Shown: one piece after another, positions 1 through 64,000 of the stretch
Numbering within the stretch: position 1 is the stretch's first letter
Layout: each line of letters opens with the position of its first letter
From: Lepidodermella squamata
Lineage: Eukaryota; Animalia; Gastrotricha
Length of the DNA stretch: 64,000 nt
Direction of reading: 5' to 3'
Assembly (NCBI GenBank): GCA_047495785.1
Contig: JBLDXI010000001.1
Location: 1,860,001-1,924,000 of the forward strand
Notes under the pieces: model-generated
Database searches by the model: none
Told to the model about the DNA's origin: nothing
The model's input: only the letters and a program-made list of their open reading frames with translations
Position numbers and translations under genes: made by a program

Positions 1-1688
1 GTTTCCGACGAGAGTATGACGGTTAACGTCCTTAGTGAGCCCTGCAGAAATGCGAGGAGGCTTATTCTTTTTCTTCTTCGAGACATTGCGGTCTGGGGTG
101 AAAACAGCTAACTCTTCTCCGCTATAAACCAAATGCATTAGCAATAGTAAACAATAATTTGCTTATAACTAACTTTACGGCGTAGAAAACGACCTGGCCT
201 TGGATTGGGCTCGAGATACCATCTTCAGGTAGTGAGTCAGTGAGGCCTTTTCCTTTTCGCTTTTTTCGACGATTCTTTGCAATTTTTGTTGACTCGTCAA
301 GAGGCTGCTCACGTTCCAATTGATGGAACGGAGTAGGTGACTTGGAGAGAATGCTTATCGAAACCACATGACCATCTGGGTCTTGCAGTGTGGCCGGCAC
401 AGTTGGTGTCATAGAGGTTCCACTATTGACAATTAGGTCATTCGGAACACTTTCTCGCCTTCCATGACCTGAATTCACGCGAAGGTCGGGTGACTGGCGA
501 GGTGTGAGAAGCGAAGGCATTTGCTTGCTAGCTATTTTAGCCAGATGTTTGGCCGATGCCGGGAATCCACTCGGAGGCTTACCTGTGACAACGACGCTAT
601 GTTTTAATACCTCAGTGGGCTTTGAGGAATCAAGGGTAAATGACTTTTCGGTGATGAAAAACGTTTGTTGTGACATCGTGTCGCCTTCATCGTCCGGCTC
701 AGGGCTGTATTGAACGGCACGATCGACGGTTCTCACGACGGGTTTTACAGGTTCCTGGGACTTGATAGGCTTCGGGAGCTTCTTAATGGGCGGTTTGACC
801 AGGACTAGCGACATCGTTTTCGACCGATCCATTCGTGCCTTTTCCAGGCCTGAGTTACGCTTCATATCAAAACCAGACCCTTTTACATTGAAATCGACCG
901 GGGAGTTTTCTTCCATCTTCTGTAGTTTCGTCGTACCTCTGAAGGGAATGATTTTCGGTAGAGGCTTGAATGTATCGCTCATGGGCGGTGGCTGGGAGAT
1001 TTTATCGTCCATCACCTTAGGTCTAGACTTCTGGGTTAATGAAAGGCCTTTGACTGGAGGGGCAAGGCGGCGAGGAATTAGAAGACCGATGCCCTCGCAA
1101 TCCTTCTTCCAGCGAGTAATCCACGTGCTGAGATTGTTCAGGTCAACTACGGAATCTTTAACGTTGGTTTTTTGTTTCCCAGGGGAAACGGACGAATTTT
1201 CTCTAGAGTAAGGCACCATCATTGATGAGGAATGCGTTCTGATAGACGGGCTTTCAAAGGCTTTCCTAGAAGGAGATGCAATCGTCGGCAAGGCCATTGC
1301 CTTCTCAATCTCAGCCTCCGGAACAGGTAATGCAACTCGAATTTTTAAACGATGCTCTTCATTTTGTTTCGATGGAAGCGCATAAGCATTCGAAAGGCGG
1401 GTTGCAGGAATATGTTTGCGATACTTGAGCAGCCGCTCGGGTGATTTTGGCACCGGTGCTGATTTCAGCGAGATTTTTGTCTGGAATTGCTTTCTTTGAA
1501 TAACAGAAATGGAGATTACTGCCGGGTAAATGCATTTTAAAATACCTTGTTGAAAAGCCGGGAGCCCATGCCAACGTTTTGTTTTCTTCGGAATTCGGCT
1601 CCGACAATATTTTGTTGCCAGGCTGCCTCATTTCCGGCATTGAAGGCATTCGCCTGAAGAATATATGTGGTCTTTTATCCGTTAGCAT
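1..1688 (-). CDS. Uncharacterised basic Ser/Pro/Lys-rich protein, multi-exon, continuing off the left edge
   Basis: 443-aa ORF 122..1453 overlapped by upstream ORF 1359..1688, with plausible GT-AG junctions near 1546 and ~195/122. No recognisable domain; boundaries approximate. Confidence 0.6.
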
Positions 1689-2415
1689 GAAAGAATTCTT
1701 ACCCCAAATCCCCCGGCATCAGTCTCACCCTTGTCTCAAAGAACAGAGCATATGGGAAAACAACACCTTCATTGTTCTAATCTCGATGCGAAACACGTAG
1801 AATTGTCAGTGGTTGTTGTTCTCTCATAACTGAATGTAAAACGGCATAACGGTTCGCGCTGATTATTGATTCGCGACCTTGTTTTTACGCTGAATAAAGC
1901 ACGCGCATTTGATGATGTCACTCTCCAACGGCAACGCGTTAATATTTTAACGAGCGGCCAGCCCTCGCTCGTACGCTTGCGCTAGAGGGGGTGTAGGGCT
2001 CTTCGATTTTTTCAAGGAGTCACGTGGGGAATATGGGATGCTGCGAAAGTTAACCAGCCTATCTGAATAATCCTATTCCACCGATTTTCTTTACAAAGTT
2101 TCAAACTCTGAACTGATTGCTGTGCAAGATAACCTTAGCTTCTACTCGGGTTTATCAATGATTGTAGTTCTAACAAAACTACCGCTACAATAGTGAGCTG
2201 CAATGAGATGCAGTCACGATTCTAGGAATGGTCTTGATTTTAAAGAAAACATATTTGTGGCTGCGCTCAGCCTTATAAAGCGCATCCTTTGAAAAAGTTA
2301 AGAAATTGAATAATTAATTTATTCTAATAACAACCATGTCAGCTAAACTAATATTACAGAGTAATTCAAAGGATGATATCGAGTCTAATTTTATTGGTGG
2401 ATTGATGCAGCAGAA

Positions 2416-2757
2416 TTAATTTTCGATCATCTTCTGACAAAGGCGAGTGACCATTGATGAAGTGCGCGCTCGGGTGCCACCACTCCATTTTTCTTGACAT
2501 TCCTCAAATTTGCGCCTCTGCATTTCTCGATCCATGACATTGACGATTTCAGCTAGCTTTTCATTGCTTCGATTCTCGCCGACTCTCATCAACAAATGCT
2601 CTAATAATCGATAAAATGTGGCTTCATTTTAGATGCAAGAATCAAAATCCTTACTCAGTTTCCGTATTTTCGCATCGGTGTTACTGTTGCTGTTCAGTGC
2701 TTCGATTGAACAGGCAAGAATGACGAGGGCAGAGACGAAGATAATCAATGTGTTCAT
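2416..2757 (-). CDS. Small secreted prepropeptide-like protein (95 aa, 2 exons)
   Basis: Exon 1 2757-2655 (signal peptide MNTLIIFVSALVILACSIEA), intron gtaagg...tattag, exon 2 2600-2416 open to TAA. Ends in ...MQRR-KFEECQEKWSGGTRARTSSMVTRLCQKMIEN. Confidence 0.7.
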
Positions 2758-3246
2758 TTTGCCTGGTACCGATGAGGATGGAAAAAATCCAAAACAGGAT
2801 GGAATGAGGATGGAAGAGCGGGGTGGCGACACACGTGCTGTCAGAGGCTATTGGAATTAATTGTCGACAGACTAGTACTTCAATTGCCATTAAAATTGTT
2901 AATTGTCAGGCGCTCGATTTTAACAGTATAAAACAGCAAGCCTTAGGCGACTAATCAATAAACGAGTGGTTATTCCTACTCCACGATTAACGCACGATTA
3001 AGCACCAGCGAACATTCACCATATGACTTTGGTCACGATGAGGCTCGCTTCAAAACACAGGATTCAATTGCCAGGAATTGATTTGAAAATACCTGTAGCA
3101 CTCATTTTTGTAGTTTTCATGGGCGGCAGAAAGACAACAGAATTCCCACTTGGAATTTTATTTGTTTATTCTTTCGAAAGGCAATTGACACATGTATTAT
3201 CTACTACCGTGAATAATATATTGATAAAAATAATCCATAGTTTCTT

Positions 3247-5582
3247 TTAGTAAAAGCAAGCGTAAACCTCCAAACCAGAATAGCCAGTAGCCGCATCCAC
3301 AGTGATGTAGTAATCCATTCCTGAATCTGATATTGGTTTAACTACCCATTCATTACTGCCCGTCCAGTAAGGCGCCCAGTCGTAGTCATTCGGAGTCGCA
3401 ACACGTCCCTTCTTAACAAACATATCGGCGTCACCATTATCGCCGTAAATTTGAACATTTTGAGTCGTTGCTCCGAGGGGCACAAAGACAACGTAGTAAC
3501 GAAGGTCACCGGTACTAGCCGCAGTGTTGTATTCAGAATCACAATTAGCTATTCTGATTGGGTTCGATGGTGATCGGCCCGGGGTGGATCTTGGCGTTGT
3601 CGTTGTTGTTGTTGTCGCGCGGGTTGTAGTTGTGGTAACACCAGGTCGGCGGGTTGTTGTAGTTGTAGTAGTCGTAGTTGTTGTGGGAGTATTGGTGTTA
3701 CCATTGCTGGGATTGGCTACACAGTCACTGATATCTAACCCACCCGCTTTCCAAGCATTGATAACAGCAATCGTGTCACCGCCATTAATTTGGTACTGTT
3801 TGACAGCAGATGCAACATCACAACCAGCTTGCTTCAAAGTGGTGTCCTGGCGCCAGAAAAATCGGTTGGCGTAGATGTAAGCGCGACCAGCGAGCCGAGG
3901 ATCCCACCGTGGACTCGTTGCTAGCTTGTAAAAGATGTAATTAGGCACAGCACTGCAGGTATGAGGATCTTGGCACACTGATTTGCCACCGCGGCAGTAA
4001 CGGCTATCTGGAGAGGGGAAGTACCACGAGTATTGGTTATTTTGGGTCATGTCTCGCAGGCAACGATCGTTATTCGCCATGCAATTTTGACCGACACACC
4101 AGTTGACGGAGCCTGAAGCGTAGAACTCAGCCATCATGCCAATAGCGTCTGAGAAAGCTTCATTCAAACAGCCCGGCTCTCCGGAGTAAACCAGCTGTGA
4201 ATTGTCGCTGATATCGGTAACCGCGTGACCGATTTCATGGGCGACTACATCTAGACACGTCCCGAGCGGGTAGAACATGGTACCACCGTCACCGAAATAC
4301 AACGCCTCGCCGTCCCAGTAAGCGTTGTCATAGTTCTGATTGAAATGTACGGCAAAATTCAAAATTCCGGTCGGGGTCAGCTGTGTCAAGCCGCCCCATG
4401 AAGCATTCTTGAGCATGTCCGTCGCTCTTATAGCGTTAGCGAAAGAATCTGCTACCACGCCATAGCCGCGGTTGTTGCCGTCAGTGGGACCAGTCGAGCA
4501 AGGGTATGTATAAACGCGGCTGGATGAGCTTAAATCACTGCGGCCGCTGTTCATATGATAAACGTTGACCGTTCCATCAGCATTTGACATCTGACATTGA
4601 CTTGGACTGAGTCTTTTCGCTTTCGAGGATAGATCCTCCTTGCCTGATGTTGAACCGTAAGTATAACGTCCGGTTTTTGAATTTCCGCCATCCCAGCCTC
4701 CTTTCAAACAACTCCATGAATCTTTCACGGTTTGGAGCTTAGTATCAACTAAGCATGTGAAGCAAATAGCCGCAACTGACTCGGTCATGCTAATGCGAGC
4801 AGCTTTAGAACGGATTTGGACTAAATCAGCATAGACAACACTATCAGGATCAGAGGTGTTGGTGCCGTAGTCGTAGACAAATCGTTCAGACGTAGTGTTC
4901 AGGATTCGTCCGTCAGTTTCGGTTTGATATTTTGTTTTGCAAACTGCTTCCGACATACCAGGGATCGGCAGAGACCTGCTAGCGCCTCTTTTGAATTTTA
5001 GAACTATGTCATTTTTCGGATTATCAGTGGATACAATGGCTAAGCCGCGGACGCCAGCTTTCTTTTCGACTACTGTGGCACCGCTGCCCCAAACTTTCAA
5101 GTTGTTGATCCTGTGTTCGTAACGTTTGATTACGTCGCCGTTTGGGAGTTCCATTTCATTGCCGGTTGGGACGATTTGCTCATTAGCACCTTCAGTGTCT
5201 GTTGCTAGGCCGAAGAGAGATCTGGAAGCGGGCTGCTCAATAGCTCTAAACGCTTCGTCTGTTTTAGAAAAAGTCAATGCTTGCTATTAACATTCGATAG
5301 GAGTAGAGATTTCTAACCTTTGTCTGGAGGGGCAGATTTTTGTCTTGCATTTCCAGATGCTGAGCTGCTTGGTGTAGCCCGAGTCGGCGCCCTCCTAGGC
5401 TGAGTAGTTCTTGTAGTTGTTTCTTCATCAACGCTACCATCATCATCATCGCCATCTTGGCCATAAGTATTTCTGCCCCCTCCGCGGCCCCAACCTCCTA
5501 GACCTCCTCCAGGTTGAGTAAATGCCAAATTCAGGCAATACAGGAAACAGAAAATCACAGCAAGAAAGCTTAACCTTGCCAT
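3247..5582 (-). CDS. M4 (thermolysin/LasB-like) zinc metalloprotease copy A: signal peptide, propeptide, catalytic domain, Thr-rich linker, PPC domain; single intron
   Basis: Motifs GGNSKTGRYTYG, NAYWDGEALYFGDGGTMFYPL, VVAHEIGH, GCLNEAFSD, DPHTCS and PPC motif GDADMFVKKG..YDWAPYWTGSNE. Signal exon 5582-5318; uninterrupted ORF 5277-3247. Confidence 0.93.
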
Positions 5583-5969
5583 TTTACTTCTTCGAATCTA
5601 CTGTACTCTTTAGACCAACGTGATTCCTTCTTATATCTAATGCATGCAGGTGTTTACAGGTGTAATTACACGCCTTACGTATGCGTGTTCGTGTGGCTGG
5701 CATCTTTATAACCACTCGATTACTGGCGGCAATAGTAATCGTGCTCGGCGTGTAATAAATGTCGTCATGTCGAGCCAGCTCAGAATTCAACTTGACAATG
5801 CTTAATTGTATATACCCATCGCCAAGTTACATAGCGGCATCTAATGAGTCATCCGTTTTATCAAGAATCGTCACCTACGTCTTCAACAATAAATCATTCT
5901 TGGAACTTGGAACGTAGTAAATCACTCTTGGATAACATGTGGTCACTTTGCTTTAAAATCAAAAGGTTA

Positions 5970-8900
5970 TCAATAGTAGCAAGCGTATAGCTCAAGTCCT
6001 GAAAAGGCGGAGGCTGCGTGTATCAAGATGTGGTAGTCCATATTTCGTCGATTGATAGGCTCTACCACCCACTCATCGGACCCTAAATAATAATTTTCAT
6101 TATTCAAAGACTTTCCTTCCAGATATACAAAATTACCTTCCCAGAAGGGAGCCCAGTCATATGAACTCTGATTGGAAATATCATGTGAGTAAGAAATATA
6201 TTTAGAACTTTAATAAGGTCTTACCAGTGTTGGCTGAGAGCCAGCTTTTATCTGTTACATAGAAAGTACGAGTTAAGTTTGCATTAGATTCAAGAGTTCT
6301 TAAACCCACGTAAAGATCTGCATCGCCATTCTTTGCATAAATTTGCACATTTTGGGTTTTGGCATTTGCTGGAACTGATATCACAAAACGGATTTGTTCA
6401 TTTGTTTTCGCCCAAATTCCTGAACATTGATAACATTTCATTAGACTCTCTTCATGTCAGCGAATAAATACCCATAATTGATTTGCAGTTTGTCAATCGT
6501 TTCGCCGGGAATAAAGCCATTGTGGTTGTTTGCTTCGCTGTTGTCGTACTCGGACGTTTAGTGGTAGTGGTGGTAGTGGTAGTTGTTGTCGGTTTGGTAG
6601 TAGTCGTTGTAACGCCTTTAATCGTGGGTACTGACAGTATTACTTTAGCGGGCGTCGTCGTCGGGGTGGTAGCAGCAGTTGTTGTACTAGCTGTAGTTGT
6701 GGTTTTTGTCGTCGTTGAAGTTGTGGGGGACGTTGGAGTGGTCGGCGGAGGCGTAGTCGTCGTGACCCATGGCTCCCAGTCCGAACCCTTCGTAATGCAG
6801 TCGCTAAGGTCAATACCAGCAGCACCCCAAGCCTTCCCGACAGCGGCCACGTCGCCCCCAGCAAGATTCGCCGTCTGAACCGCGGTTGCCACATCACACC
6901 CAGCTTGCTTGATAGTTGTTTCCTGCTTCCAGAACATGCGATTTGCAACCAGAAATGCGCGGGCTGCCGATTTGGTAGTCCAACCACTTGAAGTCGCTAA
7001 CTTGTAGAAGATGTAGTTCGGAATCGCACTACACGTGTGCTGAAACATCATCTTTCATATCAATAACTAAGCAAGTAAAGGTAATTACCGGGTCAAAGCA
7101 ATCAGATGGGTTTGCCTCATTGCAATATTTCGGGTCAGGGGTTGGAAAAAACCCAGAGTATGGTGTGTAAACTTTGAGATCGCGAAGGAATGGCAACGAT
7201 ACCATGCACTCGGGCGCGATCAGGAAATCGTTCTTCCCTGTTGCGTAGTACTCGGCTAATTCTCCCATTATGTCGGAAAAAGCTTCGTTCAAACAGCCAG
7301 GCTCGCCACTGTAAATCAACGCTGAACCACTGCCAGTGACTGCATGCCCGATTTCATGCGCAACGATGTCCAAGCATGACTGAAAGATGGAATGAGATTG
7401 TCAAACTGCGATGATTCTATGAAAAGACAACAACCCCTAAGGAATAGAAATACTTCGATCCATCTCCGAAATACAAAGCTGTGCCGTCCCAATAAGCTGG
7501 ATCACAAAAGTATGAGCAAGTAGTCGCGAATTTAAGGAAACTGAACTTGCCATTGTCGTATCCGCTTTTGAAATGAACAGCCATTTTCAGCTTCCCGGCC
7601 GGAATGATTTGTTTCATGGTTTCAAATCCCCCTACAGAATGGTACAGACTTGTCGCAACAATGAAAAAATCTCACTGACCGTATTCGGGATTGAGCAGCA
7701 TTTCGTATGTCTTCAGACCATTGTACAAAGTATCAGCTGGATAAGGTTAGAATTGTAAGGTTTGAAACTGATTTTGTGGTATGTACCTAAAGCGCCGTAA
7801 GATCGGCTATCATCGTCTTCGTCCAAGCCTTTGAGTAACATCAAGTGTAATTCGAATCACGCAGGTGACATGAAAATTACCAGTTTCACACGTAAAAGTA
7901 TGCGGCTTTAGGCTATCATCTATGTCCCAATAGCTATTATGCATGTGTAGCACCTGAACTGTCAAATCAGGATTTGATAGCTGGCAATTCGTGTCTGACA
8001 ACTTCAAAACAGGCAAAGGATCCTTGCCGTTCTCGCCGTAGGAATACTGCCCCATTCGCTTATTGCCGCCCTTGTACCCTGAGTGAATACCACTCCAATG
8101 TTTCAGCACCTTATTCGCTCGCGTGTCCACAAGGCAGTAGATCAAAAGAGGATCAAACTCATCGGAACTTGCTCGTTTCATCTCAACCAAATCTGCATAA
8201 ACTGTGTCGTTCAAACCTCCCGCTCCTCGGTCGTAAACAAAGCGTTCCAAGTCAAACTCCACATCAGTCAAATCCGCATTGGGCTTACTCGCTGAATATG
8301 CCTTTTTACAGGATTCTTTAGACGCCTCTTCCGCCGGCAATGAGCGCAAAGTGCCAAGACTGTGCTCATACTTCAGCGCGATATTTTGTGAGAGCCGCGA
8401 TGCAGATGGAGGCGCGAAAACCTTCCAAACGCCTGATTTCTTCTCGACAATCGTCGCACCGCTGTTCCAAACTCTGAAACCTGCAACGCGATGGTCGACT
8501 CGCCGCATCCGAGTGCCGTCTTTCAGCTCTAGAGGTGAACCAGAGTCTGTAACAGTTTCGAGGTTCGATGTTAATAGCAGCAAATCTCGAGATGTTGGCT
8601 TGGCAATATTCGCGAAATCGCTGGCTATTCAGGTGCAAGCAAGTTCGAATAGATTTACATTGAAGTCCAAGTATTGTACCTTTGTCTGGCTTCAACATTT
8701 TTATCCTGCCGTTATTTGGTGGATTTGGTGCCATCTGGAACACTGAGCCAAACTGTGCGATGGGCGGAAACGTTGCCTTTTTGGTAGTGGTAGTGGCTTT
8801 AGTGTATGTTTTCGTCACACTTCTCGTCGTAGTCTTCGAAGCAGAAAATGGTGTTGAATTGTATGCCCTTACCCCGATTCTGATTCCAACCCGGCCTTGC

Positions 8901-8995
8901 GAATTGGATGTAGCATTGTCGACGCCGTCGCTTTTGGCGAAAGATAGTAAGGTGATCAAACCCACCACAAACAATGGGTTCAAAGAATTTCTCAT
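5970..8995 (-). CDS. M4 metalloprotease copy B (about 12 exons)
   Basis: Signal MRNSLNPLFVVGLITLLSFAKS; GGNKRMGQYSYG; AYWDGTALYFGDG; IVAHEIGH; NEAFSD; AEYYATGKNDFLI; Thr-rich linker; PPC ending YACYY-TGA at 5970. 11 introns keep frame (one GC-AG at 7550). Confidence 0.9.
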
Positions 8996-9493
8996 TCTGT
9001 GCGGCTATGAAACACGTTATTCTATACGCTTTTAGCTGTTTTTACTCTATAATGTTATACTCCATTTTTTCGTAGAAATTAACGGCACAACACGTAAATG
9101 ATCCGCAAGTAAGATAAGTAAGACGTCTACGAAATCTGTATGCCGTCCGGTTTCGACTTCGTGCTTTTCCATTGCAGAAATGTCCGCGAAGTCAAAAGCG
9201 GATGCTATTTTTTCATTTTTTCAGGGCAAAATGAACCTTCAAGTAATGTCTACCGCAAACTGATCATCACGAACCAGACATTGACCTATCCTGGATGAAA
9301 TCGTCATCAAAGCTTCCGCTTAGAGAGATACCATGCCTTATGTGAATAAACGGACTACATGTAAACAAGTATATTGAATTTTATTGTTCAGATCCCGAAA
9401 ATAACAATAAAATCGCGGCTAATTTTACTAAAAATAGCATCCGCTATTATGGCAAATTAATCGTAACAAAGCGGAATCGTCTCGAATGGAAGC

Positions 9494-12400
9494 TTAAATG
9501 AAGCAGGCGTTGAGGGAAACGTCATCAAACCTGAGAAAAGAGAGTCTTAACACAAAAAAAAACGAAAAGTACAAGAAAAAACTTACGCTTTCGAGGCGTA
9601 AATCATGATGTAGTACCAGCCTTTGACAGTAATTTTCGTCCTAACCCATTCAACACTGCCCTTCCAGAATGGTCGATATTGATCCGTACTTCCCTAATCG
9701 CGATAAAAATGAGTTGGTGATGACTAAAAATAACAAATCTTCCTCTCACCTGGGCAACTGTTGGAATAGATCCAGCTCGGATGTACAAGTCCGCATCACC
9801 TGAGGAAAGTAAGACAATTCGCTATTAAATCCAGAAATGTTTCCAAGTTACCAGTGAATCCGTCGATGAAAACATTCATCCTATCAACGCTATCGGCAAC
9901 GAAAATCTTGAAATACAAAGCCTTGCCATCACCAGCTGCCAGGTCTGAAACAGCTTCATTTTAGCGAATGGTATCAAGTATATAGACAAAAACCTGCCTT
10001 CGTAATCTTCGCAATTCTGAATGATCCTAATGTTATCAGAAGGCGCCGGGGTAGCAGGAACAGGGGCTGATGGGGGCCTCATCGTAGCAACTGTAGGTAA
10101 AGGCCTGTAAGTAACCGGAGCGAAAGTTGGCCTGGTAGCTGCTTGAGTGGTCTGGCGGTTCGGGATAAGCCAGGTAAGCCAAGCTGGGACAGTGATACTC
10201 CACCCAGTAGTAGTAGCCCTAGTAGCCGGGGCAGCAGTTGGTCGGGGCTGGGGTGGCGGAGGCGGCGGGGTAGGTCTGTAAGTTGGACCTGGTGGGGCTT
10301 GGGTCGGTGGTGGCCTGGGTCCAGGGGTGGGCATGCATCCTGAAATATCGATATCCACAGCTTTGAAAGCTTCCATCAAATAACGCGGCTCGCCCCCGAT
10401 CCTGTACTGATTTGCTGAAACTGCCACGTCGCAAGCTGCTTGTTTCATTTTATGATTCTACAAGACCGATTTATGTTATAAAAAAAATATTTGTTGTAAG
10501 AAAAACCTTTTTCCAGAAGGCAGCATTCGCGTTCAAGAAGACCTTCCAAGCGCTTTTAATGTCCCAAGTTGGTGAGGTAGCTAGCTTATAGAAGACGTAG
10601 TTGTAGATGGCACTGCAGTGGTGAGGATCGGAATCTGCTGCGAATTTCGTGATTGACATAGGAATAGTCATATCGCGGAGGTAAGGTCGCTGTTCAACAT
10701 GACCGTATTGCTCATAATTCATAAATATTTCCAAATTCACGGCTTACGGATTTCATGCAACTTGCGCCAATTTTGAAGTCATTTTTGCCTTCTACATAAA
10801 ATTCAAGTGCTTCAGCCATCATGTCCGAAAACGCCTACATTAATCCATGATGCGTGACGTTATTTTAACCAAACAAAAATGCTTGCTACCTCATTCATAC
10901 ACCCAGACTCGCCTTCGTAGATGAGATCCGACGTCATTTGGGTGACGCTGTGGCCGATTTCGTGCGCAACAACGTCAGCACATGTGCACAGCCTGTCAGT
11001 CAATAAATTTTAAAATTAGAAAAATGAAGGCGAAATAAAAGAGATACACATACGGTACAAATGTGGAGCCTCCATCGCCTACATAAAACGCCGAACCATC
11101 CCAAAATGCGTTATCGTACCTTAAAGACCGATGCTTAAAGTTGAGAAACGGGAAAAGCTGGACCTTACTTCACGTTGAAATGCGCGCCAACATTAAACGT
11201 TCCCACCGGGGTGTATTTGTTGATGTCCCGAGAAAATCCTATAATGGAGCGATGAAGGATTAGGTAATTTTAATCCTAGTCAACGCGCTTTACCCCAGTC
11301 AGGATCCAGTAAAAATTGGACAGTTTTATTCGCGTTGTAGAAACAATCAGCTGTCGAAAATAATGTTGAATTCTGAACTTTTGATTGATCATTTTCTCAC
11401 CCATGGGCCCGTAGGCACCATTGATAGGATCATCCGGTCCGCTCTGGCAGTTGTAGGATACCACAGGCGTAGACCCGGGTGAAATTCGGCTGGACCTGCT
11501 ATTCATGTTGTAAACGGTAACTGTCTTAGCGGCGTTTTGCATAAGGCATTGGCCCTGGCTGTTTGTTATAGCAGGCAGCTGAGGGCGATTCGGAGATTCT
11601 CCATAGCGATACCTGATTTTTTAAAACAAACTTGAATCAACCAAGAAAACTTTGCATCGACTCACTTTCCAGTTCTTGTGTTGCCGCCGTAGCCGAAATA
11701 TGTGTGAAGGCCATCCCAAGATTTCAGGACCTAAAAAACTGTCAATAAGGAACGAAGCCAGGTGATTGCCCGAAATTTTAACCTCGCGTTTTCGCATGTC
11801 GATCAAGCACAGGACTCGGAATGGTATATTTTTGACATATTCTAAGCCCCTTATATCAGCTTCAACTGCCAGGGTTTGCGAGCCATCTGCAGCTTGGTAG
11901 AAATAAGTTCGTGTTTTGTTGTCGTAGACCTAAGAAAGACAATTTTCTCCTAAAATTACCAGCTCGAAGTCGAAATTTACTGTATCTCTAGATTCGACCT
12001 CCCAATGGACCTTGCAAATATTGATGGCCGCTGCATCTGGAACGCCGCTGTTGTCGCTTGCAGCTTCCCTCGGAATGCGTCGCAATTTTTGAGGGCCAGA
12101 TGCCGATCGGATCTTAGAAGGTCCAGCGCATAGACCTCGAATAGCTGGCGGTTTGCGAACTGCTACGCCAGAATTCCAAACAGGAATGTTGTCGACAGTA
12201 TGTTCCAGCCTAGATATGACTGACCCATCAGGCATTGTCACCTCTAAAATTGAATTCCATGAAGAAAAATGAAAACAAAAGCAATCGGCATGTACCGATT
12301 CCTGTGGGCACCAAGTCCTCGTTTTCATTGGTCAACTCGAAGATATCCCGAGCTCGAGGGGGAGCTTCATCATCGGCTAAACCTAGGCAAGGATCGTCGT

Positions 12401-12545
12401 CATCCACCGGGGTTTGCTCATCTGAATCAACTACGGTCGCGTTATCATCAGACTTCTCTAAAACCCTGAAATCAGGCCTAGCTATCCGATCAGCTGCGGC
12501 TATGTTGAAGATCAGAAAAAGGAGTAGAGCCTGTTTTATTGGCAT
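9494..12545 (-). CDS. M4 metalloprotease copy C (about 16 exons)
   Basis: Signal MPIKQALLLFLIFNIAAA; GGNTRTGKYRYG; NAFWDGSAFYVGDGG; VVAHEIGH; GCMNE|AFSD; DPHHCS; Pro/Thr linker; PPC GDADLYIRAG, ending NACFI-TAA. 15 introns traced. Confidence 0.9.
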
Positions 12546-12805
12546 TTCTCCTGTTACTCACGAAATTTCAGCTATTACACTGTACGGCTTCTTGAGGCCA
12601 CACATCAGTCATCACTAAAAAATTATTGACGCACTCTGATTATGTGTTTTATTGGCGATTTCACACGTTAAAAGCGAGTCTACTCCACACGAAAAAGCAA
12701 CATTTTTTAGGATCAACATGCGTCACGCCTAAAATGTCGCTAAATAGAAGAAAAGATGGGGAATTTTTTAAATACCTAAATGTCAGTCATAGAGTCACTG
12801 CACGA

Positions 12806-15800
12806 TCAAATCGCGCAAAAATCAAGCTGCAAATCTTGAAATCTGAAATAAATGAAAATTGATAAATGAAACAAAAGAGGTCGGCAAACCCCCTCACCCC
12901 TTGGTCGCAAAAATCATAACGTAGTACCATCCTTTGGTGACTATTTTCGTTCGAACCCATTCAATTGAACCTTTCCAGTAGGGGCGATACTGATCAGGCG
13001 GATTCTTTCGAATAAAACAAGAAAAATTTCCATTATTGATATGAAGACAGAAAGAAATACCGAAGATGTAGTCGGAAGGGTTCCGTTTCTTACATATAAA
13101 TCAGCGTCACCTTAAAAAATCATCTTAAATGTTGAAATGGGAATAAATTGAAGCTCACCATTAGCTGCATCGATGAAAACGTTGATGCGCTCAGCACTGT
13201 CTGGAACCATGACCTTGAAATAAAGGGCGACCCCGTCGTTGGCCGATAATTCTAGACAGAAAAAATCAAGAAAATTGCGATTACCGTAAATAGTAGCCCG
13301 GGCTTATGAATTTTAAATCCCTAAAATTTTAAATTTATTTAAATTTAAATTATTCAAATTTAAAATGAAAAAATGAAAAATCTCAAAAATCTTGGGATAG
13401 CATTATTTTTTATTTTTGGGGCCCTATCATACCCTCCAAACTGGGCTACTAAGAACGATGGGCTTCTATAAGCGAATGGGCGTCTATTTCAACATTTCCT
13501 GCATATAAAATACTTTTTCCTACCTTTGACTGCCTCGCAATTGTTCATCACTGGGATGTTGTCAGTTGGCGAGGCTTTGGTTGTTGCTCCACTTGTCGGT
13601 CTAACTGTAGTCGAAGTCGTCGCATTCAGCCGGGGAAGGGGCGCCCGAGTCGGGGGCGTTGTCGGTTTCGTCGGCTGGAGGGTGATAATCGTCAACCACG
13701 GCGGAAGAGATATGGTGAACGGGCTCGCTTTAGTCGTAGCTCGAGTCGTCGTGGTCGCGGCTTTTGTCGTAGTTGTCGTTGCAGCCGCAGTCGGAGCCGC
13801 CGTGGCAGGGGTGCTAGGCTTCGGGGGCATGCAACTAGAAATATCGATGTCTACGGCTTTGAAAGCTTCCAGAATGTACTGCGGATCTCCGCCGACTTTG
13901 AAACGCGACGCTGTGGTCGCAACATCACAAGCCGCGGTTTTCATGCTATGGTTCTGGAATTTTAAATAAAATCATAAATTTGACAGAAATTTGAGTAGAA
14001 CCTTTTTCCATAGAACGGCATTTGCATTTAAGAACGCTTTCCAAGCTCCCTTAATGTCCCAAGTTGGTGAGGTAGCCAGCTTGTAGAAGACATAGTTGTA
14101 GATCGCACTGCAATGGTGAGGGTCGGTTTCTGGGGTAAATTTGTTGTAAGACATCACGATGGACATATCGCGTAAGAACGGCCGCTTTCAATATAAATAA
14201 GATTGAAGATTTAGGATCGAATTTATTGAAATTTTACAGTTTGCATGCAATTTGCGCCGATTTTGAAATCATTTTTGCCGTTTTGGTAGAATTCCAACGC
14301 CTCGGCCATCATGTCAGAAAAAGCCTGCATAATATAAAGATATAAAGATATAAACCTGGTGAAAAATTCGCCTTAAAGTAACTCGCCTCATTCATGCAAC
14401 CAGATTCTCCAGAATAAACTAGATCTGACGTCATTTGAGTGACGCTGTGGCCGATCTATCAAATAGAGATCATATTAATCTGTAGCCACTTGAATCCGAT
14501 TCTTACCTCATGAGCTACAACATCTTCGCAGGCGCATAACCTAAGAAAGAAAAGTAATTTCGAGGCATTTTGGACGATTTTTTCAACGTACGGTGTGAAC
14601 GTTTTACCACCGTCGCCAACATAGAAAGCAGAGCCGTCCCAAAAAGCGTTGTCATATCTCACGTTGAAATGCGCCCCAACATTGAAAACGCCTGAGGGGG
14701 TATACTTTTTCATATCCTGCGAGAAACCTAGTTAAAATTTTCAATTTCAACGGGATCTTTTGTAAAATAAAACGAAGCCTAACCCCATTCAGGATCAAGA
14801 AGAAATTGAACAACTTTGTTTGAGTTATAAAAACAGTCGGCTAAATAAAATATAAAAAAATCCAACAAATTTAGGTGAATGGCCTCATTTTTTACCCAAT
14901 GGGCCGTATGCTGTGTTGACAGGGTCGTCCGGTCCCGTGTCACACGGGTAGGTCACAACTGGCGTACGACCAGGTACAATTCGACTTGTACTACTTTTCA
15001 TGTCATAAACTATGACCGTTTTATTCGCATTTTGCATTAAGCAGTCTTTTTGATCCGAAGATAGGGAAGGCAGTTTCGGCCGTGTTTCTCCGTATCGATA
15101 CCTAAGTAAAATTGAGAAATAAGGCGTAGGGGAAGTCCGAAACTTTCGCCTACTTTCCAACTTTCGCGTTGCCGCCATTACCGAAAAACGTCGAAAGAGC
15201 GTCCCACGATTTTATGATCTTTTACAAAATAAATTAGAAAAATTTAGGTGATTTCCCAATTTTTCACCTCATTTTTCTTAGCATCGATGAGGCAAATAAC
15301 GCGAAATGGGATATTTTTCGCGTATTCTAGGCCTCTGATATCGACCTCGACCGCGTCGATGAGCGACCCGCCTGTTTCCTGGTACTTGTAAAATTTCGAT
15401 TGACTCTCGTAAATCTCGTCAATATCAGTAAGTTCCCAATGCGTTTTGCATGATTTGATCGCAGTTTCATTCAACGCGTCAAGGTCTAGTGAACTAGCCG
15501 CTTGCCTTGCGACTCTGTTCAGCTTTTTCGGCCCTGAAGCTGATCGAATTTTTGTAGGGCCTGCACATAGACCTCTAATGGGCGGCGGCTGGATCACCGC
15601 GGCTCCAGAATCCCAGACTGGGATGTCATCAACGGTATGCTCAAGCCTCGAAATCACTGACCCATCAGGCATTTGAACCTCTAAATATCGTAGCGATAAA
15701 TATTTGGAAAATTGGAAAGAATCGGATGTTTATTACCGATCCCCGATTCAACCAGATCCTCATTATCGTTGGGCAGGTGAAAAATTTGGCGGGCAGTCGG

Positions 15801-16001
15801 CGGTGCTTCGTCTTCGGGCAAATCTTTGCATGGATCGAAATCTTCAGAATGTTGTGGCAGTTGGAAATCGCCCCGCTTAGCTCGCATCAGCAACCCATCA
15901 TCTGTTTTGAGTTCAGGTACGAAGTCGACCAATTTCCTGTTATTGGAGCAAATCGCTCCGTTTGTCAGCAGGAAAACAGGCAGCAAAATAGCCAACTTCA
16001 T
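12806..16001 (-). CDS. M4 metalloprotease copy D (about 15 exons), closest paralogue of copy C
   Basis: Signal MKLAILLPVFLLTNGAIC; GGNAKVGKYRYG; NAFWDGSAFYVGDGG; VVAHE|IGH split by an intron; NE|AFSD; DPHHCS; PPC GDADLYVRNG, ending DFCAI-TGA. 14 introns traced. Confidence 0.9.
13282..13488. mobile_element. Degenerate MITE-like insertion enlarging an intron of M4 copy D
   Basis: Inverted repeat tagtagccc (13291) / gggctacta (13443), AT-rich core, three tandem gggcNNcta motifs at the right end. The host intron is ~270 nt versus ~50 nt at the same position in copies B and C. Confidence 0.55.
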
Positions 16002-16402
16002 AACGAAGACTTGGAGGAAAATGGTGGTCAGAAGTCTTTTTATCGGCAGAATTAACCGCCGCTATTGATCTCTCAGCCATTATTCAATTTTTTTTTAAAC
16101 GGCTGTCAGTTTGCTTAAAAAACGAGACTATTCAGGTGAAACGCACTTGAAAATAACAAAAAATTGCATTCGTTTATTTTTTCTACCTTTGAGATAGTAA
16201 ATAAGTTTTGCTCACAATATAATAATATCGATGTATCACGTGTTGAATGACTGCAAGCCTCTATAAGGCAAATGAGAAACAAAAACATTTTTGCGACTTC
16301 AGATTATACTTATCAACCATTCAGTGAGAGGTGCATATTTTTCATACTCAAATTCAGGATCAAATAGTTCTTCTTCTGTCTTGCGGCAAGCGTTGAGAAA
16401 AA

Positions 16403-18420
16403 TTACTCCGGCAAATTGTAGAATGAGAAATTCGTCACTGAGACCTTCTCCGATGAAATCGGCTTCCTTGAAATGACTAGACCATAGGGCGTTTCGAGCC
16501 GAATCAAGGTGAACTGAAAATTAAACAAATTAAACAAATTACAAATATTCAAAAATCAGGTTTCAATTTATCCAGCAAAAATTAGCGGACTTATTCCTGA
16601 GAGTAACCTCCGTCGTGTTATCCCTCTTCATGAGAAGGATTTCGCCATTCGTCTGTGCTAGGTCGGCACGAGGCTACCGGCGGCGCTCCCCTAAGCTCAA
16701 GCACAAGGCTATCGCGGCCGGTGACAGGAGCCAATGACCGGTATTTGGGCATCTCTGCCCAGCTACTTTCTAGCCGTGGACCGGAGAATTTCAACCCAGG
16801 TCGCAGTTGAACAACGAATGTGTTCCGTGTGTTAACCTGATCAGCGAACTTCAGGCTATAGGCCCGCCCATTAGTTATGAATCATCAACACACATATAAA
16901 CAAAAACGCACTCGAGAAAAAATATCCACCCAGCTCATTTGCATATGCACACAAACAAAAATAATGAGGGGGTAAAAAAAATACTAGAAAATAATAGTAG
17001 TAAACACATACTTTGAATTCTTTACCCGGATCGTCCGTATTGTTATCCTGATTTGACGGAATAGCAATATTCACATCGACGTTTACCACAGTAGGCTCTG
17101 GAATTGCGACTGAATCGCCAACTTTCATCAAATCACTGAAAATTATAGTGAAATATTTCTGAAATTAGGAATTAACAATTGTAATTACGGTGCCATGTTG
17201 TGTATAACAACTGGAATACAATACGGAGCTGAAGATTCGTTAGCCACATCGCATAGACAGAACGCTAGCTCTGCATCAGACTTCGCAAATGCCACGGTTT
17301 TACCAAGCACAACAACGCCAGTATTTTGCCCGACTTGTAATTCAGAGAGAGGCACTCTTCTCAGGCGCAATCCGCTCACAGGGTCTCTACAATAATGAGA
17401 AAAAAATTGAAGAACGGATTTCTCATTTCGGTTCCTCACTTGTATACTCCCAAATCCAAATCACTAATGCTTTGGAGCATTTGCTGAAGCCGCTTAAACT
17501 TAAGGCGGCCCTTTTCTTTGCAAATGGTATTCACTGTTGCGAAAAACTGAGCAATTTGCTCAAGCTTGCTCTTCGGATCCGGCCATGTCGGATCAAGTCT
17601 AGCAGCTTGGACCAAGTCACTAATTGTCGGTTTATACTCGCACAAGTATCGATAGAGCATTGCGCGATTGTAATACATATCAGGTATGGCTCGAATGGCA
17701 GGGTCTTTTTCAGCCTAATAAATGCGTTAAACTTATAGCTCTGAGATCTCAGATAAAAACAGTTCACTCCCTTACTTGAGTATATGCTTGAAGAGTATGA
17801 GTCAGCATCAATCGTTTGTTCGTAGAAACAAAGAACATTGACATGTAGGCATTGCCCAAACATAGCCAAGATTGGCCATCAGTAGGGTCGAGAGCTACAG
17901 CTTGCTTTGCTCTCTCTAAGCTGTCCTCAAGTTGATTAACTCTCTCCTGCAAATTTAATCCAGAATTAACGGAGCCAGACAGTGCTCGAATGGTCATAGA
18001 GACACCGCGAAGACTCGCTTTGTTAGACTTCCATTTCAAAGCATCGGTGAAGCAGTTTTTGGCTGATTGAACGTCTCCTTTCTTCCAAAAACACTCGCCC
18101 AGGAGATTCCACGCTTCAACAGATGACGGATCTAGTTTCACCGCTTTTGATAATGCATCGAAAGCTTGCTGGCTAAAATCTGGCAGCACGTTATTGGCTT
18201 TGCCAACGCATAAAAAATACGAGCTTTTCGAAAGCTTGTTTGCATTCAGTTCTATTAGGTCTTGAACAGCTTGCAACTCAACTTTCAGAAGATCTATTTT
18301 CTTCGAGGCGTCGCTCAGCGGGTGAGTTTCAAAGAATTTGTCCCTGAACTCAAACAGCTTGTCAATGGATAGCTGTACAGCGACGAGAGCATCAAGTTCC
18401 AGATCTTTCTCTGATTCCAT
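16403..18420 (-). CDS. TTC5: Tetratricopeptide repeat protein 5 (5 exons)
   Basis: LFEFRDKFFETH, LSKAVKLDPSSVEAWNLLGECFWKKGD, AKQAVALDPTDGQSWLCLGNAY, C-terminal OB region VGDSVAIPEP and FTLIRLETP. Exons 18420-17776, 17714-17440, 17386-17189, 17135-17012, 16513-16403. Confidence 0.93.
16585..16869 (-). ncRNA. RMRP: RNase MRP RNA, nested in the last intron of TTC5 on the same strand
   Basis: Terminal P1 helix (gcgggcctat / ataagtccgc); P3 with AACACAC internal loop; CR-I GAAATTCTCCG (16792-16782) complementary to CR-V ACGGAGGTTACTC (P4); P8 hairpin ggcta-GAAAG-tagct (GARAR loop); P9 gggca-GAGA-tgccc; P19 hairpin; ~285 nt followed by T5. Confidence 0.88.
16894..16944 (-). promoter_or_regulatory. 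Putative type-3 Pol III promoter elements for the MRP RNA (TATA and octamer)
   Basis: TTTATAT about 25-31 nt upstream of the RNA 5' end and a perfect octamer ATGCAAAT at 16944-16937 on the minus strand. Confidence 0.5.
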
Positions 18421-18588
18421 TCTCAATTCTTTAAAATGGAAATGACAATAGTAGCTAAATCCATATCCAAACAAATAACATAAAAATATGGATGATAATA
18501 ATAAGAAAATTGAAGCTCAGAACGTACAATAGAAGAGCCACCAAGATGAGGTAAATTCGCCTTCTCCAATTCCGTTGGTAGAAGTGCG

Positions 18589-18740
18589 TTCAACCTTCAA
18601 AGAGGGCGTTGCTCCCAGAGGGCTCACTCTCATAGGGCACCATACCCCCAACCTAACCCTAACTCTAACGCTAAACCTTACCCTAACCTCAATCCTAATC
18701 CTTTGAGAGCGACGCCATCTGAGGATACTTCAACCTTCAA
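18589..18740. mobile_element. Short insertion with telomere-like (CCCTAA) degenerate repeats, subterminal inverted repeats and 12-bp flanking direct repeats
   Basis: ttcaaccttcaa at 18589-18600 and 18729-18740; inverted repeat ggcgttgctccca / tgagagcgacgcc; core acctaaccctaactctaacgctaaaccttaccctaacc. Confidence 0.55.
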
Positions 18741-20961
18741 CCAAGAAAATTTACCGATATTTTAAATGAACCCAACGGCCGTGATTTGAGTGATTTTCTG
18801 CCGAGGAGGGGACACATGCTACCCCAGAATCCGGAATACTTAACCCCGGAATTTCTTATCGCCGCCAATGAATGAACTTCAAGTAGCCATTTCTCAGACG
18901 ACACTAGCCTCATCTCATAGCTCTGACTCGGATAAGTAAAGAAAGAGGTTTAAGCATATTTCCCATTTTTACTGTGATGCTTGGATTGCTGCCAAAACTT
19001 CTAGTAGGGTCCTGACCTGCTCAGAAATGGTCACGAAGTGGTTAAAAAGACAAAAAACAAGCTCATCCGAGATATTTCTGACTTTCCCGCCAGATCAACG
19101 ACGCCAATGAAAAGGTCAAGGTCAAATAGCAAATTATTTTTATCTGAAATTCAGTATTAAATAGGTAATTTTATACATTAAGCAATATTATAACTATGAA
19201 TAATTCGAATTTTCGCCTTGAGTCTTTTGAAGGGTCTCGGGTTACAAGTTCGGGGTTTGGAAGATCGATGCTGCCCGCTGGTTGAATCCATTTAATTCAA
19301 GATACTTAGATGCTAGAAATTTCTTCTTCCCACTGATTTAATTAAATTCTGTACTAGAGAGCCTGAGATAACTTGGATTTATCATTCGATCCGTCTTCGA
19401 AGATGGCGGGTTGCAGCTATCATTGGTTGATCGCCATGTGGAAGCAAATTGGAAAGTGGAAGCGGAGATGGCTCGTTCAGGCTTGGAATTAGAAAATGTA
19501 GCTACTCGAAAATTGTTATATAGTTATTGTCTCTTTCTATATATCCGCAAAATTTCCGCGCCAAAATCCCAAAGTGAATCCTTCGATTTCGAATTTTACT
19601 TTCGCTTTTACCGGGATCGTCATCATGATCCGAAGCAACATCGGCCGATCGATAGGCGATTTATTACTAACTGTTAGCGATCCGAATTACAGAAAATAGT
19701 TTGGGTATGCTCCATTGAATACCGTTTGGCTCGCTAGGTATTACACGAAAAGTCACAATGACGAACACACAGCCATTGTGAAGCTTTCACAGGCGTTTTT
19801 ATTTTTCACGAATCATTTTTTCAAGTGGATTTATTATCAGATTGCTTAAAGAAAGACAATCAAGTACGAAAACTATCAACTTAAGCAGGTAAACACGAGT
19901 GAGGAAGTTGAGAACGACATCTTATTCTATTCTAGTTGAAAATGAAGAAAAGTTGGCTAGGAGTGTCAGATGTTGTTTTTCTAGTAGCTTCTGAAACTCA
20001 TAACGATCATCTTCACATGCGCTTGCAATAAAATATCAGTATTCATGACAAGTGGTAAGAGAAATGCAACTAGTAGATTGTGCGACCGCTTCTACCCAAG
20101 TCGTCCGAAATCAACTTCACAGATTGTTCTACGGAATAATTTCATATCAAGTTTTGGCAAGTTGACTTTGGAATGTTAAAATCATATTATTGTCCTTTGC
20201 TCCTATCACTAAATAAGGAGAAAGTTATTCCTTGGAAGTATGGATAAACTCTATTGTTTGCAATCTCAGTTGGAATTATGAAAACGCCTTTTTGTTAATA
20301 TCCATTGTCCATGGGCTATTTCAGGTAAAAAAATGCGAGAGAAAATCATCGCGCTATCAAGAATCATAACATTATTTTATAACCGGAAATACATGTTGTT
20401 TTGTTACCGGAAACAAAGCTCCGCGTCAAACACACAGGAAAAAATGACTGGCAAATCAAATATCAATCAAGCCTCGTTGAACGCAATTCAAAAGGCCCTG
20501 AAAATTAGCCGGAGGAAAATGTTTGATTTGGGTATAGTTGCCTGCGTAATGTTCGTTGAATATAATATCAAATAATCTCACAGAGAAATCTCACATAAAA
20601 ATTGAACAGTGATTCCTCAAACAACTAAATATTATATTAATTAAGCTCTAGGGATTGTTCGAATACTTATATTTACAAATTTGTTAGTGTATTTGAATAA
20701 AATAAATTCATCTATTGAAAAATAACGCTCAGGATTTGGGCGTGTTTTGTACAATGAAAAAGAAGAGAATTGTGAAAAACGCTAAAGAGAGTTTAACGTC
20801 TAGAATTATTGCTCGACTTCGGCGTGTTCTTGAACTATTCAAGCAATTTTTTGTTTCACCTCCTGGCCGCCCAATCAGTCAATTCGATAAAAGATGGCTA
20901 TAGGATTTTTTGAAAAAATGTTCATCTATTAACATTATTGACAACACAATGACTGCCATTT

Positions 20962-22685
20962 TTAGCATGGATCGCAACATTTCGATGGATAACAGCACGG
21001 TTCGACGCCAGTGAGTGGCATGCTGAAGATCGGGCCGACCGACGGATCCATCGGGAACGCCTTGCGCATGCCCATGCACGCCTTAGCGTCAATGCCCAGG
21101 CTGTTCTCCTTGTTGTCAATCTCAGCCTCGAGCGCGCCCTTGGTCTTGAGTAGCCGGCTGAGCGCGCATTCGGCCTGCTTCAAGCGATCGCGCAAATAGC
21201 GAATAGAATCTTTGAGCTCGCAAACTTCCTTTATCAACATCTTCATCGGCCCGTCGTTGCACGCTTCGATGTTAGGCCGGCGAGTGCGCTCCTCGAGGCG
21301 CGTCTGAGCCACCTTAAGCGGCGCCTCTTTATCAGCCAGCGCCTTTCGAATCAACTCGATGTTCTTCTGCATGTCAAAGATGGCCTGGTTGGTTTTGTTG
21401 AGGTGGACTTGCAACTTGTTGCGCGCATCGGTTGTCTCTTGAACGCGGGCGTTGAACGCGTTATTGACGGCTGTGAACATGTGCCACATTTCGTTGGCGG
21501 CCTGGCGGCGCATGGCGTCAATGTCGCCGCGCAGCTTCTCGCTGTTTTCGCGCTCTTTCTGCGAGCGCAAAATGTTGTTCTGCGTGAATTTGACCCACGA
21601 CTCGGGGTTCGAGACGGTATAGTCGTAGCACTCGATGCCATCATGATACGCGATATCCGCCGATGTGTTCCGCAACTGGTGCATGCGGTCGTCGATGTTT
21701 TGCGCCGAATTCTTATCGATGGCGTCCTTTTCCAATTCGTGCATGGCCGCCCGGTTCATCCTTGAAACAAATTAGAAAAATTAAAAAAAAATTGCTAATA
21801 AATCATATATTAATTACTTTTGCTGAATATCGGCACGGTTGAGCATTTTGCGCATTTTTTCTTGCCACTTCTTGATGAGCGCGATTTCGCGGCAAAGCGC
21901 CTTTTCGACGTCGTCGTGAACGCGATCGATGCCGGCTCGCTTCTCGCGCTGCATCAGGCACTCCTCGGCGATTTGCAGCGGGCCGAAAGTGTCGCGAAGC
22001 GCCTTGTCAAGAACTCGCCTGTGCTCGGCCAAATTCTCCATCTCGTTCTCCATAGCCCGAAGTTCGTTCGTAAGCTCGCATTTCCAAAACGCAATGTCCT
22101 GCACACGTTCAGCTGAAAACAGAGGATCAAATTAGTTTTGTATTATAAGACCATGAGCTATTAAAAAATTATCCGAAAATTGCATGGTTACCTACCTAGT
22201 TTCCGGTTTGATTCGGCCTGGCGATTACGGGTGCGCGCATCGGTCTCTTTGACCGCCCGCCACGCATCACTGCGGATACGCTCTGCCAAGTTCTTATCGG
22301 TATCAGCGCCCCAATAATGTGATTTGTTGTTCTGTTGCCAGTCACCCGGGGTGAATCGTTGGTAAACTTGCTCACTATAATTTATCGAAAAATGATTGTT
22401 TTGGTAATTTCTACTACGCGTTTGATCTTACTTTCCCTCGCAGTAATACGAGTTCATCTGAGGAATGCCAGCACTGTAGGATTTTGTCAAGTATTTGTGG
22501 TAATTTTTGTCATCGACCAACGGCAGCATGGTTGATGATCGGTGGAAAGGCCGGATTGAGGTATCAGCGTCCCCAGCCATAGCCGACGTTCCTCGGCATG
22601 GATTGCAGCAATCAGGGCCATTTCTAGCCGACAACGGCGTGTAGTCACCACAGCAGCCGGAATCGACGTTAACAGACTCAGCCAT
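20962..22685 (-). CDS. Tektin (tektin-3/5 type), 4 exons
   Basis: RFTPGDW, ERVQDIAFWKCEL, ECLMQREKRAGIDRVHDDVEKAL, KEAPLKVAQTRLEERTRRPNIEACND (tektin signature variant); coiled-coil character. Confidence 0.92.
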
Positions 22686-22957
22686 ATTATGACTTAATTT
22701 TACGATTTAAGGCAGCTATTTCGACAAAGAACAATCCAGTGCACAAAAAAACGAAACCCCTTTTGCTAAGCTACAAGCTTTTATGCGAAGATGAATGACG
22801 GGAATTAGTAACTCTGCGACAGGGTTACAGGTTTTTTTAAGATTTTTTGTTTTATCTGAATAGCGCTTGTGTAAATATATGAAATGCAGTTGTGTCGCTG
22901 CTTTTGATGCGCTGTTGGCCCAAAGCGCGCCGGGTCTGCGCTCGTCTCCTACTCGAC

Positions 22958-22970
22958 GTTACTTGGCAAC
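22958..22970. promoter_or_regulatory. RFX X-box upstream of tektin
   Basis: GTTACTTGGCAAC fits GTTRCY-N-RGYAAC, ~270 nt upstream of the ATG of a ciliary gene. A second degenerate copy (gtcgctgggcagc) follows immediately. Confidence 0.65.
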
Positions 22971-24544
22971 GGCGTCGCTGGGCAGCACCGATCTTTCTCC
23001 GTTCATAATTAATGAACTAGGCCCGGCGCGCGTGCGAATGATACTAGTGGCTAGTCTAGTTTATTAATATTATGTTCACCAATGACGCAGCGGCGTACTC
23101 GCGTCTAGCAAAAATCGAGAGTATTAACGCGGCTGCGCGTGCGCACGGCAGCAGAGCCGGGAGGAGTGGAAAAAAGGCACCGTGTGATCGCGCCGCGCTG
23201 CTTTTTTGTGTTTGCACGCACTATAATTATTGAACCAATATACAAACGCAAGTATTACCTACCTGCGCGCGCCAATACTTTTTTACCAAGCAGGCCAATG
23301 ACCGATCAGCGGCGCCTTTGTATCAAAACAACATACACACGCATGAAGCCAGTTGTTTTATTGAAATCGTTCGCAATTAATCGAAAAGGACAGAAAATTT
23401 ATAAGGCGTATCACGGTTTTTAAATAATAATACTCATAATATATTATATTTCACGACGTAGTTTCTTTCAGTGGAAACATTGCGTTTTTTGCGTAAACGA
23501 AAAAAGCGCTTGCCACCGGTCGATATAGTTTAAAGCGATACTAGGTGCACCATGATCCCCTGGCACCTATGGTTACCGCTATGGTACCGCTAATGCAGTG
23601 TTATTGTTCTATCAGCCGATTTTGTTTTTCATCGACCGTGTTAAAAAGTGGCCGCTGCTTCATTTTTTCATGTTCTCTCTCAACTCTACACGTCCGGACC
23701 AGATATTTGCACCCGTGGGTTGTAGCAGAAATCAAAACTGAAATATTAATGAAATTAAAGTGCTGCTGATGCTGCTGTTGGTGGTGATTTTCGAAATAAA
23801 ATGCTGACGAAATATTATTGTCTGATAGCAATCGAGTTCGGGGTGAAACATTGTAAATTGCGGTAACGCTTCATTTTCATTCATCGATTACAACGTACTG
23901 ATAAAACGGGTTCACTTGTTGCTCGCCTTGCAACGCGCATTTCTTTCATCGCGCGCTCATGATAGCGATGATGATAGGCGCGCTAGAATCGTTCATGCGC
24001 ACCCGCGCAACCAATCAGCGCCTACCGGATGTCGCGGAATTTGCGTGTGCGCGGTCTAGCCAATGGGCGCGTGAGGAGCGGCGCCGTAAGTCGGGCGCAT
24101 CCGCAGTCAGTCAGTGCGCGGTTAGTCAGCAATAACAAGGCATTCATATTTACCCAGCCTAGCATCCGGTTCTGGGACGAATTAAGGCGCATTAAATCTT
24201 ACTCGCCTCGACTTCGTCGATATTTATTACCCCTCGGGAGTCTCGGGGCAACTCCGCCTATCAGTTGGTATTTTATTATTTACCTAAGCGCGATCATTGC
24301 CTACTATACCTAAGCAACCTGTTCCCAATAAAACCCGGCGCAACGGAGCGAGATTCCACGGAAAACGTAGGGCAGCATATCTCTGACTTCTTACTTACTC
24401 ATCTCTGTTCTGGTCGCAATAAAATTCCGCAAAAAACTCCGCGTCGCTGTTCTTGATTTTTACTTACATGTTCTTTACTTCTGTATGTCTTCTTTAGATT
24501 AGCAAGCAGATTAGATTAGCTAATAATATAATTTGACGACTCAA

Positions 24545-26507
24545 ATGGCTTCGAGCACTGAAACAAACAGCAGTCCAGGTAAGATGAAACGCGGTACTAA
24601 TTTTCTTATTAGGACCATGCTCACTTTTTAGCGTGTTTCTAATTCGATTTTATTGCCACTGATTATACTTATTGCCTCAACTCGTGCTAACATATTGCGC
24701 TTTTTTCACCACCGTACAGAACAATGCCGGTTGTACGTGTCGCAGTTTTCGGCTCAGCAGCAGGGTTACCACAACATTTCTGGCTCTTCGACGTCGCCTG
24801 GCAACAACCAGCTCAGCTTCAACTGGTGCGATGGCAGCCAGGTCGACACGGCCAAGTCCGATAGCAAGGTGATCAAAACCAGCGGCGGTAGCGTCGTTAA
24901 AAAGCAAAGCTCGTCGTCTTCTTCATCGGCCGCTTCGAAAAAGCGCCGAAATCGCACAACTTTCACGAACCAACAACTCGATGAGATGGAGCGAATTTTC
25001 GCCCGAACTCATTACCCGGACGTTGCCATCCGCGAGCATTTGGCTACAACCTGTGATCTCAGCGAAGCTCGTGTTCAAGTCTGGTTAGTTCACGTTTTTT
25101 TGACATCGATAATTACGCCGAATTTAATTAGAGCGCGCGCACCACCTGATGACCCCGATCGGGTGAGGTGAGATATGAGGCTATCGAAACATAACATCGG
25201 CGCCGCTCTTTTGACGCGCTTGTTTTCATTGCGCAATCGTCTTGTTTTGCGGCGATACCGCCTTTACCGTGATCTTCAGGTGCGATCGATCGGAAAACAT
25301 GCCGATACGCACATGTTCGATTGCGCAACAGATGCGCATCGCGCCAAAAGGCACCGACGTAGAAACAACAATTTACCGCGTTAATAGCGCTTAATTATTA
25401 TTCTTATTTTAATGCAATTATTTATTAAGGAGGATTTTATTATTATTTCAGGTTTCAAAATCGCCGTGCCAAGTGGCGCAAGCGTGAACGTTCGTCGCAG
25501 ATCAGTTCGATTCGCGCGCTTGCGACTGGCGACGATGCGACAAATGGCCGGACGGATTCTCCCGCGAGTACTGCGTCATCGTCATCATCGCTTATCAAAC
25601 ATCCGTCGTCAAGTGGCGCCATCTCAGCCATCAAATCCGAGCCCTTAGCGAAGCAGCGCAAATTGGCCGCGCCTGTTAACGTGTCGCCGTTCGAGTTATT
25701 CGACAACAACAATAACGCTGTCTATCAGGTTCGTGTCTCATCGATTGTTTTCATCAGACCGAAAATTTGTCACGTTTCGGGTTTAAATTCCTGGGGGCGT
25801 GGTAAATTTCCCATGCGCACGGTCACGCGCCTTTGTTTACGCGATTTATAGCGAAGAGGCGCCATAATGCGTGTGCGCGCATTTTTACAGCTTGAAATTT
25901 TAAACTATCTGTTTCATGTATCTCACAGGGCGTATCAGCGGCCTCTTTGACATCAACGGCCAGTCCGATTACGACCGGCGGCGGTAATGGTAATAACAAC
26001 GCCTATGTTACCACGCCGTGGAGCCAGTTGATGAGCAACTGTTTCGGCTCATCGTCCGCCGCCATGACGCCGCCGTCGTCTTCAATCGCCACAAATGCCA
26101 GTTCTTATTCGTCGTTTTTCGACGCCGCACCCACGCCGCCGTCGACCACGTGCTCGCCAACCACGACCCAACCAGCTGCTTCGATGATCTCCGGCGCCCT
26201 TCTCCACTCGCTGGTCTACGCCGCGCCAGCTTCACACCACCAAAGCCAATTCGGCAGCAACTACGGCAGCAACTCGAGTAGTATTTACTCATCGAATTAC
26301 TCGTCGATTGTCGCGCCTAATATCTCCCTGCCGGTTTCGAGCCACGCGACCGGCAACCCGTCGTCGTACACCTCGGCGTATAACTCGTACCTGCGCGGCA
26401 GCTCATCGGCCGACTTATTCGCAACTTCGGTTTTCGCCTCGGCACCCACTTCCTCGTCAGCGACCGGCTCGCAAGCGCATCACCCATTAAACACCCTATA
26501 CCAATGA
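24545..26507 (+). CDS. Alx: Paired-like Q50 homeobox transcription factor, Alx/Cart1 family (4 exons)
   Basis: Homeodomain [62 protein letters not shown]. Exons 24545-24578, 24720-25083, 25452-25728, 25929-26507; Ser-rich C-terminus. Confidence 0.82.
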
Positions 26508-27243
26508 TAATGCGATGAGTAAATATTATATAGCAGAGTTGATTAAAAGCGCAATCGATGATGATTTATATGCAGCTAATTAGCACCTCATCGCCGCGTT
26601 GTAAATAACACGCACACGAATTTGTTTGCCGTTGCGATTATCACTCATGTTGTTATTGTTGTCGATGAAGTTGTTGTTGACGATGATGATTGGCTGGCTG
26701 TATAGACTCTTTAAACACCTTTTTCGCAATATTTATTGTTGTTATATTGACTGCGTTTGCACCGAATTATCGCGTAACGAGATGATGTATCGCCAGTCGA
26801 TGTAACGCCGGCGTAGCGGACCGATAATTTCTGCCTTCTATCTCGGTATTTGATTTGACAGTTGATCTGACACAGTGCACAATTTTTCTGATTGAATTTG
26901 TGTTTTTTTCTATAATTTGACCTTATTACATGATAATTATTTGGATGAATTTAGATTATTGATTAGCAATAAATAATTTCTCGTGGGATTTGTCGCGCGT
27001 TTTTTACATGGATTTTTGCCTATTCCAAAATTTATTTGGTCTCTGATGGATTGGAGATAAGTCGTAGTTGTTAGTAGTTGTTATACCGGGTTCTATCGCT
27101 ATCGAAACCGCGGAACTAATGTAATGGGTATTCCATATCCGATCAGCATATCGGCCTTGAGTTTAACAGACTGTTGGTTATGAAAAATGATGACCTTGGT
27201 GGGAATTTCCTCATTAATTGACAAGAAATTTATTTTCACGAGC

Positions 27244-27317
27244 GCCTCCTTGGCTCAGTTGGCTAGAGCGCCAGTCTCATAATCTGGAGGTCGTGAGTTC
27301 GATCCTCACAGGGGGCA
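27244..27317 (+). tRNA. tRNA-Met (CAT), elongator type
   Basis: GCCTCCT/GGGGGC acceptor stem, CT-CAT-AA anticodon loop, GTTCGATC T-loop, T5 terminator ~9 nt downstream. Confidence 0.95.
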
Positions 27318-27836
27318 GCTTCAACTTTTTGAAAGTTGAAAGCGTGATAAAATAAATTTTCGGTTGATACAAAAAGCTGATCAACTTCGGTTGTTCGATG
27401 ACTCAACCGCAGGCCTTGCTGTTAACACGCTTAGATTCTTTATAATGATGAGAATGACTGCACCTGCTTGCAAAAGTCTCCGGTTGAATAGATTCGAAAG
27501 AAGAGCTGAGGCGTTGAAACTCGCGAAAATTTCGCCATTAACAGCTTAGGTGCGCCCAATTTTAGTTAATTTAGTTTACACTACAATTTAGTCAGTCATG
27601 CGGAAATCCGTATTTTGTTCCGTGATGCTGCTTTTGTGCTAGCTGTTACCGCAGGTTTCAGGGAAATTTCACCGGCGAGTAAAACACTATTTTTACCAGG
27701 ACATTGCAAAATTATTACCTGCATATTTTTCGCAACTGCAGGGTGCCCTAATTTCGAGGGCGGAGATTTTTTCTGTATATCATATTGTCGCGTTCAGCGT
27801 AAGCAAAAGTCAAAAGACTTATCTTTATTGTACATC

Positions 27837-27910
27837 GGTTCCGTTGTGTAGTGGTTCATCACGTCTGCTTTACACGCAGAAGGTCGCGGGTTCGAACCCC
27901 GCCGGAACCT
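27837..27910 (+). tRNA. tRNA-Val (TAC)
   Basis: GGTTCCG/CGGAACC acceptor stem, TCTGC-TT-TAC-AC-GCAGA anticodon arm, GGTTCGAACC T-arm, T4 downstream. Confidence 0.92.
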
Positions 27911-28503
27911 GATATTTTATGAGTTTTGGAAGAAATGGAACTAGTACCCGAAATAACCGCACCTCGAATAAATATCGGCACAGGGGGCTCAATTTTGGGA
28001 CCTTTTTCTGATTTGTTTGTCAACTTTGATCTAAAATCTAAAATAAGTACCTATCTGTTGACCATTGACCATGGCTGGGCTGGGAAATTTCACTCATTTA
28101 TTCTTTCAAGCATTCGACGCGTGGCCTGGTAGCCAATGAAGCGCCGCTATACATCTAGTATGGACCGCTAGTTTGAAGCAACCCTTGAATGAAGCTCTAA
28201 CCACTCGATACGATATGTTTTCGATAAATCCGTAACTTGGATCAGCTTCACCTCATGAAAGAATGTGATCAGCTTCATCAAAAACATGATTCAACGCCAT
28301 ACAAAAAGACAAATGGAACTGTTTTCCCAACATAATTTATTCATTAGTATTTGATATAATATCATCAGACAAGATTTCTGCCTCGGTAATATTTCGCAGG
28401 TTTTGCATTAAAAATTTCGAGATGTTAAAACTATCGCTGCACAACGGGCTTTAAAACAACGTAATCAAAAACAGAGAATGATTGCTGTTAAAAATTGCCA
28501 CTA

Positions 28504-30313
28504 TCAGGTTGACGAAGGAAGATCATTTATGGCTTGAATACAATCTTGGGCAGTCACTTGGCTCGCAGCAGAGGCGCCCGAATTGTTGAACCGCTGAGAC
28601 ATTTGATCGAGGGCAGTCGATAAATTCCACATTTGAATCGACCCAGACGCGTGACCGGTGAATAGAAATCGATTCGAAGTCGTCATTCGCAACTGAGATT
28701 CCCAATACAGGGGCAACACTGATGTTACAGGGCTTCCATCGACCGATTTCACCGTGCAAACCATCGCGCCAGTCGCAGCTTGGATTACATTGATTGAATC
28801 AGTGCCGAAAACCAGCTGATGTAGCATCAATTGGTCGTCATCTTGGTGGCCGAATGGCGTCAACATCGATTGAGCCGCGCAGCTTATTGAAGGGCTGCAA
28901 AGCGGGTCGAAGTCCGAAGTCGCGCCACAACACCGATTTTCGAGGTTGATCAAGTCGAACGAAGCGATTGCCGAGGAACCGGGTTGGGTGGATAGCATGC
29001 CTCGAAAACGATTAACCGTCCAAGTTCTTGCATGCTTTGCTGCGCAAACTGTCATGAGATGCTTATCAGACAACCGAACAGCTATCAATGGCGACATGTG
29101 AACAGTGAAAGTTAGGAACAAAGTCGGCGATTGGCTGAAATATTCAGGATGTTGGACTATCACCCGGACAGTGCCTTTGGCAGTACCATAAGCGACCTCG
29201 AGCCAGTTATCGCAAACGGGCAGTGAATTTCGACTTGCTGGCACATAGACTGACAAAGCTGTTATCGCCTCCTGCAGCGGATCTTCGAATAATTTCACGA
29301 CCAGAACATCGTTATCTCTCATTCGGACAGGAAATTTTTGTAAATCGATGCAGTAGATAATTCCGGCCATCGAGCCGAGGAGCAGCAGACCAGCTGCTGT
29401 TCGATCACAACAGCTCAACTTTGGTAACCGTTGCATTTGCCACTGTTGAGCGAGACCGTGCCATAAAGCAACGCACCCCGAGTCGAAACTGAGGGCGACC
29501 AAATGAGTGCCGATGAAAAAGAGCGAAGAAACAGGTGAATCAAGGGTCATCGGCTGCAATTCTCTCGAATCGGCGCCGTCTTCGATGAATGAGTATACGT
29601 GAACCACCTCCGAGACTGCAACTGCGATGAGACGTTGACTAGCGGCGGTTGAGCCCGGTGGTTGGTATCTAGTGTTAATGGCTAAGCCAGTGACTCGTGA
29701 TGGGAGAACAGGACTCGTCCAGACTCGGTACCATCCGAGAGTTTCTTTATATCGATAACAAATAACTTCGCAGTTAACAGCGGCAACAATCCAGTGATTA
29801 TTTCCAGCCAGCAGATGGACTGATCCTACCACTGGTCGATTATTGCTGCTGTTATTCCCGCTAGTTGGGCTTGTTGGGGGTGGAATGAAGCAGTGAAAGA
29901 GAATGCCACCACAACAGGCCGATGATTCATCTGATCGCTGACAAAATCCGAGCTGCTTGACGAGCGGCGTCAAGCCGTAGAACTCCGCTTCTGATTTCAA
30001 AATGCTCACATCGATACTACTGCTCAGCTGAAAAAGAGATCGTTTAACTTGAAATGCAACTACAATCAAGAATCAAACTCACATGTCTTGTTCTCAAGTA
30101 ATTTAAGATGACAGAAAACACTTCTGGGTCTCGGTCAATGAAATAAGCCTCGTGTTCATCGCGAATGGAAGGAACACGGCCACTCAACAGACTGGTGAAG
30201 AATGAGTCACTTATCCAGGTTAACGTTTCAGCTGTTGTCGCAAAACTGACTCCGCCGACGTTAAGTCGAATAATTTTGTTGCTGGTACCAATATTACTTG
30301 TAAAACCAGCCAT
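28504..30313 (-). CDS. KCTD3: KCTD3/SHKBP1-family BTB plus WD40-like protein (2 coding exons)
   Basis: BTB IIRLNVGG..TLTWISDSFFTSLLSGR..FIDRDP; EAEFYGLTPLV; IDLQKFPVRMRDNDVLV; NWLEVAYGTAKGTVRVIVQHPE; RFRGMLSTQPGS; FLFTGHASGSIQMW. Confidence 0.9.
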
Positions 30314-30534
30314 CTAAAATTCAGAAACATCCAATGAGGAGACGTAGTAAAATAACAAATCATTCAAAACATCGTCTAAAAACGCCTTGCTATCGAATTA
30401 CTCACCGAAATGAGCTTTCGCTGGTGCTATTTTTATTAAGAATATTCCAACAAGACTAGCCCATAAAAACAGCAAGGCAATTTGAAACTCACTGATGAGC
30501 AACCTAATGACCTTAAATCAAGGTACACCATGCG

Positions 30535-30816
30535 CAAAGACGGCGCCAGGGTGGGGCAAGGTGGGCGCTGCCCCCTGGCAAAGAATCTTGCCCCTGAAAG
30601 AATTGGCCAGTGAGCCCGATTTGAGGTATTTTCAGACTATTTCTGACAAAAAACTAAAAAATAGCGTTAGCTAAAGCGCGCTTCGCTCGCATGGTGGTTG
30701 TCGGTTGTCGCATGATAATTTTGCTACAGCAGCATTTTTAAGTATCCCAAATCACATGTCCATTAGTAGCGCGCCCCAGCTTGTCCCCTGGATGTATTAC
30801 CCTGGCGCCGTCCCTG
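30535..30816. mobile_element. hAT-type MITE (~280 bp)
   Basis: Terminal inverted repeats caaagacggcgccagggt (30535) / accctggcgccgtccctg (ending 30816), 16 of 18 matching; flanks accatgcg / cttatgcg resemble a decayed 8-bp target-site duplication. Confidence 0.7.
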
Positions 30817-30828
30817 CTTATGCGTTAC

Positions 30829-31047
30829 TCTTGCACTATTCGTACAGGTCTAATTTTAGGAAACCCCATACATAACCATAACCAGGCGCCATGTGCACAT
30901 GCTCGCTTCGCTCGCATGGTAAAGGTTCTTGTGACCTCGACCTCTGACTTGTATTATTGTTCATTTATTAAATTTTACCTAACCCTAACCCAAACCAGTT
31001 AACCAAACCACAAAACTTAAAACTTAACCCGTACCAATAGTGCAAGA
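30829..31047. mobile_element. Inverted-repeat element containing CCTAAC-like repeats
   Basis: tcttgcactattcgtac / gtaccaatagtgcaaga inverted repeats; internal cctaaccctaacccaaacc; shares cgcttcgctcgcatggt with the adjacent MITE. Confidence 0.6.
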
Positions 31048-32368
31048 ACGGTATGCTCCAAACTCCAAGGATTCCAAGTTCCCATCAAGGAGACTCAGAT
31101 GCGCGCGACAACGTCTATTTCTCAGACCATTTAAAGAGAACACGATTTTGCCAAACCTTATCTTTACGGAATCGAACCCGAACCCGCGCTCCGCATATGA
31201 CACTTGGAATGAAGAGAGACATATAAGTGGAATCGCCGTGTTTTCTTTTCTTTCTTTTCTTTCAAAAAATGCAAACTATCTCCACCACAAAAATTCTGAC
31301 AAGGTCGAGCAACAAATTTTATTTTAATTTCCATATTAACTTATAAAATCAAATTATAAAACATATCGATGGAGTAAAATTGATGAAAATAAAGGCTGCA
31401 GTTAAAATGGACTGGTGGGATGCGCTCAACGCGCTCAAGAAGTGATCCTTGCAAGTTCCTAGAGCGTCAGCCCGCGATTGTCTCCTTAGCCAGCCTTATG
31501 GCGAAAGCTTGAGTCCGTCCGGGCGAAGAAAATTGTTAATTCGGGATCGTTCTACTTCGATTCTTGAGAACTGGTGAGTCAAAGTTAAGATCCAGCTACC
31601 GCAAAAAAGCGCTGCTTTAAGATGCTGAAAAGAGTTAAAGGAGAAGATAGCGGAATTTCAAGAGGCTTCATGCGTTGCATATTCGTTTTACGTGTCTCAT
31701 TAATTTTTTTATGAAGCTTACAGCGCAGCACTATTCACGAGCAGAAATTTCAAGTCAAGGTGGCTAACGCTGTGGGCGAAATCCCCCTGATGTTTGAAAG
31801 CTACAGATTGGGCTGTTGCCAATTGTGCTAACTGCAAAATTGGGCCTCGTTGAGTTTAAAGGGTTCAGAACTTATGAAACTGACACACTGCATTTCCCAC
31901 TATTTCGAGTTTTTTCGGCAGCGACGGGAATCGCATTACAAGATGACTGGAGTAAAGGCTGAGTAGAGGCACAGCTTTCTTTTTCTTCAAAATGTAACTT
32001 GGAATATCTGCAAGGTGATTATACCTTTCTGTAAAAAAGAGTTAAAAACGCAATCGAAAACATCCGGTTATAGTCGAAATTAGTTTCGCTTTATAAAATT
32101 GATGTTCACCTTAGCAATTTTCCTTAAATTCAATATCACACGTCGGTTTTTGAAGAAGTGTACTCCGGGTACTCCGAAATGGCCTGTCCGCATTAATTGA
32201 CTGATGAGACATATAATCGGCCTACTTCAGTTTCAATTTAGTTCAACTGATGGGCAACTATATCAAGAGCTTATTCGTGCACTAGTTTTTACGAATTCTA
32301 CATTCACGCACGGTCAGGAAATCGGCGATTAATGACGGCTGTAGCTCTCTTGAACAAGAAAATAGGAA

Positions 32369-33761
32369 ATGAACTCGATACAAACCACCAATTCTTCTCA
32401 GCCATATGTCAATTTTTCTCAAGTGCCGTGTAAAGTTTGTGGAGCATCAAGCAGGTATAGTGACAGATATATTCTACTAATAATTGCTAAATCGATGGTT
32501 ATAGTGGATATCATTATGGCATAATAAGCTGCGAGGGTTGTAAGGGCTTCTTCTCAAGATCGATGAGACGAGCACGAGCAACGGGTCTACCGATGTACGC
32601 CGTCAAGCCTTATCAACATCGATGTTCAGGCCCTACTGCTGACGCGCCCAATTGCAAGCAGTGTCGGTTCGAAAAATGCCTGGCAGCAGGAATGTCACTT
32701 CTCGCCGTTCAAATCGGCCGTCATTCATTACAGAGGCGCGAAGAGACGAAAACTGAAATGTCCAAGCTAGCCGACGAGAAAAAGCTCCTTGATGAAAAAA
32801 GATTCCGCCGGAAGTTCAGTAATACCAGCGATATCAAAATCAACGAGGCAGCCTCGAGCAGCCACGCGGCGGGAAATAACTCAGAAGCATCGGTAAATGC
32901 GTTGCGGAATCCGTTCGACAGAGGAACATCTCACAGTTCAGCTCTTACACCAGAAGCAAACGTAAAATACTTGGAATTATATTGAAATATTTATGATTTT
33001 TGTTAAGGAAACGGAAGGAGCATTTGTCCTCTTATCTCAGCAACCGGGCCAAAATTCAGTGCAAATGTCAACTCCGAACGGCTTCTCAGTTATGCATTCG
33101 GCATTTTCTTCTCATTCTCAAATTTTACGCGACGCTAGTATGTGGCTACTTATCAACCCCGGAAACCCGTTTCATAGTCTGGATTTATACAAGAGTGGAA
33201 ATGATTCATCTCATTCTTCTCGGACAAGCGAACTGCAAGCTAAATGTAAGCCTCAATTCAGCGAAACTATACCCAATTTTCCTATTTCGAGTGACGCAGA
33301 ACGACAGGTAAATTTACACAAGCGTCATTACAGTTGTTTAGACTGAGAAAATACTAAATAATTAGATCGCACAGGACTATGCTGTTGTTGCCCGGCCGGA
33401 AGATGTCCTAATCACGTCAATGTTCAGTCAATTTACCAGCTTAGAATTATCGTTGCTTTGCGCTCTGACATGCGTTAATTTGGATCAAAGCATCCACTCT
33501 AACGAAATTAAGCACTCATCAATCAGCGATGACACCGATCTCGGACTAATAATTTGGTCAACAGCTGAAGACATTTTCAGCAGACTAACTGGGTCAGGCA
33601 CGGACTCTAGCAAGAACAAATTGAGGAGCTTCAAGGAGTTGTTAATCCATTTTCGAAAAACAGCAATGGATTCTGGATGGACTGCTTTTGAATTCAAAGG
33701 TAGATTCACCGCTCTATTATCCCACAGTCAGAAACTCAATGGTGCAAGTCATTCGGTATAA
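32369..33761 (+). CDS. Divergent nuclear receptor (NR1-like DNA-binding domain, degenerate ligand-binding domain), 4 exons
   Basis: [28 protein letters not shown]...CKQCRFEKCLAAGMSLLAVQIGR. Exons 32369-32454, 32505-32961, 33008-33307, 33366-33761. Confidence 0.85.
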
Positions 33762-34008
33762 CACTCATTCAGCATTCGAACGTAACATTTATTTTTCCAA
33801 TCGATTCGCGACAAATTGAAGAAACATCGAAACATAAATAACAGCGTATCATTTTTAGAAAATAAATAATATACTTGTTATTTCACTTATATTGAAATTA
33901 CAGAAATATGTAAAAAATGAATTTTGTTTTGCCATATGTGATCAACTCGGGTGTATAAAGGGTAGACACATTCTATGTCGGGGTTGTTATCGGGTTAAGA
34001 GGTGTCGA

Positions 34009-35397
34009 TCAAATAGTAGTTTCCAGTGATGGCTGAAATTTTCGCTGGATCGTACCTGATCGGCTGTCGGCATTGTTAGGCGATGATGAAGCGCACGATG
34101 AGTACAAGTGCGGATTGTTCGATTGCGATACTGAGCTAGTGTGTCGGCTGAGGGTTGACGAAGCGCCGCTCGAGAAAGACGACCGGCTACTTGTTCGGGG
34201 AGAAGACACAGTCAATGATTGGCGATGAGCCTGACTACGAGCCATGAGAGGACTCCCCTGGCCCTGATACAGCGAACCAAGATGGAGCCCAGGAATGTGG
34301 GTGCGATGAGATGATGCACCACCTGCGTTGGAAGCTGAAGACTGTGGGCGACTCACGTTGTTGATAACAGATGCGATCTTCTCCTCGTTGAGCACACATA
34401 TCCGCCGAGGAGATGCTGATACGCCGAGATCCGAAGAAGGATTAGTCGCCATTAAGGACGACGAACTCCTCTGAACTGATGTAACAGGTTTCAGGTGCTT
34501 CTTTTCTTCGATCTCGTCTATTTTGTCATGTAGATAACTTTCATCTTCACCTAAGGAGGTTTCTTTGTATTTGGAGGTAGCGTTGAGAACTGGCGTTTCC
34601 GGGGTAGGCGTTCTATCAGCAAAAAGTGAGTCTTGATCTGAGGAGTCAGTCTTCTTCGCAGGTGAGTCCTTCGAGCCTGAGGTTTTTGAGGTGAGAACAA
34701 TTTGTTTTGTAATTTCAATGACTTCCTCCGTGAGGTAGAAGTCTTCAACGTCGGAAGAGGGCGAGGGCGTTTTGATTGGGCCTCGAGTACCACTGGCATT
34801 GGAGGTAGGTTGCATCGTACTGCTCATAAGAATACTTATCTCTTCGCATCGGCTCTCATCATCACCAGCAACGCTGTCAGCTATAGACGTAGTTTTGTTT
34901 CTTCGGACAGATGCCGGTGACATGAAAGCCGGAGATCTGCGGCCATGCCTTAGGACCGGTGCTGATACAACAGGTTCGTAAACGAGTTCAACGGATTCTG
35001 CTGTTGAAACAGCGTCGTAAAGATCCGCCGAGTTGGCCATCATTATTCCTAAGGCGTCGGTTATTTCCAAAAAACGCCTGGCAACTAATCGGCACGCGAC
35101 TCCTTCGATTGCAACTAAGACGGTAAGATAATCTCGTAAGTTAAGGCTTGCGACTGCGGATTTGAAATCGGCAGTATCGAGGCGGACGTTGAAGAGAACC
35201 GGTTGGAGAGTTTCTAAACAGACTTGCCGCGGAAATAGGTTGTGCTTATCGACGTAGATAACTAAGGTGTCACTCGACTTTTCGACAGTCTCAGCGTTCT
35301 TCAGGACGTCTATATAAGGGATGCGAAAATTGTACAGAACAAGTTTAATTATTGAAATGAATATAATTCGCGCAAAACACCTATATAATGCACTCAA
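34009..35397 (-). CDS. Ser-rich ORF, probably the 3' part of the RhoGAP-like gene
   Basis: 462-aa open frame, same strand and immediately downstream of the RhoGAP ORF; ends in ETTI (PDZ-ligand-like). The connecting exon could not be resolved. Confidence 0.65.
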   Translation of the reverse strand: MSALYRCFARIIFISIIKLVLYNFRIPYIDVLKNAETVEKSSDTLVIYVDKHNLFPRQVCLETLQPVLFNVRLDTADFKSAVASLNLRDYLTVLVAIEGVACRLVARRFLEITDALGIMMANSADLYDAVSTAESVELVYEPVVSAPVLRHGRRSPAFMSPASVRRNKTTSIADSVAGDDESRCEEISILMSSTMQPTSNASGTRGPIKTPSPSSDVEDFYLTEEVIEITKQIVLTSKTSGSKDSPAKKTDSSDQDSLFADRTPTPETPVLNATSKYKETSLGEDESYLHDKIDEIEEKKHLKPVTSVQRSSSSLMATNPSSDLGVSASPRRICVLNEEKIASVINNVSRPQSSASNAGGASSHRTHIPGLHLGSLYQGQGSPLMARSQAHRQSLTVSSPRTSSRSSFSSGASSTLSRHTSSVSQSNNPHLYSSCASSSPNNADSRSGTIQRKFQPSLETTI

Positions 35398-35592
35398 CGT
35401 TATTAGGAGGAAGAAAAGCCAGATTAAACATGAGGCTATAGCGCGCTTTGATTACGCTGTGTGCGATTTTGCTATAATTTAGACCAGACTTTAGCATCAT
35501 CGGAAGGAAGCTATTAGAGTGATTCCGGTCAAGCAAGTGGAATCATCTGCAATGCTGCGTGCGATGGTGGAACAATGAACAGCGAGCGGCAT

Positions 35593-37445
35593 TTATTTAT
35601 CATTAGTGATAGCGAGATTTATCCTCCATAAAACGGGAAAAATAGAGGAGTAAATATTTGGCCATATATAAAAGAATGCGCGCATTGTAAGGATGAATTG
35701 CTCAACTTTAATTTTTTTAGAAACAAAAATGCAAATACCTATTCCCAAAGCGTCGAGTCTTAGCGCAACTGTGTCGGCCCGTTTACGAACGGAGGCAACG
35801 GAGCCGATGCGATTTGTCGCGTCCTCGCTAATCGCCGCCATTTGATTGGAAAGCTCTTGAATTCGGCCGAGATGCGCCGATAACGCGTTGATCTGCTGCA
35901 GCCGCAAATCAGCCTGCTCATTCTCGTAGCCAACTTCATTGCGACTGCACTTGTCAGTGCTGGACGCGCTGGCCGGAAGCGCCGATTTCTTGCGCTTCGG
36001 CACAAACAGTGCGTTGTAGTTCACCATAAGCTGCGCCAAGAAGCAACTCGCCCGATAGTGGAAGAGAGATTCGTTATCGGGCGAGAAGCGGCCGAGGCCT
36101 GAGCGAAAGACTGTCAGAGCGACGAATGACGCGACGTAGATTGCATTGTTAGTCGACTTGTCAATCGAGTAAAAAGTCCAGTGCCGCCGGAATGTTGATA
36201 CGAGCCAGACAGGCGCCTCCTCGTTCTGCTTATCATAAGCCCAAATCGCCATTTGCCTCAGGGCTGAAATCAACTTCCGCAAGATGCGATAATTAACCAA
36301 CGGCAAGCGTTCCACAAAATCATCCCTCAGGGCGGTCACAGCATCCGGCGCTAGTCTGTACCACTCTTGCGACAACACGAAATTCATGAAAGCGTAAGGA
36401 ATCAGAGGTCTCGGCATGGCTTCGAAGTAGGCAACTATCGCTCCGAAAGCTGCAGCGATGTTGTCCCGCTTATCGACACCGATATTGTCGACCCGAAACA
36501 GGCGTTCCTCGTTATAAGCTTTGATTATCGCCGCTCGTTTCACCTCGATAGCATTTGTTCGAACTTCAAAAATATCACTGTTATTTCGGAAGCATTTTCT
36601 CTCGTTTTTGAGGAAATATAGTAAATCAGCAACAGGAGGCGGTAAGTCCGATTGAGGGTCTAAAATTGCTATATCAAGACCGTAACTCGACAGACCCGCA
36701 GATCCGTTGTTCGAACCGGTCGGACTCCCGCCTGGATTCGAGCATTGAGAAAGAGGCCGTCGCCGTTTATTGCCAATTAGCGATCCAAGGAATGACCGGC
36801 TTGACCGGTTGAAGACAAACGACGGCATGATGTCATCCTTGAAGCGAAACATAGTAAAAAAAGTCATTAGTAATAGAGAAAATCATGGCGTTGTTAAAAA
36901 TAATGAATTCGCAAAAAATCTTGCCCCAGCCGCACACATGGGAATATTTTGAGACATGCCCGTCAATTTTTCATCACATGATGTACCTTATATCTGCCAC
37001 TGTGCCGTTTGTTGTAATAATGAATGTAAATGACGAGAATAACGATGCTTGTAATTCCAATCATCTTTCAGCTTTCATGGCAACTCAGGCGAAATCAGCC
37101 GTGAAAATGTGAATACTAATACCCATAAGTAAAAAACACACAATGTGCATTTTTTGTTATCTTATCGAAACTAGTGTATACTAATTAGCCGCATGATTAA
37201 TGACCTGGTGGGCGGAATTAGCTCTAAGAGAAAGCTTTTTGTTTGATATATACAACAAATCACAGGTGGAAGGTTTTTTAGAAACCGCAGCTATCTTATA
37301 TATTGACTCGCAACAATTTTTAAGCTGGAATTTTCCCATTTAAATTAAAAAAATATTACAATATAGCATTTACCTTGGCGTCGTCATCTTGTTCTGCAGA
37401 AATTGAATCGAGGATAAAGCCAATTCGCTTACTGGCCGCATCCAT
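35593..37445 (-). CDS. RhoGAP-domain-like protein, N-terminal part
   Basis: LPPPVADLLYFL..SDIFE..AAAFGAIVAYFEAMPRPLIPY..LPLVNYRILRKLISAL matches RhoGAP helices. Putative first exon MDAASKRIGF..DDDAK|gtaaat at 37445-37374. Confidence 0.65.
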
Positions 37446-40400
37446 GGCGACTAAATGTAGTACTCGGCAAGGTGTTGGAAAAAATCGAGGCTCGCCGGTG
37501 TTTGCACGCGCTGCTTGCCGCTTTTTCGGCTAGTTAGGGCAGCGGTTGCTGAGTGTGAATTAATAATTGTAATTAAGACGACTTTACACCGCAGTTATTG
37601 ACGTGGCCAGCTTTGACAAGTGGCTTCGCGGTGGCGGCGAGGCGTCACTTTGTGGTGATAATAATGACGCCATTCTCGCATACAGGTATTTTTATATTAT
37701 TATTATATGTTGCAACAAAATAGAAATGTCGCGCGGCTAATAAACTCGGTCTCTAGAGTGAGCCGAAACACTGTGATGTTTTTAACACCGCAAACGGCTC
37801 TGTGCGAATTTTCACCAGGTAGTAGTCGTAGTAGTAGTAGTAACTTTGCACATCTCTGTGCCGGTTGTTTTGTTGTGTTTGTTGCTTTTAGTCTCCAATA
37901 ATAATCATAGCAATAATAGGCTACACACTATAGCCGTCACCTAATAAAATAATGATGCAAAAAGGTTTATACAAACAATATAAAGATGAATTATATTACG
38001 CGTGTAGCAAGGAAAAATGAGATCGAGATATGCTCTCGACCTGTAGTGAGAGAAAGAAAGCGCGATTTTTATGTGTAATTTCACCCTGGCGCATGTATGA
38101 TGATGGAAGAAAAATAAGACGACGCGATTATTCGCACCGACCGGTAATAAGGAACAATGTTATTATAGCCAGTTGGTGTTGGTCAAAAGCAGCTGCAGCG
38201 GGAGAAAAATGTCTACATATAAACACTATATCACCGGACGACATCCGCGATTCACACTATACGCGCGGGTAGTACCTATAAAAAAAGTTATTCTACATTA
38301 TACCGCGCGCACGAGCCAAAACCCGAACGAGCCCGCGCGCGCGTAAATAACATGACGGCGCTGCTTTTTTTACGATGATGTTTTTAACCACCGATGATGT
38401 ATGCACGAACTCGGGAAATATCCACCTTTGATAACGCAGCCCGCATTTTAAACCCGAGGGATGTTGACCGCAAGAAGCCGTTAATTTGTTCAATAATATT
38501 TGTAATGAGTTGCTATCAACATGAAACCGGATGTTTTGTGTTTTACACAACATCATATGTAGATATCATCAAAGCAAACAAGCGCAGGTGGAATATTTTA
38601 CGCATGCTAAGCCAAAAAATGCTTGATATATAACGTAGCTGGCTGTAAAATTTGTTCCAAGTCGAAAAGCGTTAAGTAATATATAGGAAGCGATAATTCA
38701 CGACGCGAAACTTTTCTTCGCAGCTGCGGTTGCGGAAAGTTGGCGGGCTTTTGCATGCATGGCTGAATGATGAATCGCCATCGCTGGGGTCACTTGCCAA
38801 AACAAGCGCCTGCGTGGATACATATACACTGGATTTTGACGCGTCGGTATATTTATCGTATTATTCTATTATTTATAATGAATTATATTGCAAGCAGAAT
38901 AATTTTATGATATGCGAGAGCGCGTGCGAGGAAAAAGGCACCGCTCATTCATTCAGCATCCGTGGCGCATGTCGACTTGTTATGAGAGATGAGTGATGAT
39001 AACATCTCGTCACTTATTTTCCGGCTACTACATAGACGCTGAAGGAGAAGAAGAAGAATGAGTCTGAAGACTGATGAATTGGGCCGCGGCGTGTAAAAAC
39101 ACGCGAAAAAATTGTTCACGGCACAACTACTTGCGCATCCTGCTGAGAAGATGTAGAATTAAGCAATTCTTGAGTAAACTGAATTACAAGAATTGACGCC
39201 GAGCCGTATTATTTCATTAGAAAAACAGACGCGTTATATCACTATATCATACCTAATTTTTCAATTCATTTCGCTGCAAAAATAATATTTCCCGCTTCTG
39301 AATCGCAAATATTTTATTTACGACAAACAACTTTCCGCACACATGCACATTGCGGAGGGCTCTTGACACGTGCGCTGCCCAAAAGGTATATGACAGGAAT
39401 AGTAATAATAATAATGAAATGTTTTGCAAAACAACTACTACAGGTGCCGCGTGCAATATGATATTTCGCCGAGTTGAAATAAAAAACCAAATAATATAAA
39501 GGGACAACAGGTTAGGATTAAGCGTCGATTTTGACGGCGCAACTTCTCGGACTGAGAGCAAAAATTATAATTTACTCGGCCGCGCGATACATCACCGTGC
39601 GCATTTTTCGCATGGCTCGATGGACTTTCAGCTGCTGCTGCTGCATTATTGACAAACGAAGCGCCCTCTCTTGCAAAATAATAATCGCTGCTGGATATAT
39701 CGATTATTTTTCTGTGTCGTCGCCGTGTGCTACGTCGATGTTGATGTGCTGGCTATTATTTAGCATATTGGCAGGAGTATTATTATTTTGCTTCATGCAT
39801 AAAACATTCAGAAAAAGCGAGCGGAATATTATTAAAATTTAGGCCCTTCTAAAATAACAATAACTTTTATTGACGAGTGGTCATTATCAGCTCGCGGCGG
39901 TTTATAGGAAGAAGAATTGTCATTCCTACAAGTATTTGACACTAAAAGTGACTGTCCAGCCGATTATATTACGATAACTTTTTCGAACAATAGCAACGAA
40001 ATGCGAAAATATATTTTCGATGGAAAATTGAATTTCTAAAACCTGATTCTTTTATAGGGCCAATTTAATAGAGCGAAGACCGGTTGCTAAGCCATCATAT
40101 TATGATATATTGGCGTTATAATAATCTGCCGGCTCTCGGAGATGCTGTTTCCCACGCGCTTTTGATGCGTGTACTAAAAAAGTACCGAGCGGAACGGCAG
40201 CGGTGGCGGCGGCGGCAGCAGTAAAGCCAGCCGCCTTAATATAAACAGCAGCGACGTGAGAAAATCGCGCACGATTCATCGCTCTTTAATGGCAGAGAAA
40301 CAACGGGTGTCGGCTGTGTTTGTGTTTTATTCCAACGCAATAATGCTATTAATTCGCATTATGAAAATAATAATAATAAAACTGCTACGTGATGATGTAT

Positions 40401-41656
40401 CGCCTTGAATCGATGCACAAGACACGTGCAAAAAAATCATCACGCTTCAGTGTAAAATAGAAAAACGTTAAAATGACCAACGACGGGAATACAAAAGTAC
40501 CCATGGAAAATCCCAGCGCGGCATTTCCGATTTAAATGTCCTTGTGCCTAAGAATCTCGCCCTCAAAAAGACGTTTTTTTGTCATTCTCGTGTTTTATTT
40601 GTCGGAATTATCATTTATTTTTCTTCATCATCGAATCATTATATTGCGACAAAGTAACGCAAAAAAGCGGAAATATTGCGGCTAAAAATAAAACGGAGAC
40701 AACATAGCCGTAGCCAAGACACTTCATAAACAGTTCTTGGTGCTATTTCCCAATCGAAAAATATGTCATTTATGTTTTTTTTAGCGTACAGCAGTGCAAT
40801 CACAGCCATTTAACGACATGGACAAGACGTCATAGTATATATAGAATTATTACGCGATTTTCTTGCAGTTTTTCATTCATGGAAGAAATCGAAATAAAAA
40901 AATTATCATTCTTTGCCACTATTCTATAATAGTTTCACAAATTTACTACGAAAGCACGAATTTACACATCTTCAAGTTGGATTTGGTTAAAGCTATTCAA
41001 TGTGGCATTGTCCGACGAGACACCGGCCGAGAAATCGTGTGTTTGTTTCGCACAAAAAATTATCGGGATCGACATTTGACACTCAGAATAATTGACAAAT
41101 AATAAGTCATATCATAGTGAATATTGGAAGAGGCAGAAAAATATCTCCCAGTAATTCAATAATAAAAGGGCATTGCGTCAAAAATAATAAAATTCACACA
41201 AAATTTACTCATCAAAATACAACGAGATTTTACCCAGCACCACGATAATAATAAAGATAATACAAGATTATGACTGAGGATATTCATAAGATGGAATTTC
41301 CAGATAAACTGAGACAAGAGAAAGAGGTTAGAAAACGACTGATCCCAGCTACCATATGACAAGATATTTGAGTGAAAAGCGCCACGATTAGACAAAAGTA
41401 TCACAACATTGAAGGTAAACAGACACCGACTAGATCACCGAACTCAATTTCAAAAAGCTGCCTTCACCCCGACCTCCTTAAAAATTCGCCGAAAAGAAAT
41501 AAGTTGGAAATAGCAAATTAAAGCTCGAAAGTTGATTCAAGGAGGACGAGCAACTCACAGCCTAGGAAATTTTTCAAGAGCCTCCTTAAAAATATGACTA
41601 ATAACTTTAGAGTGAGATCCACACAGAAAAAATAACGAGTAATATAATACACAGTA

Positions 41657-43888
41657 TCAATTGCTTGGTGCCTCAGGGTTCAGCTCGTTTGTCGTGATTG
41701 TTCCATAGCCAGATGGGGTTGAAAACGACGTGGTCGAGCTGTTGTTGCCATTTTCAGTGGTGTTGCATCCGCTGTCGTTGTTGTCGAAAGCCGCGTTGTC
41801 TTGCGGTGTCGCAGCGCGCTTTGTAGGTGGGGTTGTTTTCGGCGAGGTTGACTGCAGTGGGATTGTGTCTTCCTGCGGCATAGCCCAGCTTTGACGCTCG
41901 CCTGAACCGAAAAATAGGAAGAGCACGGCGGCGAGGCCGAGCAGTCCTGCAGTCACACCGAACATCAAACTCCAACCAGCAAGCGACTGAAAAAATGAAA
42001 TTTTTAAACCAATTCGTTTGAAACTTTTCCTGATTTACATTCACGCTGTTTTTCTCAATTCTCTCTTCGTAGCATATAAATTGCTGCTGGGTTTGTTTAC
42101 TGCATTTATTTTAAAGTGGGCAGTTTATTCACAAATACCCAGTGGTGGCAAATGGATCACACGCATGTATCGTTTTCAATTTAATTTCTCCAAGTTAAGA
42201 GAGATATGAATTGCCGTCTTATTGATTATGTAGGGCACGTCGGCATGCGACGCCAAAAACTAATGGATATTGTCAAATCTCCAAATGAATTAATATCGAT
42301 TTTAAACGCATCGAGACGACGCAGACGATATTATGACCAAAATACTTTGAAATTGCCAAACAAGAAATTTGGTCAAATTTTTAACCCGGTGAAAACTCAT
42401 TCATAATGAGGTGACTTTCAAGTGATCAACTTCAATGCTCATATTTGGGCGCCCACTTATTGTTTACTTAGCTGACAGTAAACTATTAGCCAGCAATAAA
42501 ATTGAATGAAAAATTGGACAAAAATTTCCACTATTAAAATGCTGAAATTCGATAACTTACATGAGGAGTGACTAGAAAGCCGATTAAAAGCGGGCTGATA
42601 ACACCGCCAACGGTGCCAATAGTCACAGACATGGCGACGAGAACGCCACTGAACGCGGGAGCCAGATCGAGATGGTTAACTTGCCAACCAGAGGCCGAAA
42701 ATCCGAACAGGCCAACGGCGACGGTCAAAAACGCGACCGCCTCCGGGCCAGTTTCGGCGAAAGCAAGGCAAATGAAGAATATCGCAGATCCGAAAAATCC
42801 GAGGGAATTGAACAATTTACGAACGTTGGTCGTTGACCAGGTACAGCCGATTTTATCAGCCAATGGTCCACTCAGGAAGACGGTGCAGACAAGGAAAATG
42901 TGTGGAAGAGTTGAAACGAAGCCGTTAACCGAGTGGCTGAATTCGAAATTCTTTAAATAAAGCGATTGACTAGTTAACAGGAAGTAATAAGTCCAGTTTC
43001 TGGCAAAATTGCAGGCGCATAGGGACCAAACAGGCATAGATGTAAAAATATCTCGCCACGGAATCCGAATATTTTTCCCGCTGGCTTTCAATCGATAGCT
43101 ATCATTAATCAATTTAGCTTCGGATTCCAGGATCGTCGGGTGTAGATGAGGTGACTCGTGAACAGTAAATGTGAAGAAGATGCACCAAATGTACAACGCC
43201 GCACTTGTCAACCAGAAAATTACACGCCAATCCCAGGAAATAATGGCGCCTCCCAACAGGTAACCGGCGATAGGTCCACTGTAGACGCCGGCGAATACGA
43301 GCGCGCCGAATCTTCCTGTTTCCATCTGCGGTACCCATTTACCCATTAGTGCGTAACAGCACGGCATGACTGCAGACTCAAATGCACCTTGGATCACACG
43401 CAAAGTAGTTGTGGTCCAAAAGAATAACAAAGCGTCTTCATAATCACTTTTAACAACCTGAATGAAATAAATATATAGAATCGAACGGGAAAAGTTAAGT
43501 TGATCTTTACCTTGTCTAGAAGTATTGGGATGAAGTTGTTGATCGTTGCGGACATGAAAGCTCCAGCGACGAAAACCAGGCGCGTTTCAATTTTCATCGC
43601 GATGAATCCGGCGGGTATGTGCACTAAAACAAGGCCAACGTAGAATGCCGAGTTCAGAATCCCTACACGAGGTCCTGTTAACACACTGGCACCAGTTATC
43701 GGAGCAGGTGTGGTTGTAAAATTGGAGAATCGTACAGCTGGCCTTTTAGCAGTGAAGGAATCGACGATCGCCACTTCAGCAACGCCGAGATTAGTGCGCA
43801 TGACGTGTACTAGAAGCATGCCCAGAGCCAAGAGCGAAATAACTCCAAATCGCTTCGGAATCATCGCGCAATGAACGCTCGAGGTCAT
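41657..43888 (-). CDS. SLC17-family MFS anion transporter (VGLUT/sialin-like), 3 exons
   Basis: MRTNLGVA, LRVIQGAFE, KWVPQMETG, IPWRDIFTSMPVW, TTNVRKLFNSLGF, VNHLDLAP, FGSGERQSWA. Confidence 0.9.
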
Positions 43889-45118
43889 CTCAAGGCCTCA
43901 GCTTTGAAATGCAGTTAGATTAAAAACGTGCCGATAGACAAGAGAAATTAAATGCGACTATAAATGTAAAAAGAAACGTCATCAAATGAAATCGGAATGC
44001 CTTTTCCCTGGATACAAGATATAATGTGGAATGTTTAATCAGGAAATATGCCAGAGGGCGCGCGCAAACGAATAGGTGGGTGACAACAAGATGTACGTTA
44101 CCATGTGTTATTGCGGAATTAATGAAAAAATAAGTAGTTTACACAGCAACTACTCGTTGACCTGGTAGATAACTCGCTCAAAGGCTCATCGGTAGGGATT
44201 GCTAAACGCTAGGAAATACATACAGAAAAATTCACAAAAGAATGGTAAGAGATAAGAGAGTCTCATTTTTGCCATGTCGCCAGCTAGAAAGGTTCGTGCT
44301 AGTGGTCTCAAGTATCAACTCTCCACACAAGAAAGAAGCTCTTATTTTGGGGTAGATTGGAGACTAGAGATGCGCTATGCGCCATAATTCATAACTCCAC
44401 GACCTCTTACCTCCGTCCTCATCGAGCAGAAAAGCGCCCCAACGGCTAGCCATAGGAACTAGAGTGCTACTTTCTGGTGTGACCAGCATGCCCCGCCCTT
44501 ATTTGCGGTCTTTTGTGTCTCGGAACATAACGTACCAAATACCAAATAGCATCTAGCATCTGGACGATTTGAAGATACTCTGAGAGAGCTCATCGATCAT
44601 AGCGTGGGCGGGTTAACGAGACTTTTGGCTCCGAACACGGCGGCCAAAAATCAGCTGAAAAATCCCACGAAAAACTTGGCCCCTAGTTTGAAGCGCTATC
44701 TGCTTATCACGTAATTAACATGCATTATTTTGCTGCCCGACTCTAATCTGCGTCAATATTCTTAATTCAACACGGCGAGTATTAATGTTAAGAATTATAT
44801 TAAAAGGTACAAAGGGTTACTGCCCCCTTTGAGTGCTCGTACCGCGGGATGAGGCTGGAATTGCGATCCACGTCACGTCACGAAACCTAGTTCTGACGTC
44901 GTGCTTCATTCATGGCCACGCCATATAGCACAGACGCAGTCCTTACGGCCTGCGAACTTTTGGATTTGGATTTTGGATATAGAAGAACGAAAAACACGAT
45001 TTTTTCAATCAAGTTATTCCTGGTTTATTGTTCACTGCTGGGTGTTTGGCCGCTGCATTTTGGGCGCCTTACAACTTGCCAACTTTGATTTTAGAAATAC
45101 GGAAGATATATAATAATT

Positions 45119-46502
45119 ATGTCCGCTTCTCGCTTTCTGAAAATCGGAACTCATAATGGAACTTTCCACTGCGACGAAGTTATGGCCTGTTTCATGCTGA
45201 AACAGCTTCCTGAATTCAAAGATGCCGCAATCATTCGGTATGTCATGACTTTTCTTGAATATGTGAATATGGACTCTTTAACATCCGATGCGGTTCTGTT
45301 TTACTAGCACCCGAGACGAGGAACTTCTTAAAACCTGTGATATCGGTAAGTTGTAAATTGTTTTTCGTAAATTCGCAATAATTTCCTCACTTATCCTTAA
45401 AAGTTGTCGACGTTGGAGGTATTTTTGATGCGGAGAAGAAGCGGTTCGATCATCATCAGCGGTATGGATTTTGTTATTAGATCAGTTAGCGCACTTCTAA
45501 TATTAATTAATGTTAGATCCTTCACTGACACCATGAATTCTCTTAACTCAGCATATAAATGGACCACGAAGCTGAGTAGCGCTGGTCTTGTCTATTATCA
45601 TTTCGGGCATCGAATTATTGCCGGTTGGTTGCTCATTTTAACACATGGGTTGATGTGAATTTCTATTCGAACAAGCAGAAGTTTTGAATATGCCGAAAGA
45701 CTCAATCAACGTTCAAAAGATTTTCGCGAAAGTCTACGAGAACTTCATTGAAGAACTCGATGCCATTGACAATGGCGTTGAGCAATGTGCAAGCGAACCT
45801 CGGTTAGCATAGGTGGATTTTTCAGAGCTATTTCTACTTCGACATTTTTTAGTTATCACATCAGCACGCACTTGTCCGCTCGGATCGGTCGGTTGAATCC
45901 TCCATGGAACGAAAAAGTCAAGGATGAAGATGTGAGTTTCTTGCAGCGAAGTGAACCGTCTCGTAAATGGTTTGTTTTAGGCTCTGTTTCAAAAAGCTAT
46001 GACCGTAGCTGGCGAGGAGTTTATTGATCGTCTACGCTGGTATGCTAAGTCGTGGATTCCTGCCCGAGATATTGTCATGGAAGCAGTGAAACGACGGAGC
46101 CAGGTTGGACTTGCGTAAACACAACTTGAAACCTCATTCTTTTCATCTTTCTATTAGGTTGATGCTTCAGAGGAAATTATCGCCTTGGAAAATGGTGGAT
46201 GCCCATGGAAAGATCACATCTACGAAATCGAAGAGGAACTCGATTTGAAGAAAAGCATTAAATTTATTATCTACCCTGATCAATCAGAATCTTGGCGCGT
46301 TCAATGCGTCAACATTAGACCCGGCTCTTTCCATTCTCGCGTCCCACTGCCCGAACAATGGCGTGGTCTTCGTGATAAAGCTCTCGCAACTCTTACCGGT
46401 CTGGATGACGCAATTTTCATTCATGCTACTGGTTTTATCGGAGGAGCGAAATCGCGTCAGTCAGCTCTCGCCATGGCTAAAGCTGCTCTCGAACAGGTGT
46501 AA
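45119..46502 (+). CDS. MYG1: MYG1 exonuclease, multi-exon
   Basis: [54 protein letters not shown]. Confidence 0.95.
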
Positions 46503-46929
46503 ATATCTTCGACAGATTATTTTCTAAGCCAACAAGCCTCAGTATGCCTCATGATTCATTGCCGAAAACAACAAAATCTGCTTATAATTTAGATGAATAT
46601 TATGTTTACTCCAAATTAACCGGTGTTTCTCTAAATGTGCTATTTTTCTATGTTATTGTTGTCTCTAGAAAAAGAAATCTGAAGAGGAAATCGTCAACGG
46701 AGAACATTGAAGTGGAGACCCAGTGATGCGCAAGTAACTTCTGCTGAAAATAGTAATATCGAATATTATTATCACCATATTATCATGTTTGAGTTGATGA
46801 TCGCGAAATACGTGCGTTTTACGCCCAAAATTTTTGCTGAAATGAATTTCTGAAATTCAAATTGTGCTCTTTTTTCTAGTTTTCTTAAATTTTGCTCACC
46901 ATCCAATAATTTAACGGAAGTCTTTCAAA

Positions 46930-47507
46930 ATGCTGCCAGTTTCCGACATGCAAAGTGAGTTTTATTGTTTTTTCCGATCCCTTTTAAATTTTTGCAATTT
47001 TTTCCCTAGAAATCGGCATAGGCCTAACGAGTTTTGGCGTGGCGTTTCTCTTCCTCGGAATTGTTTTGTTTTTCGACCGAGGCTTGTTAGCTATTGGAAA
47101 TGTAATAATTTTTTCTTGAATATTTTTTTATAACAATTTTGAATTTATTAGCTTCTCTTTATTTGTGGATTGGCTTTTGTGACTGGCCTCGAACGAACAT
47201 TTCGATTCTTTTTCCAACGCCGTAAAGCGAAAGCGACCGGCTGCTTTTTCTGTGGAATCGTCCTAGTATTAATCGGCTGGCCGTTTTGCGGCATGTGCCT
47301 CGAATTATACGGCATGTTTTTGCTATTCAGCGGCTTTCTCCCCGTCATTATCAGCTTCATTCGTCGAATTCCTGTGATTGGCTCGATTTTCAACCTTCCA
47401 GTTATTAATAGGGTAAACATTCAGTTTTTGTGGAATTTAAAAAATTGTTAATGGTAACTTTTTGTCAGCTAGTTGATCGACTATGCGAGCCAAAGTACAA
47501 CATCTGA
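46930..47507 (+). CDS. GOLT1: Golgi transport protein Got1/GOLT1 (4 exons)
   Basis: [53 protein letters not shown]; last exon [15 protein letters not shown]. Confidence 0.93.
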
Positions 47508-49465
47508 GGACACGGCGTTCTAATATTTGTTCACTCCATTTGTCATCAGTCAGTGTCGTTTCTATGAATGAATCACAAAAGAACCTCTTCGCTGTTTCTC
47601 TCATGTGCAACAACGGTGATAACGCGTTGCTGATATTTTCATCAATCGACTACATATATTAAGCTTGACTTCCTTCACTACAGAAAAACTGGGCCCTGGT
47701 CATCATTTATTATGTCAGTGTAAATGAAGGGACTAAGAATTATTCGGATATTTCACAGCATGTAATGAAAAATCTTCTATGGTTGCTGACTTTGTACAGA
47801 TTACGGTCGCGTATAGTAATTATTATATATAATCTATACTGTTGTGGCAATTTTGTGTTTCACCAGGTGAGAAGAATGAAAATGTCTGCGACAGATGGAA
47901 GTTTTATTTGAATTGGAGGATGTAATAAAACTGTGATGAAATGTTCAAGGAACCTACTAGTGCGTTTTTTGTTTGCATTTTTTGCGGTCAGTCCGGCTGT
48001 CGTGCAGTTGATGCGGCCATACCGGCTGCGTTCAAATGAGGTGTAGTCGGTGGAGGCGTGTAATACCTACTCATCGGGGCATCTTGTAGCGGTGACCTTT
48101 TACACGTTTTTTTCGGCGCCTAATTTCCACGTTGTTAAATGACGTCACTTCGGCAAAAACTTCAAAGATCAACCTTATCACAGAGAGTGTCTGCAGCGGA
48201 AAATTAATAATTTGAATATTCAGAACCTTACCGTAACACAAGCAAACCATTTTGCAGCAGGATAAAATTGTAATACATAAGTTTTTCCGACAACGCGTTG
48301 GTATGACTTGGGGTTAGTTGCATGGCGGAAATATTTTTCTGCGGGGGCAAACATATTTCTGTGCAGCATTTCTAGGGGTTCAGGGGGCGTAGATCACGAT
48401 TTTGAACCCTGTCTCTATCTGTCACCGTTAAGACTGCGAAAAGTGGTCGAAATTACCGTATCCACCCAGCTGATTTCACGCAATTTTCGACCCTTTTCGA
48501 CCTTATATCCTATATCATATACTTTCAACTTCGGTCTATCAAGTCTTTCAAGTCTATTCGAGGATGTAACAGCTAAAAAAATTAAAAAAGCACACAGGAT
48601 AAGAATGATGAATTTAGGTCCCCGACGTAAAAGCTGGACCCTGCGACGAAAATATGGTGGAAAGCTGGACTATATTTTTATGGCCCGAATTTCTTTCGGA
48701 TTTACATTCGCGCAATATTAGATTGTAAATTACCGGCATAATTCTCATTCAACGCGAGAAAGTTAAGAACCAGATGCCAGCAGGAAACAACATGTTCTAG
48801 ATCTTGGCCTTAGATCAGGGCTTCTCAGCACCTATTCCAAAACTCTTACCAGGCTGCGAACCCTAGCGAATTGCATTTATTACCGTTGTTCAGTGTGGGA
48901 AAAATATCCTACAATTTCCGAAAATTCTGCGCCCAACCATAGTTCTCATAGGTATGTAACTCATAGTTTACATCAATTATTGTTATAATTTTTGTGAGTT
49001 TTCCATCAACTTCAACCGCTCTCAACAGCATTTTCAGCCGGTTTTCAGTTGAATAACGTGGAACGCTATTTTGGAGATTTTTGCGGAGAGTAACCATAAA
49101 GGAACCAAATCTCCGAACTTGTTTATTGTTATGAATTTCATCAGGCGACCCTCGCGACTCCGAGCTGGCTCGGCGACCCCCTGTTTGAGAAGGCTTAGTT
49201 GAGACGAAGTGAAGCTACCGTGAAGACCGCTTTCCTTTCAAATACAAAGGTTATTTTTCACCTTTCAGCTTATATCGAATTTTACATTGCAAACAATACT
49301 TTCCATCATCTCATCAAATCCTCGAAATTCCGTTTTATTCGGGATAGCTGGCTTGGAATCTCCTCCTCGTTCTCGCTCGTTTTAGCTAAGAATGAACGCG
49401 CGACCTTTTGCTTCATAACATTTTCACAGAAATATTTCTTTATTTAATTTCACATTTTTCTGACT

Positions 49466-50620
49466 TCAAGAAAAATACTTATTGCAGGTTATAATGATAA
49501 AAGAAAGCAAATTCAGCGTAATGGTGATAATAGCGGTCGATCTAAATATCCACTTATCAAAAAAGGTCATGTTGAGACATTTAGAGTTCAGCTTCAATTT
49601 TTTGACATATCTCAGCAAGCTCAGGGACGCAGCGGCGTAAATTGTGATGAGTGAACCAATAAAAATTTGACAAATTAGCGCAACGGCCATGACGACGAAT
49701 TGCGAAGTCTGTGGGATTTGCTCGTCGATAGCAGCTTTGAGCACGCCGAATGCTAGAACGCAGGTGATTGCAAATGAAGCTCGTTCTGTTTTGTTGTAGG
49801 GCAAGGCAAAAACAGCCAGTTGGACAATACTCAACAGGTAAAACGGCATCATAATCGACAGAACGAAATGTTCAGGTCTACGTCGAAATAATAGGGTGAA
49901 TTTGACAGATGAGATGGACATGGTACTTTTTCCAGATCCGGCCATTTCAACGCAATCATTATTTGTCGTTTCTTGCCCTGTTAATTCCCAAATACCGTTG
50001 TTGCTCAAAAATTCTGACCCGATCTCGCCGATTATTAGTTCAATTTCATCGAATTTAGTCTGCCTGCAGCTGTCGAACATCATGAAAGAAAAATCGCACC
50101 GTTGCCGGTCGAATGGGAAGTAACGGTGGTCTAATGGGCATAGGGTGGTCAGAACGCTGGCAGCAGGGTACCACGTCACGAGGCCGGATTCGTCAACCTC
50201 AACGTTTTTATAGTTACGCTCCGTAATCTGGCCCATGATCTCGTAGACACTATCAGCACTATTTTGATGCAATATCGACGGAACGTAGACGTCATTCTCA
50301 GCCAGGGTCATGAGTTTGATGTGGCGAAACTGCGGCATATCTTCCCAAGATAGAAATTTGTCGACCCAGCTCAGCCATATGTAGACTTGAACGGCTAGGG
50401 TTTGCTGCAATTCGTCCATTTCCAAGAAGGTGAATGCCTGAAATGTCATGTTAACGAGTAAAGTTTCGTTCATGAAAGTTGTGGGCCGATCGAAACTAGT
50501 AATTCCAAATCCTGACCGGCGGTTGAAAATAGCATTTCTGAGAGATGCTGCTTCGTTAACAGCGTTACTCATTGTAAAGAGTTGGCTGATCATCAGCAAA
50601 GAAATCTGAATTAGCCACAT
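49466..50620 (-). CDS. Intronless Cys-loop ligand-gated ion channel subunit (divergent nAChR-like, non-alpha)
   Basis: Signal peptide, WVDKFLSW, Cys-loop CPLDHRYFPFDRQRC, four transmembrane segments, M2 starting at TERASFAIT. Confidence 0.9.
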   Translation of the reverse strand: MWLIQISLLMISQLFTMSNAVNEAASLRNAIFNRRSGFGITSFDRPTTFMNETLLVNMTFQAFTFLEMDELQQTLAVQVYIWLSWVDKFLSWEDMPQFRHIKLMTLAENDVYVPSILHQNSADSVYEIMGQITERNYKNVEVDESGLVTWYPAASVLTTLCPLDHRYFPFDRQRCDFSFMMFDSCRQTKFDEIELIIGEIGSEFLSNNGIWELTGQETTNNDCVEMAGSGKSTMSISSVKFTLLFRRRPEHFVLSIMMPFYLLSIVQLAVFALPYNKTERASFAITCVLAFGVLKAAIDEQIPQTSQFVVMAVALICQIFIGSLITIYAAASLSLLRYVKKLKLNSKCLNMTFFDKWIFRSTAIITITLNLLSFIIITCNKYFS

Positions 50621-51764
50621 TACGGAAGGCTAAATAGCGTGGGTATAAAATGCAACCGAAAACCGAGTCTTAAGCAAGTTTTTTTTGACGTATTGAGTAT
50701 TGACGTTGGCATTTCCCAACTAAGAGAAGCACTTTCTGCTAACGGTATACTTCAGAAAGCTGAGTAAACACAACGCCAGATTTAATATACATGCTTTGCC
50801 ATTCAAGGTAGAGAGGTCATGGGTCATTCTAGCCGGGGGCAGATCATTCGAAACTTATTTTTCTTCTTCGCCATGCCGAAGCAGTTGATGAGCTCAATCT
50901 GTTATTTCGAGGACATCGACTAGGTCAATTTTAAATTGCAATTTTCATAATAATTTTATAATTATTTGACAATGACATATTGATGTACGCTGCGCCTTAA
51001 ACCTGGTTCACCGCAGCAGATCGGGATGATCAATTTTCATGGTGAATCCGTGGTAAAATTGTATGAAAATTAACAGCCTACTTCCATTTCCGGTTAGTAT
51101 AGTTTCCATTTTCATTTCGATTTCCATTCAATATACCTCAATAAAATATGAACAATGTCATGGTGGATCCAATGCTTTCTTTCCAATCGACATATCAATC
51201 ACGGGCCACGGACCCGAATCCTTCGCTCAGTGTAATTAAGAGCCGCCGAATTTGGTGACCTGGAGAAATATTTCAGTGCGTATTTTATTACAGGTTCACT
51301 ATAATAATGTAGCAGCCGCGCACTTATTGCGCGCACTTCGACGTGCGCGCATCGCGAGCTGCCGCAATTTGCTCCTCTCCACATTCAGTTGTGCTCATTT
51401 CACTGCGCGATTACTGTCTGTGTGATGGACTTGGGTTGCTGTTGGGTAGCGATCATTCTGAAAAGTGTCGCTTCACGTTTTCGAAATCGCCCGTGAACGG
51501 GCCTTGCGATTAAGACGCTGAGATTTGTGACTGATGGACAAATAAATTTGAATTTAGAATTTAGATTTTTATGTGTAATTAAATTTCACGGCTTCTACTC
51601 GTTTAATTTATGAATACTTGGGGTTTAATTTCCCCGTGTGATTGGAGTATCAGCGGTCATTTTAGCCTGTTTGCACCATTTTGATAATTTTTTAGCTAGT
51701 GAAAATTGAAGGTATGACGCCACGAGTTCAACGCTTTTGCCGATTGTTATAGTGTCATTTAATT

Positions 51765-51953
51765 GTGTTGCTCATGCTACCGATTAAGGCCTGCCAGACC
51801 CAGGCGCCGTTTAAATGCGAACATTGCAATGCTGATTACTCCAAAAAGGCCCTGCTACGCATTCATCAATTCATCCGCCACGGAATCGGTCGGATGAAGA
51901 TCGGCGCGGCGCAAGAAACAATTCCAGAAGAACACGCTGAATCGAAGTTGTGA
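51765..51953 (+). CDS. Micro C2H2 zinc-finger gene Z0 (last exon; start uncertain)
   Basis: FKCEHCNADYSKKALLRIHQFIRH. Confidence 0.65.
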   Translation: MLLMLPIKACQTQAPFKCEHCNADYSKKALLRIHQFIRHGIGRMKIGAAQETIPEEHAESKL

Positions 51954-52134
51954 AAAGATATATTCCGCATTTTATATGTTGCTCCTTTGTTGCTCTTGAT
52001 TTTGTAACCTTGACCGAATGAAAAAATTCTACCGTTTCTAGCTCGGATCATATGGGAAATTCTTTTTTAATTTTATAATTTAACGGAGGAATTACGAATT
52101 TTTAATTTTGCAAAGATTTTCGCTAATACAAGTG

Positions 52135-52521
52135 ATGGATAATTGGAACGTTGAGCGGAAGAAATTGCTAGAAGAGATAGCCCAACTTCGCAACGCGAAC
52201 GATCAATTGATTAAGGAGAACGAACATCTGAAAATGATGAAAAAAGGTACTGGAGGCTTATCGGTTTTAATCTGGAAGCATCGGTTTTAATCTGCAAGCA
52301 ATGTTTTGATTATTTCAGAAAACTACGTGTTTCCGGATGAGAAAATTTCCGCCGATCAGACTAGTTGTCATGTTTGTGGGAAGCGATTTGCCACGGCGAG
52401 ACTTTTAGGGCAACACATGCACACGCATGACGCTGTCGCAAGGTTCACCTGCAACGTCTGTAACGCAAGTTTCCGCCATCGCAGCAACCTGTACCGGCAT
52501 GAGAAAAGCCATAAGCAATAA
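52135..52521 (+). CDS. Z1: coiled coil plus two C2H2 fingers (~105 aa, 2 exons)
   Basis: MDNWNVERKKLLEEIAQLRNANDQLIKENEHLK | CHVCGKRF..HMHTH DAVARF TCNVC..HEKSH. Confidence 0.85.
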
Positions 52522-52629
52522 TAAATTTGACCAAGTACCCATGAATCTCCATGAACAATTTTATCATATGAATTTCCTTGTTCTGAATTTACGGGATTTT
52601 CATATTAGCCGATCTTAGGTTTTGACGGA

Positions 52630-53355
52630 ATGGATACTGTATTACACCCAGCCCTAGAAAGCGGCATGGGCCTCTTAGCCGATTTGGGCAAGCGCTACCA
52701 AACGATCGATTTGTTCCTCGACGATTTGGTTAAAACTTTCGATGCAAATTTTGACGCAAAAGTTCGCATGGGAGATGTTATCAAACAGTACATGGCTACC
52801 ATTCAGTCGCTGGTCCACGATCTCAGCTCAGTTTTGACCCTGTTTCAAGAATCTATTTCCGACGAACCCGAGACATGTGTTCCCTCATCGGGCCAGGTGT
52901 TTCGTTCAGCTGGGAATTTTATGTCGAAGCCTAGCGAACCTCTAATGAGTCTTCTCCCTGTCGTGCTGAATCAGTCTTTTTGGAAGTCGTTCCAGAATGC
53001 CGAGAAAACAAATTCAGCTGATGCCCTTATTTCACGGAAATCTTCTCAGCACAATAGACTGGCTAGAAGTTCGAAGAAGAAGAAAGTTGAGTCGAAAAAA
53101 GCTCGTGGCAGACCGCCAGCGTCGAAAAAGGCCTCGGAGAACTCTGGAAAATCTCATAAGAAAAAGTTGACTCCCGACGACCGGCCGCCGAACCCTGTTT
53201 CCGGGATTGGTCTGCGACTGAGAAACAGAACCCCGATTAAAAGATCATTGCTGGACCCTGCCAGCGTGTTCAGTAGCAGCGAGGAAGATATGTCTGAAGC
53301 CGCCGAAGCTACACCGACTCCCGAACTTGAAAATGAAGTCCCAGCAAACTGCTGA
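52630..53355 (+). CDS. Z2: orphan nuclear-type protein with helical N-terminus and AT-hook-like motif
   Basis: 241-aa single-exon ORF containing KKARGRPPA and basic NLS-like tracts; no zinc finger. Confidence 0.75.
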   Translation: MDTVLHPALESGMGLLADLGKRYQTIDLFLDDLVKTFDANFDAKVRMGDVIKQYMATIQSLVHDLSSVLTLFQESISDEPETCVPSSGQVFRSAGNFMSKPSEPLMSLLPVVLNQSFWKSFQNAEKTNSADALISRKSSQHNRLARSSKKKKVESKKARGRPPASKKASENSGKSHKKKLTPDDRPPNPVSGIGLRLRNRTPIKRSLLDPASVFSSSEEDMSEAAEATPTPELENEVPANC

Positions 53356-53542
53356 ATTGCGTTCTTACTGATACATTTTTCTTATTATCGTGATCATTCT
53401 TGTGAATCTCTCTGCTCCAACTCTTTGCCTTTCATTTGCTCTCGTCAGAGTATGTAAATAGCGTGAATTAAAATTGTGAAAAATTCTATTTAATCCCAAG
53501 TTTCAATGATCTATTCGAATTTTATTTCAGTTTCCCGGTAAA

Positions 53543-54185
53543 ATGTCTGGCTCCGAGCTGTCTCCTGAAATGTGTAAGTCAATTTGTTGATCTTTTCGGC
53601 CTGTTCTAGCAATTTAATTTCGTCAGGGAACGGTCAGTTGCCTCGTACTTTTCTATCAAATCTCAAGTTATGATTCACTCAGAGCTGAAGGATCTTGTCA
53701 GGGAGAACAATAAGAGACTCGCCCAAACTTACTTCAAAATGACGCAATTAATGCAAATTTACGGGGTTGCCATGAAAGTCATGCGACGTTAGTTTCTAAT
53801 TTCGTTTTTTCCTTGTTATTGTTATGTTTTTTTTTCAGGTGGTTCAAATCGACTTGCCGACGATCGCGCTTCTTCTGTTGCTTCTATCGCTGAACTAGCG
53901 CCATGGATCAGACCGGTTGATAAGCCCGAATCGGTTGGAAATACCGAAACCAGCCATCCAGTACCCAATAAACCGCCCGTTCCTGTCTCTACTGGCAAGT
54001 CGAAAAATTCAGTGCGCAAGAAACCTCCCGAACCCGCTGAAAAGCGTTCATTACGAAGTTCGAAAAATGCAGCCAGGAGGCGATCGGACGGTGTCCACAG
54101 ATGCAACAAATGCGGCGCTGGGTTTTGGTTCACGGGCGCTCTAAAACGGCACGTAGCCAGTGAACATGGTAGAAAGAAGAAGTGA
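53543..54185 (+). CDS. Z3: helical N-terminus plus one C2H2 finger (3 exons; not in the ORF track)
   Basis: Exon from 53839 is open to HRCNKCGAGFWFTGALKRHVASEH-GRKKK-TGA; middle exon contains QVMIHSELKDLVRE. Confidence 0.7.
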
Positions 54186-54308
54186 TTTATTTTTTGTTAT
54201 AATTTTCGAAGTTCTGTTTTTGATGATTTGCGACACTCGCCTCGCGGCTGTGATGCTCAACTCTTGTAAATTCGCAAATGAATTTTCTTTAGCTTCATTT
54301 TTTAAGCT

Positions 54309-54702
54309 ATGATAAGTCCCCATACCTCGGATGGAAATCGCAAAGTAAGTGACGGATATCCCGAATCGGACGCTGCCAAAACTAGCGAGGATCCAGATCA
54401 AACCAAGGCTGTAGATGATAAGAAAGTTGAAGCATCAAGCTCTAAGTTGTCGCTAGCTGCGTCGGAAAATTGCTTCTACGATGCTGCTGAGAACACCGAC
54501 GAGACCGATGAATTTGTTACAGGTCCTTTTAAGCCATTGTAAATACAGTTTTATTGTGCTATTTCTTTTAGGAGATGAGGATGAGTTGGATTTGATTTCA
54601 GAACGAGCTGTTTTAGCTGAGTTGGTCAATCGTGCAAAGAACATGAAGCGAAGGTTAGGCGTACTTGAAGCGAAGCTTCACATCATGGCTAGCAAGAAAT
54701 GA
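54309..54702 (+). CDS. Z4: small acidic protein with C-terminal coiled coil (2 exons)
   Basis: ORFs 54309.. and ..54702 can be joined by a phase-1 GT-AG intron; ends ERAVLAELVNRAKNMKRRLGVLEAKL. Confidence 0.6.
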
Positions 54703-55235
54703 ATCGAAATTCAACGGATTTTATTTTATTGAGTTTTCGTGCTTTTTATTGTGTTTTGAATATCTGCTGAAAATTGCTGGAACTTGGAAATGCTCGTAAT
54801 GAGGGAACAACTTTTTTTTTTATTTTTTGAGAAATTAATTACCTGATTTTTGCGGAAATGCCAGCCGTTCGAGGCATGAGCGGAATTTTTCGGAGAATTG
54901 GGGTGCCTACTTCCAAGGTTTGATTCGGTGGATTTCAGTTATTTCAGACATCGGACGTTTGGCTCGAATCTTTGACGAACGGTTTGGCAAAACTTGAAAT
55001 GGACATCGTACTAAACTCGTTGAAATTTGAGATTTCAATGATCTTGTTGGCGATGATCCGGAACAAACGGGTTTCGCTGTTTTGATATTTCTCCGCTGTG
55101 TCAAGAAGGTTCGAACTTCAGACCAATTGATGAACTTCAGTGGGTACTATGAGCTATCGAATATCCTGTTTTACCATAGCAGTTAGCTTTGTCCTGCTGA
55201 GTTCAATGAAGGTGGTATTTTCTCCATGTTAGGGC

Positions 55236-55937
55236 ATGCTTTTATCTATGGAAAACTGCGATCCAACTAACCAGTGTGCTATATGCCGCAAGACCTTTCA
55301 CTCTGCCAGTTTGTTATCGGAACATCATCTTCGCCTGCACCCATCGTCTCAACCTACTGAAACTGGCGACAGATATATTATACAAAGTTCAGCGAAATCT
55401 CTTTCAGTTGTTCATGAGAATACAAAAAATCGAAATGCATATCGATGCTCCGCATGTGAAAAAACTTTCGCATTGAGTAGGGAGCGGCGCAGTCACGAGA
55501 AATTGGCGCATGGAATGATTGGTACTGGATCAACCAAGATATCTTGCTTTCGATGTGGAAAAGAATTCGATGGACGAATGCGATTGAGCCGGCATCTGCA
55601 GAGAAGCATTACATGTCATCTGAGTTCAGCTAAACCTACCGCAGTCGTTGAAGCGAGTCGAAACAACACACTTCCGAGCTCTGCATTATTCGGTAAAATT
55701 AATTTTCTGTAACCCCCGAAATTTTACCGTCTTTGATTTATACTTCTAGCCCGCAATCATCGATGTCTGATATGCTTCGAAATCTTCAGAAGGGCGGCTG
55801 ATAGGATAGCACATGAAAGCAAAATGCATGGACTGGTGAAGCGAAAGAACCCGGTATGGACCTGTAAGCACTGTGAAAGGACCTACCGTTATCGAGACAG
55901 GTTGATCAGTCACCTGATGTCTCTTAAAAACTCGTAA
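55236..55937 (+). CDS. Z5: multi-C2H2/C2HC zinc-finger protein (about 5 fingers)
   Basis: CAICRKTF..HHLRLH, CSACEKTF..HEKLAH, CFRC..H..C; last exon CLICFEIF..HESKMH, WTCKHC. Confidence 0.82.
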
Positions 55938-56434
55938 TTGTGATCGAAGTATTGGCTGATATGATACATCTTTTTGATTTCTTTGCTTATTGATATTTGC
56001 TAACTAATTTTCAAGAGTTGTTTTTTGGGTTGCCTTCAGAGACATAGTTCTTATATTTAAGCTAAAAACAATCAATCAATCATCCCATTAGTGGAAAGGC
56101 TGGAAACTTGACTTCAGCAGATTTAAACAGAAATTAACTCGGCTTGCTACTTTGAATTTCTTCGAATTTCGAACGACTTGATCGGAAGTTCTTATTGAAT
56201 CAGTTTTCATCAATCAGCTTATTCATTTGGCCGTGGGCGCTGATGTGAGCTTTGAGAGCTTGGATTGGGCTTTTGATGGGCTATCAGGAATCTCGTCATA
56301 ATTTAGCTTGAATACCAAGAAATGAGTTTTTATTATCATTTGTCGTCCCAGACTTGGGAGTTTTATGCCTCGTGGAAAGGACCACAATTAATTTTTCTTA
56401 AAACGGACTGCATTCCTTTAGACTCAATTATATT

Positions 56435-56854
56435 ATGGACCACAGAGCTTGCGAAGCCGAGATCAGTAAGCTGAAGAGTTCGAACAAGCGCCTGACGGAT
56501 GAGCTGAAATCTCTGAGGCAAATATTAGCCGGTATTCCGAGTTTTAAGCTGATTTTTTTTCATTAGCTATGTTTTATCTTTATTAGCTCACTCGCAGAAG
56601 TTAGCTGACGGTGGAGATTCGGGTCTAAAAAGCGTCCTTCACATGTGCATCGTTTGCGAAAAAGTCATAACGGTGGAAATTTCGCACTTGATTTTTGATC
56701 TTTGAGTTTTTTTCAGAGTTTCTCCTCAAACTCTGCTCTGGTTAACCACATGCCTGTCCACGATGCGGTACCGAGGTTCGCCTGCGAAAATTGCGGCAAA
56801 GCCTACCGTCAACAATGCAATCTATCTACCCACAAAAAGAATTGTTCCGGCTGA
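56435..56854 (+). CDS. Z6: coiled coil plus two fingers (3 exons; not in the ORF track)
   Basis: MDHRACEAEISKLKSSNKRLTDELKSLRQIL | HMCIVCEK | SFSSNSALVNHMPVHDAVPRFACENCGKAYRQQCNLSTHKKNC; near-identical to Z9. Confidence 0.88.
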
Positions 56855-57292
56855 CTCTGAAAATACGAGAGATAATTATAAACGGATTAGTCCTAAAATA
56901 GACATTTATCTAAAATTATGAAGCCGATTCCCATTTACGATTTCCATAGTGTCGTATTTATATCATGTTGAATTGCGCAACCTCATACTATCGAATACAT
57001 TCGTTCATTCACTCCCGAAAGTTGGTTCGATTGATCGGGCCGAATCGAAGCAAGGGTTTGAAAGTGGCTGGAAAAGATCATTGGGTCAAGGGGAAAGCGC
57101 CCATCAAAGCTATTCCAGGTCCTCGTCAAGTTTTGGAGATGACTAAAAAGTAACTGAACAAATTTTTTACTCGGTAGTATCTATGATCAATCAATCATAA
57201 AAACTGAATGTCGGTGGAAATTGGGCGTTTAACCATATTTTAGACCCTATGCTACCTATCGCTTCTAGCTGACTGTTGTCAAATAATAGGCG

Positions 57293-58296
57293 ATGCCGTT
57301 TACTATGAAATGGGTACCAACCGAGGGACGCCTGAAGACGTTTCATTCGACCGATGTATTGGAGGAACATAGTAGCCGCCTTCACAACTCGCTCTTGCCA
57401 CCGCTCCCTTCGGCAGCTGACGATACTGTTGACAAACGTCTGAACTGCATGAAATCTACATCAGATTTTCAAGACGTTGATCCTAATCGAATAGTTGCCA
57501 AAGCTCAGAATCAATGCCATCGTTGCGCCGCTTGTGACGAAACGTTTACATCGGTTTCTGAGCGTCGCCACCACGAGCGTCTGACTCACGGATTTACTAA
57601 TGCTAAATCAGCTAAGATTGCTTGTTCCCTATGCGGAAAATCCTTCAGTCGACGCCCGCATCTCACGAGACATCGGCTGAGTCGGCGCTCGTGTGATTTG
57701 CCAAGTTCGAATGAGCCTAATAATTCCCCAGCTGTGGCCACGAAATTATCTGATTCGGGTGTCAAAAACTTCCTTAACATGTGCATCGTTTGCGAAAAAG
57801 CAATAACGGAGAAAGCGTCAACTTTGACCTTTGATCTTTGATTTTTTGCAGAGTTTCACGTCGAACTCGGCTCTGGTTGATCATATGCCTGCCCACGATG
57901 CTGTGCCGAGATTTCCTTGTGAAAATTGCAGCAGAACCTACCGCCAGCGATGCAGCCTCTCCACCCACATGAAGAGATGTCACCCAGCTATGGCCATGAA
58001 GACGCTCCGCCTGCACAAGCAAGCGACCCGTAAATCGATTCGTATGATATTGATAGGCAATATTATCGGTTTCTATGTTTAATTACCCTTTAGCCCACAC
58101 TCATCAATGTCTGATATGTCCGGAAATTTTCACAAGCTCGAATGATCGAATCGAGCATGAAAGATCAATGCATGCGCTGGTGACCGGGAAGAACACGACA
58201 TGGTCTTGTAGGCAATGCAGTCGGAATTATGGCTCAAGAGCCAGCTTGATCAGGCACCTCGCATCTCTGGGTCATAAGTTGAATAATGGCGAATAG
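57293..58296 (+). CDS. Z8: chimeric zinc-finger gene (Z5-type frame with a Z6-type two-finger cassette)
   Basis: CAACDETF..HERLTH, CSLC, then MCIVCEK|SFTSNSALVDHMPAHDAVPRFPCENC, then CLICPEIF..HERSMH, WSCRQC. Confidence 0.8.
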
Positions 58297-58414
58297 TTTC
58301 ATTATCTTTAGACGTACTTGAATCTATTGTATTATATTTATAAACGTGTAAGAAGCCGGTTGAAAATCCCTTGATGCCGAGAAACTTTTCAAATTCATTA
58401 GAATATTTCTTATT

Positions 58415-58827
58415 ATGGATCACAGAGCTTGCAACGCCGAGATCAGTAAGCTGAAAAACACTGTAAAACGACAGGCGGATGAGCTAAAATCGCTGAGGCA
58501 AATATTAGCAGGTAGCTTTTCTTCTTGGATGTCTTTTGAATAGGGCTGATTTCCTTATAGCTCACTCGCAAAAGTTACCTGATGGTGGAGATTCAGAGCT
58601 CAAAGGTGTCCTTCACATGTGCATCGTCTGCGAAAAGGTTGTGTTTGTTGCATTCTCTTCTGCCCTTCCGATTCTTCGTTTATTTCCAGAGTTTCGCGTC
58701 GACCCGAGCTCTGAGTGATCATATGCCTGTCCACGATGCTATGCCGAGATTTGCCTGTGAAAATTGCGGCAAAACCTACCGCCAGCGATGCAATCTGTCC
58801 ACCCACAGGAAGAATTGCTTCAACTGA
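58415..58827 (+). CDS. Z9: coiled coil plus two fingers, paralogue of Z6 and Z1
   Basis: MDHRACNAEISKLKNTVKRQADELKSLRQIL | HMCIVCEK | ..HMPVHDAMPRFACENC; same intron positions as Z6. Confidence 0.88.
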
Positions 58828-58907
58828 CTATAGAACAGATTCGTTAAATGACGTTCGTAGAATTTCAATTTCCTCTCTTTTAGGGTCTATCCTATATAAA
58901 AACGATA

Positions 58908-59442
58908 ATGTTCACCTGTGCACTGTGCCGGAAAACTTTCAAATCTCTCGATTTGAGGAACGAGCATGAAACCCGCATGAAACCCGTGTGCACGGCGGCA
59001 AAGCAGTTTCGAATTCGACATCGAATACACCGAATCCCCACAAACCCAGTGACGATTCAGTAATATGGACAAAAGTCTTGAAAAAGCGAACCCGCATTCC
59101 GAAATTGGCAAAGAAACCCGTACCCGTTAAATGCTCTAATTGTTCTCGGCAATTTGCAAGCCGCATGCACATGAAACGCCACGTGAAGTTGGGAAGATGT
59201 GGAAAAAGTATCTCTGCTCATTTTATTCAAGTATTAATCGATTTCTGATCATTTTTTAATCAGCTCGGACGCACCGCTGCTTCGCTTGTCCTGTTGTTTT
59301 CCCAAATGCGGTCGATCGGCGTCGCCACGAGGCTTCGAATCATGACAAGCCGCCTTGGAAGTGCCAGCGATGCGGCGCGAGCTTCACGATGTATAAAAAT
59401 TGGGAAAAACATAAATTGAGTGTTCATAGACTGAAAAAATGA
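58908..59442 (+). pseudogene. Z10: Z5-type zinc-finger gene frameshifted by an 11-bp tandem duplication
   Basis: catgaaacccg occurs twice at 58965-58986. Removing one copy restores CALCRKTF..EHETRVH in frame with the downstream fingers. Confidence 0.7.
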
Positions 59443-59590
59443 ACATTCTTTGGTGTCGGGAAACTTCCACCTGGTTATGTAATTAAATAACTGTTATCAT
59501 TTGGAGTAAATGATTCTTAAATTAATTTTCTCATGTGAGCTCTTAGGTGTGGAATTTACTTTGCGTTGATTCTTAAGCCGACTTCACGTT

Positions 59591-60195
59591 ATGCCTCGAA
59601 CTAAGAGTATTTCCGAAGATGTGGTTGGCCTAAGGACGATGATAACCGAAGCGTATGTCACCGTTTCGGACGCAATGGCGACATTAGCCCGCGCGAGTGC
59701 AGCTGTTGACATATTAAGCTCTCAAATTTCAAGTGCTCAAGAGGAAATCTCAGGCTGTACGAAAGCATATATTACCGTCACGAAAGGCTACAAAGCAGAA
59801 GGTTGCGTTGAAACCTGCGTCTGTTCCACCGGCTGAAATCTCGAATTCAGAAAATTTCGAAGGCCAAGCTGAAACCCACGCCTGCCAGGTCCCCTCGAAA
59901 AAGGTCCCCCGAAGAAGGAAAGACTGCTGAGGTTGCAAAAATTATGAAGACGCCAAGTATGACGTTCCATTTTTTATCGGCCATTTTGCTGACGTTCACA
60001 TTTTTTTCCTCAGGCGGAACAGTACTTGTTATCGCAGGAAAGAAGGCCCCCACAATTTCCAAGTTTCGCCAGTGTCCTACTGCTGAGCAGAAGTCGAAAG
60101 AACCCGCTCAATCTTTTCCCTGCTCGATATGCAAAAGGAATTACGTTTCCAGGTCGGGCGTTCTTCGCCACATCGTAAAATTTCACTCGTCGTAA
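59591..60195 (+). pseudogene. Z11: frameshifted duplicate of Z12
   Basis: Homology to Z12 is spread over three reading frames (MPRTK.., QKVALKP.., KAKL..EVAKIMKT) with an internal deletion; the first frame stops at 59836. Confidence 0.7.
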
Positions 60196-60499
60196 TTTGG
60201 CTAGTCTTGGTCATCTTTCATATTTTCTTCTATAAAACGACATATAGAACATAAATTGAGTGTTCATAGACTGAAAAATTGATATTCTGTGACGTTGGGA
60301 GACTTCAACCTGTACATAATATTTGCTATTTTTTTGAGAATGAGAATCTGTACAGCTGTTTTCAAACAAGTCCTAGGTAGTCATTTTATTTCGAAGAATT
60401 TGATTAAATTTCATGTTTTTTATGTGATCTTTTTTAGTGTTAAAGAGGTGTATATTTTCAAGATACACTTTGCTTTGATCTTTGAATCATCTTCACATA

Positions 60500-61221
60500 A
60501 TGCCTCAAACTAAGAGGAGTGTTTCCGAAGAGGTGGTAGGTTTGCGTAACATGATTTCCGAAGCTTACATCAGCATTTCCGATGCCTTGGCCACCCTTGG
60601 TCGAGCGAGCGCAGCTGTTGCCATTATAAGTTCGAAGCAAGGCGCTGAAGAGGAAATTACCGACTATCCGAAGGCTTACATTCCCCCCAGGACTGCTTTC
60701 GCGAAGCAAAAGAAAAAGATAAGTGTCATGCCTAATGCAATGGCTACGATCGACTCTACTCCGGTTAATTTACCTCCATCGGTCAATAATGATTCAGAAA
60801 AATCAACGGGGATTCGAAAAGTTGAAGGGAAGCAGAAGCGAGAAAAAGTTGCGTTGAAACCTCCTTCTATCCAATCGACGGCCCCTAAGGCCAAGCTGGA
60901 AACCGCGTCTGTTAAGCCTCTCCGAAGAAAGTCCGACGAAGGATGGAAGACTTCTGAGGTCGCTAAGATAATGAAAACTCGAAGTATGATTTTTCTATTG
61001 TCCATATTTCTGGAGTTGACATTTTTGTCTCAGGTGGAACGGTACTAGTGATTGCAGGGAACAAGGCATCAACCATTTCCAAGTTTCGCCAGCGGCCCAG
61101 CGCAGAGCCCAAATCGAAAAAATCAGCCGATTCAACGTCTTTTCCCTGTTCGATATGCAAACGGAATTACGCTTCTAGGTCCGGCGTCCTTCGCCACGTC
61201 AAGAAATTTCATTCTTCGTAA
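60500..61221 (+). CDS. Z12: helical N-terminal module plus one C2H2 finger (2 exons)
   Basis: EEVVGLRNMISEAYISISDALATLGRASAAV; last exon FPCSICKRNYASRSGVLRHVKKFH. Confidence 0.82.
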
Positions 61222-61450
61222 TATTTGGCTAGTAAATGGTCATCTTTCCTAGTTTTCGTAGCACTTGAACTTAGTTACCTTATTACCTTCTCAACCGAAT
61301 ACAACATTCGGATGAGAACCGGCATCCTGCTATTGGAATCTAAAAACTGAATAAATAAAATGAATATAATCGATCTGATCTGGTCATTTCATAATTTATT
61401 CTGAATTTAGATTTTGCGAGTTACCTGAAATCAATTCGAGTGGTGTTAAT

Positions 61451-62013
61451 ATGAACGAGGAATTGGATGAAATTCGGAACCTTATCGGCAAGGCTTATCT
61501 GTGCATTTCTGATAGCTTGGCGGTCCTTGCAAACGCTAGCGTAGCTGCCAGCCAGCTTCAGGCAAGAGCATCGAATATTTCGTCTTCTGTCCGGAAAAAT
61601 CGGAAAATTCCGTTGATTCCCAAATCACCACCCGAAGTTACGAGGAAGACGCGTGGCAGGCCATGCAAAGCTTCCTTGGGCGCTATCAGATCTATTCGAA
61701 AAAAATTGCTGATTGCCAAAGCGCAGAGAATGCGAAAGAAAGCTTCTTCAGGTATCAATTTTTTAGTGCGTGTTTTTTTGGCATTTTTTGGCTACTTTTA
61801 GGAGTCGAATCTTCGGCGGATGATTGGAATAAGCTTGTCCGGGAAACCTTCAGACACCGTCGAGGAGGAATCACTGCACCATCAAAACGATCGAATACTC
61901 TGTTTCATTGTCATTTGTGCCCCTCTATGTTGGCAACGCGAGCTAACTTGACGCGCCACGTTGCCACCCTCCATCCTTGCCGCAGTAGTAAACGAAAAAT
62001 GAGGCCGAAATGA
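61451..62013 (+). CDS. Z13: helical N-terminal module, AT-hook-like motif, one C2H2 finger (2 exons)
   Basis: EELDEIRNLIGKAYLCISDSLAVLANASVAA; RKTRGRP; FHCHLCPSMLATRANLTRHVATLH. Confidence 0.82.
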
Positions 62014-62212
62014 GGATTTCAAAGGATTTTGAAAGCATTGACTTTCCACTTCAAAGTTCGACAAACTCTGAATTTTCATGTCATCTCAATTTTTTGTCCC
62101 GTGAAACATTTTGTAAAGCTATGAGAATTTATTATCTCGACCCTGGAAAAATATTCGCTCCCACACTTGTTTTATTAGGAAACTCTTGGAATCTTAATCT
62201 CAAGTCGTTTGA

Positions 62213-62503
62213 ATGGCGAAGGAAAGATCGTTAGCGAAGCTCGATGAAATGCAGTCTAGCTTATTCCGTCTAATTCAAAAGTCAGGTTTGGATGATACGA
62301 TTCGTTCTTTTGCCGTCGAGCAGGTGAAGGCGATCAAATACTTGCGCGAGCTCATCGATCGGGAGTGGCCGGATGCTGCTAAGATTGCTGGCGGCTACAA
62401 CTTCGAAATGACGCCTGAAAATTCCTGCCCCATTTGCCTGAAAACTATCTCACGGAAACGCGACCTGAAGCGGCACATTGCCACGGTTCATACACGTAAA
62501 TAA
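62213..62503 (+). CDS. Z14: 96-aa helical module plus one C2H2 finger
   Basis: Single-exon ORF containing CPICLKTISRKRDLKRHIATVH. Confidence 0.85.
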   Translation: MAKERSLAKLDEMQSSLFRLIQKSGLDDTIRSFAVEQVKAIKYLRELIDREWPDAAKIAGGYNFEMTPENSCPICLKTISRKRDLKRHIATVHTRK

Positions 62504-62732
62504 ATTTGGGACCATACTCGGGGTGGAAGTCAATTTTCTTAAGTATTGTTGAATGGAGTACGCTGAATTTTTCATGGAAAATGATTGCAATTTCATCTCT
62601 TTTCGTAAATAAATCTATAATCGTAAATGAATGAAAATTTCGAACTTGCTGATTTCAGTTTCATTTTTAATATGGCGACATGATTGGAGGGTTTCAAATT
62701 TTTTAGACTTTAAAGAGTGGCTAAATCCCTCA

Positions 62733-63199
62733 ATGGCGAAAGCAAAGTGCTTGAAATTAGTAGAATCGATGAGATCTTCCATGACGAATTTGATGATCGA
62801 ATCTGAACTGAAGGAACCCGACATGCGATGTCCGCACGAACCAGCCATAACGAAGCAAGTCGAAATGCTCAAACAGCTTGAACACGAAATTTCGGCGAAT
62901 TGGGCTGATCCAACTGTTCCTAAAACGAAACGTAACCACGCTTTTCCAGGGGTAAAGAAATGGTGTTGCATCTTCATTTCAATTTGTTAGTAGTAGAAAC
63001 TGTTTCCTACGCTTTTGAGAACTTGGCTGAAAACGTTTGTCCGGTCTGCGGTCTTGAAATGAAGAACAAATTGGTCGTGAAGGGACACATGGAGGCTCGT
63101 CACAATCCGAATCCGAAAAAGTTCCAATGCGACAAATGCGAAAAGTTCTATTTGTTTTCTGGAAGCTTGTCTAATCACAAAAAGAGCGCTCATCAGTGA
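62733..63199 (+). CDS. Z15: helical module plus two C2H2 fingers (2 exons), related to Z14
   Basis: MAKAKCLKLVESMRSS..IESEL..KQVEMLKQL; intron 62932-~62990; CPVC..HMEARH, FQCDKC..HKKSAH. Confidence 0.85.
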
Positions 63200-63280
63200 C
63201 GACTTATCGATTATATTATTTATCTAGCTGTTCTCCCGATTATTTTTAGATTCTCTATTTAATCTAAGGCAAAGTGAACA

Positions 63281-63996
63281 ATGTCAGGTAAGAAAAATCT
63301 AATTTATTAGGGTTGGATGTAGCATTTGTTATAGGCGATGAGCTGAATCGTGACGAAACAGCCCTGCAGGCTATCGATGATATCGGGCAGGGCTGCCTTG
63401 GAATAATGGAAAGCCTCTCCGCAATCGAATCAGGCCTAGAATCATCGATTCAAAGGCGCCTTATCCTCGAAACCCTCACCTCTCAGCTCATGAAAGTTGA
63501 GTACCTGAAATCCTACATAACTCGTAATTCGTTATTATAATTTCTGCTCTTGAATTTTTTGTTCCTTTTATCAGATGTGATGGGTCGTAAGTCAGCAACT
63601 GGTAAACTTATTCACAACTTGACAAACAAGGTTTTGACGAATGGCGTTGTGAAATCGAATCGCGGCCGGAAACCTAAGCTAATATTGCCCGCGAATTTAC
63701 CTCTGGCTCCGTTACCTCCTCTAAGTGAATCTTCAACAAAATCCCATAACCCAACTCCGAATCCGTCTGTTGTCCCGTCGGTGGAAGTTATAACGATAGA
63801 CGATGATGTGACTAGCAGCAGTACTCCGACTTCGAAAGCTTCGTCATCGGTGAAGTCAAGTGGAACTAGCTTAGTCTCATCAAATAGTGCCACTCAGTCT
63901 TATCCGACGGTATTTGCCTGCCGATTATGCCCTTATTTCTATTGCTCGAAGAAGGATTACGCGCAGCACGTTGAAATTGCCCATGCAGGTGGATAA
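63281..63996 (+). CDS. Z16: helical module, AT-hook-like motif, one C2H2 finger (3 exons)
   Basis: ATGTCAG|gtaag micro-exon; IESGLESSIQ..QLMKVEYLKSYIT; NRGRKPK; FACRLCPYFYCSKKDYAQHVEIAH. Confidence 0.82.
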
Positions 63997-64000
63997 ATTG

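Follow-up and report, generated by a model that had tools for sequence, protein, structure and literature searches.

Many M4 metalloproteases are virulence factors, and the bacterial enzymes degrade many host and microbial proteins. The closest described systems are pseudolysin (LasB) of Pseudomonas aeruginosa (8cr7, pro-form; 1ezm, mature form), which lacks a PPC domain, and the vibriolysin-type enzymes such as Vibrio vulnificus vEP (2luw), in which propeptide, M4 domain, linker and PPC domain follow each other in that order. Further relatives are Mcp02 of Pseudoalteromonas (3nqx) and ProA of Legionella (6ya1; NCBIfam NF045902). On the animal side there are predicted M4 proteins of Haliotis asinina (XP_067678922, 'hemagglutinin/proteinase-like'), Argonauta hians and Lingula anatina (XP_013417113). 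The M4 family has been reported almost entirely from bacteria (PMC7851659), and in the literature on animal M4, vibriolysin transfer, molluscs, brachiopods and chaetognaths we found no paper describing an M4 family in animals.

In this work we analyzed a 64,000-nucleotide stretch of the Lepidodermella squamata contig JBLDXI010000001.1 (the window, in whose coordinates all positions are given). Four complete M4 metalloprotease genes of pseudolysin/vibriolysin type (A to D) lie on the minus strand at 3247-16001, and these limits are exactly the stop codon of A and the ATG of D. A tblastn search of the window with copy A gave four collinear copies, all on the minus strand, and all four reading frames are uninterrupted. 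The gene models were made with a purpose-built spliced protein-to-genome aligner, which reproduces exactly the three introns of the cDNA contigs and the annotated Haliotis and Lingula proteins; the PPC part of copy B was placed by a separate alignment. The features are as follows.

5582..3247, minus strand: M4 copy A, 758 aa, 1 intron
5259-5317, minus strand: copy A intron, 59 nt, phase 1, CT..AC joint in cDNA contigs, depth ∼1160
Exon 1, 5' end, minus strand: copy A signal peptide
4225-4239, 4147-4164 and 3952-3969, minus strand: HEIGH, NEAFSD and DPH motifs of copy A
From ∼aa 609, and ∼3250-3546, minus strand: Thr-rich linker and PPC-fold domain of copy A
8995..5970, minus strand: M4 copy B, 809 aa, 11 predicted introns of 45-76 nt (spliced alignment)
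7344-7358 and 7272-7289, minus strand: HEIGH and NEAFSD motifs of copy B, which has a long Thr-rich linker and a PPC-like C-terminal end
6252-6309 and 7737-7786, minus strand: copy B introns with joints in cDNA contigs, depth 4-18
12545..9494, minus strand: M4 copy C, 746 aa, 15 predicted introns, HEIGH at 10950-10964, Pro/Thr-rich linker
9945-9997, minus strand: predicted GC-AG intron of copy C
16001..12806, minus strand: M4 copy D, 738 aa, 14 predicted introns
14325-14386 and 13252-13523, minus strand: predicted GC-AG intron and long predicted intron (272 nt) of copy D
14456-14506, minus strand: predicted intron of copy D between the HE and IGH codons, with no counterpart in C
16590..16863, minus strand: RNase MRP RNA gene, Rfam RF00030, full-length match, 86.1 bits (gathering score 50)
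16871..18474, minus strand: TTC5 orthologue, exons as ORFs, TPR families and TTC5_OB

The initial annotation had described four same-strand M4 genes in a tandem expansion, each with a signal peptide, propeptide, catalytic set and linker, and the tblastn result, the spliced models and the motifs found in 4/4 copies agree with this description. The single GC-AG introns of C and D were accepted because the frame is otherwise lost. Copy D had also been considered as a pseudogene, as GT-only splicing broke its NEAFSD motif; DNA alignment with C pointed to a GC donor instead and this reading was rejected.

The TTC5 neighbor named in the initial annotation was recovered directly upstream of D on the same strand, with its TPR and TTC5_OB domains. 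In the sampled flank, the same contig carries the animal genes tektin, Cys-loop receptor, RhoGAP and TTC5. The best matches of the tektin are lophotrochozoan (Lingula, 66%), and the RNase MRP RNA gene is located in the TTC5 gene region. In a distant relative, TTC5 followed by a C/D-type M4 gene was found in two independent metagenome assemblies (contigs L085 and L086), where the TTC5 orthologue, 69-76% identical, adjoins the M4 gene as it does here. In a relative, an M4 gene is located beside a trypsin gene cluster. One relative, P0034, has lost the HEXXH motif.

In every copy a signal peptide and a putative propeptide come with the HEXXH, NEAFSD and DPH motifs, a linker rich in Thr and Pro, and a PPC-fold domain at the C-terminus. 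The four proteins share a hydrophobic signal-like segment at the N-terminus, the motifs HEIGH, NEAFSD, DPH(T/H)CS, GGNxxxGxYxYG and (Y/F)WDG, and a 40-aa linker stretch with 53-78% Thr+Pro; cysteines number 14-20 per protein. HEIGH aligns with HEVSH of pro-elastase, and the Glu of NEAFSD, the third zinc ligand, follows the second His at a spacing of 20 residues in copies B to D and of 22 in A, where two residues are inserted. The transition-state residues (Tyr155 and His223 in LasB) are conserved in A to D: in the alignment to pro-elastase, VYSGE is paired with lvYrGq and DPH(T/H)CS with dvHhsS. Copy A was matched by Pfam Peptidase_M4 (61.5 bits, cut-off 22.4) and Peptidase_M4_C (73.4 bits, cut-off 24.4), and exon fragments of copy B also matched M4_C. 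The Pfam FTP match in the propeptide is weak (E 0.088), and in a phmmer search ORF residues 44-190 aligned with residues 67-197 of the pro-elastase chain. The PPC domain of the initial annotation was upheld by its fold, whereas by sequence it stays below the Pfam threshold (PF04151, 21.6 bits vs. gathering 25.9, E 4e-4, profile positions 5-69 of 70): the AF2 model is all-beta with a pLDDT of 89.5, its top Foldseek match is vEP C-ter100 (2luw; TM 0.65/0.74, 26% identity), which was also matched by sequence in the PDB (E 2e-6), and other Foldseek matches are collagenase PPC/collagen-binding domains (5sv5, 2o8o, 4hpk) and the Tk-SP jelly roll. We infer that the array encodes secreted prepro-M4 zinc endopeptidases of pseudolysin/vibriolysin type with predicted activity. 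By homology with LasB and the vibriolysins, the signal peptide would route the protein to the secretory pathway, and the N-terminal propeptide would serve as folding aid and as inhibitor until cleaved; zinc would be bound by both HEXXH histidines and the NEAFSD Glu, with catalysis by the HEXXH Glu, the Tyr and the DPH His. The Thr/Pro-rich linker, probably O-glycosylated, would bear the PPC beta-sandwich, whose most likely task is to anchor the enzyme on protein substrates that are insoluble.

Expression was examined in contigs of run X2, which is labelled 'RNA?' and was taken as cDNA from the behavior of its contigs: they carry SMART oligo tails at their 5' ends, skip introns, and drop to zero depth between genes. 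The 5' ends of copy A cDNA are at 5604, 5609, and 5676, with loose ends of the template-switch oligo, and spliced A is present in two further runs from another study. Spliced cDNA contigs confirmed 3 of the 41 introns of the array (one in A, two in B). The spliceosomal introns of the initial annotation are thus real where cDNA covers them, although A has only one. We concluded that A and B are expressed and spliced animal genes. The depth in X2 is ∼1000-4400 on A vs. 4-18 on B; 'battery', the earlier word for the array, is overstated, as A exceeds B by about two orders of magnitude in cDNA. Copy A, with its single intron and very high expression, is probably the working mainstay of the array. 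The array is physically integrated in the animal genome and processed by the host, as had been claimed: its cDNA is spliced, its flanking genes are animal genes, and its position beside TTC5 is conserved in the distant relative.

The duplications are of old date, as saturation at synonymous sites is seen throughout: pS is 0.79-0.81 in every paralogue pair (pN 0.245 for C-D), and only pN and pS are given since synonymous differences beyond the Jukes-Cantor limit in all pairs make dN/dS not computable. The introns of the array are short (∼53 nt typical), and an all-against-all comparison of the 41 introns found no similarity among them and so gives no hint of a repeated 'introner' element. The M4 body is one exon in Haliotis and Lingula, where the sole intron on the M4 side is in the signal peptide; the body is also single-exon in several eukaryote-like contigs. 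A comparison of the window clade with the Haliotis and Lingula genes found no common intron. Given the single-exon M4 body in these two animals, the 11-15 introns of B, C, and D would be later gains; with a body intronless at the start, every body intron in these three copies would be a gain, and the array could serve for studies of the manner and timing of short-intron gain and loss.

A site-heterogeneous maximum-likelihood tree draws on the best 150 of 7,410 matches (few of these rows have taxon names, and other eukaryotic M4 groups may be absent), with thermolysin-type or distant bacterial loci as outgroup. The window genes group with the M4 genes of Haliotis, Argonauta and Lingula and with other eukaryote-like contigs, and all animal-like rows form a single clade with moderate support (UFBoot 89, SH-aLRT 98, recovered in 91% of bootstrap trees). 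Support for the window clade, which has a long stem (0.75), is 100/99; the split from the bacterial thermolysin-type outgroup is supported at 100/100. The animal clade lies within the bacterial M4 family, in the pseudolysin-type group, where it is one arm of a polytomy. The bacterial affinity claimed earlier is of pseudolysin/vibriolysin type and not of thermolysin type; with the backbone a polytomy, no donor can be named and the direction of transfer is argued from distribution only. The scanned prokaryotic genomes contained nothing closer than ∼40% over 143 aa (thermolysin-type or distant bacterial loci only), and among the matches listed the nearest bacterial sequences are ∼35-40% identical to the window proteins. 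In the ESM Atlas all nearest clusters are bacterial. Word-index protein searches, the first of which was swamped by the Thr-rich linker, gave few and mostly distant matches and no named animal relative.

Because the animal M4 clade is embedded among bacterial M4s, an old bacterial origin is still the best reading. We favor, with a probability of roughly 0.7, four intact, anciently duplicated animal genes that go back to a single ancient transfer from a bacterium to an animal, with vertical inheritance and tandem expansion afterwards. Assuming ordinary species relationships, an early animal lineage would have taken up a bacterial M4 gene before this animal parted from molluscs and brachiopods; the gene would have acquired a eukaryotic 5' exon and been inherited vertically, and in the present lineage it would then have been duplicated in tandem beside TTC5 and invaded by many short introns. 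Other trees can be read differently: FastTree has no single animal clade, its animal lineages branching separately at the base though next to each other, and a quick IQ-TREE run put the window clade beside a bacterial group with support of 80-86. Together with the long stem of the window clade and the lack of an intron common with Haliotis or Lingula, these trees are what would be expected if the window clade and the mollusc/brachiopod genes came by separate ancient transfers from related gammaproteobacterial-like donors, their grouping being an artefact caused by long branches and by sparse sampling of bacteria. We consider this unlikely, since the site-heterogeneous search unites the animal-like rows and long-branch attraction would be expected toward the outgroup, not toward other animals.

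An old eukaryotic M4 family, inherited vertically and lost in most animals, with slow evolution behind the bacterial likeness, is more improbable still. M4 genes are present in at least three animal phylum-level lineages and the animal clade is not nested in any named bacterial group, as such a family would have it; on the other side, the single-exon M4 body, seen in Haliotis, Lingula and several eukaryote-like contigs, is what genes acquired from bacteria typically have, the architecture of a putative FTP/PepSY-type propeptide and a PPC domain is bacterial, the nearest ESM Atlas clusters are bacterial without exception, and the literature has M4 almost exclusively in bacteria (PMC7851659). 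The few labelled rows include no vertebrate, arthropod or nematode names, which is weak evidence in the same direction. That the genes came by a recent transfer specific to this lineage, or are bacterial contamination or a misassembly, has next to no probability: the best solved-structure and family-library matches are indeed bacterial virulence proteases, but this reading is refuted by 41 short spliceosomal introns (three cDNA-confirmed), animal genes on the flank, saturated synonymous sites, bacterial sequences no nearer than ∼35-40%, and TTC5-M4 synteny in independent assemblies of a distant relative. The initial annotation had proposed horizontal acquisition, with descent from a broad eukaryotic M4 clade as the finding that would speak against it; an animal clade amid bacterial M4s accords with the proposal, while descent within a wider animal clade comes close to that opposing outcome. 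Its suggestion that the transfer may be ancient and not lineage-specific is upheld by the mollusc/brachiopod clade, the saturated synonymous sites, and synteny with a TTC5 that is only ∼70% identical.

The most likely role of the array is extracellular protein breakdown for food digestion, with defense less likely. The same genes might instead act in defense against microbes, prey immobilization, hatching or matrix remodeling, which we regard as possible but the less probable option. The many host and microbial proteins cut by bacterial M4s fit such a role, as does the fusion of the Lingula homologue with a C-type lectin domain, a module typical of recognition; the loss of HEXXH in P0034 further suggests that non-catalytic binding roles exist in the family. 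Nothing speaks directly against these roles; the very high transcript level of A and the M4 gene beside a trypsin cluster in a relative fit bulk digestion slightly better. The locus and its relatives constitute a stable, expressed and expanded animal branch of M4 that is auto-annotated in a few genomes, and a candidate major digestive or defensive enzyme in a little-studied animal. They are a clean further example of bacterial genes that animals took up long ago and retained, integration being proven here by synteny and splicing. Tentatively, at a little under even odds, one bacterial M4 gene in an early (spiralian or older) animal founded an undescribed protease family that is now a major secreted enzyme here, with paralogues that carry 1-15 introns on a body intronless in molluscs and brachiopods. 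If a single early transfer is true, the array would document, with dates and internal controls, how introns were gained and lost en bloc after gene transfer.

Compared with known systems, the window proteins are joined in one clade (89/98) with the predicted M4s of Haliotis, Argonauta, and Lingula. These are likewise chromosomal genes; they have tandem duplicates in Haliotis and, like copy A, carry the M4 body behind a 5' exon. The Haliotis and Lingula proteins are much less diverged from bacterial M4s (329 and 272 bits with the ProA model vs. 142 for copy A), and the Lingula homologue has its C-type lectin domain where the window proteins have PPC. Legionella ProA is the sole NCBIfam model with a strong match (E 2.5e-41; PDB match E 1e-33), but the 142 bits of copy A are far below the equivalog cut-off of 900, so it is not an orthologue. 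The vibriolysin-type enzymes share the propeptide-M4-linker-PPC order with the window proteins, and Mcp02 was matched at E 4e-40; they differ in that the window clade is outside the Vibrio/Pseudoalteromonas crown of the tree and the window PPC domain is below the Pfam threshold by sequence. Among solved structures, pro-elastase of P. aeruginosa (8cr7) matches best (E 1e-43), over both the propeptide and the catalytic domain: the alignment pairs HEXXH, the Tyr, the Glu of NEAFSD, and the catalytic His, and the LasB-like motifs of the initial annotation, GGNxKxGxYxYG and NAYWDG...FGDG, are common to both. At ∼35% identity to LasB, the window proteins add a eukaryotic signal peptide, many extra cysteines, a Thr/Pro-rich linker, a PPC domain, and introns.

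The longest six-frame open reading frame of the window (3247-5277, 676 aa) was used as a tblastn query against the window and returned four collinear minus-strand copies, from 3247 to 16001, designated A to D. Gene models were built with a custom protein-to-genome aligner that considers GT-AG introns in all phases and allows GC-AG introns at a penalty. The models were trusted because the aligner returned exactly the three introns skipped by cDNA contigs and matched the annotated proteins of Haliotis and Lingula at every residue. The modelled coding sequences are:

5582..3247, minus strand: copy A, 758 aa, 1 intron
8995..5970, minus strand: copy B, 809 aa, 11 introns
12545..9494, minus strand: copy C, 746 aa, 15 introns
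16001..12806, minus strand: copy D, 738 aa, 14 introns

All four reading frames are uninterrupted from ATG to stop. Each predicted protein starts with a short charged stretch and then a hydrophobic, signal-peptide-like stretch, carries HEIGH, NEAFSD and DPH(T/H)CS, contains a 40-residue stretch with 53-78% Thr+Pro, and ends in a C-terminal domain of ~100 residues. The open models and intact motifs in 4/4 copies bear out the initial annotation, which described four same-strand tandem genes with signal peptides and catalytic motifs. Pfam assigned Peptidase_M4 and Peptidase_M4_C, both far over threshold. The top solved-structure match was Pseudomonas pro-elastase (LasB; E 1e-43), followed by Pseudoalteromonas Mcp02 and Legionella ProA; thermolysin and aureolysin were much weaker. 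The pro-elastase match extends into the propeptide, and the zinc ligands and catalytic Glu, Tyr and His are all in register, in agreement with the proposed LasB-like M4 identity. A-D are predicted to possess the defining features of M4 that were tested.

The same contig carries TTC5 (TPR and TTC5_OB), an RNase MRP RNA gene, tektin, RhoGAP, an MFS transporter and a Cys-loop receptor. The tektin is nearest to lophotrochozoan tektins (Lingula, 66%), and no close tektin match was found among annotated species. RNA genes located by Rfam are:

16590-16863, minus strand: full-length RNase MRP RNA gene (86 bits), placed within the TTC5 exon span, given as 16871-18474
27244-27317 and 27837-27910, plus strand: two tRNA genes, ~600 bp apart (65 bits each)

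A-D are animal genes. The location next to TTC5 and the spliceosomal introns claimed earlier were both confirmed, with TTC5 on the same contig and three introns skipped in cDNA contigs. The contigs of run X2, a read set treated as cDNA by inference, behave as cDNA: the SMART template-switch oligo terminates them at 5604, 5609 and 5676, the introns that they leave out have CT..AC ends (GT..AG when read along the gene), and their depth between A and B is zero. DNA contigs of X1 cover the entire 3200-9100 stretch. X2 depth is about 1000-4400 on A versus 4-18 on B, and spliced A was also found in two small runs from a different study. The three ends are capped 5' ends of A mRNA and lie 22-94 nt before the start codon; no spliced leader was seen on them.

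Introns of the array have a median length of 53 nt; all except one 272-nt intron in D are 45-76 nt. Individual predicted introns of C and D include:

9945-9997, minus strand: GC-AG intron of copy C, needed to keep the frame; GT donor there in the sister copy
14325-14386, minus strand: GC-AG intron of copy D, needed to keep the frame; GT donor there in the sister copy
14456-14506, minus strand: intron in D and absent from C, splitting the zinc motif after its HE codons (HE|IGH)
11930-11980, minus strand: intron in C and absent from D, in the propeptide
13252-13523, minus strand: long AT-rich intron of copy D, 272 nt; the C intron there is 53 nt

Three or four intron positions are common to B and C/D in place and phase (alignment columns 484, 503, 878 and about 925), which places some gains before the A/B-C/D split; these introns were probably lost from A and from its intronless relatives in other species. 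In a relative's gene of C/D type, a contiguous block of the catalytic-domain introns is missing, probably through loss. The sole intron of the Haliotis M4 gene lies in the signal peptide; in the Lingula gene a signal-peptide intron comes before a single exon that encodes the entire propeptide and catalytic domain, with C-type lectin exons after it; and in several eukaryote-like relatives the gene is one ORF of 650-750 aa. These one-exon bodies indicate that the M4 body was originally intronless, as a bacterial gene would be, and that the introns interrupting the body in B, C and D are gains.

The proportion of synonymous differences is 0.79-0.81 in every A-D pair, C-D included, whereas non-synonymous differences range from 0.245 (C-D) up to 0.45. 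Saturation at synonymous sites with lower non-synonymous divergence argues that the duplications are very old and that the copies have been maintained under constraint. At the amino-acid level C and D are 63% identical (75% over the catalytic domain) and A and B 45%, with identities of 38-39% from one pair to the other.

An exhaustive HMMER search yielded 7,410 hits, and statements on relatives rest on the best 150 of these. The closest of the 150 are proteins of ENA metagenome assemblies (38-53% identical), which have extra cysteines and an ...ACYY end in common with the window clade (A-D plus the closest metagenome M4 proteins) and are encoded on gene-poor, eukaryote-like contigs. In one such relative, a C/D-type M4 gene with 51% identity to C has a TTC5 orthologue (69-76% identical) immediately upstream in the same orientation, and two independent samples show this arrangement. 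This is the TTC5-D order of the window, and the arrangement is therefore older than the divergence of two species that are quite distant from each other. The next tier of the best 150 of 7,410 is ~35% identical; among the matches listed, its named members are gammaproteobacterial (Fluctibacter, Zooshikella, Pseudoalteromonas, "vibriolysin"). Three of the listed rows are annotated animal proteins (Haliotis asinina, Argonauta hians, Lingula anatina). Another group lies on megabase-sized gene-sparse contigs, sometimes in tandem, and an adjacent group has bacterial genes around it (dnaA, dnaN, sigma factor). A full-length A/B-type metagenome protein (P0034), an open frame of 680 aa, reads HQIAK at the HEXXH position, and its NEAFSD is lost as well; it has the look of a catalytically dead pseudo-protease. 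Tandem duplicates of M4 genes also occur in Haliotis asinina (locus L088, 6001-14298) and on a megabase-sized eukaryote-like contig (L080, 6001-14247), so tandem expansion is recurrent in animal M4s. On a relative's contig (L087, 4882-10984) an A/B-type M4 gene adjoins a series of ORFs with trypsin domains, from one or more serine protease genes; this may be a digestive-enzyme neighbourhood.

In a FastTree analysis of 191 catalytic domains, the window genes and nine metagenome proteins formed one clade, and the animal groups branched next to one another at the base of the pseudolysin-type group. An IQ-TREE search under LG+C20+F+G4 (PMSF) used 85 rows x 312 columns; the HMMER relatives were drawn from the best 150 of 7,410 hits, few of them named. 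It separated thermolysin-type from pseudolysin-type proteins (100/100) and recovered the window clade (100/99), in which five metagenome proteins fall with A and B and one falls with C and D; the divergence of A/B from C/D is hence older than those species. All animal-like rows and one unlabelled row (P0038) were joined at UFBoot 89/SH-aLRT 98, a grouping found in 91% of 200 bootstrap trees, which gives moderate support for one animal M4 clade. This maximum-likelihood phylogeny, a kind of check proposed in the initial annotation, places the animal-like rows together among pseudolysin-type M4s. Its bacterial backbone is a polytomy, so no donor can be named.

By homology, A-D would be secreted zymogens, in which propeptide removal would free a zinc endopeptidase tethered to a PPC domain via a probably glycosylated linker. 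The very high level of A cDNA fits a bulk extracellular enzyme, and the trypsin gene cluster beside a relative's M4 gene goes with a digestive reading; we infer that digestion is favoured over defence as the role of the predicted proteases. M4 has been called "known almost exclusively from bacteria" in a review-type paper (PMC7851659), and searches on animal M4, transfer of vibriolysin, molluscs, brachiopods and chaetognaths found no description of an animal M4 branch. A-D appear to be new members of such a branch, which databases annotate automatically.

The C-terminal PPC domain of the initial annotation stands by fold but not by sequence, where the score is under the Pfam PPC cut-off. The domain matches the vEP C-terminal domain (2luw) in sequence at E 2e-6, and the best fold matches of its AlphaFold model (pLDDT 89.5) are 2luw and collagenase PPC domains. 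It is a divergent PPC domain, an assignment based on fold. The window proteins would share the PPC fold with vEP. In the Lingula anatina M4 gene (L089, 6001-10923) a C-type lectin on separate exons replaces PPC, which would represent domain shuffling after the gene had settled in animals.

Follow-up and report, generated by a model that had tools for sequence, protein, structure and literature searches.

Probable in-place loss of all introns but the first in a tandem M4 peptidase gene of the gastrotrich Lepidodermella squamata

How did a gene with a single intron come to stand in a tandem array whose other members each carry more than ten? The question is raised by a 64,000-nucleotide stretch of the Lepidodermella squamata genome (the window; contig JBLDXI010000001.1, positions 1,860,001 to 1,924,000), in which the list of open reading frames (ORFs) and tblastn searches revealed a head-to-tail array of four co-oriented M4 peptidase genes, all on the minus strand.

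The array and the structure of gene A

Gene structures were obtained with a custom protein-to-genome spliced aligner. Gene A (3247-5582) has one intron and encodes 758 aa in all, gene B (5970..8995; from spliced alignments and sequence reading) has 11 introns, gene C (9494..12545) has 15 and gene D (12806..16001) has 14, with one further dubious intron in the Thr-rich linker of C and one in the linker of D. The first-pass annotation had described A as one intron and a roughly 2-kb exon against about 11, 15 and 14 introns in B, C and D, and these counts were reproduced by the aligner. A lies downstream of B in the identical orientation, with a gap of 387 bp. The introns of B were located (window coordinates, minus strand) at 8625-8679 (intron 1), 7829-7880, 7737-7786, 7632-7679, 7497-7550 (GC-AG) and 7380-7434 for introns 1-6, and at 7040-7088, 6420-6471, 6252-6309, 6168-6224 and 6083-6136 for introns 7-11.

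Exon 1 of A (5318..5582, 265 nt, minus strand; ORF 5313..5582) contains the start codon, a signal peptide and a low-complexity Gly/Asp/Thr stretch, and ends with PDK plus one base before the donor GTTAGA at 5317. Exon 2 (3247..5258, 2012 nt unbroken, minus strand; ORF 3247..5277) encodes a pro-region followed by the M4 catalytic domain (with HEIGH, NEAFSD and DPH), then a Thr-rich linker and lastly a PPC-like C-terminal domain, and closes with the stop codon TAA at 3249..3247. An AATAAA signal was read in the sequence at 3165..3170 (minus strand), about 80 nt past the stop. The Pfam search detected PF01447 (1.6e-16) and PF02868 (2.5e-20), that is, Peptidase_M4 and Peptidase_M4_C, and did not find PF04151 at E<=0.01. 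With both domains present and HEIGH, NEAFSD and DPH recovered in the alignments, as in the M4 (thermolysin) family, A is predicted to encode a secreted thermolysin-type zinc protease, and both its reading frame and its catalytic motifs are intact. Exon 2 was the query in external searches for A, and the spliced A protein was used for local alignments and trees. A search of the genome for a second copy of A returned none, the next best match being 42-47% identical, so the structure of A is not an assembly or cDNA artefact.

The sole intron of A (GT-AG, phase 1, minus strand) is best read as the 59 nt at 5317..5259, which the spliced alignment chose when the N-terminus of B was the query. The acceptor at 5259 is preferred because it places the conserved F..QP..SR motif at an equal distance in A, B and the paralogue F and gives a normal length; the alternative acceptor at 5280 would leave an intron of only 38 nt, below the reliable family minimum of 45 (median 55). 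In all three genes the intron interrupts, in phase 1, the codon that follows PDK. Its position in A had been equated with that of the first intron of B, and it does share the codon and phase, also with F.

An M4 family of bacterial ancestry and its intron positions

By sequence comparison, A belongs to an animal-only M4 family of about 20 genes with probable bacterial ancestry. When 15 close and 11 far bacterial M4 proteins were included, the animal genes formed one clade (100/100), their best non-animal matches were all bacterial-type and their nearest relatives were bacterial M4+PPC proteins, a pattern expected of a horizontally acquired bacterial gene family. The bacterial M4+PPC proteins (vibriolysin/pseudolysin/haemagglutinin-protease type, Pseudomonadota) share with them the Peptidase_M4 and M4_C domains, the HEXXH, NEAFSD and DPH motifs and the domain order, including the pre-peptidase C-terminal-like domain, with about 600 residues aligned to P0038, P0059 and others. 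Unlike these proteins, the animal genes are split by spliceosomal introns, encode eukaryotic signal peptides as well as Thr-rich linkers, and form a clade of their own. A full-text literature search for animal M4 transfers returned nothing relevant. The bacterial-derived family would have acquired its many spliceosomal introns once inside the animal lineage. Because it would descend from an intron-free bacterial gene, its intron count would have started at zero and each of its at least 33 intron positions would be a dated post-transfer gain. Given transcripts and closer genomes, the family could be used to measure how fast and with what polarity introns are gained and lost, free of the doubt that usually surrounds the ancestral state.

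A family-wide intron map was built on a single alignment, and many positions were common to several paralogues. Spliced alignments confirmed the three positions reported earlier as common to B, C and D but missing in A, all in phase 1: A2-residue 276 (YGxx|A|D), 295 (W|G) and 584 (NC+4|x; the intron of B at 6471..6420). In the map, 295 was also common to G, 276 and 584 were common to B, C and D, and four positions were common to B and genes E-I, namely 319 (phase 1), 339 (phase 0), 629 (phase 0) and 640 (phase 1). As 276 and 584 occur only in B and C/D, which are neighbours in the array, they provide the weakest support for loss in A; the four positions common to B and its nearer kin provide stronger support. 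B and C/D are adjacent in the array and far apart in the tree, so gene conversion between array neighbours would explain 276 and 584. It is nevertheless doubtful that the array as a whole is a record, in one locus, of introns being gained, passed sideways from one neighbouring paralogue to another by gene conversion, and lost in blocks. When about 145 family introns were compared all against all, no repeated introner-like sequence emerged; the only matches were short ones, between two long introns and among recent duplicates of the N clade.

Probable intron loss in gene A

At least four introns, and probably no fewer than seven, have been lost from A, which retains the first alone. Its intron-poor state had been proposed to be derived, to have arisen in place within the array and to have spared the 5'-most intron; in agreement with this, A was nested in an intron-rich clade of 11 genes with a support of 99/100 in the tree with close bacterial outgroups. 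Under Dollo mapping, the parent node of A had eight introns, with a kept/lost pattern in A of 10000000. All seven inferred downstream introns are gone and the lost sites are contiguous, at an age too great to separate one event from several. Exon 2 is collinear with all paralogues and has no insert where they have introns, and six of the seven lost sites (276, 319, 339, 584, 629 and 640) are without an indel. A three-residue gap lies one codon past site 295; it is also present in M1, M2, M3 and I, of which I is still intron-bearing.

Most likely, all introns of A except the first were lost by recombination or conversion with cDNA, in place. The ancestor of A would have had at least four introns (eight by Dollo mapping), and all but the first would later have been excised exactly, A staying in the array. 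The body of the gene may have been replaced, in one or a few events, via homologous recombination or gene conversion with a reverse-transcribed spliced mRNA of A itself, with a conversion tract that ended before the 5' end of A and so left intron 1. The data show the gene structures, the common intron positions, the nesting of A and the exact removals; a cDNA step and how many events there were are inferred.

The reverse-transcriptase model of intron loss is reportedly associated with Fink (1987) and with Mourier and Jeffares (2003). A resembles cDNA-mediated loss in the exact removal of adjacent introns, in the survival of the 5'-most one and in the retention of the locus, promoter and first exon. 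It differs in the great age of the event (A and its nearest paralogue are 47% identical) and in that the cDNA step is deduced, and other genes of the family depart from the classical 3' bias in having kept only 3' introns. The model (mRNA/cDNA), standard together with its predictions, has been reviewed and tested (PMC3652778). Two of its expectations, nesting among intron-bearing relatives, for which the test was marginal, and exact removal, appear to hold for A.

A and gene M4 (L022) fit the predicted 3'-biased loss, whereas the relatives MCD and M1 kept only 3' introns; since loss blocks occur at either end across the family, there is no general 3' bias. The bias of A alone is not significant, because the sole survivor of eight introns is the first with a chance of 1/8. 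Gene M4 (L022), which sits in (G,(M4,(E,(F,H)))) at 100/95, is without 11 inferred introns and has two 5' ones left, and MCD and MJ retain subsets of the C/D and J introns, respectively. These three well-placed genes offer independent precedents, within the family, for losses in blocks. By itself, A is a clear but ordinary, textbook-style case of intron loss of a known kind, with several introns gone and the first kept, useful as a clean example and not surprising. What makes it valuable is the setting, a family with repeated block-wise losses, in A and E of this genome and in a related species in which every copy seen is intron-poor.

A more gradual course has a smaller but real chance: the introns of A may have been removed singly or in small groups, through separate rounds of cDNA conversion or through exact deletions from the genome, over a long period and with the first-only structure as the end state. 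Serial losses had time to occur, as A and its nearest paralogues are only 47% identical; gene E shows scattered, non-adjacent losses in the Dollo mapping, and the block losses in the genes of the metagenome relative differ in extent and polarity. The contiguity of the lost sites in A and the exactness of six of the seven nevertheless speak against this course. Without a spliced template, a long series of separate exact deletions is improbable, and a single tract accounts for the pattern most simply.

Placement of gene A and the polarity of change

It is very unlikely that A, with M2/M3 and perhaps M1, keeps a near intron-free bacterial structure and that its paralogues gained introns later, in parallel where positions coincide. 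Such a primitive state would suit a bacterial-type family whose nearest relatives are bacterial M4+PPC proteins, as well as the intron-poor M4 genes of the metagenome relative (five of five seen). It is also favoured by equal weighting of events, under which the Dollo history (33 gains and 82 losses) is costlier than a gains-only history (67 gains). The latter needs 34 parallel gains identical in site and phase, and independent gains that coincide in both base and phase are usually regarded as rare; as equal weights favour gains only, the case for loss rests on this rarity. Seven of the ten downstream introns of B would need independent matches to sites used by other paralogues, and intron 1 of A shares its codon and phase with B and F. 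The introns of M1, gene M4 (L022), MCD and MJ are at sites common to the paralogues of this genome and thus predate the species split, which also speaks against a primitive state. The outgroups (C,D,MCD), (J,MJ,N) and K are all intron-bearing, at several of the same sites (402, 629, 374, 183, 295 and 615).

The distant bacterial outgroups of the first tree were replaced by closer ones from a full HMMER search. With the close outgroups, A at the base of the family (dlnL 42, AU p 0.047) and A+M1+M2+M3 outside all others (dlnL 35.7, AU p 0.046) were marginally rejected; with the distant ones, the same placements survived at non-significant values (AU p 0.060 and 0.096). The first-pass annotation had named a tree with A as sister to (B,C,D) as the one that would allow intron gain after A split off; A lies inside the 11-gene clade, and its placement at the base of the family is marginally rejected.

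The annotation had further expected the topology (A,B),(C,D). The pair (C,D) is solid, and (A,B) was recovered at 95/94 in the free tree, but A with M2/M3 is equally likely (AU p 0.51). A is 47% identical to B, and an indel of 3-4 residues by site 295 unites A with M1, M2, M3 and I, excluding B. M2 and M3 of the metagenome relative are possible A-orthologues and are intronless in the aligned region, M2 having no intron at all. With A + M2/M3 as likely as A + B, the intron loss may be old, and may be either private to A or earlier than its split from the metagenome relative. A Cys-bearing insert before DPH, found in the 11-gene clade, was tried as a rare genomic change and set aside: a similar insert in some bacteria means that it may be ancestral and gives no root polarity.

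That A is a retroposed, partly spliced mRNA with intron 1, inserted beside its parent gene, is hardly credible: its 2 kb of intron-free coding sequence resembles that of processed or semi-processed retrogenes, but A stands in tandem and co-oriented with B, 387 bp downstream of it, possesses an exon 1 of its own together with a start codon and signal peptide, retains the ancestral intron 1, shows no poly(A) tract, flanking target-site duplication or other retroposition scar in its flank, though decay is expected by now, and has no intron-bearing parent in the genome. The features of processed retrogenes (no introns, dispersed location, poly(A), target-site duplications) do not describe A, and the earlier dismissal of a dispersed retrocopy, given the retained intron 1 and tandem place, is borne out.

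In a synteny comparison, the A/B flanks and the M1/M2 contig had only M4 genes in common. JGI metagenome contigs were scanned for closer relatives once with the protein and once with an alignment, and both scans returned bacterial-level matches only. TTC5 adjoins gene D, and the same neighbour is found beside the orthologue of D in the metagenome relative.

Gene structures in the M4 peptidase array

The window lies in a 5.18-Mb contig of a eukaryotic assembly of 121 Mb in total, and four genes of the thermolysin (M4) peptidase family lie on its minus strand in the same orientation (3247-16001). Gene models are based on homology and the GT/GC-AG rules; they come from a small spliced aligner of our own, which fits a protein to the genome with BLOSUM62 and affine gaps and allows GT/GC-AG introns in each of the three phases. 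The uninterrupted exon of copy A was used as the ruler for all other copies, and intron sites are named by its residues, with the intron phase in brackets. By spliced alignment, gene A (3247-5582, minus strand) has one intron, whereas genes B (5970-8995), C (9494-12545) and D (12806-16001), also on the minus strand, have 11, 15 and 14, the same counts as in the first-pass annotation. In both C and D, an extra "intron" called within the Thr-rich linker probably arose as an artefact of the alignment.

Exon 1 of A (5582..5318, minus strand) encodes a signal peptide and a low-complexity stretch, and exon 2 (5258..3247, minus strand, 2012 nt) the pro-region, the catalytic domain with HEIGH, NEAFSD and DPH, the Thr-rich linker and the PPC-like end. 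The gene is placed 387 bp behind B with a first exon of its own, and an AATAAA lies ~80 nt past its stop. The presence within the array of a copy keeping only its 5'-most intron was thus confirmed, with a correction to that intron. GC-AG introns account for 8 of ~145 in the family, namely one in B (7497-7550, ruler 319, donor GCAAGT) and seven others; the one in B is in frame and free of stops, and if missed it looks like an 18-codon insert.

Paralogues, a metagenome relative and shared intron positions

The same genome has five further close paralogues (E-I) about 300 kb off, two singletons (J and K) and nine distant copies (N1-N9; G000:C13:3.08-3.63 Mb, L023-L031) on another contig. The N genes were aligned over the catalytic region only, and no PPC-like part was recovered. 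A database search, for which exon 2 of A was used, revealed relatives without interruption on metagenome contigs of eukaryotic appearance from a single related animal (ENA samples ERZ23486787, ERZ27332993 and ERZ27333047). Gene M2 (L019:12532-15036) is an entirely intronless ORF of 834 codons that starts with a signal peptide, M1 (L019:10001-12333) has only two introns, both 3', and M3 has none within its aligned part; the gene M4 (L022) has two 5' introns, MCD (L032:5992-8229) three 3' introns and MJ (L034:4961-6876) one. All M4-family genes found in this animal (L019, L021, L022, L032 and L034) are intron-poor (0-3 introns), which suggests that introns were lost throughout the family, and perhaps throughout the genome, in that species. 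Nearly all introns of these genes are at sites used by Lepidodermella paralogues, the second of M1 being 1-2 codons from 629. The metagenome genes hold subsets of the introns of their Lepidodermella counterparts, and those introns therefore predate the species split.

A TTC5-like TPR gene adjoins D in the window (TPR gene at 16403-18411) and MCD in the relative (TPR gene at L032:3057-5129), with 66-73% protein identity in tblastx segments. MCD is therefore the positional orthologue of C/D, and the TTC5-M4 linkage must already have existed when the species split. At the TTC5 locus of the relative, no counterpart of B or A is present.

Introns were mapped on one alignment of the family, a match being the same codon and phase; near-coincident sites (276 vs 277, 373 vs 374, 319 phase 1 vs 0) were examined by nucleotide context and kept distinct. 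Site 183(0) is shared by C, D, G and H; 295(1) by B, C, D and G; 319(1) by B, F, G, H and I; 339(0) by B and E-I; 402(0) by C-J; 615(1) by C, D, G and M1; 629(0) by B, E, F, H, I and J, with C, D and M1 within 1-2 codons; 640(1) by B, F and G; and 477, 584 and 665 by C, D and MCD. Site 374(1) is occupied in F, G, H and I as well as in every N gene, and may hold the family's oldest intron. The N genes have four fixed introns in common, 267(0), ~289(1), 329(1) and 374(1), the second assigned between 278 and 293 in N3, N6, N8 and N9.

Copy A has none of the shared introns downstream of intron 1, and 319, 339, 629 and 640 form the firm set of its losses. The three positions earlier reported as common to B, C and D are real, all in phase 1, at 276, 295 and 584 (6471..6420 in B, minus strand). 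Two of them, 276 and 584, are otherwise present only in the array neighbours C/D, distant from B in the tree, and could have been copied between B and C/D by gene conversion.

Intron 1 of A has its donor (GTTAGA) at 5317, after PDK and one base, and the frame stays open with several acceptors. Acceptor 5280 gives a 38-nt intron, below every reliable family intron (median 55, minimum 45, ~135 introns). Acceptor 5259 gives 59 nt, restores the spacing from splice site to next conserved motif seen in B and F, and is picked by the spliced aligner with the N-terminus of B as query. The proposed identity of position with B holds for codon and phase, and the intron is best read as a predicted 59 nt (5317..5259). 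Intron 1 is present in A, B (8679..8625) and F, where it interrupts in phase 1 the codon that follows PDK, and probably also in H; C, D, E and G lack it, as do M2 and M4 (L022) of the relative.

Polarity and age of the intron change

The nearest non-animal relatives of the family are bacterial M4+PPC proteins, mostly of Pseudomonadota. A bacterial-type family must have begun intronless, so the polarity of the change in A is the crux; this ancestral count of zero makes the case of A somewhat more interesting. With distant bacterial outgroups, the animal genes formed one clade (100/100) and A belonged to a clade of 11 genes (96/99), and neither A at the base (AU p 0.060) nor a clade uniting all intron-rich genes to the exclusion of A, M1, M2 and M3 (p 0.096) was rejected. 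A second tree had 15 closer bacterial outgroups, included MCD and MJ as well, and omitted the far bacteria together with N2-N7 and N9. There the 11-gene clade with A was supported at 99/100, and both alternatives were marginally rejected, a basal A costing 42 log-likelihood units (AU p 0.047) and the separate intron-rich clade 36 (AU p 0.046).

Dollo mapping placed eight introns on the parent node of A (intron 1, 276, 295, 319, 339, 584, 629 and 640), of which A retains just intron 1. Derived absence is strengthened by the fact that A itself has intron 1 in common with B and F. At equal weights, a gains-only history is cheaper (67 events vs 33 gains plus 82 losses under Dollo), so the case for loss depends on the standard view that independent insertions rarely hit one and the same base in the same phase. 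Without common ancestry, 7 of the 10 downstream introns of B would be hits on sites that other paralogues already use. In-place intron loss in A is thus well, though not overwhelmingly, supported.

The expected pairing of A with B was recovered in the free tree (95/94), but placing A beside M2+M3 was equally likely (dlnL -0.16, AU p 0.51), leaving the pairing no more than plausible. Counted toward A-M2 orthology were the order of the M1-M2 tandem pair (as B-A), the top-scoring tblastx matches of M1 on B and of M2 on A, and a 3-4 residue indel uniting A, M1, M2, M3 and I; a B+M1 clade was not rejected (AU p 0.094). Depending on whether the sister is B or M2+M3, the loss is private to A after the A/B duplication or predates the split from the metagenome animal. 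Scanning of metagenome contigs yielded no relative closer than this animal.

Ahead of DPH (A ruler 420-437), the 11-gene clade and some bacterial M4 proteins have an insert of 10-15 residues with a Cys, which C, D, J, K and the N genes lack. This distribution hints that the genes lacking it are one clade with a common deletion, which bears on the family root.

Block-wise removal and other introns

Six of the seven lost sites in A are without an indel, and the seventh has a gap nearby that is also present in genes with introns. The losses form one contiguous run and spare intron 1 alone. Exact, contiguous loss with the first intron kept is the outcome predicted for recombination with a spliced cDNA (model as summarised in PMC3652778). 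The single-cDNA origin claimed in the first-pass annotation fits the removal and is plausible; the cDNA template, its action in one event and expression in the germ line are inferred. The 3' bias claimed with it fits A and M4 (L022), which keep 5' introns, but MCD and M1 keep 3' ones and the losses in E are scattered. Block losses of both polarities thus favour conversion tracts over strict 3' bias. The best-placed precedent for block loss in the family is M4 (L022), which lies within (G,(M4,(E,(F,H)))) with support of 100/95 and from which 11 inferred introns are missing. The loss in A is a new case of an already known process. A cDNA contaminant or dispersed retrocopy was excluded, as no second copy of A was found in the genome; no poly(A) scar was seen in the flank of A.

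The young C/D pair (69% identical) has three private introns: one at 348(0) in D (14456-14506), where it separates HE from IGH in the zinc motif, and two in C, at 124(0) and 315(2) (11930-11980 and 11120-11168). They have no match in the sister copy, MCD or any other paralogue and are therefore candidates for recent gain. Introns 229(0) of F (563 nt) and 319(1) of I (381 nt), at 5612-6174 and 27585-27965 of C1:2156001-2190000 (LX), are unusually long and have a 23-nt stretch in common (96% identical), possibly a small repeat that inserted into each of them.

Follow-up and report, generated by a model that had tools for sequence, protein, structure and literature searches.

A predicted RNase MRP RNA gene with Pol III-type signals of its own, nested in sense in the last intron of TTC5 in the gastrotrich Lepidodermella squamata

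RNase MRP RNA is the RNA subunit of a nucleolar endonuclease that cleaves pre-rRNA in ITS1. The described systems closest to the locus reported here come from the survey of Manivannan et al. (2015; PMC4287351), in which Pol III signals are retained by the MRP RNA genes of every animal examined, and the promoter-less, host-dependent intronic gene is described for RNase P RNA only, in insects and crustaceans only. In the same source, the GARAR pentaloop of L8 is used to distinguish MRP RNA from RNase P RNA (PMC4287351). Intron-embedded P/MRP RNA genes of arthropods had been cited as a precedent in the first-pass annotation of the locus; this precedent stands for RNase P RNA and falls away for MRP RNA (PMC4287351).

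The stretch of DNA analysed (the window, 64 kb in length) carries on its minus strand a five-exon gene and, in the last intron of this gene, a predicted MRP RNA gene (Table 1). The identification of the host as TTC5, first proposed from the sequence and its translations, is supported by: (i) TPR families, which match exons 1 and 2 in an exon-by-exon Pfam comparison, (ii) TTC5_OB (PF16669), which matches exon 3 at 25.9 bits (profile positions 2-47) and exon 4 at 17 bits (61-80), both scores being below the cut-off of 30 because introns split the domain, (iii) a word-based protein search with exon 1, whose matches bear the name tetratricopeptide repeat protein 5 and contain PF16669, (iv) a match of exon 4 to the GDSV.IPEP motif of frog TTC5, and (v) exon 5, which aligns with the C-termini of TTC5 homologues (F..IR[LV]E.P..L[VI]). 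The protein searches were made on single exons. The four introns measure 61, 53, 53 and 498 nt, and all are of the GT..AG type with consistent phases. The last of these, which interrupts the region coding for the OB domain, has exactly the boundaries first assigned to an intron of about 500 nt; the others had been put at about 55-60 nt. The nested MRP gene accounts for this one oversized intron of TTC5.

Table 1. Features of the TTC5 gene and of the nested MRP unit, in window coordinates.
Feature	Position	Strand	Remarks
TTC5 exons 1-4	18420-17776, 17714-17440, 17386-17189, 17135-17012	-	Encode TPR repeats and first parts of OB domain
TTC5 intron 4 (last), 498 nt	16514..17011	-	GT 17011-17010, AG 16515-16514, phase 0; contains whole MRP unit
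PSE-like element GTGTGCATATGCAAATGAGCTGG	16930..16952	-	Octamer-like core ATGCAAAT at 16937-16944, ~-75 from predicted start
TATA-like box TTTATATG	16893..16900	-	~-29 from predicted MRP start
RNase MRP RNA gene (predicted)	16578..16869	-	Rfam core 16590-16863; ends predicted from P1 extension, promoter spacing and T-run
T5 run, presumed Pol III terminator	16577..16581	-	First run of at least 4 T after promoter
TTC5 last coding exon (exon 5)	16403..16513	-	36 codons plus stop; C-terminal strands of OB domain

A full-length match to RNase_MRP (RF00030) is returned by Rfam cmscan of the 64-kb window on the minus strand (86.1 bits, E 1.9e-22, gathering score 50), with model positions 1-266 of 266 matched. 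The first-pass annotation had proposed a contest between the MRP and RNase P models; MRP won, and it is taken as the best model of the RNase P/MRP clan because RNase_MRP is the sole clan member kept at 16590-16863. At gathering thresholds the whole window yields three matches, one of them RNase_MRP, and a permissive scan of 16300-17200 gives the same match, one chance-level miRNA match and nothing more. The match lies on the TTC5 strand, which places the RNA in sense orientation. The P1 pairing extends 5-6 nt past both Rfam ends (5' GGGCGG..., 3' ...UCCGC); thus, the MRP RNA is probably ~290 nt in length, from ~16869 to ~16578. Its GC content is 0.57-0.64, compared to 0.28-0.40 in the flanks of the intron, and the initial description of a GC-rich sense RNA of ~285 nt is borne out.

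The predicted structure is that of a regular RF00030 member. The mCR-I element (GAAAUUCUCCGG) and the mCR-V element (ACGGAGGUUAC) align to CR-I and CR-V of the model, and CUCCG of mCR-I is complementary to CGGAG of mCR-V, so that a P4 pseudoknot may form; both motifs are identical in a related species known from metagenome contigs. The P8 hairpin (GCUA-GAAAG-UAGC) closes on a GARAR pentaloop, with L8 reading GAAAG here and GAGAG in the relative. P3 is present and P19 forms a hairpin of AUCCUUCU and AGAGGGAU. The elements named at the outset (P1, P3, P4 pseudoknot, GARAR-loop P8 and P19) are thus all found, in the RNase_MRP alignment and in the consensus fold with the relative.

Pol III signals were judged by the criteria of Manivannan et al. 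(2015; PMC4287351), and the 130 nt upstream of the MRP gene were compared with the corresponding stretches of 12 U6 genes and of the RNase P RNA gene in this genome. The 23-nt PSE-like block of the MRP gene recurs at the RNase P RNA gene with two differences (L002, ~1410-1432); common to both is GTGTGCATATGCAAAT[G/T]AG[C/T]TGG, whose ATGCAAAT core precedes the Rfam start by 81 nt in either gene. In 10 of the 12 U6 genes, a core like ATGCAAATGAG (in a few with a one-base change), followed by ..GGTCGAAAT, is located at -73/-74 from the U6 5' end. The 14-mer CATATGCAAATKAG has one occurrence in the 64-kb window, at the PSE-like site, against an expectation of 0.05. The U6 genes have TATTTAA or TATTTAT at -30; in the RNase P RNA gene, TTATAAG lies at a distance similar to that of the U6 TATA-like box. 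With the MRP start placed at 16869, on the GGGC with which the extended P1 begins, the core is at -75 and TTTATATG at -29, within 1-2 nt of the U6 spacing. No run of at least 4 T interrupts the stretch from the TATA-like box to the T5 run, which itself begins 8 nt past the Rfam end, just beyond the 3' strand of P1. Terminator-like T-runs are likewise seen after the RNase P RNA gene (T6) and at the end of each U6 gene (T5). The sharing of the PSE-like element between these genes points to a role as a promoter part, and the MRP gene is, as judged by its signals, of the type 3 (upstream-promoter) Pol III plan, with PSE-like and TATA-like elements at U6-like distances and a T-run at its end.

Other small RNA genes of the assembly inform this comparison to differing degrees. 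The U2 upstream regions have only loosely similar, ATGCA-type motifs; thus, no claim is made of an element shared with Pol II snRNA genes. A genome search for 7SK (RF00100) gave no match, and 7SK is therefore unusable as an additional promoter comparison. The ATGCAAAT core is the sequence of the vertebrate octamer motif, here at PSE distance (~-74) in U6, RNase P RNA and MRP genes. Genome-wide there are ~31 gene copies of U6 and ~47 of U2, many of them clustered (U2 on C15, 3.26-3.29 Mb; U6 on C12 and C29). Two U6 copies, L003 and L014, are without an exact match to the core, and a third, L010, has the core (in the L004-L013 set) and is without the TATA-like box; these three copies may be weaker or dead.

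The nesting is shared with a diverged relative. For exon 1, the best matches (69-76% identity; TTC5 ~70%) are parts of genes on four metagenome contigs from ENA, L015-L018. On every one of these, RNase_MRP is matched over its full length (89.4 bits), on the strand of TTC5 and flanked by the exon 4 and exon 5 homologues. On L015, the MRP match (10415-10691) lies between the homologues of exons 1-4 (8820-10213) and that of exon 5 (10782-10889, 67% identical); thus, the location of MRP in the last TTC5 intron is conserved, and the survey of TTC5 last introns in related taxa suggested by the first-pass annotation finds MRP there also in the L015-L018 species. The intron of the relative keeps CATATGCAAATGAG, with the core at ~-73 from its GGGC, and T4 and T5 runs after P1; the sequence at its TATA position, TTTCTACG, is a poor TATA box. 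Column identity between the window and the relative is 68% across the MRP RNA, compared to 42-49% in the intron flanks. An RNAalifold consensus of the two species has 69 pairs, of which seven are compensatory (both sides changed) and none is broken, two sequences giving such a test limited power. The compensatory changes and the lack of a broken pair are evidence against a pseudogene.

The two species differ in the structure of TTC5 itself. In the relative, a short additional intron (L015 9222-9270) interrupts what is exon 1 in the window, and intron 1 of the window (17715-17775) is absent from the relative, in which exons 1b and 2 are contiguous at L015 9510/9511. The MRP-bearing last intron is kept in both species despite these differences. 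Of the other TTC5-bearing contigs, L020 has a whole TTC5 gene and no MRP match in Rfam; it is ~71% identical to a plant TTC5 and, thus, serves as a distant negative control only. L019 and L021 end before the last intron and stand outside the nesting comparison. A DNA pattern scan of JGI metagenome contigs with the 31-nt mCR-I and P8 stretch found no match, which says little because the contigs of the relative come from ENA.

In a search of the 121-Mb assembly (151 contigs) in which the best candidates were scored, one RNase_MRP match was found, that of the TTC5 intron. The RNase P RNA (RF00009) is encoded by a separate gene (G000:C32:2399464-2399772, 119.6 bits) on a different contig. Human TTC5 presumably lies close to the RNase P RNA gene RPPH1, as the first-pass annotation noted; this proximity has no counterpart in the present assembly, the one genome that the comparison covers, because TTC5 and the RNase P RNA gene are located on separate contigs. 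The best explanation of the locus, with function read from sequence, is that it represents the single, functional RNase MRP RNA gene of the genome.

Three sequencing runs (X1-X3), used as contigs and of kinds that are guesses, bear on expression and arrangement. Contigs of the public run X1 join 17776/17714, 17440/17386, 17189/17135 and 17012/16513, which are all four TTC5 joints, and X1 has no depth over intergenic stretches; thus, X1 behaves as RNA and every TTC5 intron is confirmed. The summed word depth of X1 is ~38 in the MRP segment (at 16630) and ~17 and ~6 in the flanks (at 16561 and 16987), values of a kind, contig depth, that cannot rank the parts of a gene; the pattern is consistent with a separate stable MRP RNA, short of proof. 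The X1 contigs over the intron flanks indicate that intron-derived RNA exists, which could in principle also supply MRP RNA. Run X2, which has a different organism label, has contigs on 16586-16801 only, some near-identical and some 90-95% alike, with none on the TTC5 exons. Run X3 covers everything, including intergenic DNA, and one 994-nt contig runs from exon 5 through the whole MRP intron and exon 4 to exon 3, so that the arrangement is borne out in DNA; X3 may be from the source sample of the assembly itself. Over window positions 15000-19500, the X3 contigs are of two classes, at least 99% and 90-95% alike, which suggests two diverged haplotypes or a mix of two close strains or species in the sample.

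The genes that surround TTC5 were also noted. Downstream, a minus-strand neighbour (15000-15990) is expressed and spliced in X1, with joints at 15098/15151, 15218/15268 and 15680/15737 and introns of 49-56 nt. The region 3247-8995, likewise downstream of TTC5, is what we take to be an array of peptidase M4 genes, and a peptidase M4 gene is found downstream of TTC5 in the relative (L015 11764-13035); there are hints that local gene order, or wider synteny, is conserved between the two. Two tRNA genes are located ~500 nt apart on the plus strand (27244-27317 and 27837-27910; Rfam tRNA, 65.2 and 65.3 bits).

The MRP gene is read, with a probability of roughly 0.8, as an independent type 3 Pol III unit nested in sense in the last TTC5 intron; which polymerase transcribes it, where precisely it ends and that it is independent of the host are inferred. 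Transcription would start at the GGGC near 16869, directed by the PSE-like element (~-75) and the TATA-like box (~-29), elements that also precede the RNase P RNA and U6 genes. Termination would fall at the T5 run (16581-16577), directly past the 3' strand of P1, such that the primary transcript would already have near-mature ends. Pol II would read through the MRP unit, and the TTC5 intron is spliced out normally. Points against an independent Pol III gene are the X1 contigs on the flanks, the poor TATA box of the relative (TTTCTACG) and the loose similarity of the U2 motifs.

The first two of these points lend some weight to a dual supply, in which a working Pol III promoter would be joined by a second source, with some mature MRP RNA trimmed from the spliced TTC5 intron. 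The sense position in an intron of an expressed host, conserved in the relative, favors such a supply, as do the low-depth X1 contigs of the flanks, which reveal unspliced or excised intron. For scaRNA28, both an intronic and an independent route are described (PMC12150615). However, nothing at the locus demands a second source, as promoter and terminator are complete and match those of other Pol III genes, and contig depth cannot apportion the RNA between sources; dual supply is considered unlikely. About equally doubtful is the proposal that a sense nesting kept across diverged species is not neutral. The locus would then be a living intermediate between an ancestral Pol III gene and an arthropod-style host-dependent gene, with the gene's own promoter and the spliced intron both supplying MRP RNA, or with Pol III activity that modulates the expression of TTC5.

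Less probable still is an MRP RNA that depends fully on its host, being made by Pol II within the TTC5 pre-mRNA and processed from the intron, with the upstream motifs as chance or relics. The same strand and the last intron are what this shares with the embedded RNase P RNA genes (RPR) of arthropods (PMC4287351). The defining trait of those genes is, however, a lack of Pol III signals, whereas the MRP gene has the 23-nt block that recurs at the RNase P RNA gene, a TATA-like box at the U6 distance and an immediate T5 run, and both the PSE-like element and the T-runs are kept in the relative. MRP RNA genes have, moreover, Pol III signals in all animals surveyed (PMC4287351). The initial reading of an intron-embedded MRP gene thus holds for its place in the last TTC5 intron and fails for the promoter-less type, as the gene has a PSE-like element, TATA-like box and T-run of its own. 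A non-functional copy (pseudogene or retro-copy), with the working gene missing from the assembly, might be allowed by a genome search in which only the best candidates were scored and by an assembly of 151 contigs, but is highly improbable given the full-length model match with all signature motifs, the compensatory changes with no broken pair at the same locus of a diverged relative, the intact promoter and terminator, and the contigs of RNA-like runs on the MRP segment.

The proposed independent Pol III gene overturns nothing that is known. What it offers is the clean annotation of a ribozyme gene that is essential but escapes protein-based gene finders. For a little-studied invertebrate lineage, it also gives a working picture of the promoter that lies upstream of the genes for U6, RNase P RNA and MRP RNA (CATATGCAAATGAG at ~-75 and a TATA-like box at ~-30). 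A literature search found no paper linking RNase MRP with gastrotrichs and none linking MRP RNA with Drosophila CG10365, which we take to be a possible host of the Drosophila MRP RNA gene, itself presumably located in an intron. The locus is also a case for the question raised by Manivannan et al. (2015), as a P/MRP RNA gene that is sense in a host intron yet keeps Pol III signals, and a sense nesting with Pol III signals is the state expected just before a switch to host dependence.

Compared to the MRP RNA genes of animals (RF00030; e.g., human RMRP and those of insects), the predicted gene has the same architecture (P1-P4, P8 with the GARAR loop, P19, and mCR-I/mCR-V) and the same plan of a PSE, a TATA box near -30 and a T-run terminator (PMC4287351). 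It differs from the usual plan in its position, sense inside the intron of a protein-coding gene, and in the octamer-like ATGCAAAT core of its PSE-like element, and its mCR-I reads GAAAUUCUCCGG as opposed to GAAAGUCCCCGG in the RF00030 model consensus. Like the embedded RNase P RNA of arthropods, it encodes a P/MRP-family RNA and lies in sense in the last intron of a host transcribed by Pol II, an arrangement conserved between species; by contrast, the RNA is that of MRP and comes with a PSE-like element, TATA-like box and T-run. The arthropod-type sense location within an intron of an expressed Pol II host is found at the MRP locus; the arthropod-type absence of Pol III promoter and terminator signals is not, as signals common to the U6 and RPR genes are present, and the resemblance is one of position only. 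The closest parallel in the survey of Manivannan et al. is the RNase P RNA gene of the centipede Strigamia maritima, which has Pol III signals and, as proposed here for the MRP gene, is an independent Pol III gene in a host intron (PMC4287351), but there the gene is RPR and antisense to its host, whereas in the gastrotrich it encodes MRP RNA and is sense (PMC4287351).

Follow-up and report, generated by a model that had tools for sequence, protein, structure and literature searches.

A lineage-specific tandem cluster of small C2H2 zinc-finger genes in a gastrotrich, with close neighbours that may be co-transcribed

Sixteen small genes occupy one strand

The window analysed in this study is a 64,000-nucleotide stretch of the Lepidodermella squamata genome (GCA_047495785.1, JBLDXI010000001.1:1860001-1924000), and all positions given below are counted from its first letter. 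Positions 51774 to 63996 of the window hold 16 small gene models on the + strand, which encode proteins of 59 to 295 amino acids. These models match the claim of an earlier, sequence-only reading of this DNA that about 16 densely packed + strand genes lie within 12.3 kb. Coding sequence accounts for 7780 of the 12223 nucleotides of the array, whose members are as follows.

G1, 51774-51953, + strand: single exon, 59 amino acids, one C2H2 finger; first gene in the array
G2, 52135-52521, + strand: exons 52135-52246 and 52319-52521, 104 amino acids; N-terminal coiled-coil-like helix and two C2H2 fingers; subfamily A
G3, 52630-53355, + strand: single exon, 241 amino acids; helical N-terminus and AT-hook-like RGRP motif, no zinc finger
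G4, 53543-54185, + strand: exons 53543-53573, 53638-53787 and 53839-54185, 175 amino acids; one C-terminal C2H2 finger
G5, 54309-54702, + strand: exons 54309-54522 and 54572-54702, 114 amino acids; acidic region followed by a C-terminal helix, no zinc finger
G6, 55236-55937, + strand: exons 55236-55692 and 55750-55937, 214 amino acids; multi-finger C2H2 protein; subfamily B
G7, 56435-56854, + strand: three exons, 103 amino acids; coiled-coil-like helix and two fingers, the first interrupted by an intron; subfamily A
G8, 57293-58296, + strand: exons 57293-57799, 57852-58029 and 58094-58296, 295 amino acids; five fingers
G9, 58415-58827, + strand: three exons, 103 amino acids; ATG 118 nucleotides past the G8 stop codon
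G10, 58908-59442, + strand: multi-finger gene with its frame shifted within the first finger; subfamily B
G11, 59591-60195, + strand: older tandem copy of G12 with a large deletion in the linker
G12, 60500-61221, + strand: exons 60500-60983 and 61034-61221, 223 amino acids; long N-terminal helix, basic linker and one C2H2 finger; subfamily C
G13, 61451-62013, + strand: two exons, 170 amino acids; N-terminal helix, AT-hook-like RGRP motif and one finger; subfamily C
G14, 62213-62503, + strand: single exon, 96 amino acids; predicted helical hairpin and one C2H2 finger; subfamily D
G15, 62733-63199, + strand: exons 62733-62931 and 62991-63199, 135 amino acids; two fingers; subfamily D
G16, 63281-63996, + strand: exons 63281-63287, 63335-63523 and 63575-63996, 205 amino acids; helical exon, RGRK linker and one finger; ATG 81 nucleotides past the G15 stop codon

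Introns of the gene models are of the GT/GC-AG type and measure 47 to 72 nucleotides (the first intron of G8 is GC-AG), most genes comprise two or three exons, and the reading frames are intact. Because most of the genes are split by such short cis introns, several of the 'microprotein ORFs' listed by the sequence-only reading are exons rather than whole genes, although the array that it described stands.

The RNA contigs derive from one thin sequencing run (X1) and were examined over positions 53400 to 59399; run X2 consists of DNA, and run X3 gave nothing. Within this stretch G4, G6, G8, G9 and G10 are expressed, and four introns are removed in the RNA: 53788-53838 (G4), 55693-55749 (G6), 58638-58689 (G9, as evident by loose ends of the RNA at 58637 and 58688) and 59208-59263 (G10). 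The last exon of G4 is also covered, and the first intron of G4 and the intron of G15 come from the models only. In the divergent DNA of run X2, indels within exons over the same 6 kb are multiples of three, a rule that intron and spacer indels do not follow.

Two copies, G10 and G11, are frameshifted in the assembly and appear to be decaying. The frame shift in G10 arises from an 11-nucleotide tandem duplication (CATGAAACCCG x2, at about 58966-58987), and transcription and splicing of this gene persist. Two frame changes are required to match G11 to G12, such that G11 is either a pseudogene or is rescued by a candidate 44-nucleotide intron at 59803-59846.

Fingers follow predicted helices

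A regular-expression scan detects C2H2 fingers (C-x2-C-x12-H-x3-5-H/C), one to five each, in 14 of the 16 genes; G3 and G5 carry none, and the earlier description of every member as a zinc-finger gene thus fits all but these two. Pfam matches are confined to C2H2 families, with zf-C2H2 or zf-C2H2_4 found at or near the cut-offs in G6, G8 and G14 (G14 zf-C2H2, E = 1.8e-4). A weak match of G14 to the Pfam GAGA family (E = 0.0039) falls below the cut-off. Pfam searches with the N-terminal parts revealed no KRAB, ZAD, BTB or SCAN domain, nor any other domain.

AlphaFold2 predicts that residues 3-54 of G12 form a helix (pLDDT up to 98) and that G14 includes a helical hairpin. A Foldseek search with the G14 model gave no match at E <= 0.001, and returned generic helical hairpins only, all with E > 0.4. 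The N-terminal amphipathic helix or hairpin predicted for most of the genes is likely to be a dimerisation module. A basic AT-hook-like stretch precedes the single finger of G13 and of G16, and G3 has an RGRP stretch without a finger. The typical member carries a predicted N-terminal helix or hairpin, a basic linker that is sometimes AT-hook-like (RGRP), and one to five C2H2 fingers, and we infer that these proteins bind DNA. The germline or transposon-control role suggested by the sequence-only reading is speculative.

The cluster has expanded by local duplication

Neighbouring genes are paralogous at both the protein and the DNA level, as expected for tandem duplication, and four paralogous subfamilies (A to D) can be distinguished. 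The related sets are G2/G7/G9, G6/G8/G10, G14/G15 and the pair G11/G12, which share ~77% DNA identity. G8 is mosaic, with some exons resembling those of G6 and others those of G7. G1, G3, G4, G5 and G16 share the common architecture and show no closer kinship. The proteins of G7 and G9 are 81% identical in a codon alignment (82% by BLASTP), with a dN/dS of 0.15 and a dS of ~0.8.

Across the pairs G7/G9 and G11/G12, dN/dS values of 0.12-0.17 indicate purifying selection, and rapid evolution driven by positive selection was rejected on these values. The earlier phrase 'rapidly evolving' thus holds in that the family is specific to its lineage, is duplicating and includes two copies in decay, but not for the selection acting on its sequences.

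Searches outside this genome found no homologues of the G3 or G8 ORFs, and a look-up for transcript contigs found the exact G14 and G3 proteins absent from the records. Metagenomes scanned for patterns of the G7/G9 5′ end and of the shared finger yielded 0 matches and 2 bacterial chance matches. The N-terminal helix of G12, G11, G13, G16 and G3 also served as query in an exhaustive profile search, whose sole match, a 2655-amino-acid repeat protein, was judged to be a chance hit. Separately, a search with a tektin ORF identified a relative (92% identity) on an ENA metagenome contig of 4.2 kb, which stops short of the zinc-finger cluster.

It seems probable that this cluster of small transcription-factor-like genes grew via repeated tandem duplication and exon shuffling, a history that explains why all 16 genes lie on one strand.

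Spacers fall into short, intermediate and long classes

From G1 to G16, the distances between each stop codon and the next ATG are 181, 108, 187, 123, 533, 497, 438, 118, 80, 148, 304, 229, 199, 229 and 81 nucleotides. Six of these gaps measure 80-148 nucleotides, six 181-304 and three 438-533. Recalculation returned the same values for the six gaps quoted by the sequence-only reading (108, 123, 118, 80, 148 and 81 nucleotides), under a different gene numbering. Spacers of tens to ~150 nucleotides, which characterize operons resolved by spliced-leader trans-splicing, are found in sub-blocks of the array and not throughout it. The spacer upstream of G1 extends for 1.15 kb to a divergent ion-channel gene on the minus strand, and the array may continue beyond the end of the window after G16. 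An ORF survey of the array identified no minus-strand genes between its members; antisense ORFs there are short only, and were rejected as genes.

Given that introns here are at least 47 nucleotides long, the six gaps of 80-148 nucleotides are too short for a promoter and a cis-spliced 5′ exon in addition to a 3′ UTR. In contrast, the three gaps of 438-533 nucleotides leave room for promoters. The earlier remark that there is little space for promoters consequently applies to the very short spacers but not to these three. Canonical AATAAA is missing from most short gaps, a point against the reading favoured below, and a k-mer search of the spacers recovered T-rich words only. Because the regions upstream of the paralogs G6 and G8 are unconserved, no shared promoter element is seen there.

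The sequence-only reading took all ~16 genes to be one polycistronic unit, transcribed from one promoter ahead of G1. The common strand and the absence of intervening minus-strand genes accord with this proposal, and even the longer gaps would be compatible with it, given that operon spacers in Trichuris have a median of ~517 nucleotides (PMC7986045). However, the common strand already follows from tandem duplication, and the three spacers of 438-533 nucleotides also count against a unit of this extent. Moreover, RNA is uneven along the array, with zero X1 coverage of G5 and G7 between covered neighbours (G4, which is 123 nucleotides from G5, and G6). Patchy coverage between close neighbours is weak evidence because X1 is very thin. 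We consider a single unit of ~16 genes quite improbable.

Acceptor-like sites precede every start codon

All 16 genes have an acceptor-like site 3-44 nucleotides upstream of the ATG, a feature that is likewise consistent with a polycistronic precursor. The sites, whose use in trans-splicing is conjectural, are listed below.

AG ends, + strand, G1 to G16: 51752, 52115, 52608, 53530, 54292/54306, 55232, 56421, 57268, 58401, 58883, 59546, 60462, 61420, 62178, 62706, 63249; putative trans-splice acceptors
G1 site, + strand, ending at 51752: acceptor-like sequence TTGTTATAG
G9 site, 58387-58401, + strand: acceptor-like sequence TTTCAAATTCATTAG, 13 nucleotides from the G9 ATG; putative trans-splice acceptor

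The five T-rich tracts with AG noted earlier (53530, 54306, 56421, 58401 and 62706) all exist, at 2-26 nucleotides before start codons. The G7 site (AG at 56421) also lies 13 nucleotides from its ATG, so that this distance is equal in G7 and G9 despite a dS of ~0.8.

Sites were scored with a position weight matrix built from 18 local introns and compared with per-site shuffles. Scores exceed the null median at 16 of 16 sites (Fisher combined p = 0.001), and the forward strand outscores the reverse strand at 14 of 16 (Wilcoxon p = 1.5e-4). Taken singly, five of the 16 sites reach p < 0.05 against the shuffles. Acceptor-like sites also precede the ATG of other genes in the window that are unrelated to the cluster, lie far apart and have long upstream regions. 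Because of this wider occurrence, the sites fit general spliced-leader (SL) use rather than a signal specific to operons. An acceptor before an ATG does not tell operonic from monocistronic trans-spliced genes (see PMC7986045). An Rfam search detected no SL RNA family within the window.

These observations bear on the alternative that the genes are independent, each with a very compact promoter that lies in the spacer or within the 3′ end of the preceding gene, and with acceptors that serve monocistronic SL trans-splicing (outron removal) or go unused. The sites at unrelated genes with long upstream regions are in keeping with this alternative, as is the fact that organisms with a single SL add the leader to monocistronic genes too (PMC7986045). 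The patchy RNA coverage of neighbours and the three long gaps point the same way, as does RNA around 57078, at least 215 nucleotides before the ATG of G8, which may represent a 5′ UTR or an outron. However, it would be a very tight fit to place a promoter and a poly(A) signal, along with both UTRs, in gaps of 80-123 nucleotides. On this evidence, fully independent transcription is somewhat unlikely, although it deserves serious consideration.

Another explanation is that some tight neighbours belong to larger genes, as exon blocks that are alternative or have been split wrongly, and in which a donor in the upstream block would be cis-spliced to the acceptor before the next ATG. A precedent is G8, which fuses G6-like and G7-like exon blocks and in which a G7-type last exon is read through without a stop, and the acceptors do lie directly ahead of downstream ATGs. 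Yet every upstream unit ends with an in-frame stop codon in an exon confirmed or modelled as terminal, and no RNA joint connects two units among the joints listed. We regard this explanation as very improbable.

In the thin X1 data, neither a leader nor a polycistronic precursor is seen for any gene of the cluster, a point against operons: depth is zero at the acceptors 53530, 54306, 56421 and 58401, no 5′ end is covered, no loose end falls at any acceptor or shows a leader, and no contig bridges a gap.

Tight neighbours may form short operons

We therefore favour the interpretation, to which we assign a probability of roughly 0.55, that the locus is a zinc-finger cluster specific to this lineage and built by tandem duplication, and that neighbours lying 80-190 nucleotides apart probably form short operons resolved by putative SL trans-splicing. 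Under this model, G1-G5, G8-G11, G15-G16 and perhaps G12-G16 would be co-transcribed as short operons, and the precursors would be split by 3′-end cleavage and trans-splicing. The spacers of 438-533 nucleotides before G6, G7 and G8 probably carry separate promoters. An operon spanning all 16 genes is unlikely. The fuller proposal, that minimal C2H2 regulators (a helix, a basic or AT-hook-like linker and one or two fingers) without homologues outside the lineage are duplicating and being expressed from SL-resolved operons in a gastrotrich, is tentative and perhaps doubtful as a whole.

Known animal operons mostly contain two to eight genes, and classical operons consist mostly of unrelated housekeeping or germline genes. 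The gastrotrich cluster resembles the SL-resolved operons of nematodes (C. elegans SL2 type), tunicates (Ciona, Oikopleura) and flatworms in its same-strand genes, its spacers of ~80-190 nucleotides and its putative unpaired 3′ splice acceptors before downstream ORFs. It differs in being composed of paralogous putative regulators and in having three spacers of 438-533 nucleotides. For reference, median operon spacers are ~110 nucleotides in Caenorhabditis, 31-57 in Oikopleura and 517 in Trichuris (PMC7986045). Our literature search turned up no report of trans-splicing or operons in gastrotrichs.

Clusters of KRAB-ZNF genes in mammals and ZAD-ZnF genes in insects are likewise lineage-specific, same-strand C2H2 arrays that arose by local duplication, include decaying copies and encode a non-finger module ahead of the fingers. 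In contrast, the proteins described here are far smaller (one to five fingers, 59-295 amino acids), their genes are spaced 10-100 times more tightly, and their N-terminal module, a simple helix or hairpin by prediction, has no detectable homologues. In G13 and G16, the single C2H2 finger that follows basic, AT-hook-like sequence recalls the Drosophila GAGA factor, but the cluster proteins lack a BTB domain and significant sequence similarity to it, and their DNA binding is putative.

Co-transcription of the tight pairs, if real, would make them an operon of young paralogous regulators, in contrast to the housekeeping genes of classical animal operons, and would do so in a phylum without described operons. 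Each new transcription-factor paralog would in that case arise inside an existing common transcription unit, which would bear on how expression diverges between duplicates that are unable to gain their own promoters. On present evidence, the locus is chiefly a well-defined zinc-finger cluster specific to its lineage. It is also of use for annotation, as ORF-based gene calling would split or miss such small multi-exon genes, and it supplies a convenient set of predicted trans-splice sites.

Structure and protein content of the zinc-finger array

Gene models built from a three-frame map and splice motifs resolve the array into 16 units (G1 to G16, numbered 5′ to 3′), all on the + strand, at positions 51774-63996. 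This zinc-finger cluster is real and well delimited, and it is probably functional. Proceeding from G1 to G16, the stop-to-ATG gaps are 181, 108, 187, 123, 533, 497, 438, 118, 80, 148, 304, 229, 199, 229 and 81 nucleotides, and these modelled distances reproduce all six of the gap figures of a sequence-only reading that had proposed an operon-like array of ~16 zinc-finger ‘microprotein’ genes. The number of microproteins in the ORF list was inflated, as 12 of the genes are divided by a total of 18 introns, which are 47-72 nucleotides long and carry GT-AG ends with one GC-AG exception.

C2H2 motifs are present in 14 of the 16 genes, and Pfam recognised no other domain in the array proteins. An all-against-all comparison of these proteins yields four subfamilies.

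Subfamilies of the array proteins (all genes on the + strand)
A: G2, G7 and G9; coiled-coil-like N-terminus and two fingers, with an intron within the first finger
B: G6, G8 and G10; several fingers
C: G11, G12 and G13; N-terminal helix, basic linker and one finger
D: G14 and G15

The subfamily C architecture is also common to G16, G4 and the finger-less G3, and AT-hook-like RGRP/RGRK motifs occur in G3, G13 and G16. G1 carries a lone finger and G5 lacks fingers altogether. In AlphaFold2 predictions the N-terminus of G12 forms a single long helix (residues 3-54, pLDDT up to 98) and G14 a two-helix hairpin (pLDDT ~80-87), and Foldseek searches returned generic hairpins only. Homologue searches with G3, the G8 ORF and a profile of the N-terminal helix found none, where ‘orphan’ means that there is no relative in the sampled sequences, and the searched libraries seemingly lack this genome’s own proteins. 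The array resembles KRAB-ZNF and ZAD-ZnF clusters in its lineage-specific C2H2 gene content, but the effector domains of those families are absent from it as judged by Pfam, profile search and Foldseek. GAGA factor, which binds through a single finger and a basic region, offers a functional analogy only.

Duplication, exon shuffling and selection

Comparisons among the genes make it evident that the array arose by tandem duplication and exon shuffling. G7 and G9 are 81% identical in a codon alignment (82% by BLASTP), and the DNA of G11 and G12 is ~77% identical over coding regions and flanks. A 35-nucleotide relic of the 3′ end of G10 (59408-59442) recurs directly after G11 (60248-60282) with 97% identity. 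Given that the surrounding duplication is only ~77% identical, the unit that was copied from G11 to G12 therefore began within the last exon of G10. Tandem duplication alone suffices to explain the common orientation of the genes.

G8 (57293-58296, + strand) is a mosaic in which G6-like exons are combined with the final exon and a half of a G7-like gene. In its first exon, fingers of the G6 type run into the half finger that G7 encodes in exon 2; the second exon is a last exon of the G7/G9 type read through without a stop, and the third is G6-type. Intron 1 of G8 is GC-AG, whereas its G7 counterpart is GT-AG.

The dN/dS of these paralogs (0.15 between G7 and G9; 0.12-0.13 over the ends of the G11/G12 pair) indicates purifying selection rather than an arms race. 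Two genes carry disruptions. An 11-nucleotide tandem duplication breaks the first finger of G10, and transcription and splicing of this gene persist in X1 (a thin RNA run). Relative to G12, G11 needs two frame changes or a putative 44-nucleotide intron.

Evidence from RNA and DNA runs

Contigs of X1 and of X2 (a DNA run) were placed on positions 53400-59399. X1 behaves as RNA, as its contigs omit the introns at 53788-53838 (G4), 55693-55749 (G6) and 59208-59263 (G10), and at the G9 intron (58638-58689) loose ends at 58637 and 58688 continue directly into the next exon. G4, G6, G8, G9 and G10 are covered at low depth; G5 and G7 have no coverage in this run, which is low-depth throughout. One X1 contig matches 57039-57091 over these 53 nucleotides alone, with unlike sequence on both sides and edges that lack splice signals, and probably derives from another locus with a common short repeat. 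Many X1 contigs also contain ‘opposite strands’ joints 85-250 nucleotides apart, which look like palindromic artefacts of cDNA amplification rather than biology.

X2 represents a haplotype or strain ~2% divergent from the window, with many indels. Its contigs give exact (depth ~48) and divergent (depth ~75-100) versions of one stretch, and therefore two haplotypes or strains are present. Exon indels preserve the frame (3 nucleotides in G4, 9 in G8) and indels of introns and spacers do not, a contrast that supports the assignment of these units as genuine coding genes.

Acceptor-like sites and the case for operons

A position weight matrix (PWM) derived from the 18 local intron acceptors finds a candidate acceptor 3-44 nucleotides upstream of the ATG in every gene, and the five T-rich tracts with AG quoted in the sequence-only reading are all among these candidates. 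Scores exceed the null median in 16 of 16 cases (Fisher combined p = 0.001, shuffles of each upstream 60-mer) and are higher on the coding than on the opposite strand in 14. The acceptor lies 13 nucleotides from the ATG in both G7 and G9, although dS is ~0.8. With introns no shorter than 47 nucleotides, gaps of 80-148 nucleotides are too small to contain one in addition to a 3′ UTR, a promoter and a 5′ exon, and thus the acceptors in them do not belong to ordinary 5′-UTR introns. The simplest reading of this layout is that they would serve trans-splicing of a co-transcript.

However, several observations limit an operon claim. A pyrimidine-rich AG also lies within ~20 nucleotides upstream of the ATG of an unrelated cys-loop channel, MFS transporter, TTC5 and M4 protease, at the following starts.

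Starts of unrelated genes with an acceptor-like AG
50620, − strand
43888, − strand
18420, − strand
8995, − strand

On the basis of these four genes with long upstream regions in the window, the acceptor-before-ATG pattern is genome-wide. Moreover, monocistronic genes are also trans-spliced in organisms with a single spliced leader (SL) (PMC7986045). X1 covers no transcript 5′ end and has zero depth at the quoted acceptors 53530, 54306, 56421 and 58401. Lastly, three spacers measure 438-533 nucleotides and X1 coverage alternates between neighbours. A single 16-gene polycistron is improbable. We therefore favour short sub-operons, with G1-G5, G8-G11 and G15-G16 as candidates and perhaps G12-G16 as a further one. 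The likeness to SL operons of nematodes and tunicates, whose defining features are leader-bearing mRNAs and a polycistronic precursor, lies in spacing and acceptors as read from the layout. The array is a zinc-finger gene cluster with operon-like spacing that belongs to known kinds, and some of its genes may be co-transcribed. A full-text literature search for gastrotrichs and spliced leaders found nothing relevant, and the paper on the published assembly (PMC11660948) makes no mention of introns, trans-splicing, operons or zinc fingers.

Genomic setting

The GC content of the window (~43%) equals that of the published L. squamata assembly (43%; PMC11660948), a compact animal genome. Its protein genes include a tektin, TTC5, a cys-loop channel, a nuclear receptor and M4 proteases, and its RNA genes comprise tRNA genes and RNase MRP RNA.

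Further features of the window
16590-16863, − strand: RNase MRP RNA gene, full-length Rfam match (86 bits), adjoining or inside TTC5
3247-16001, − strand: several thermolysin-like (M4) metalloprotease genes in tandem, which carry HExxH motifs and have long linkers rich in threonine and proline

Such a tandem M4 set is unusual for an animal genome. The best named relatives of the tektin exon are spiralian (Lingula, molluscs and annelids; 61-66% identity). This exon also matches a 92%-identical protein ORF on a 4.2-kb ENA metagenome scaffold, L001, and a related species was therefore present in that environmental sample.
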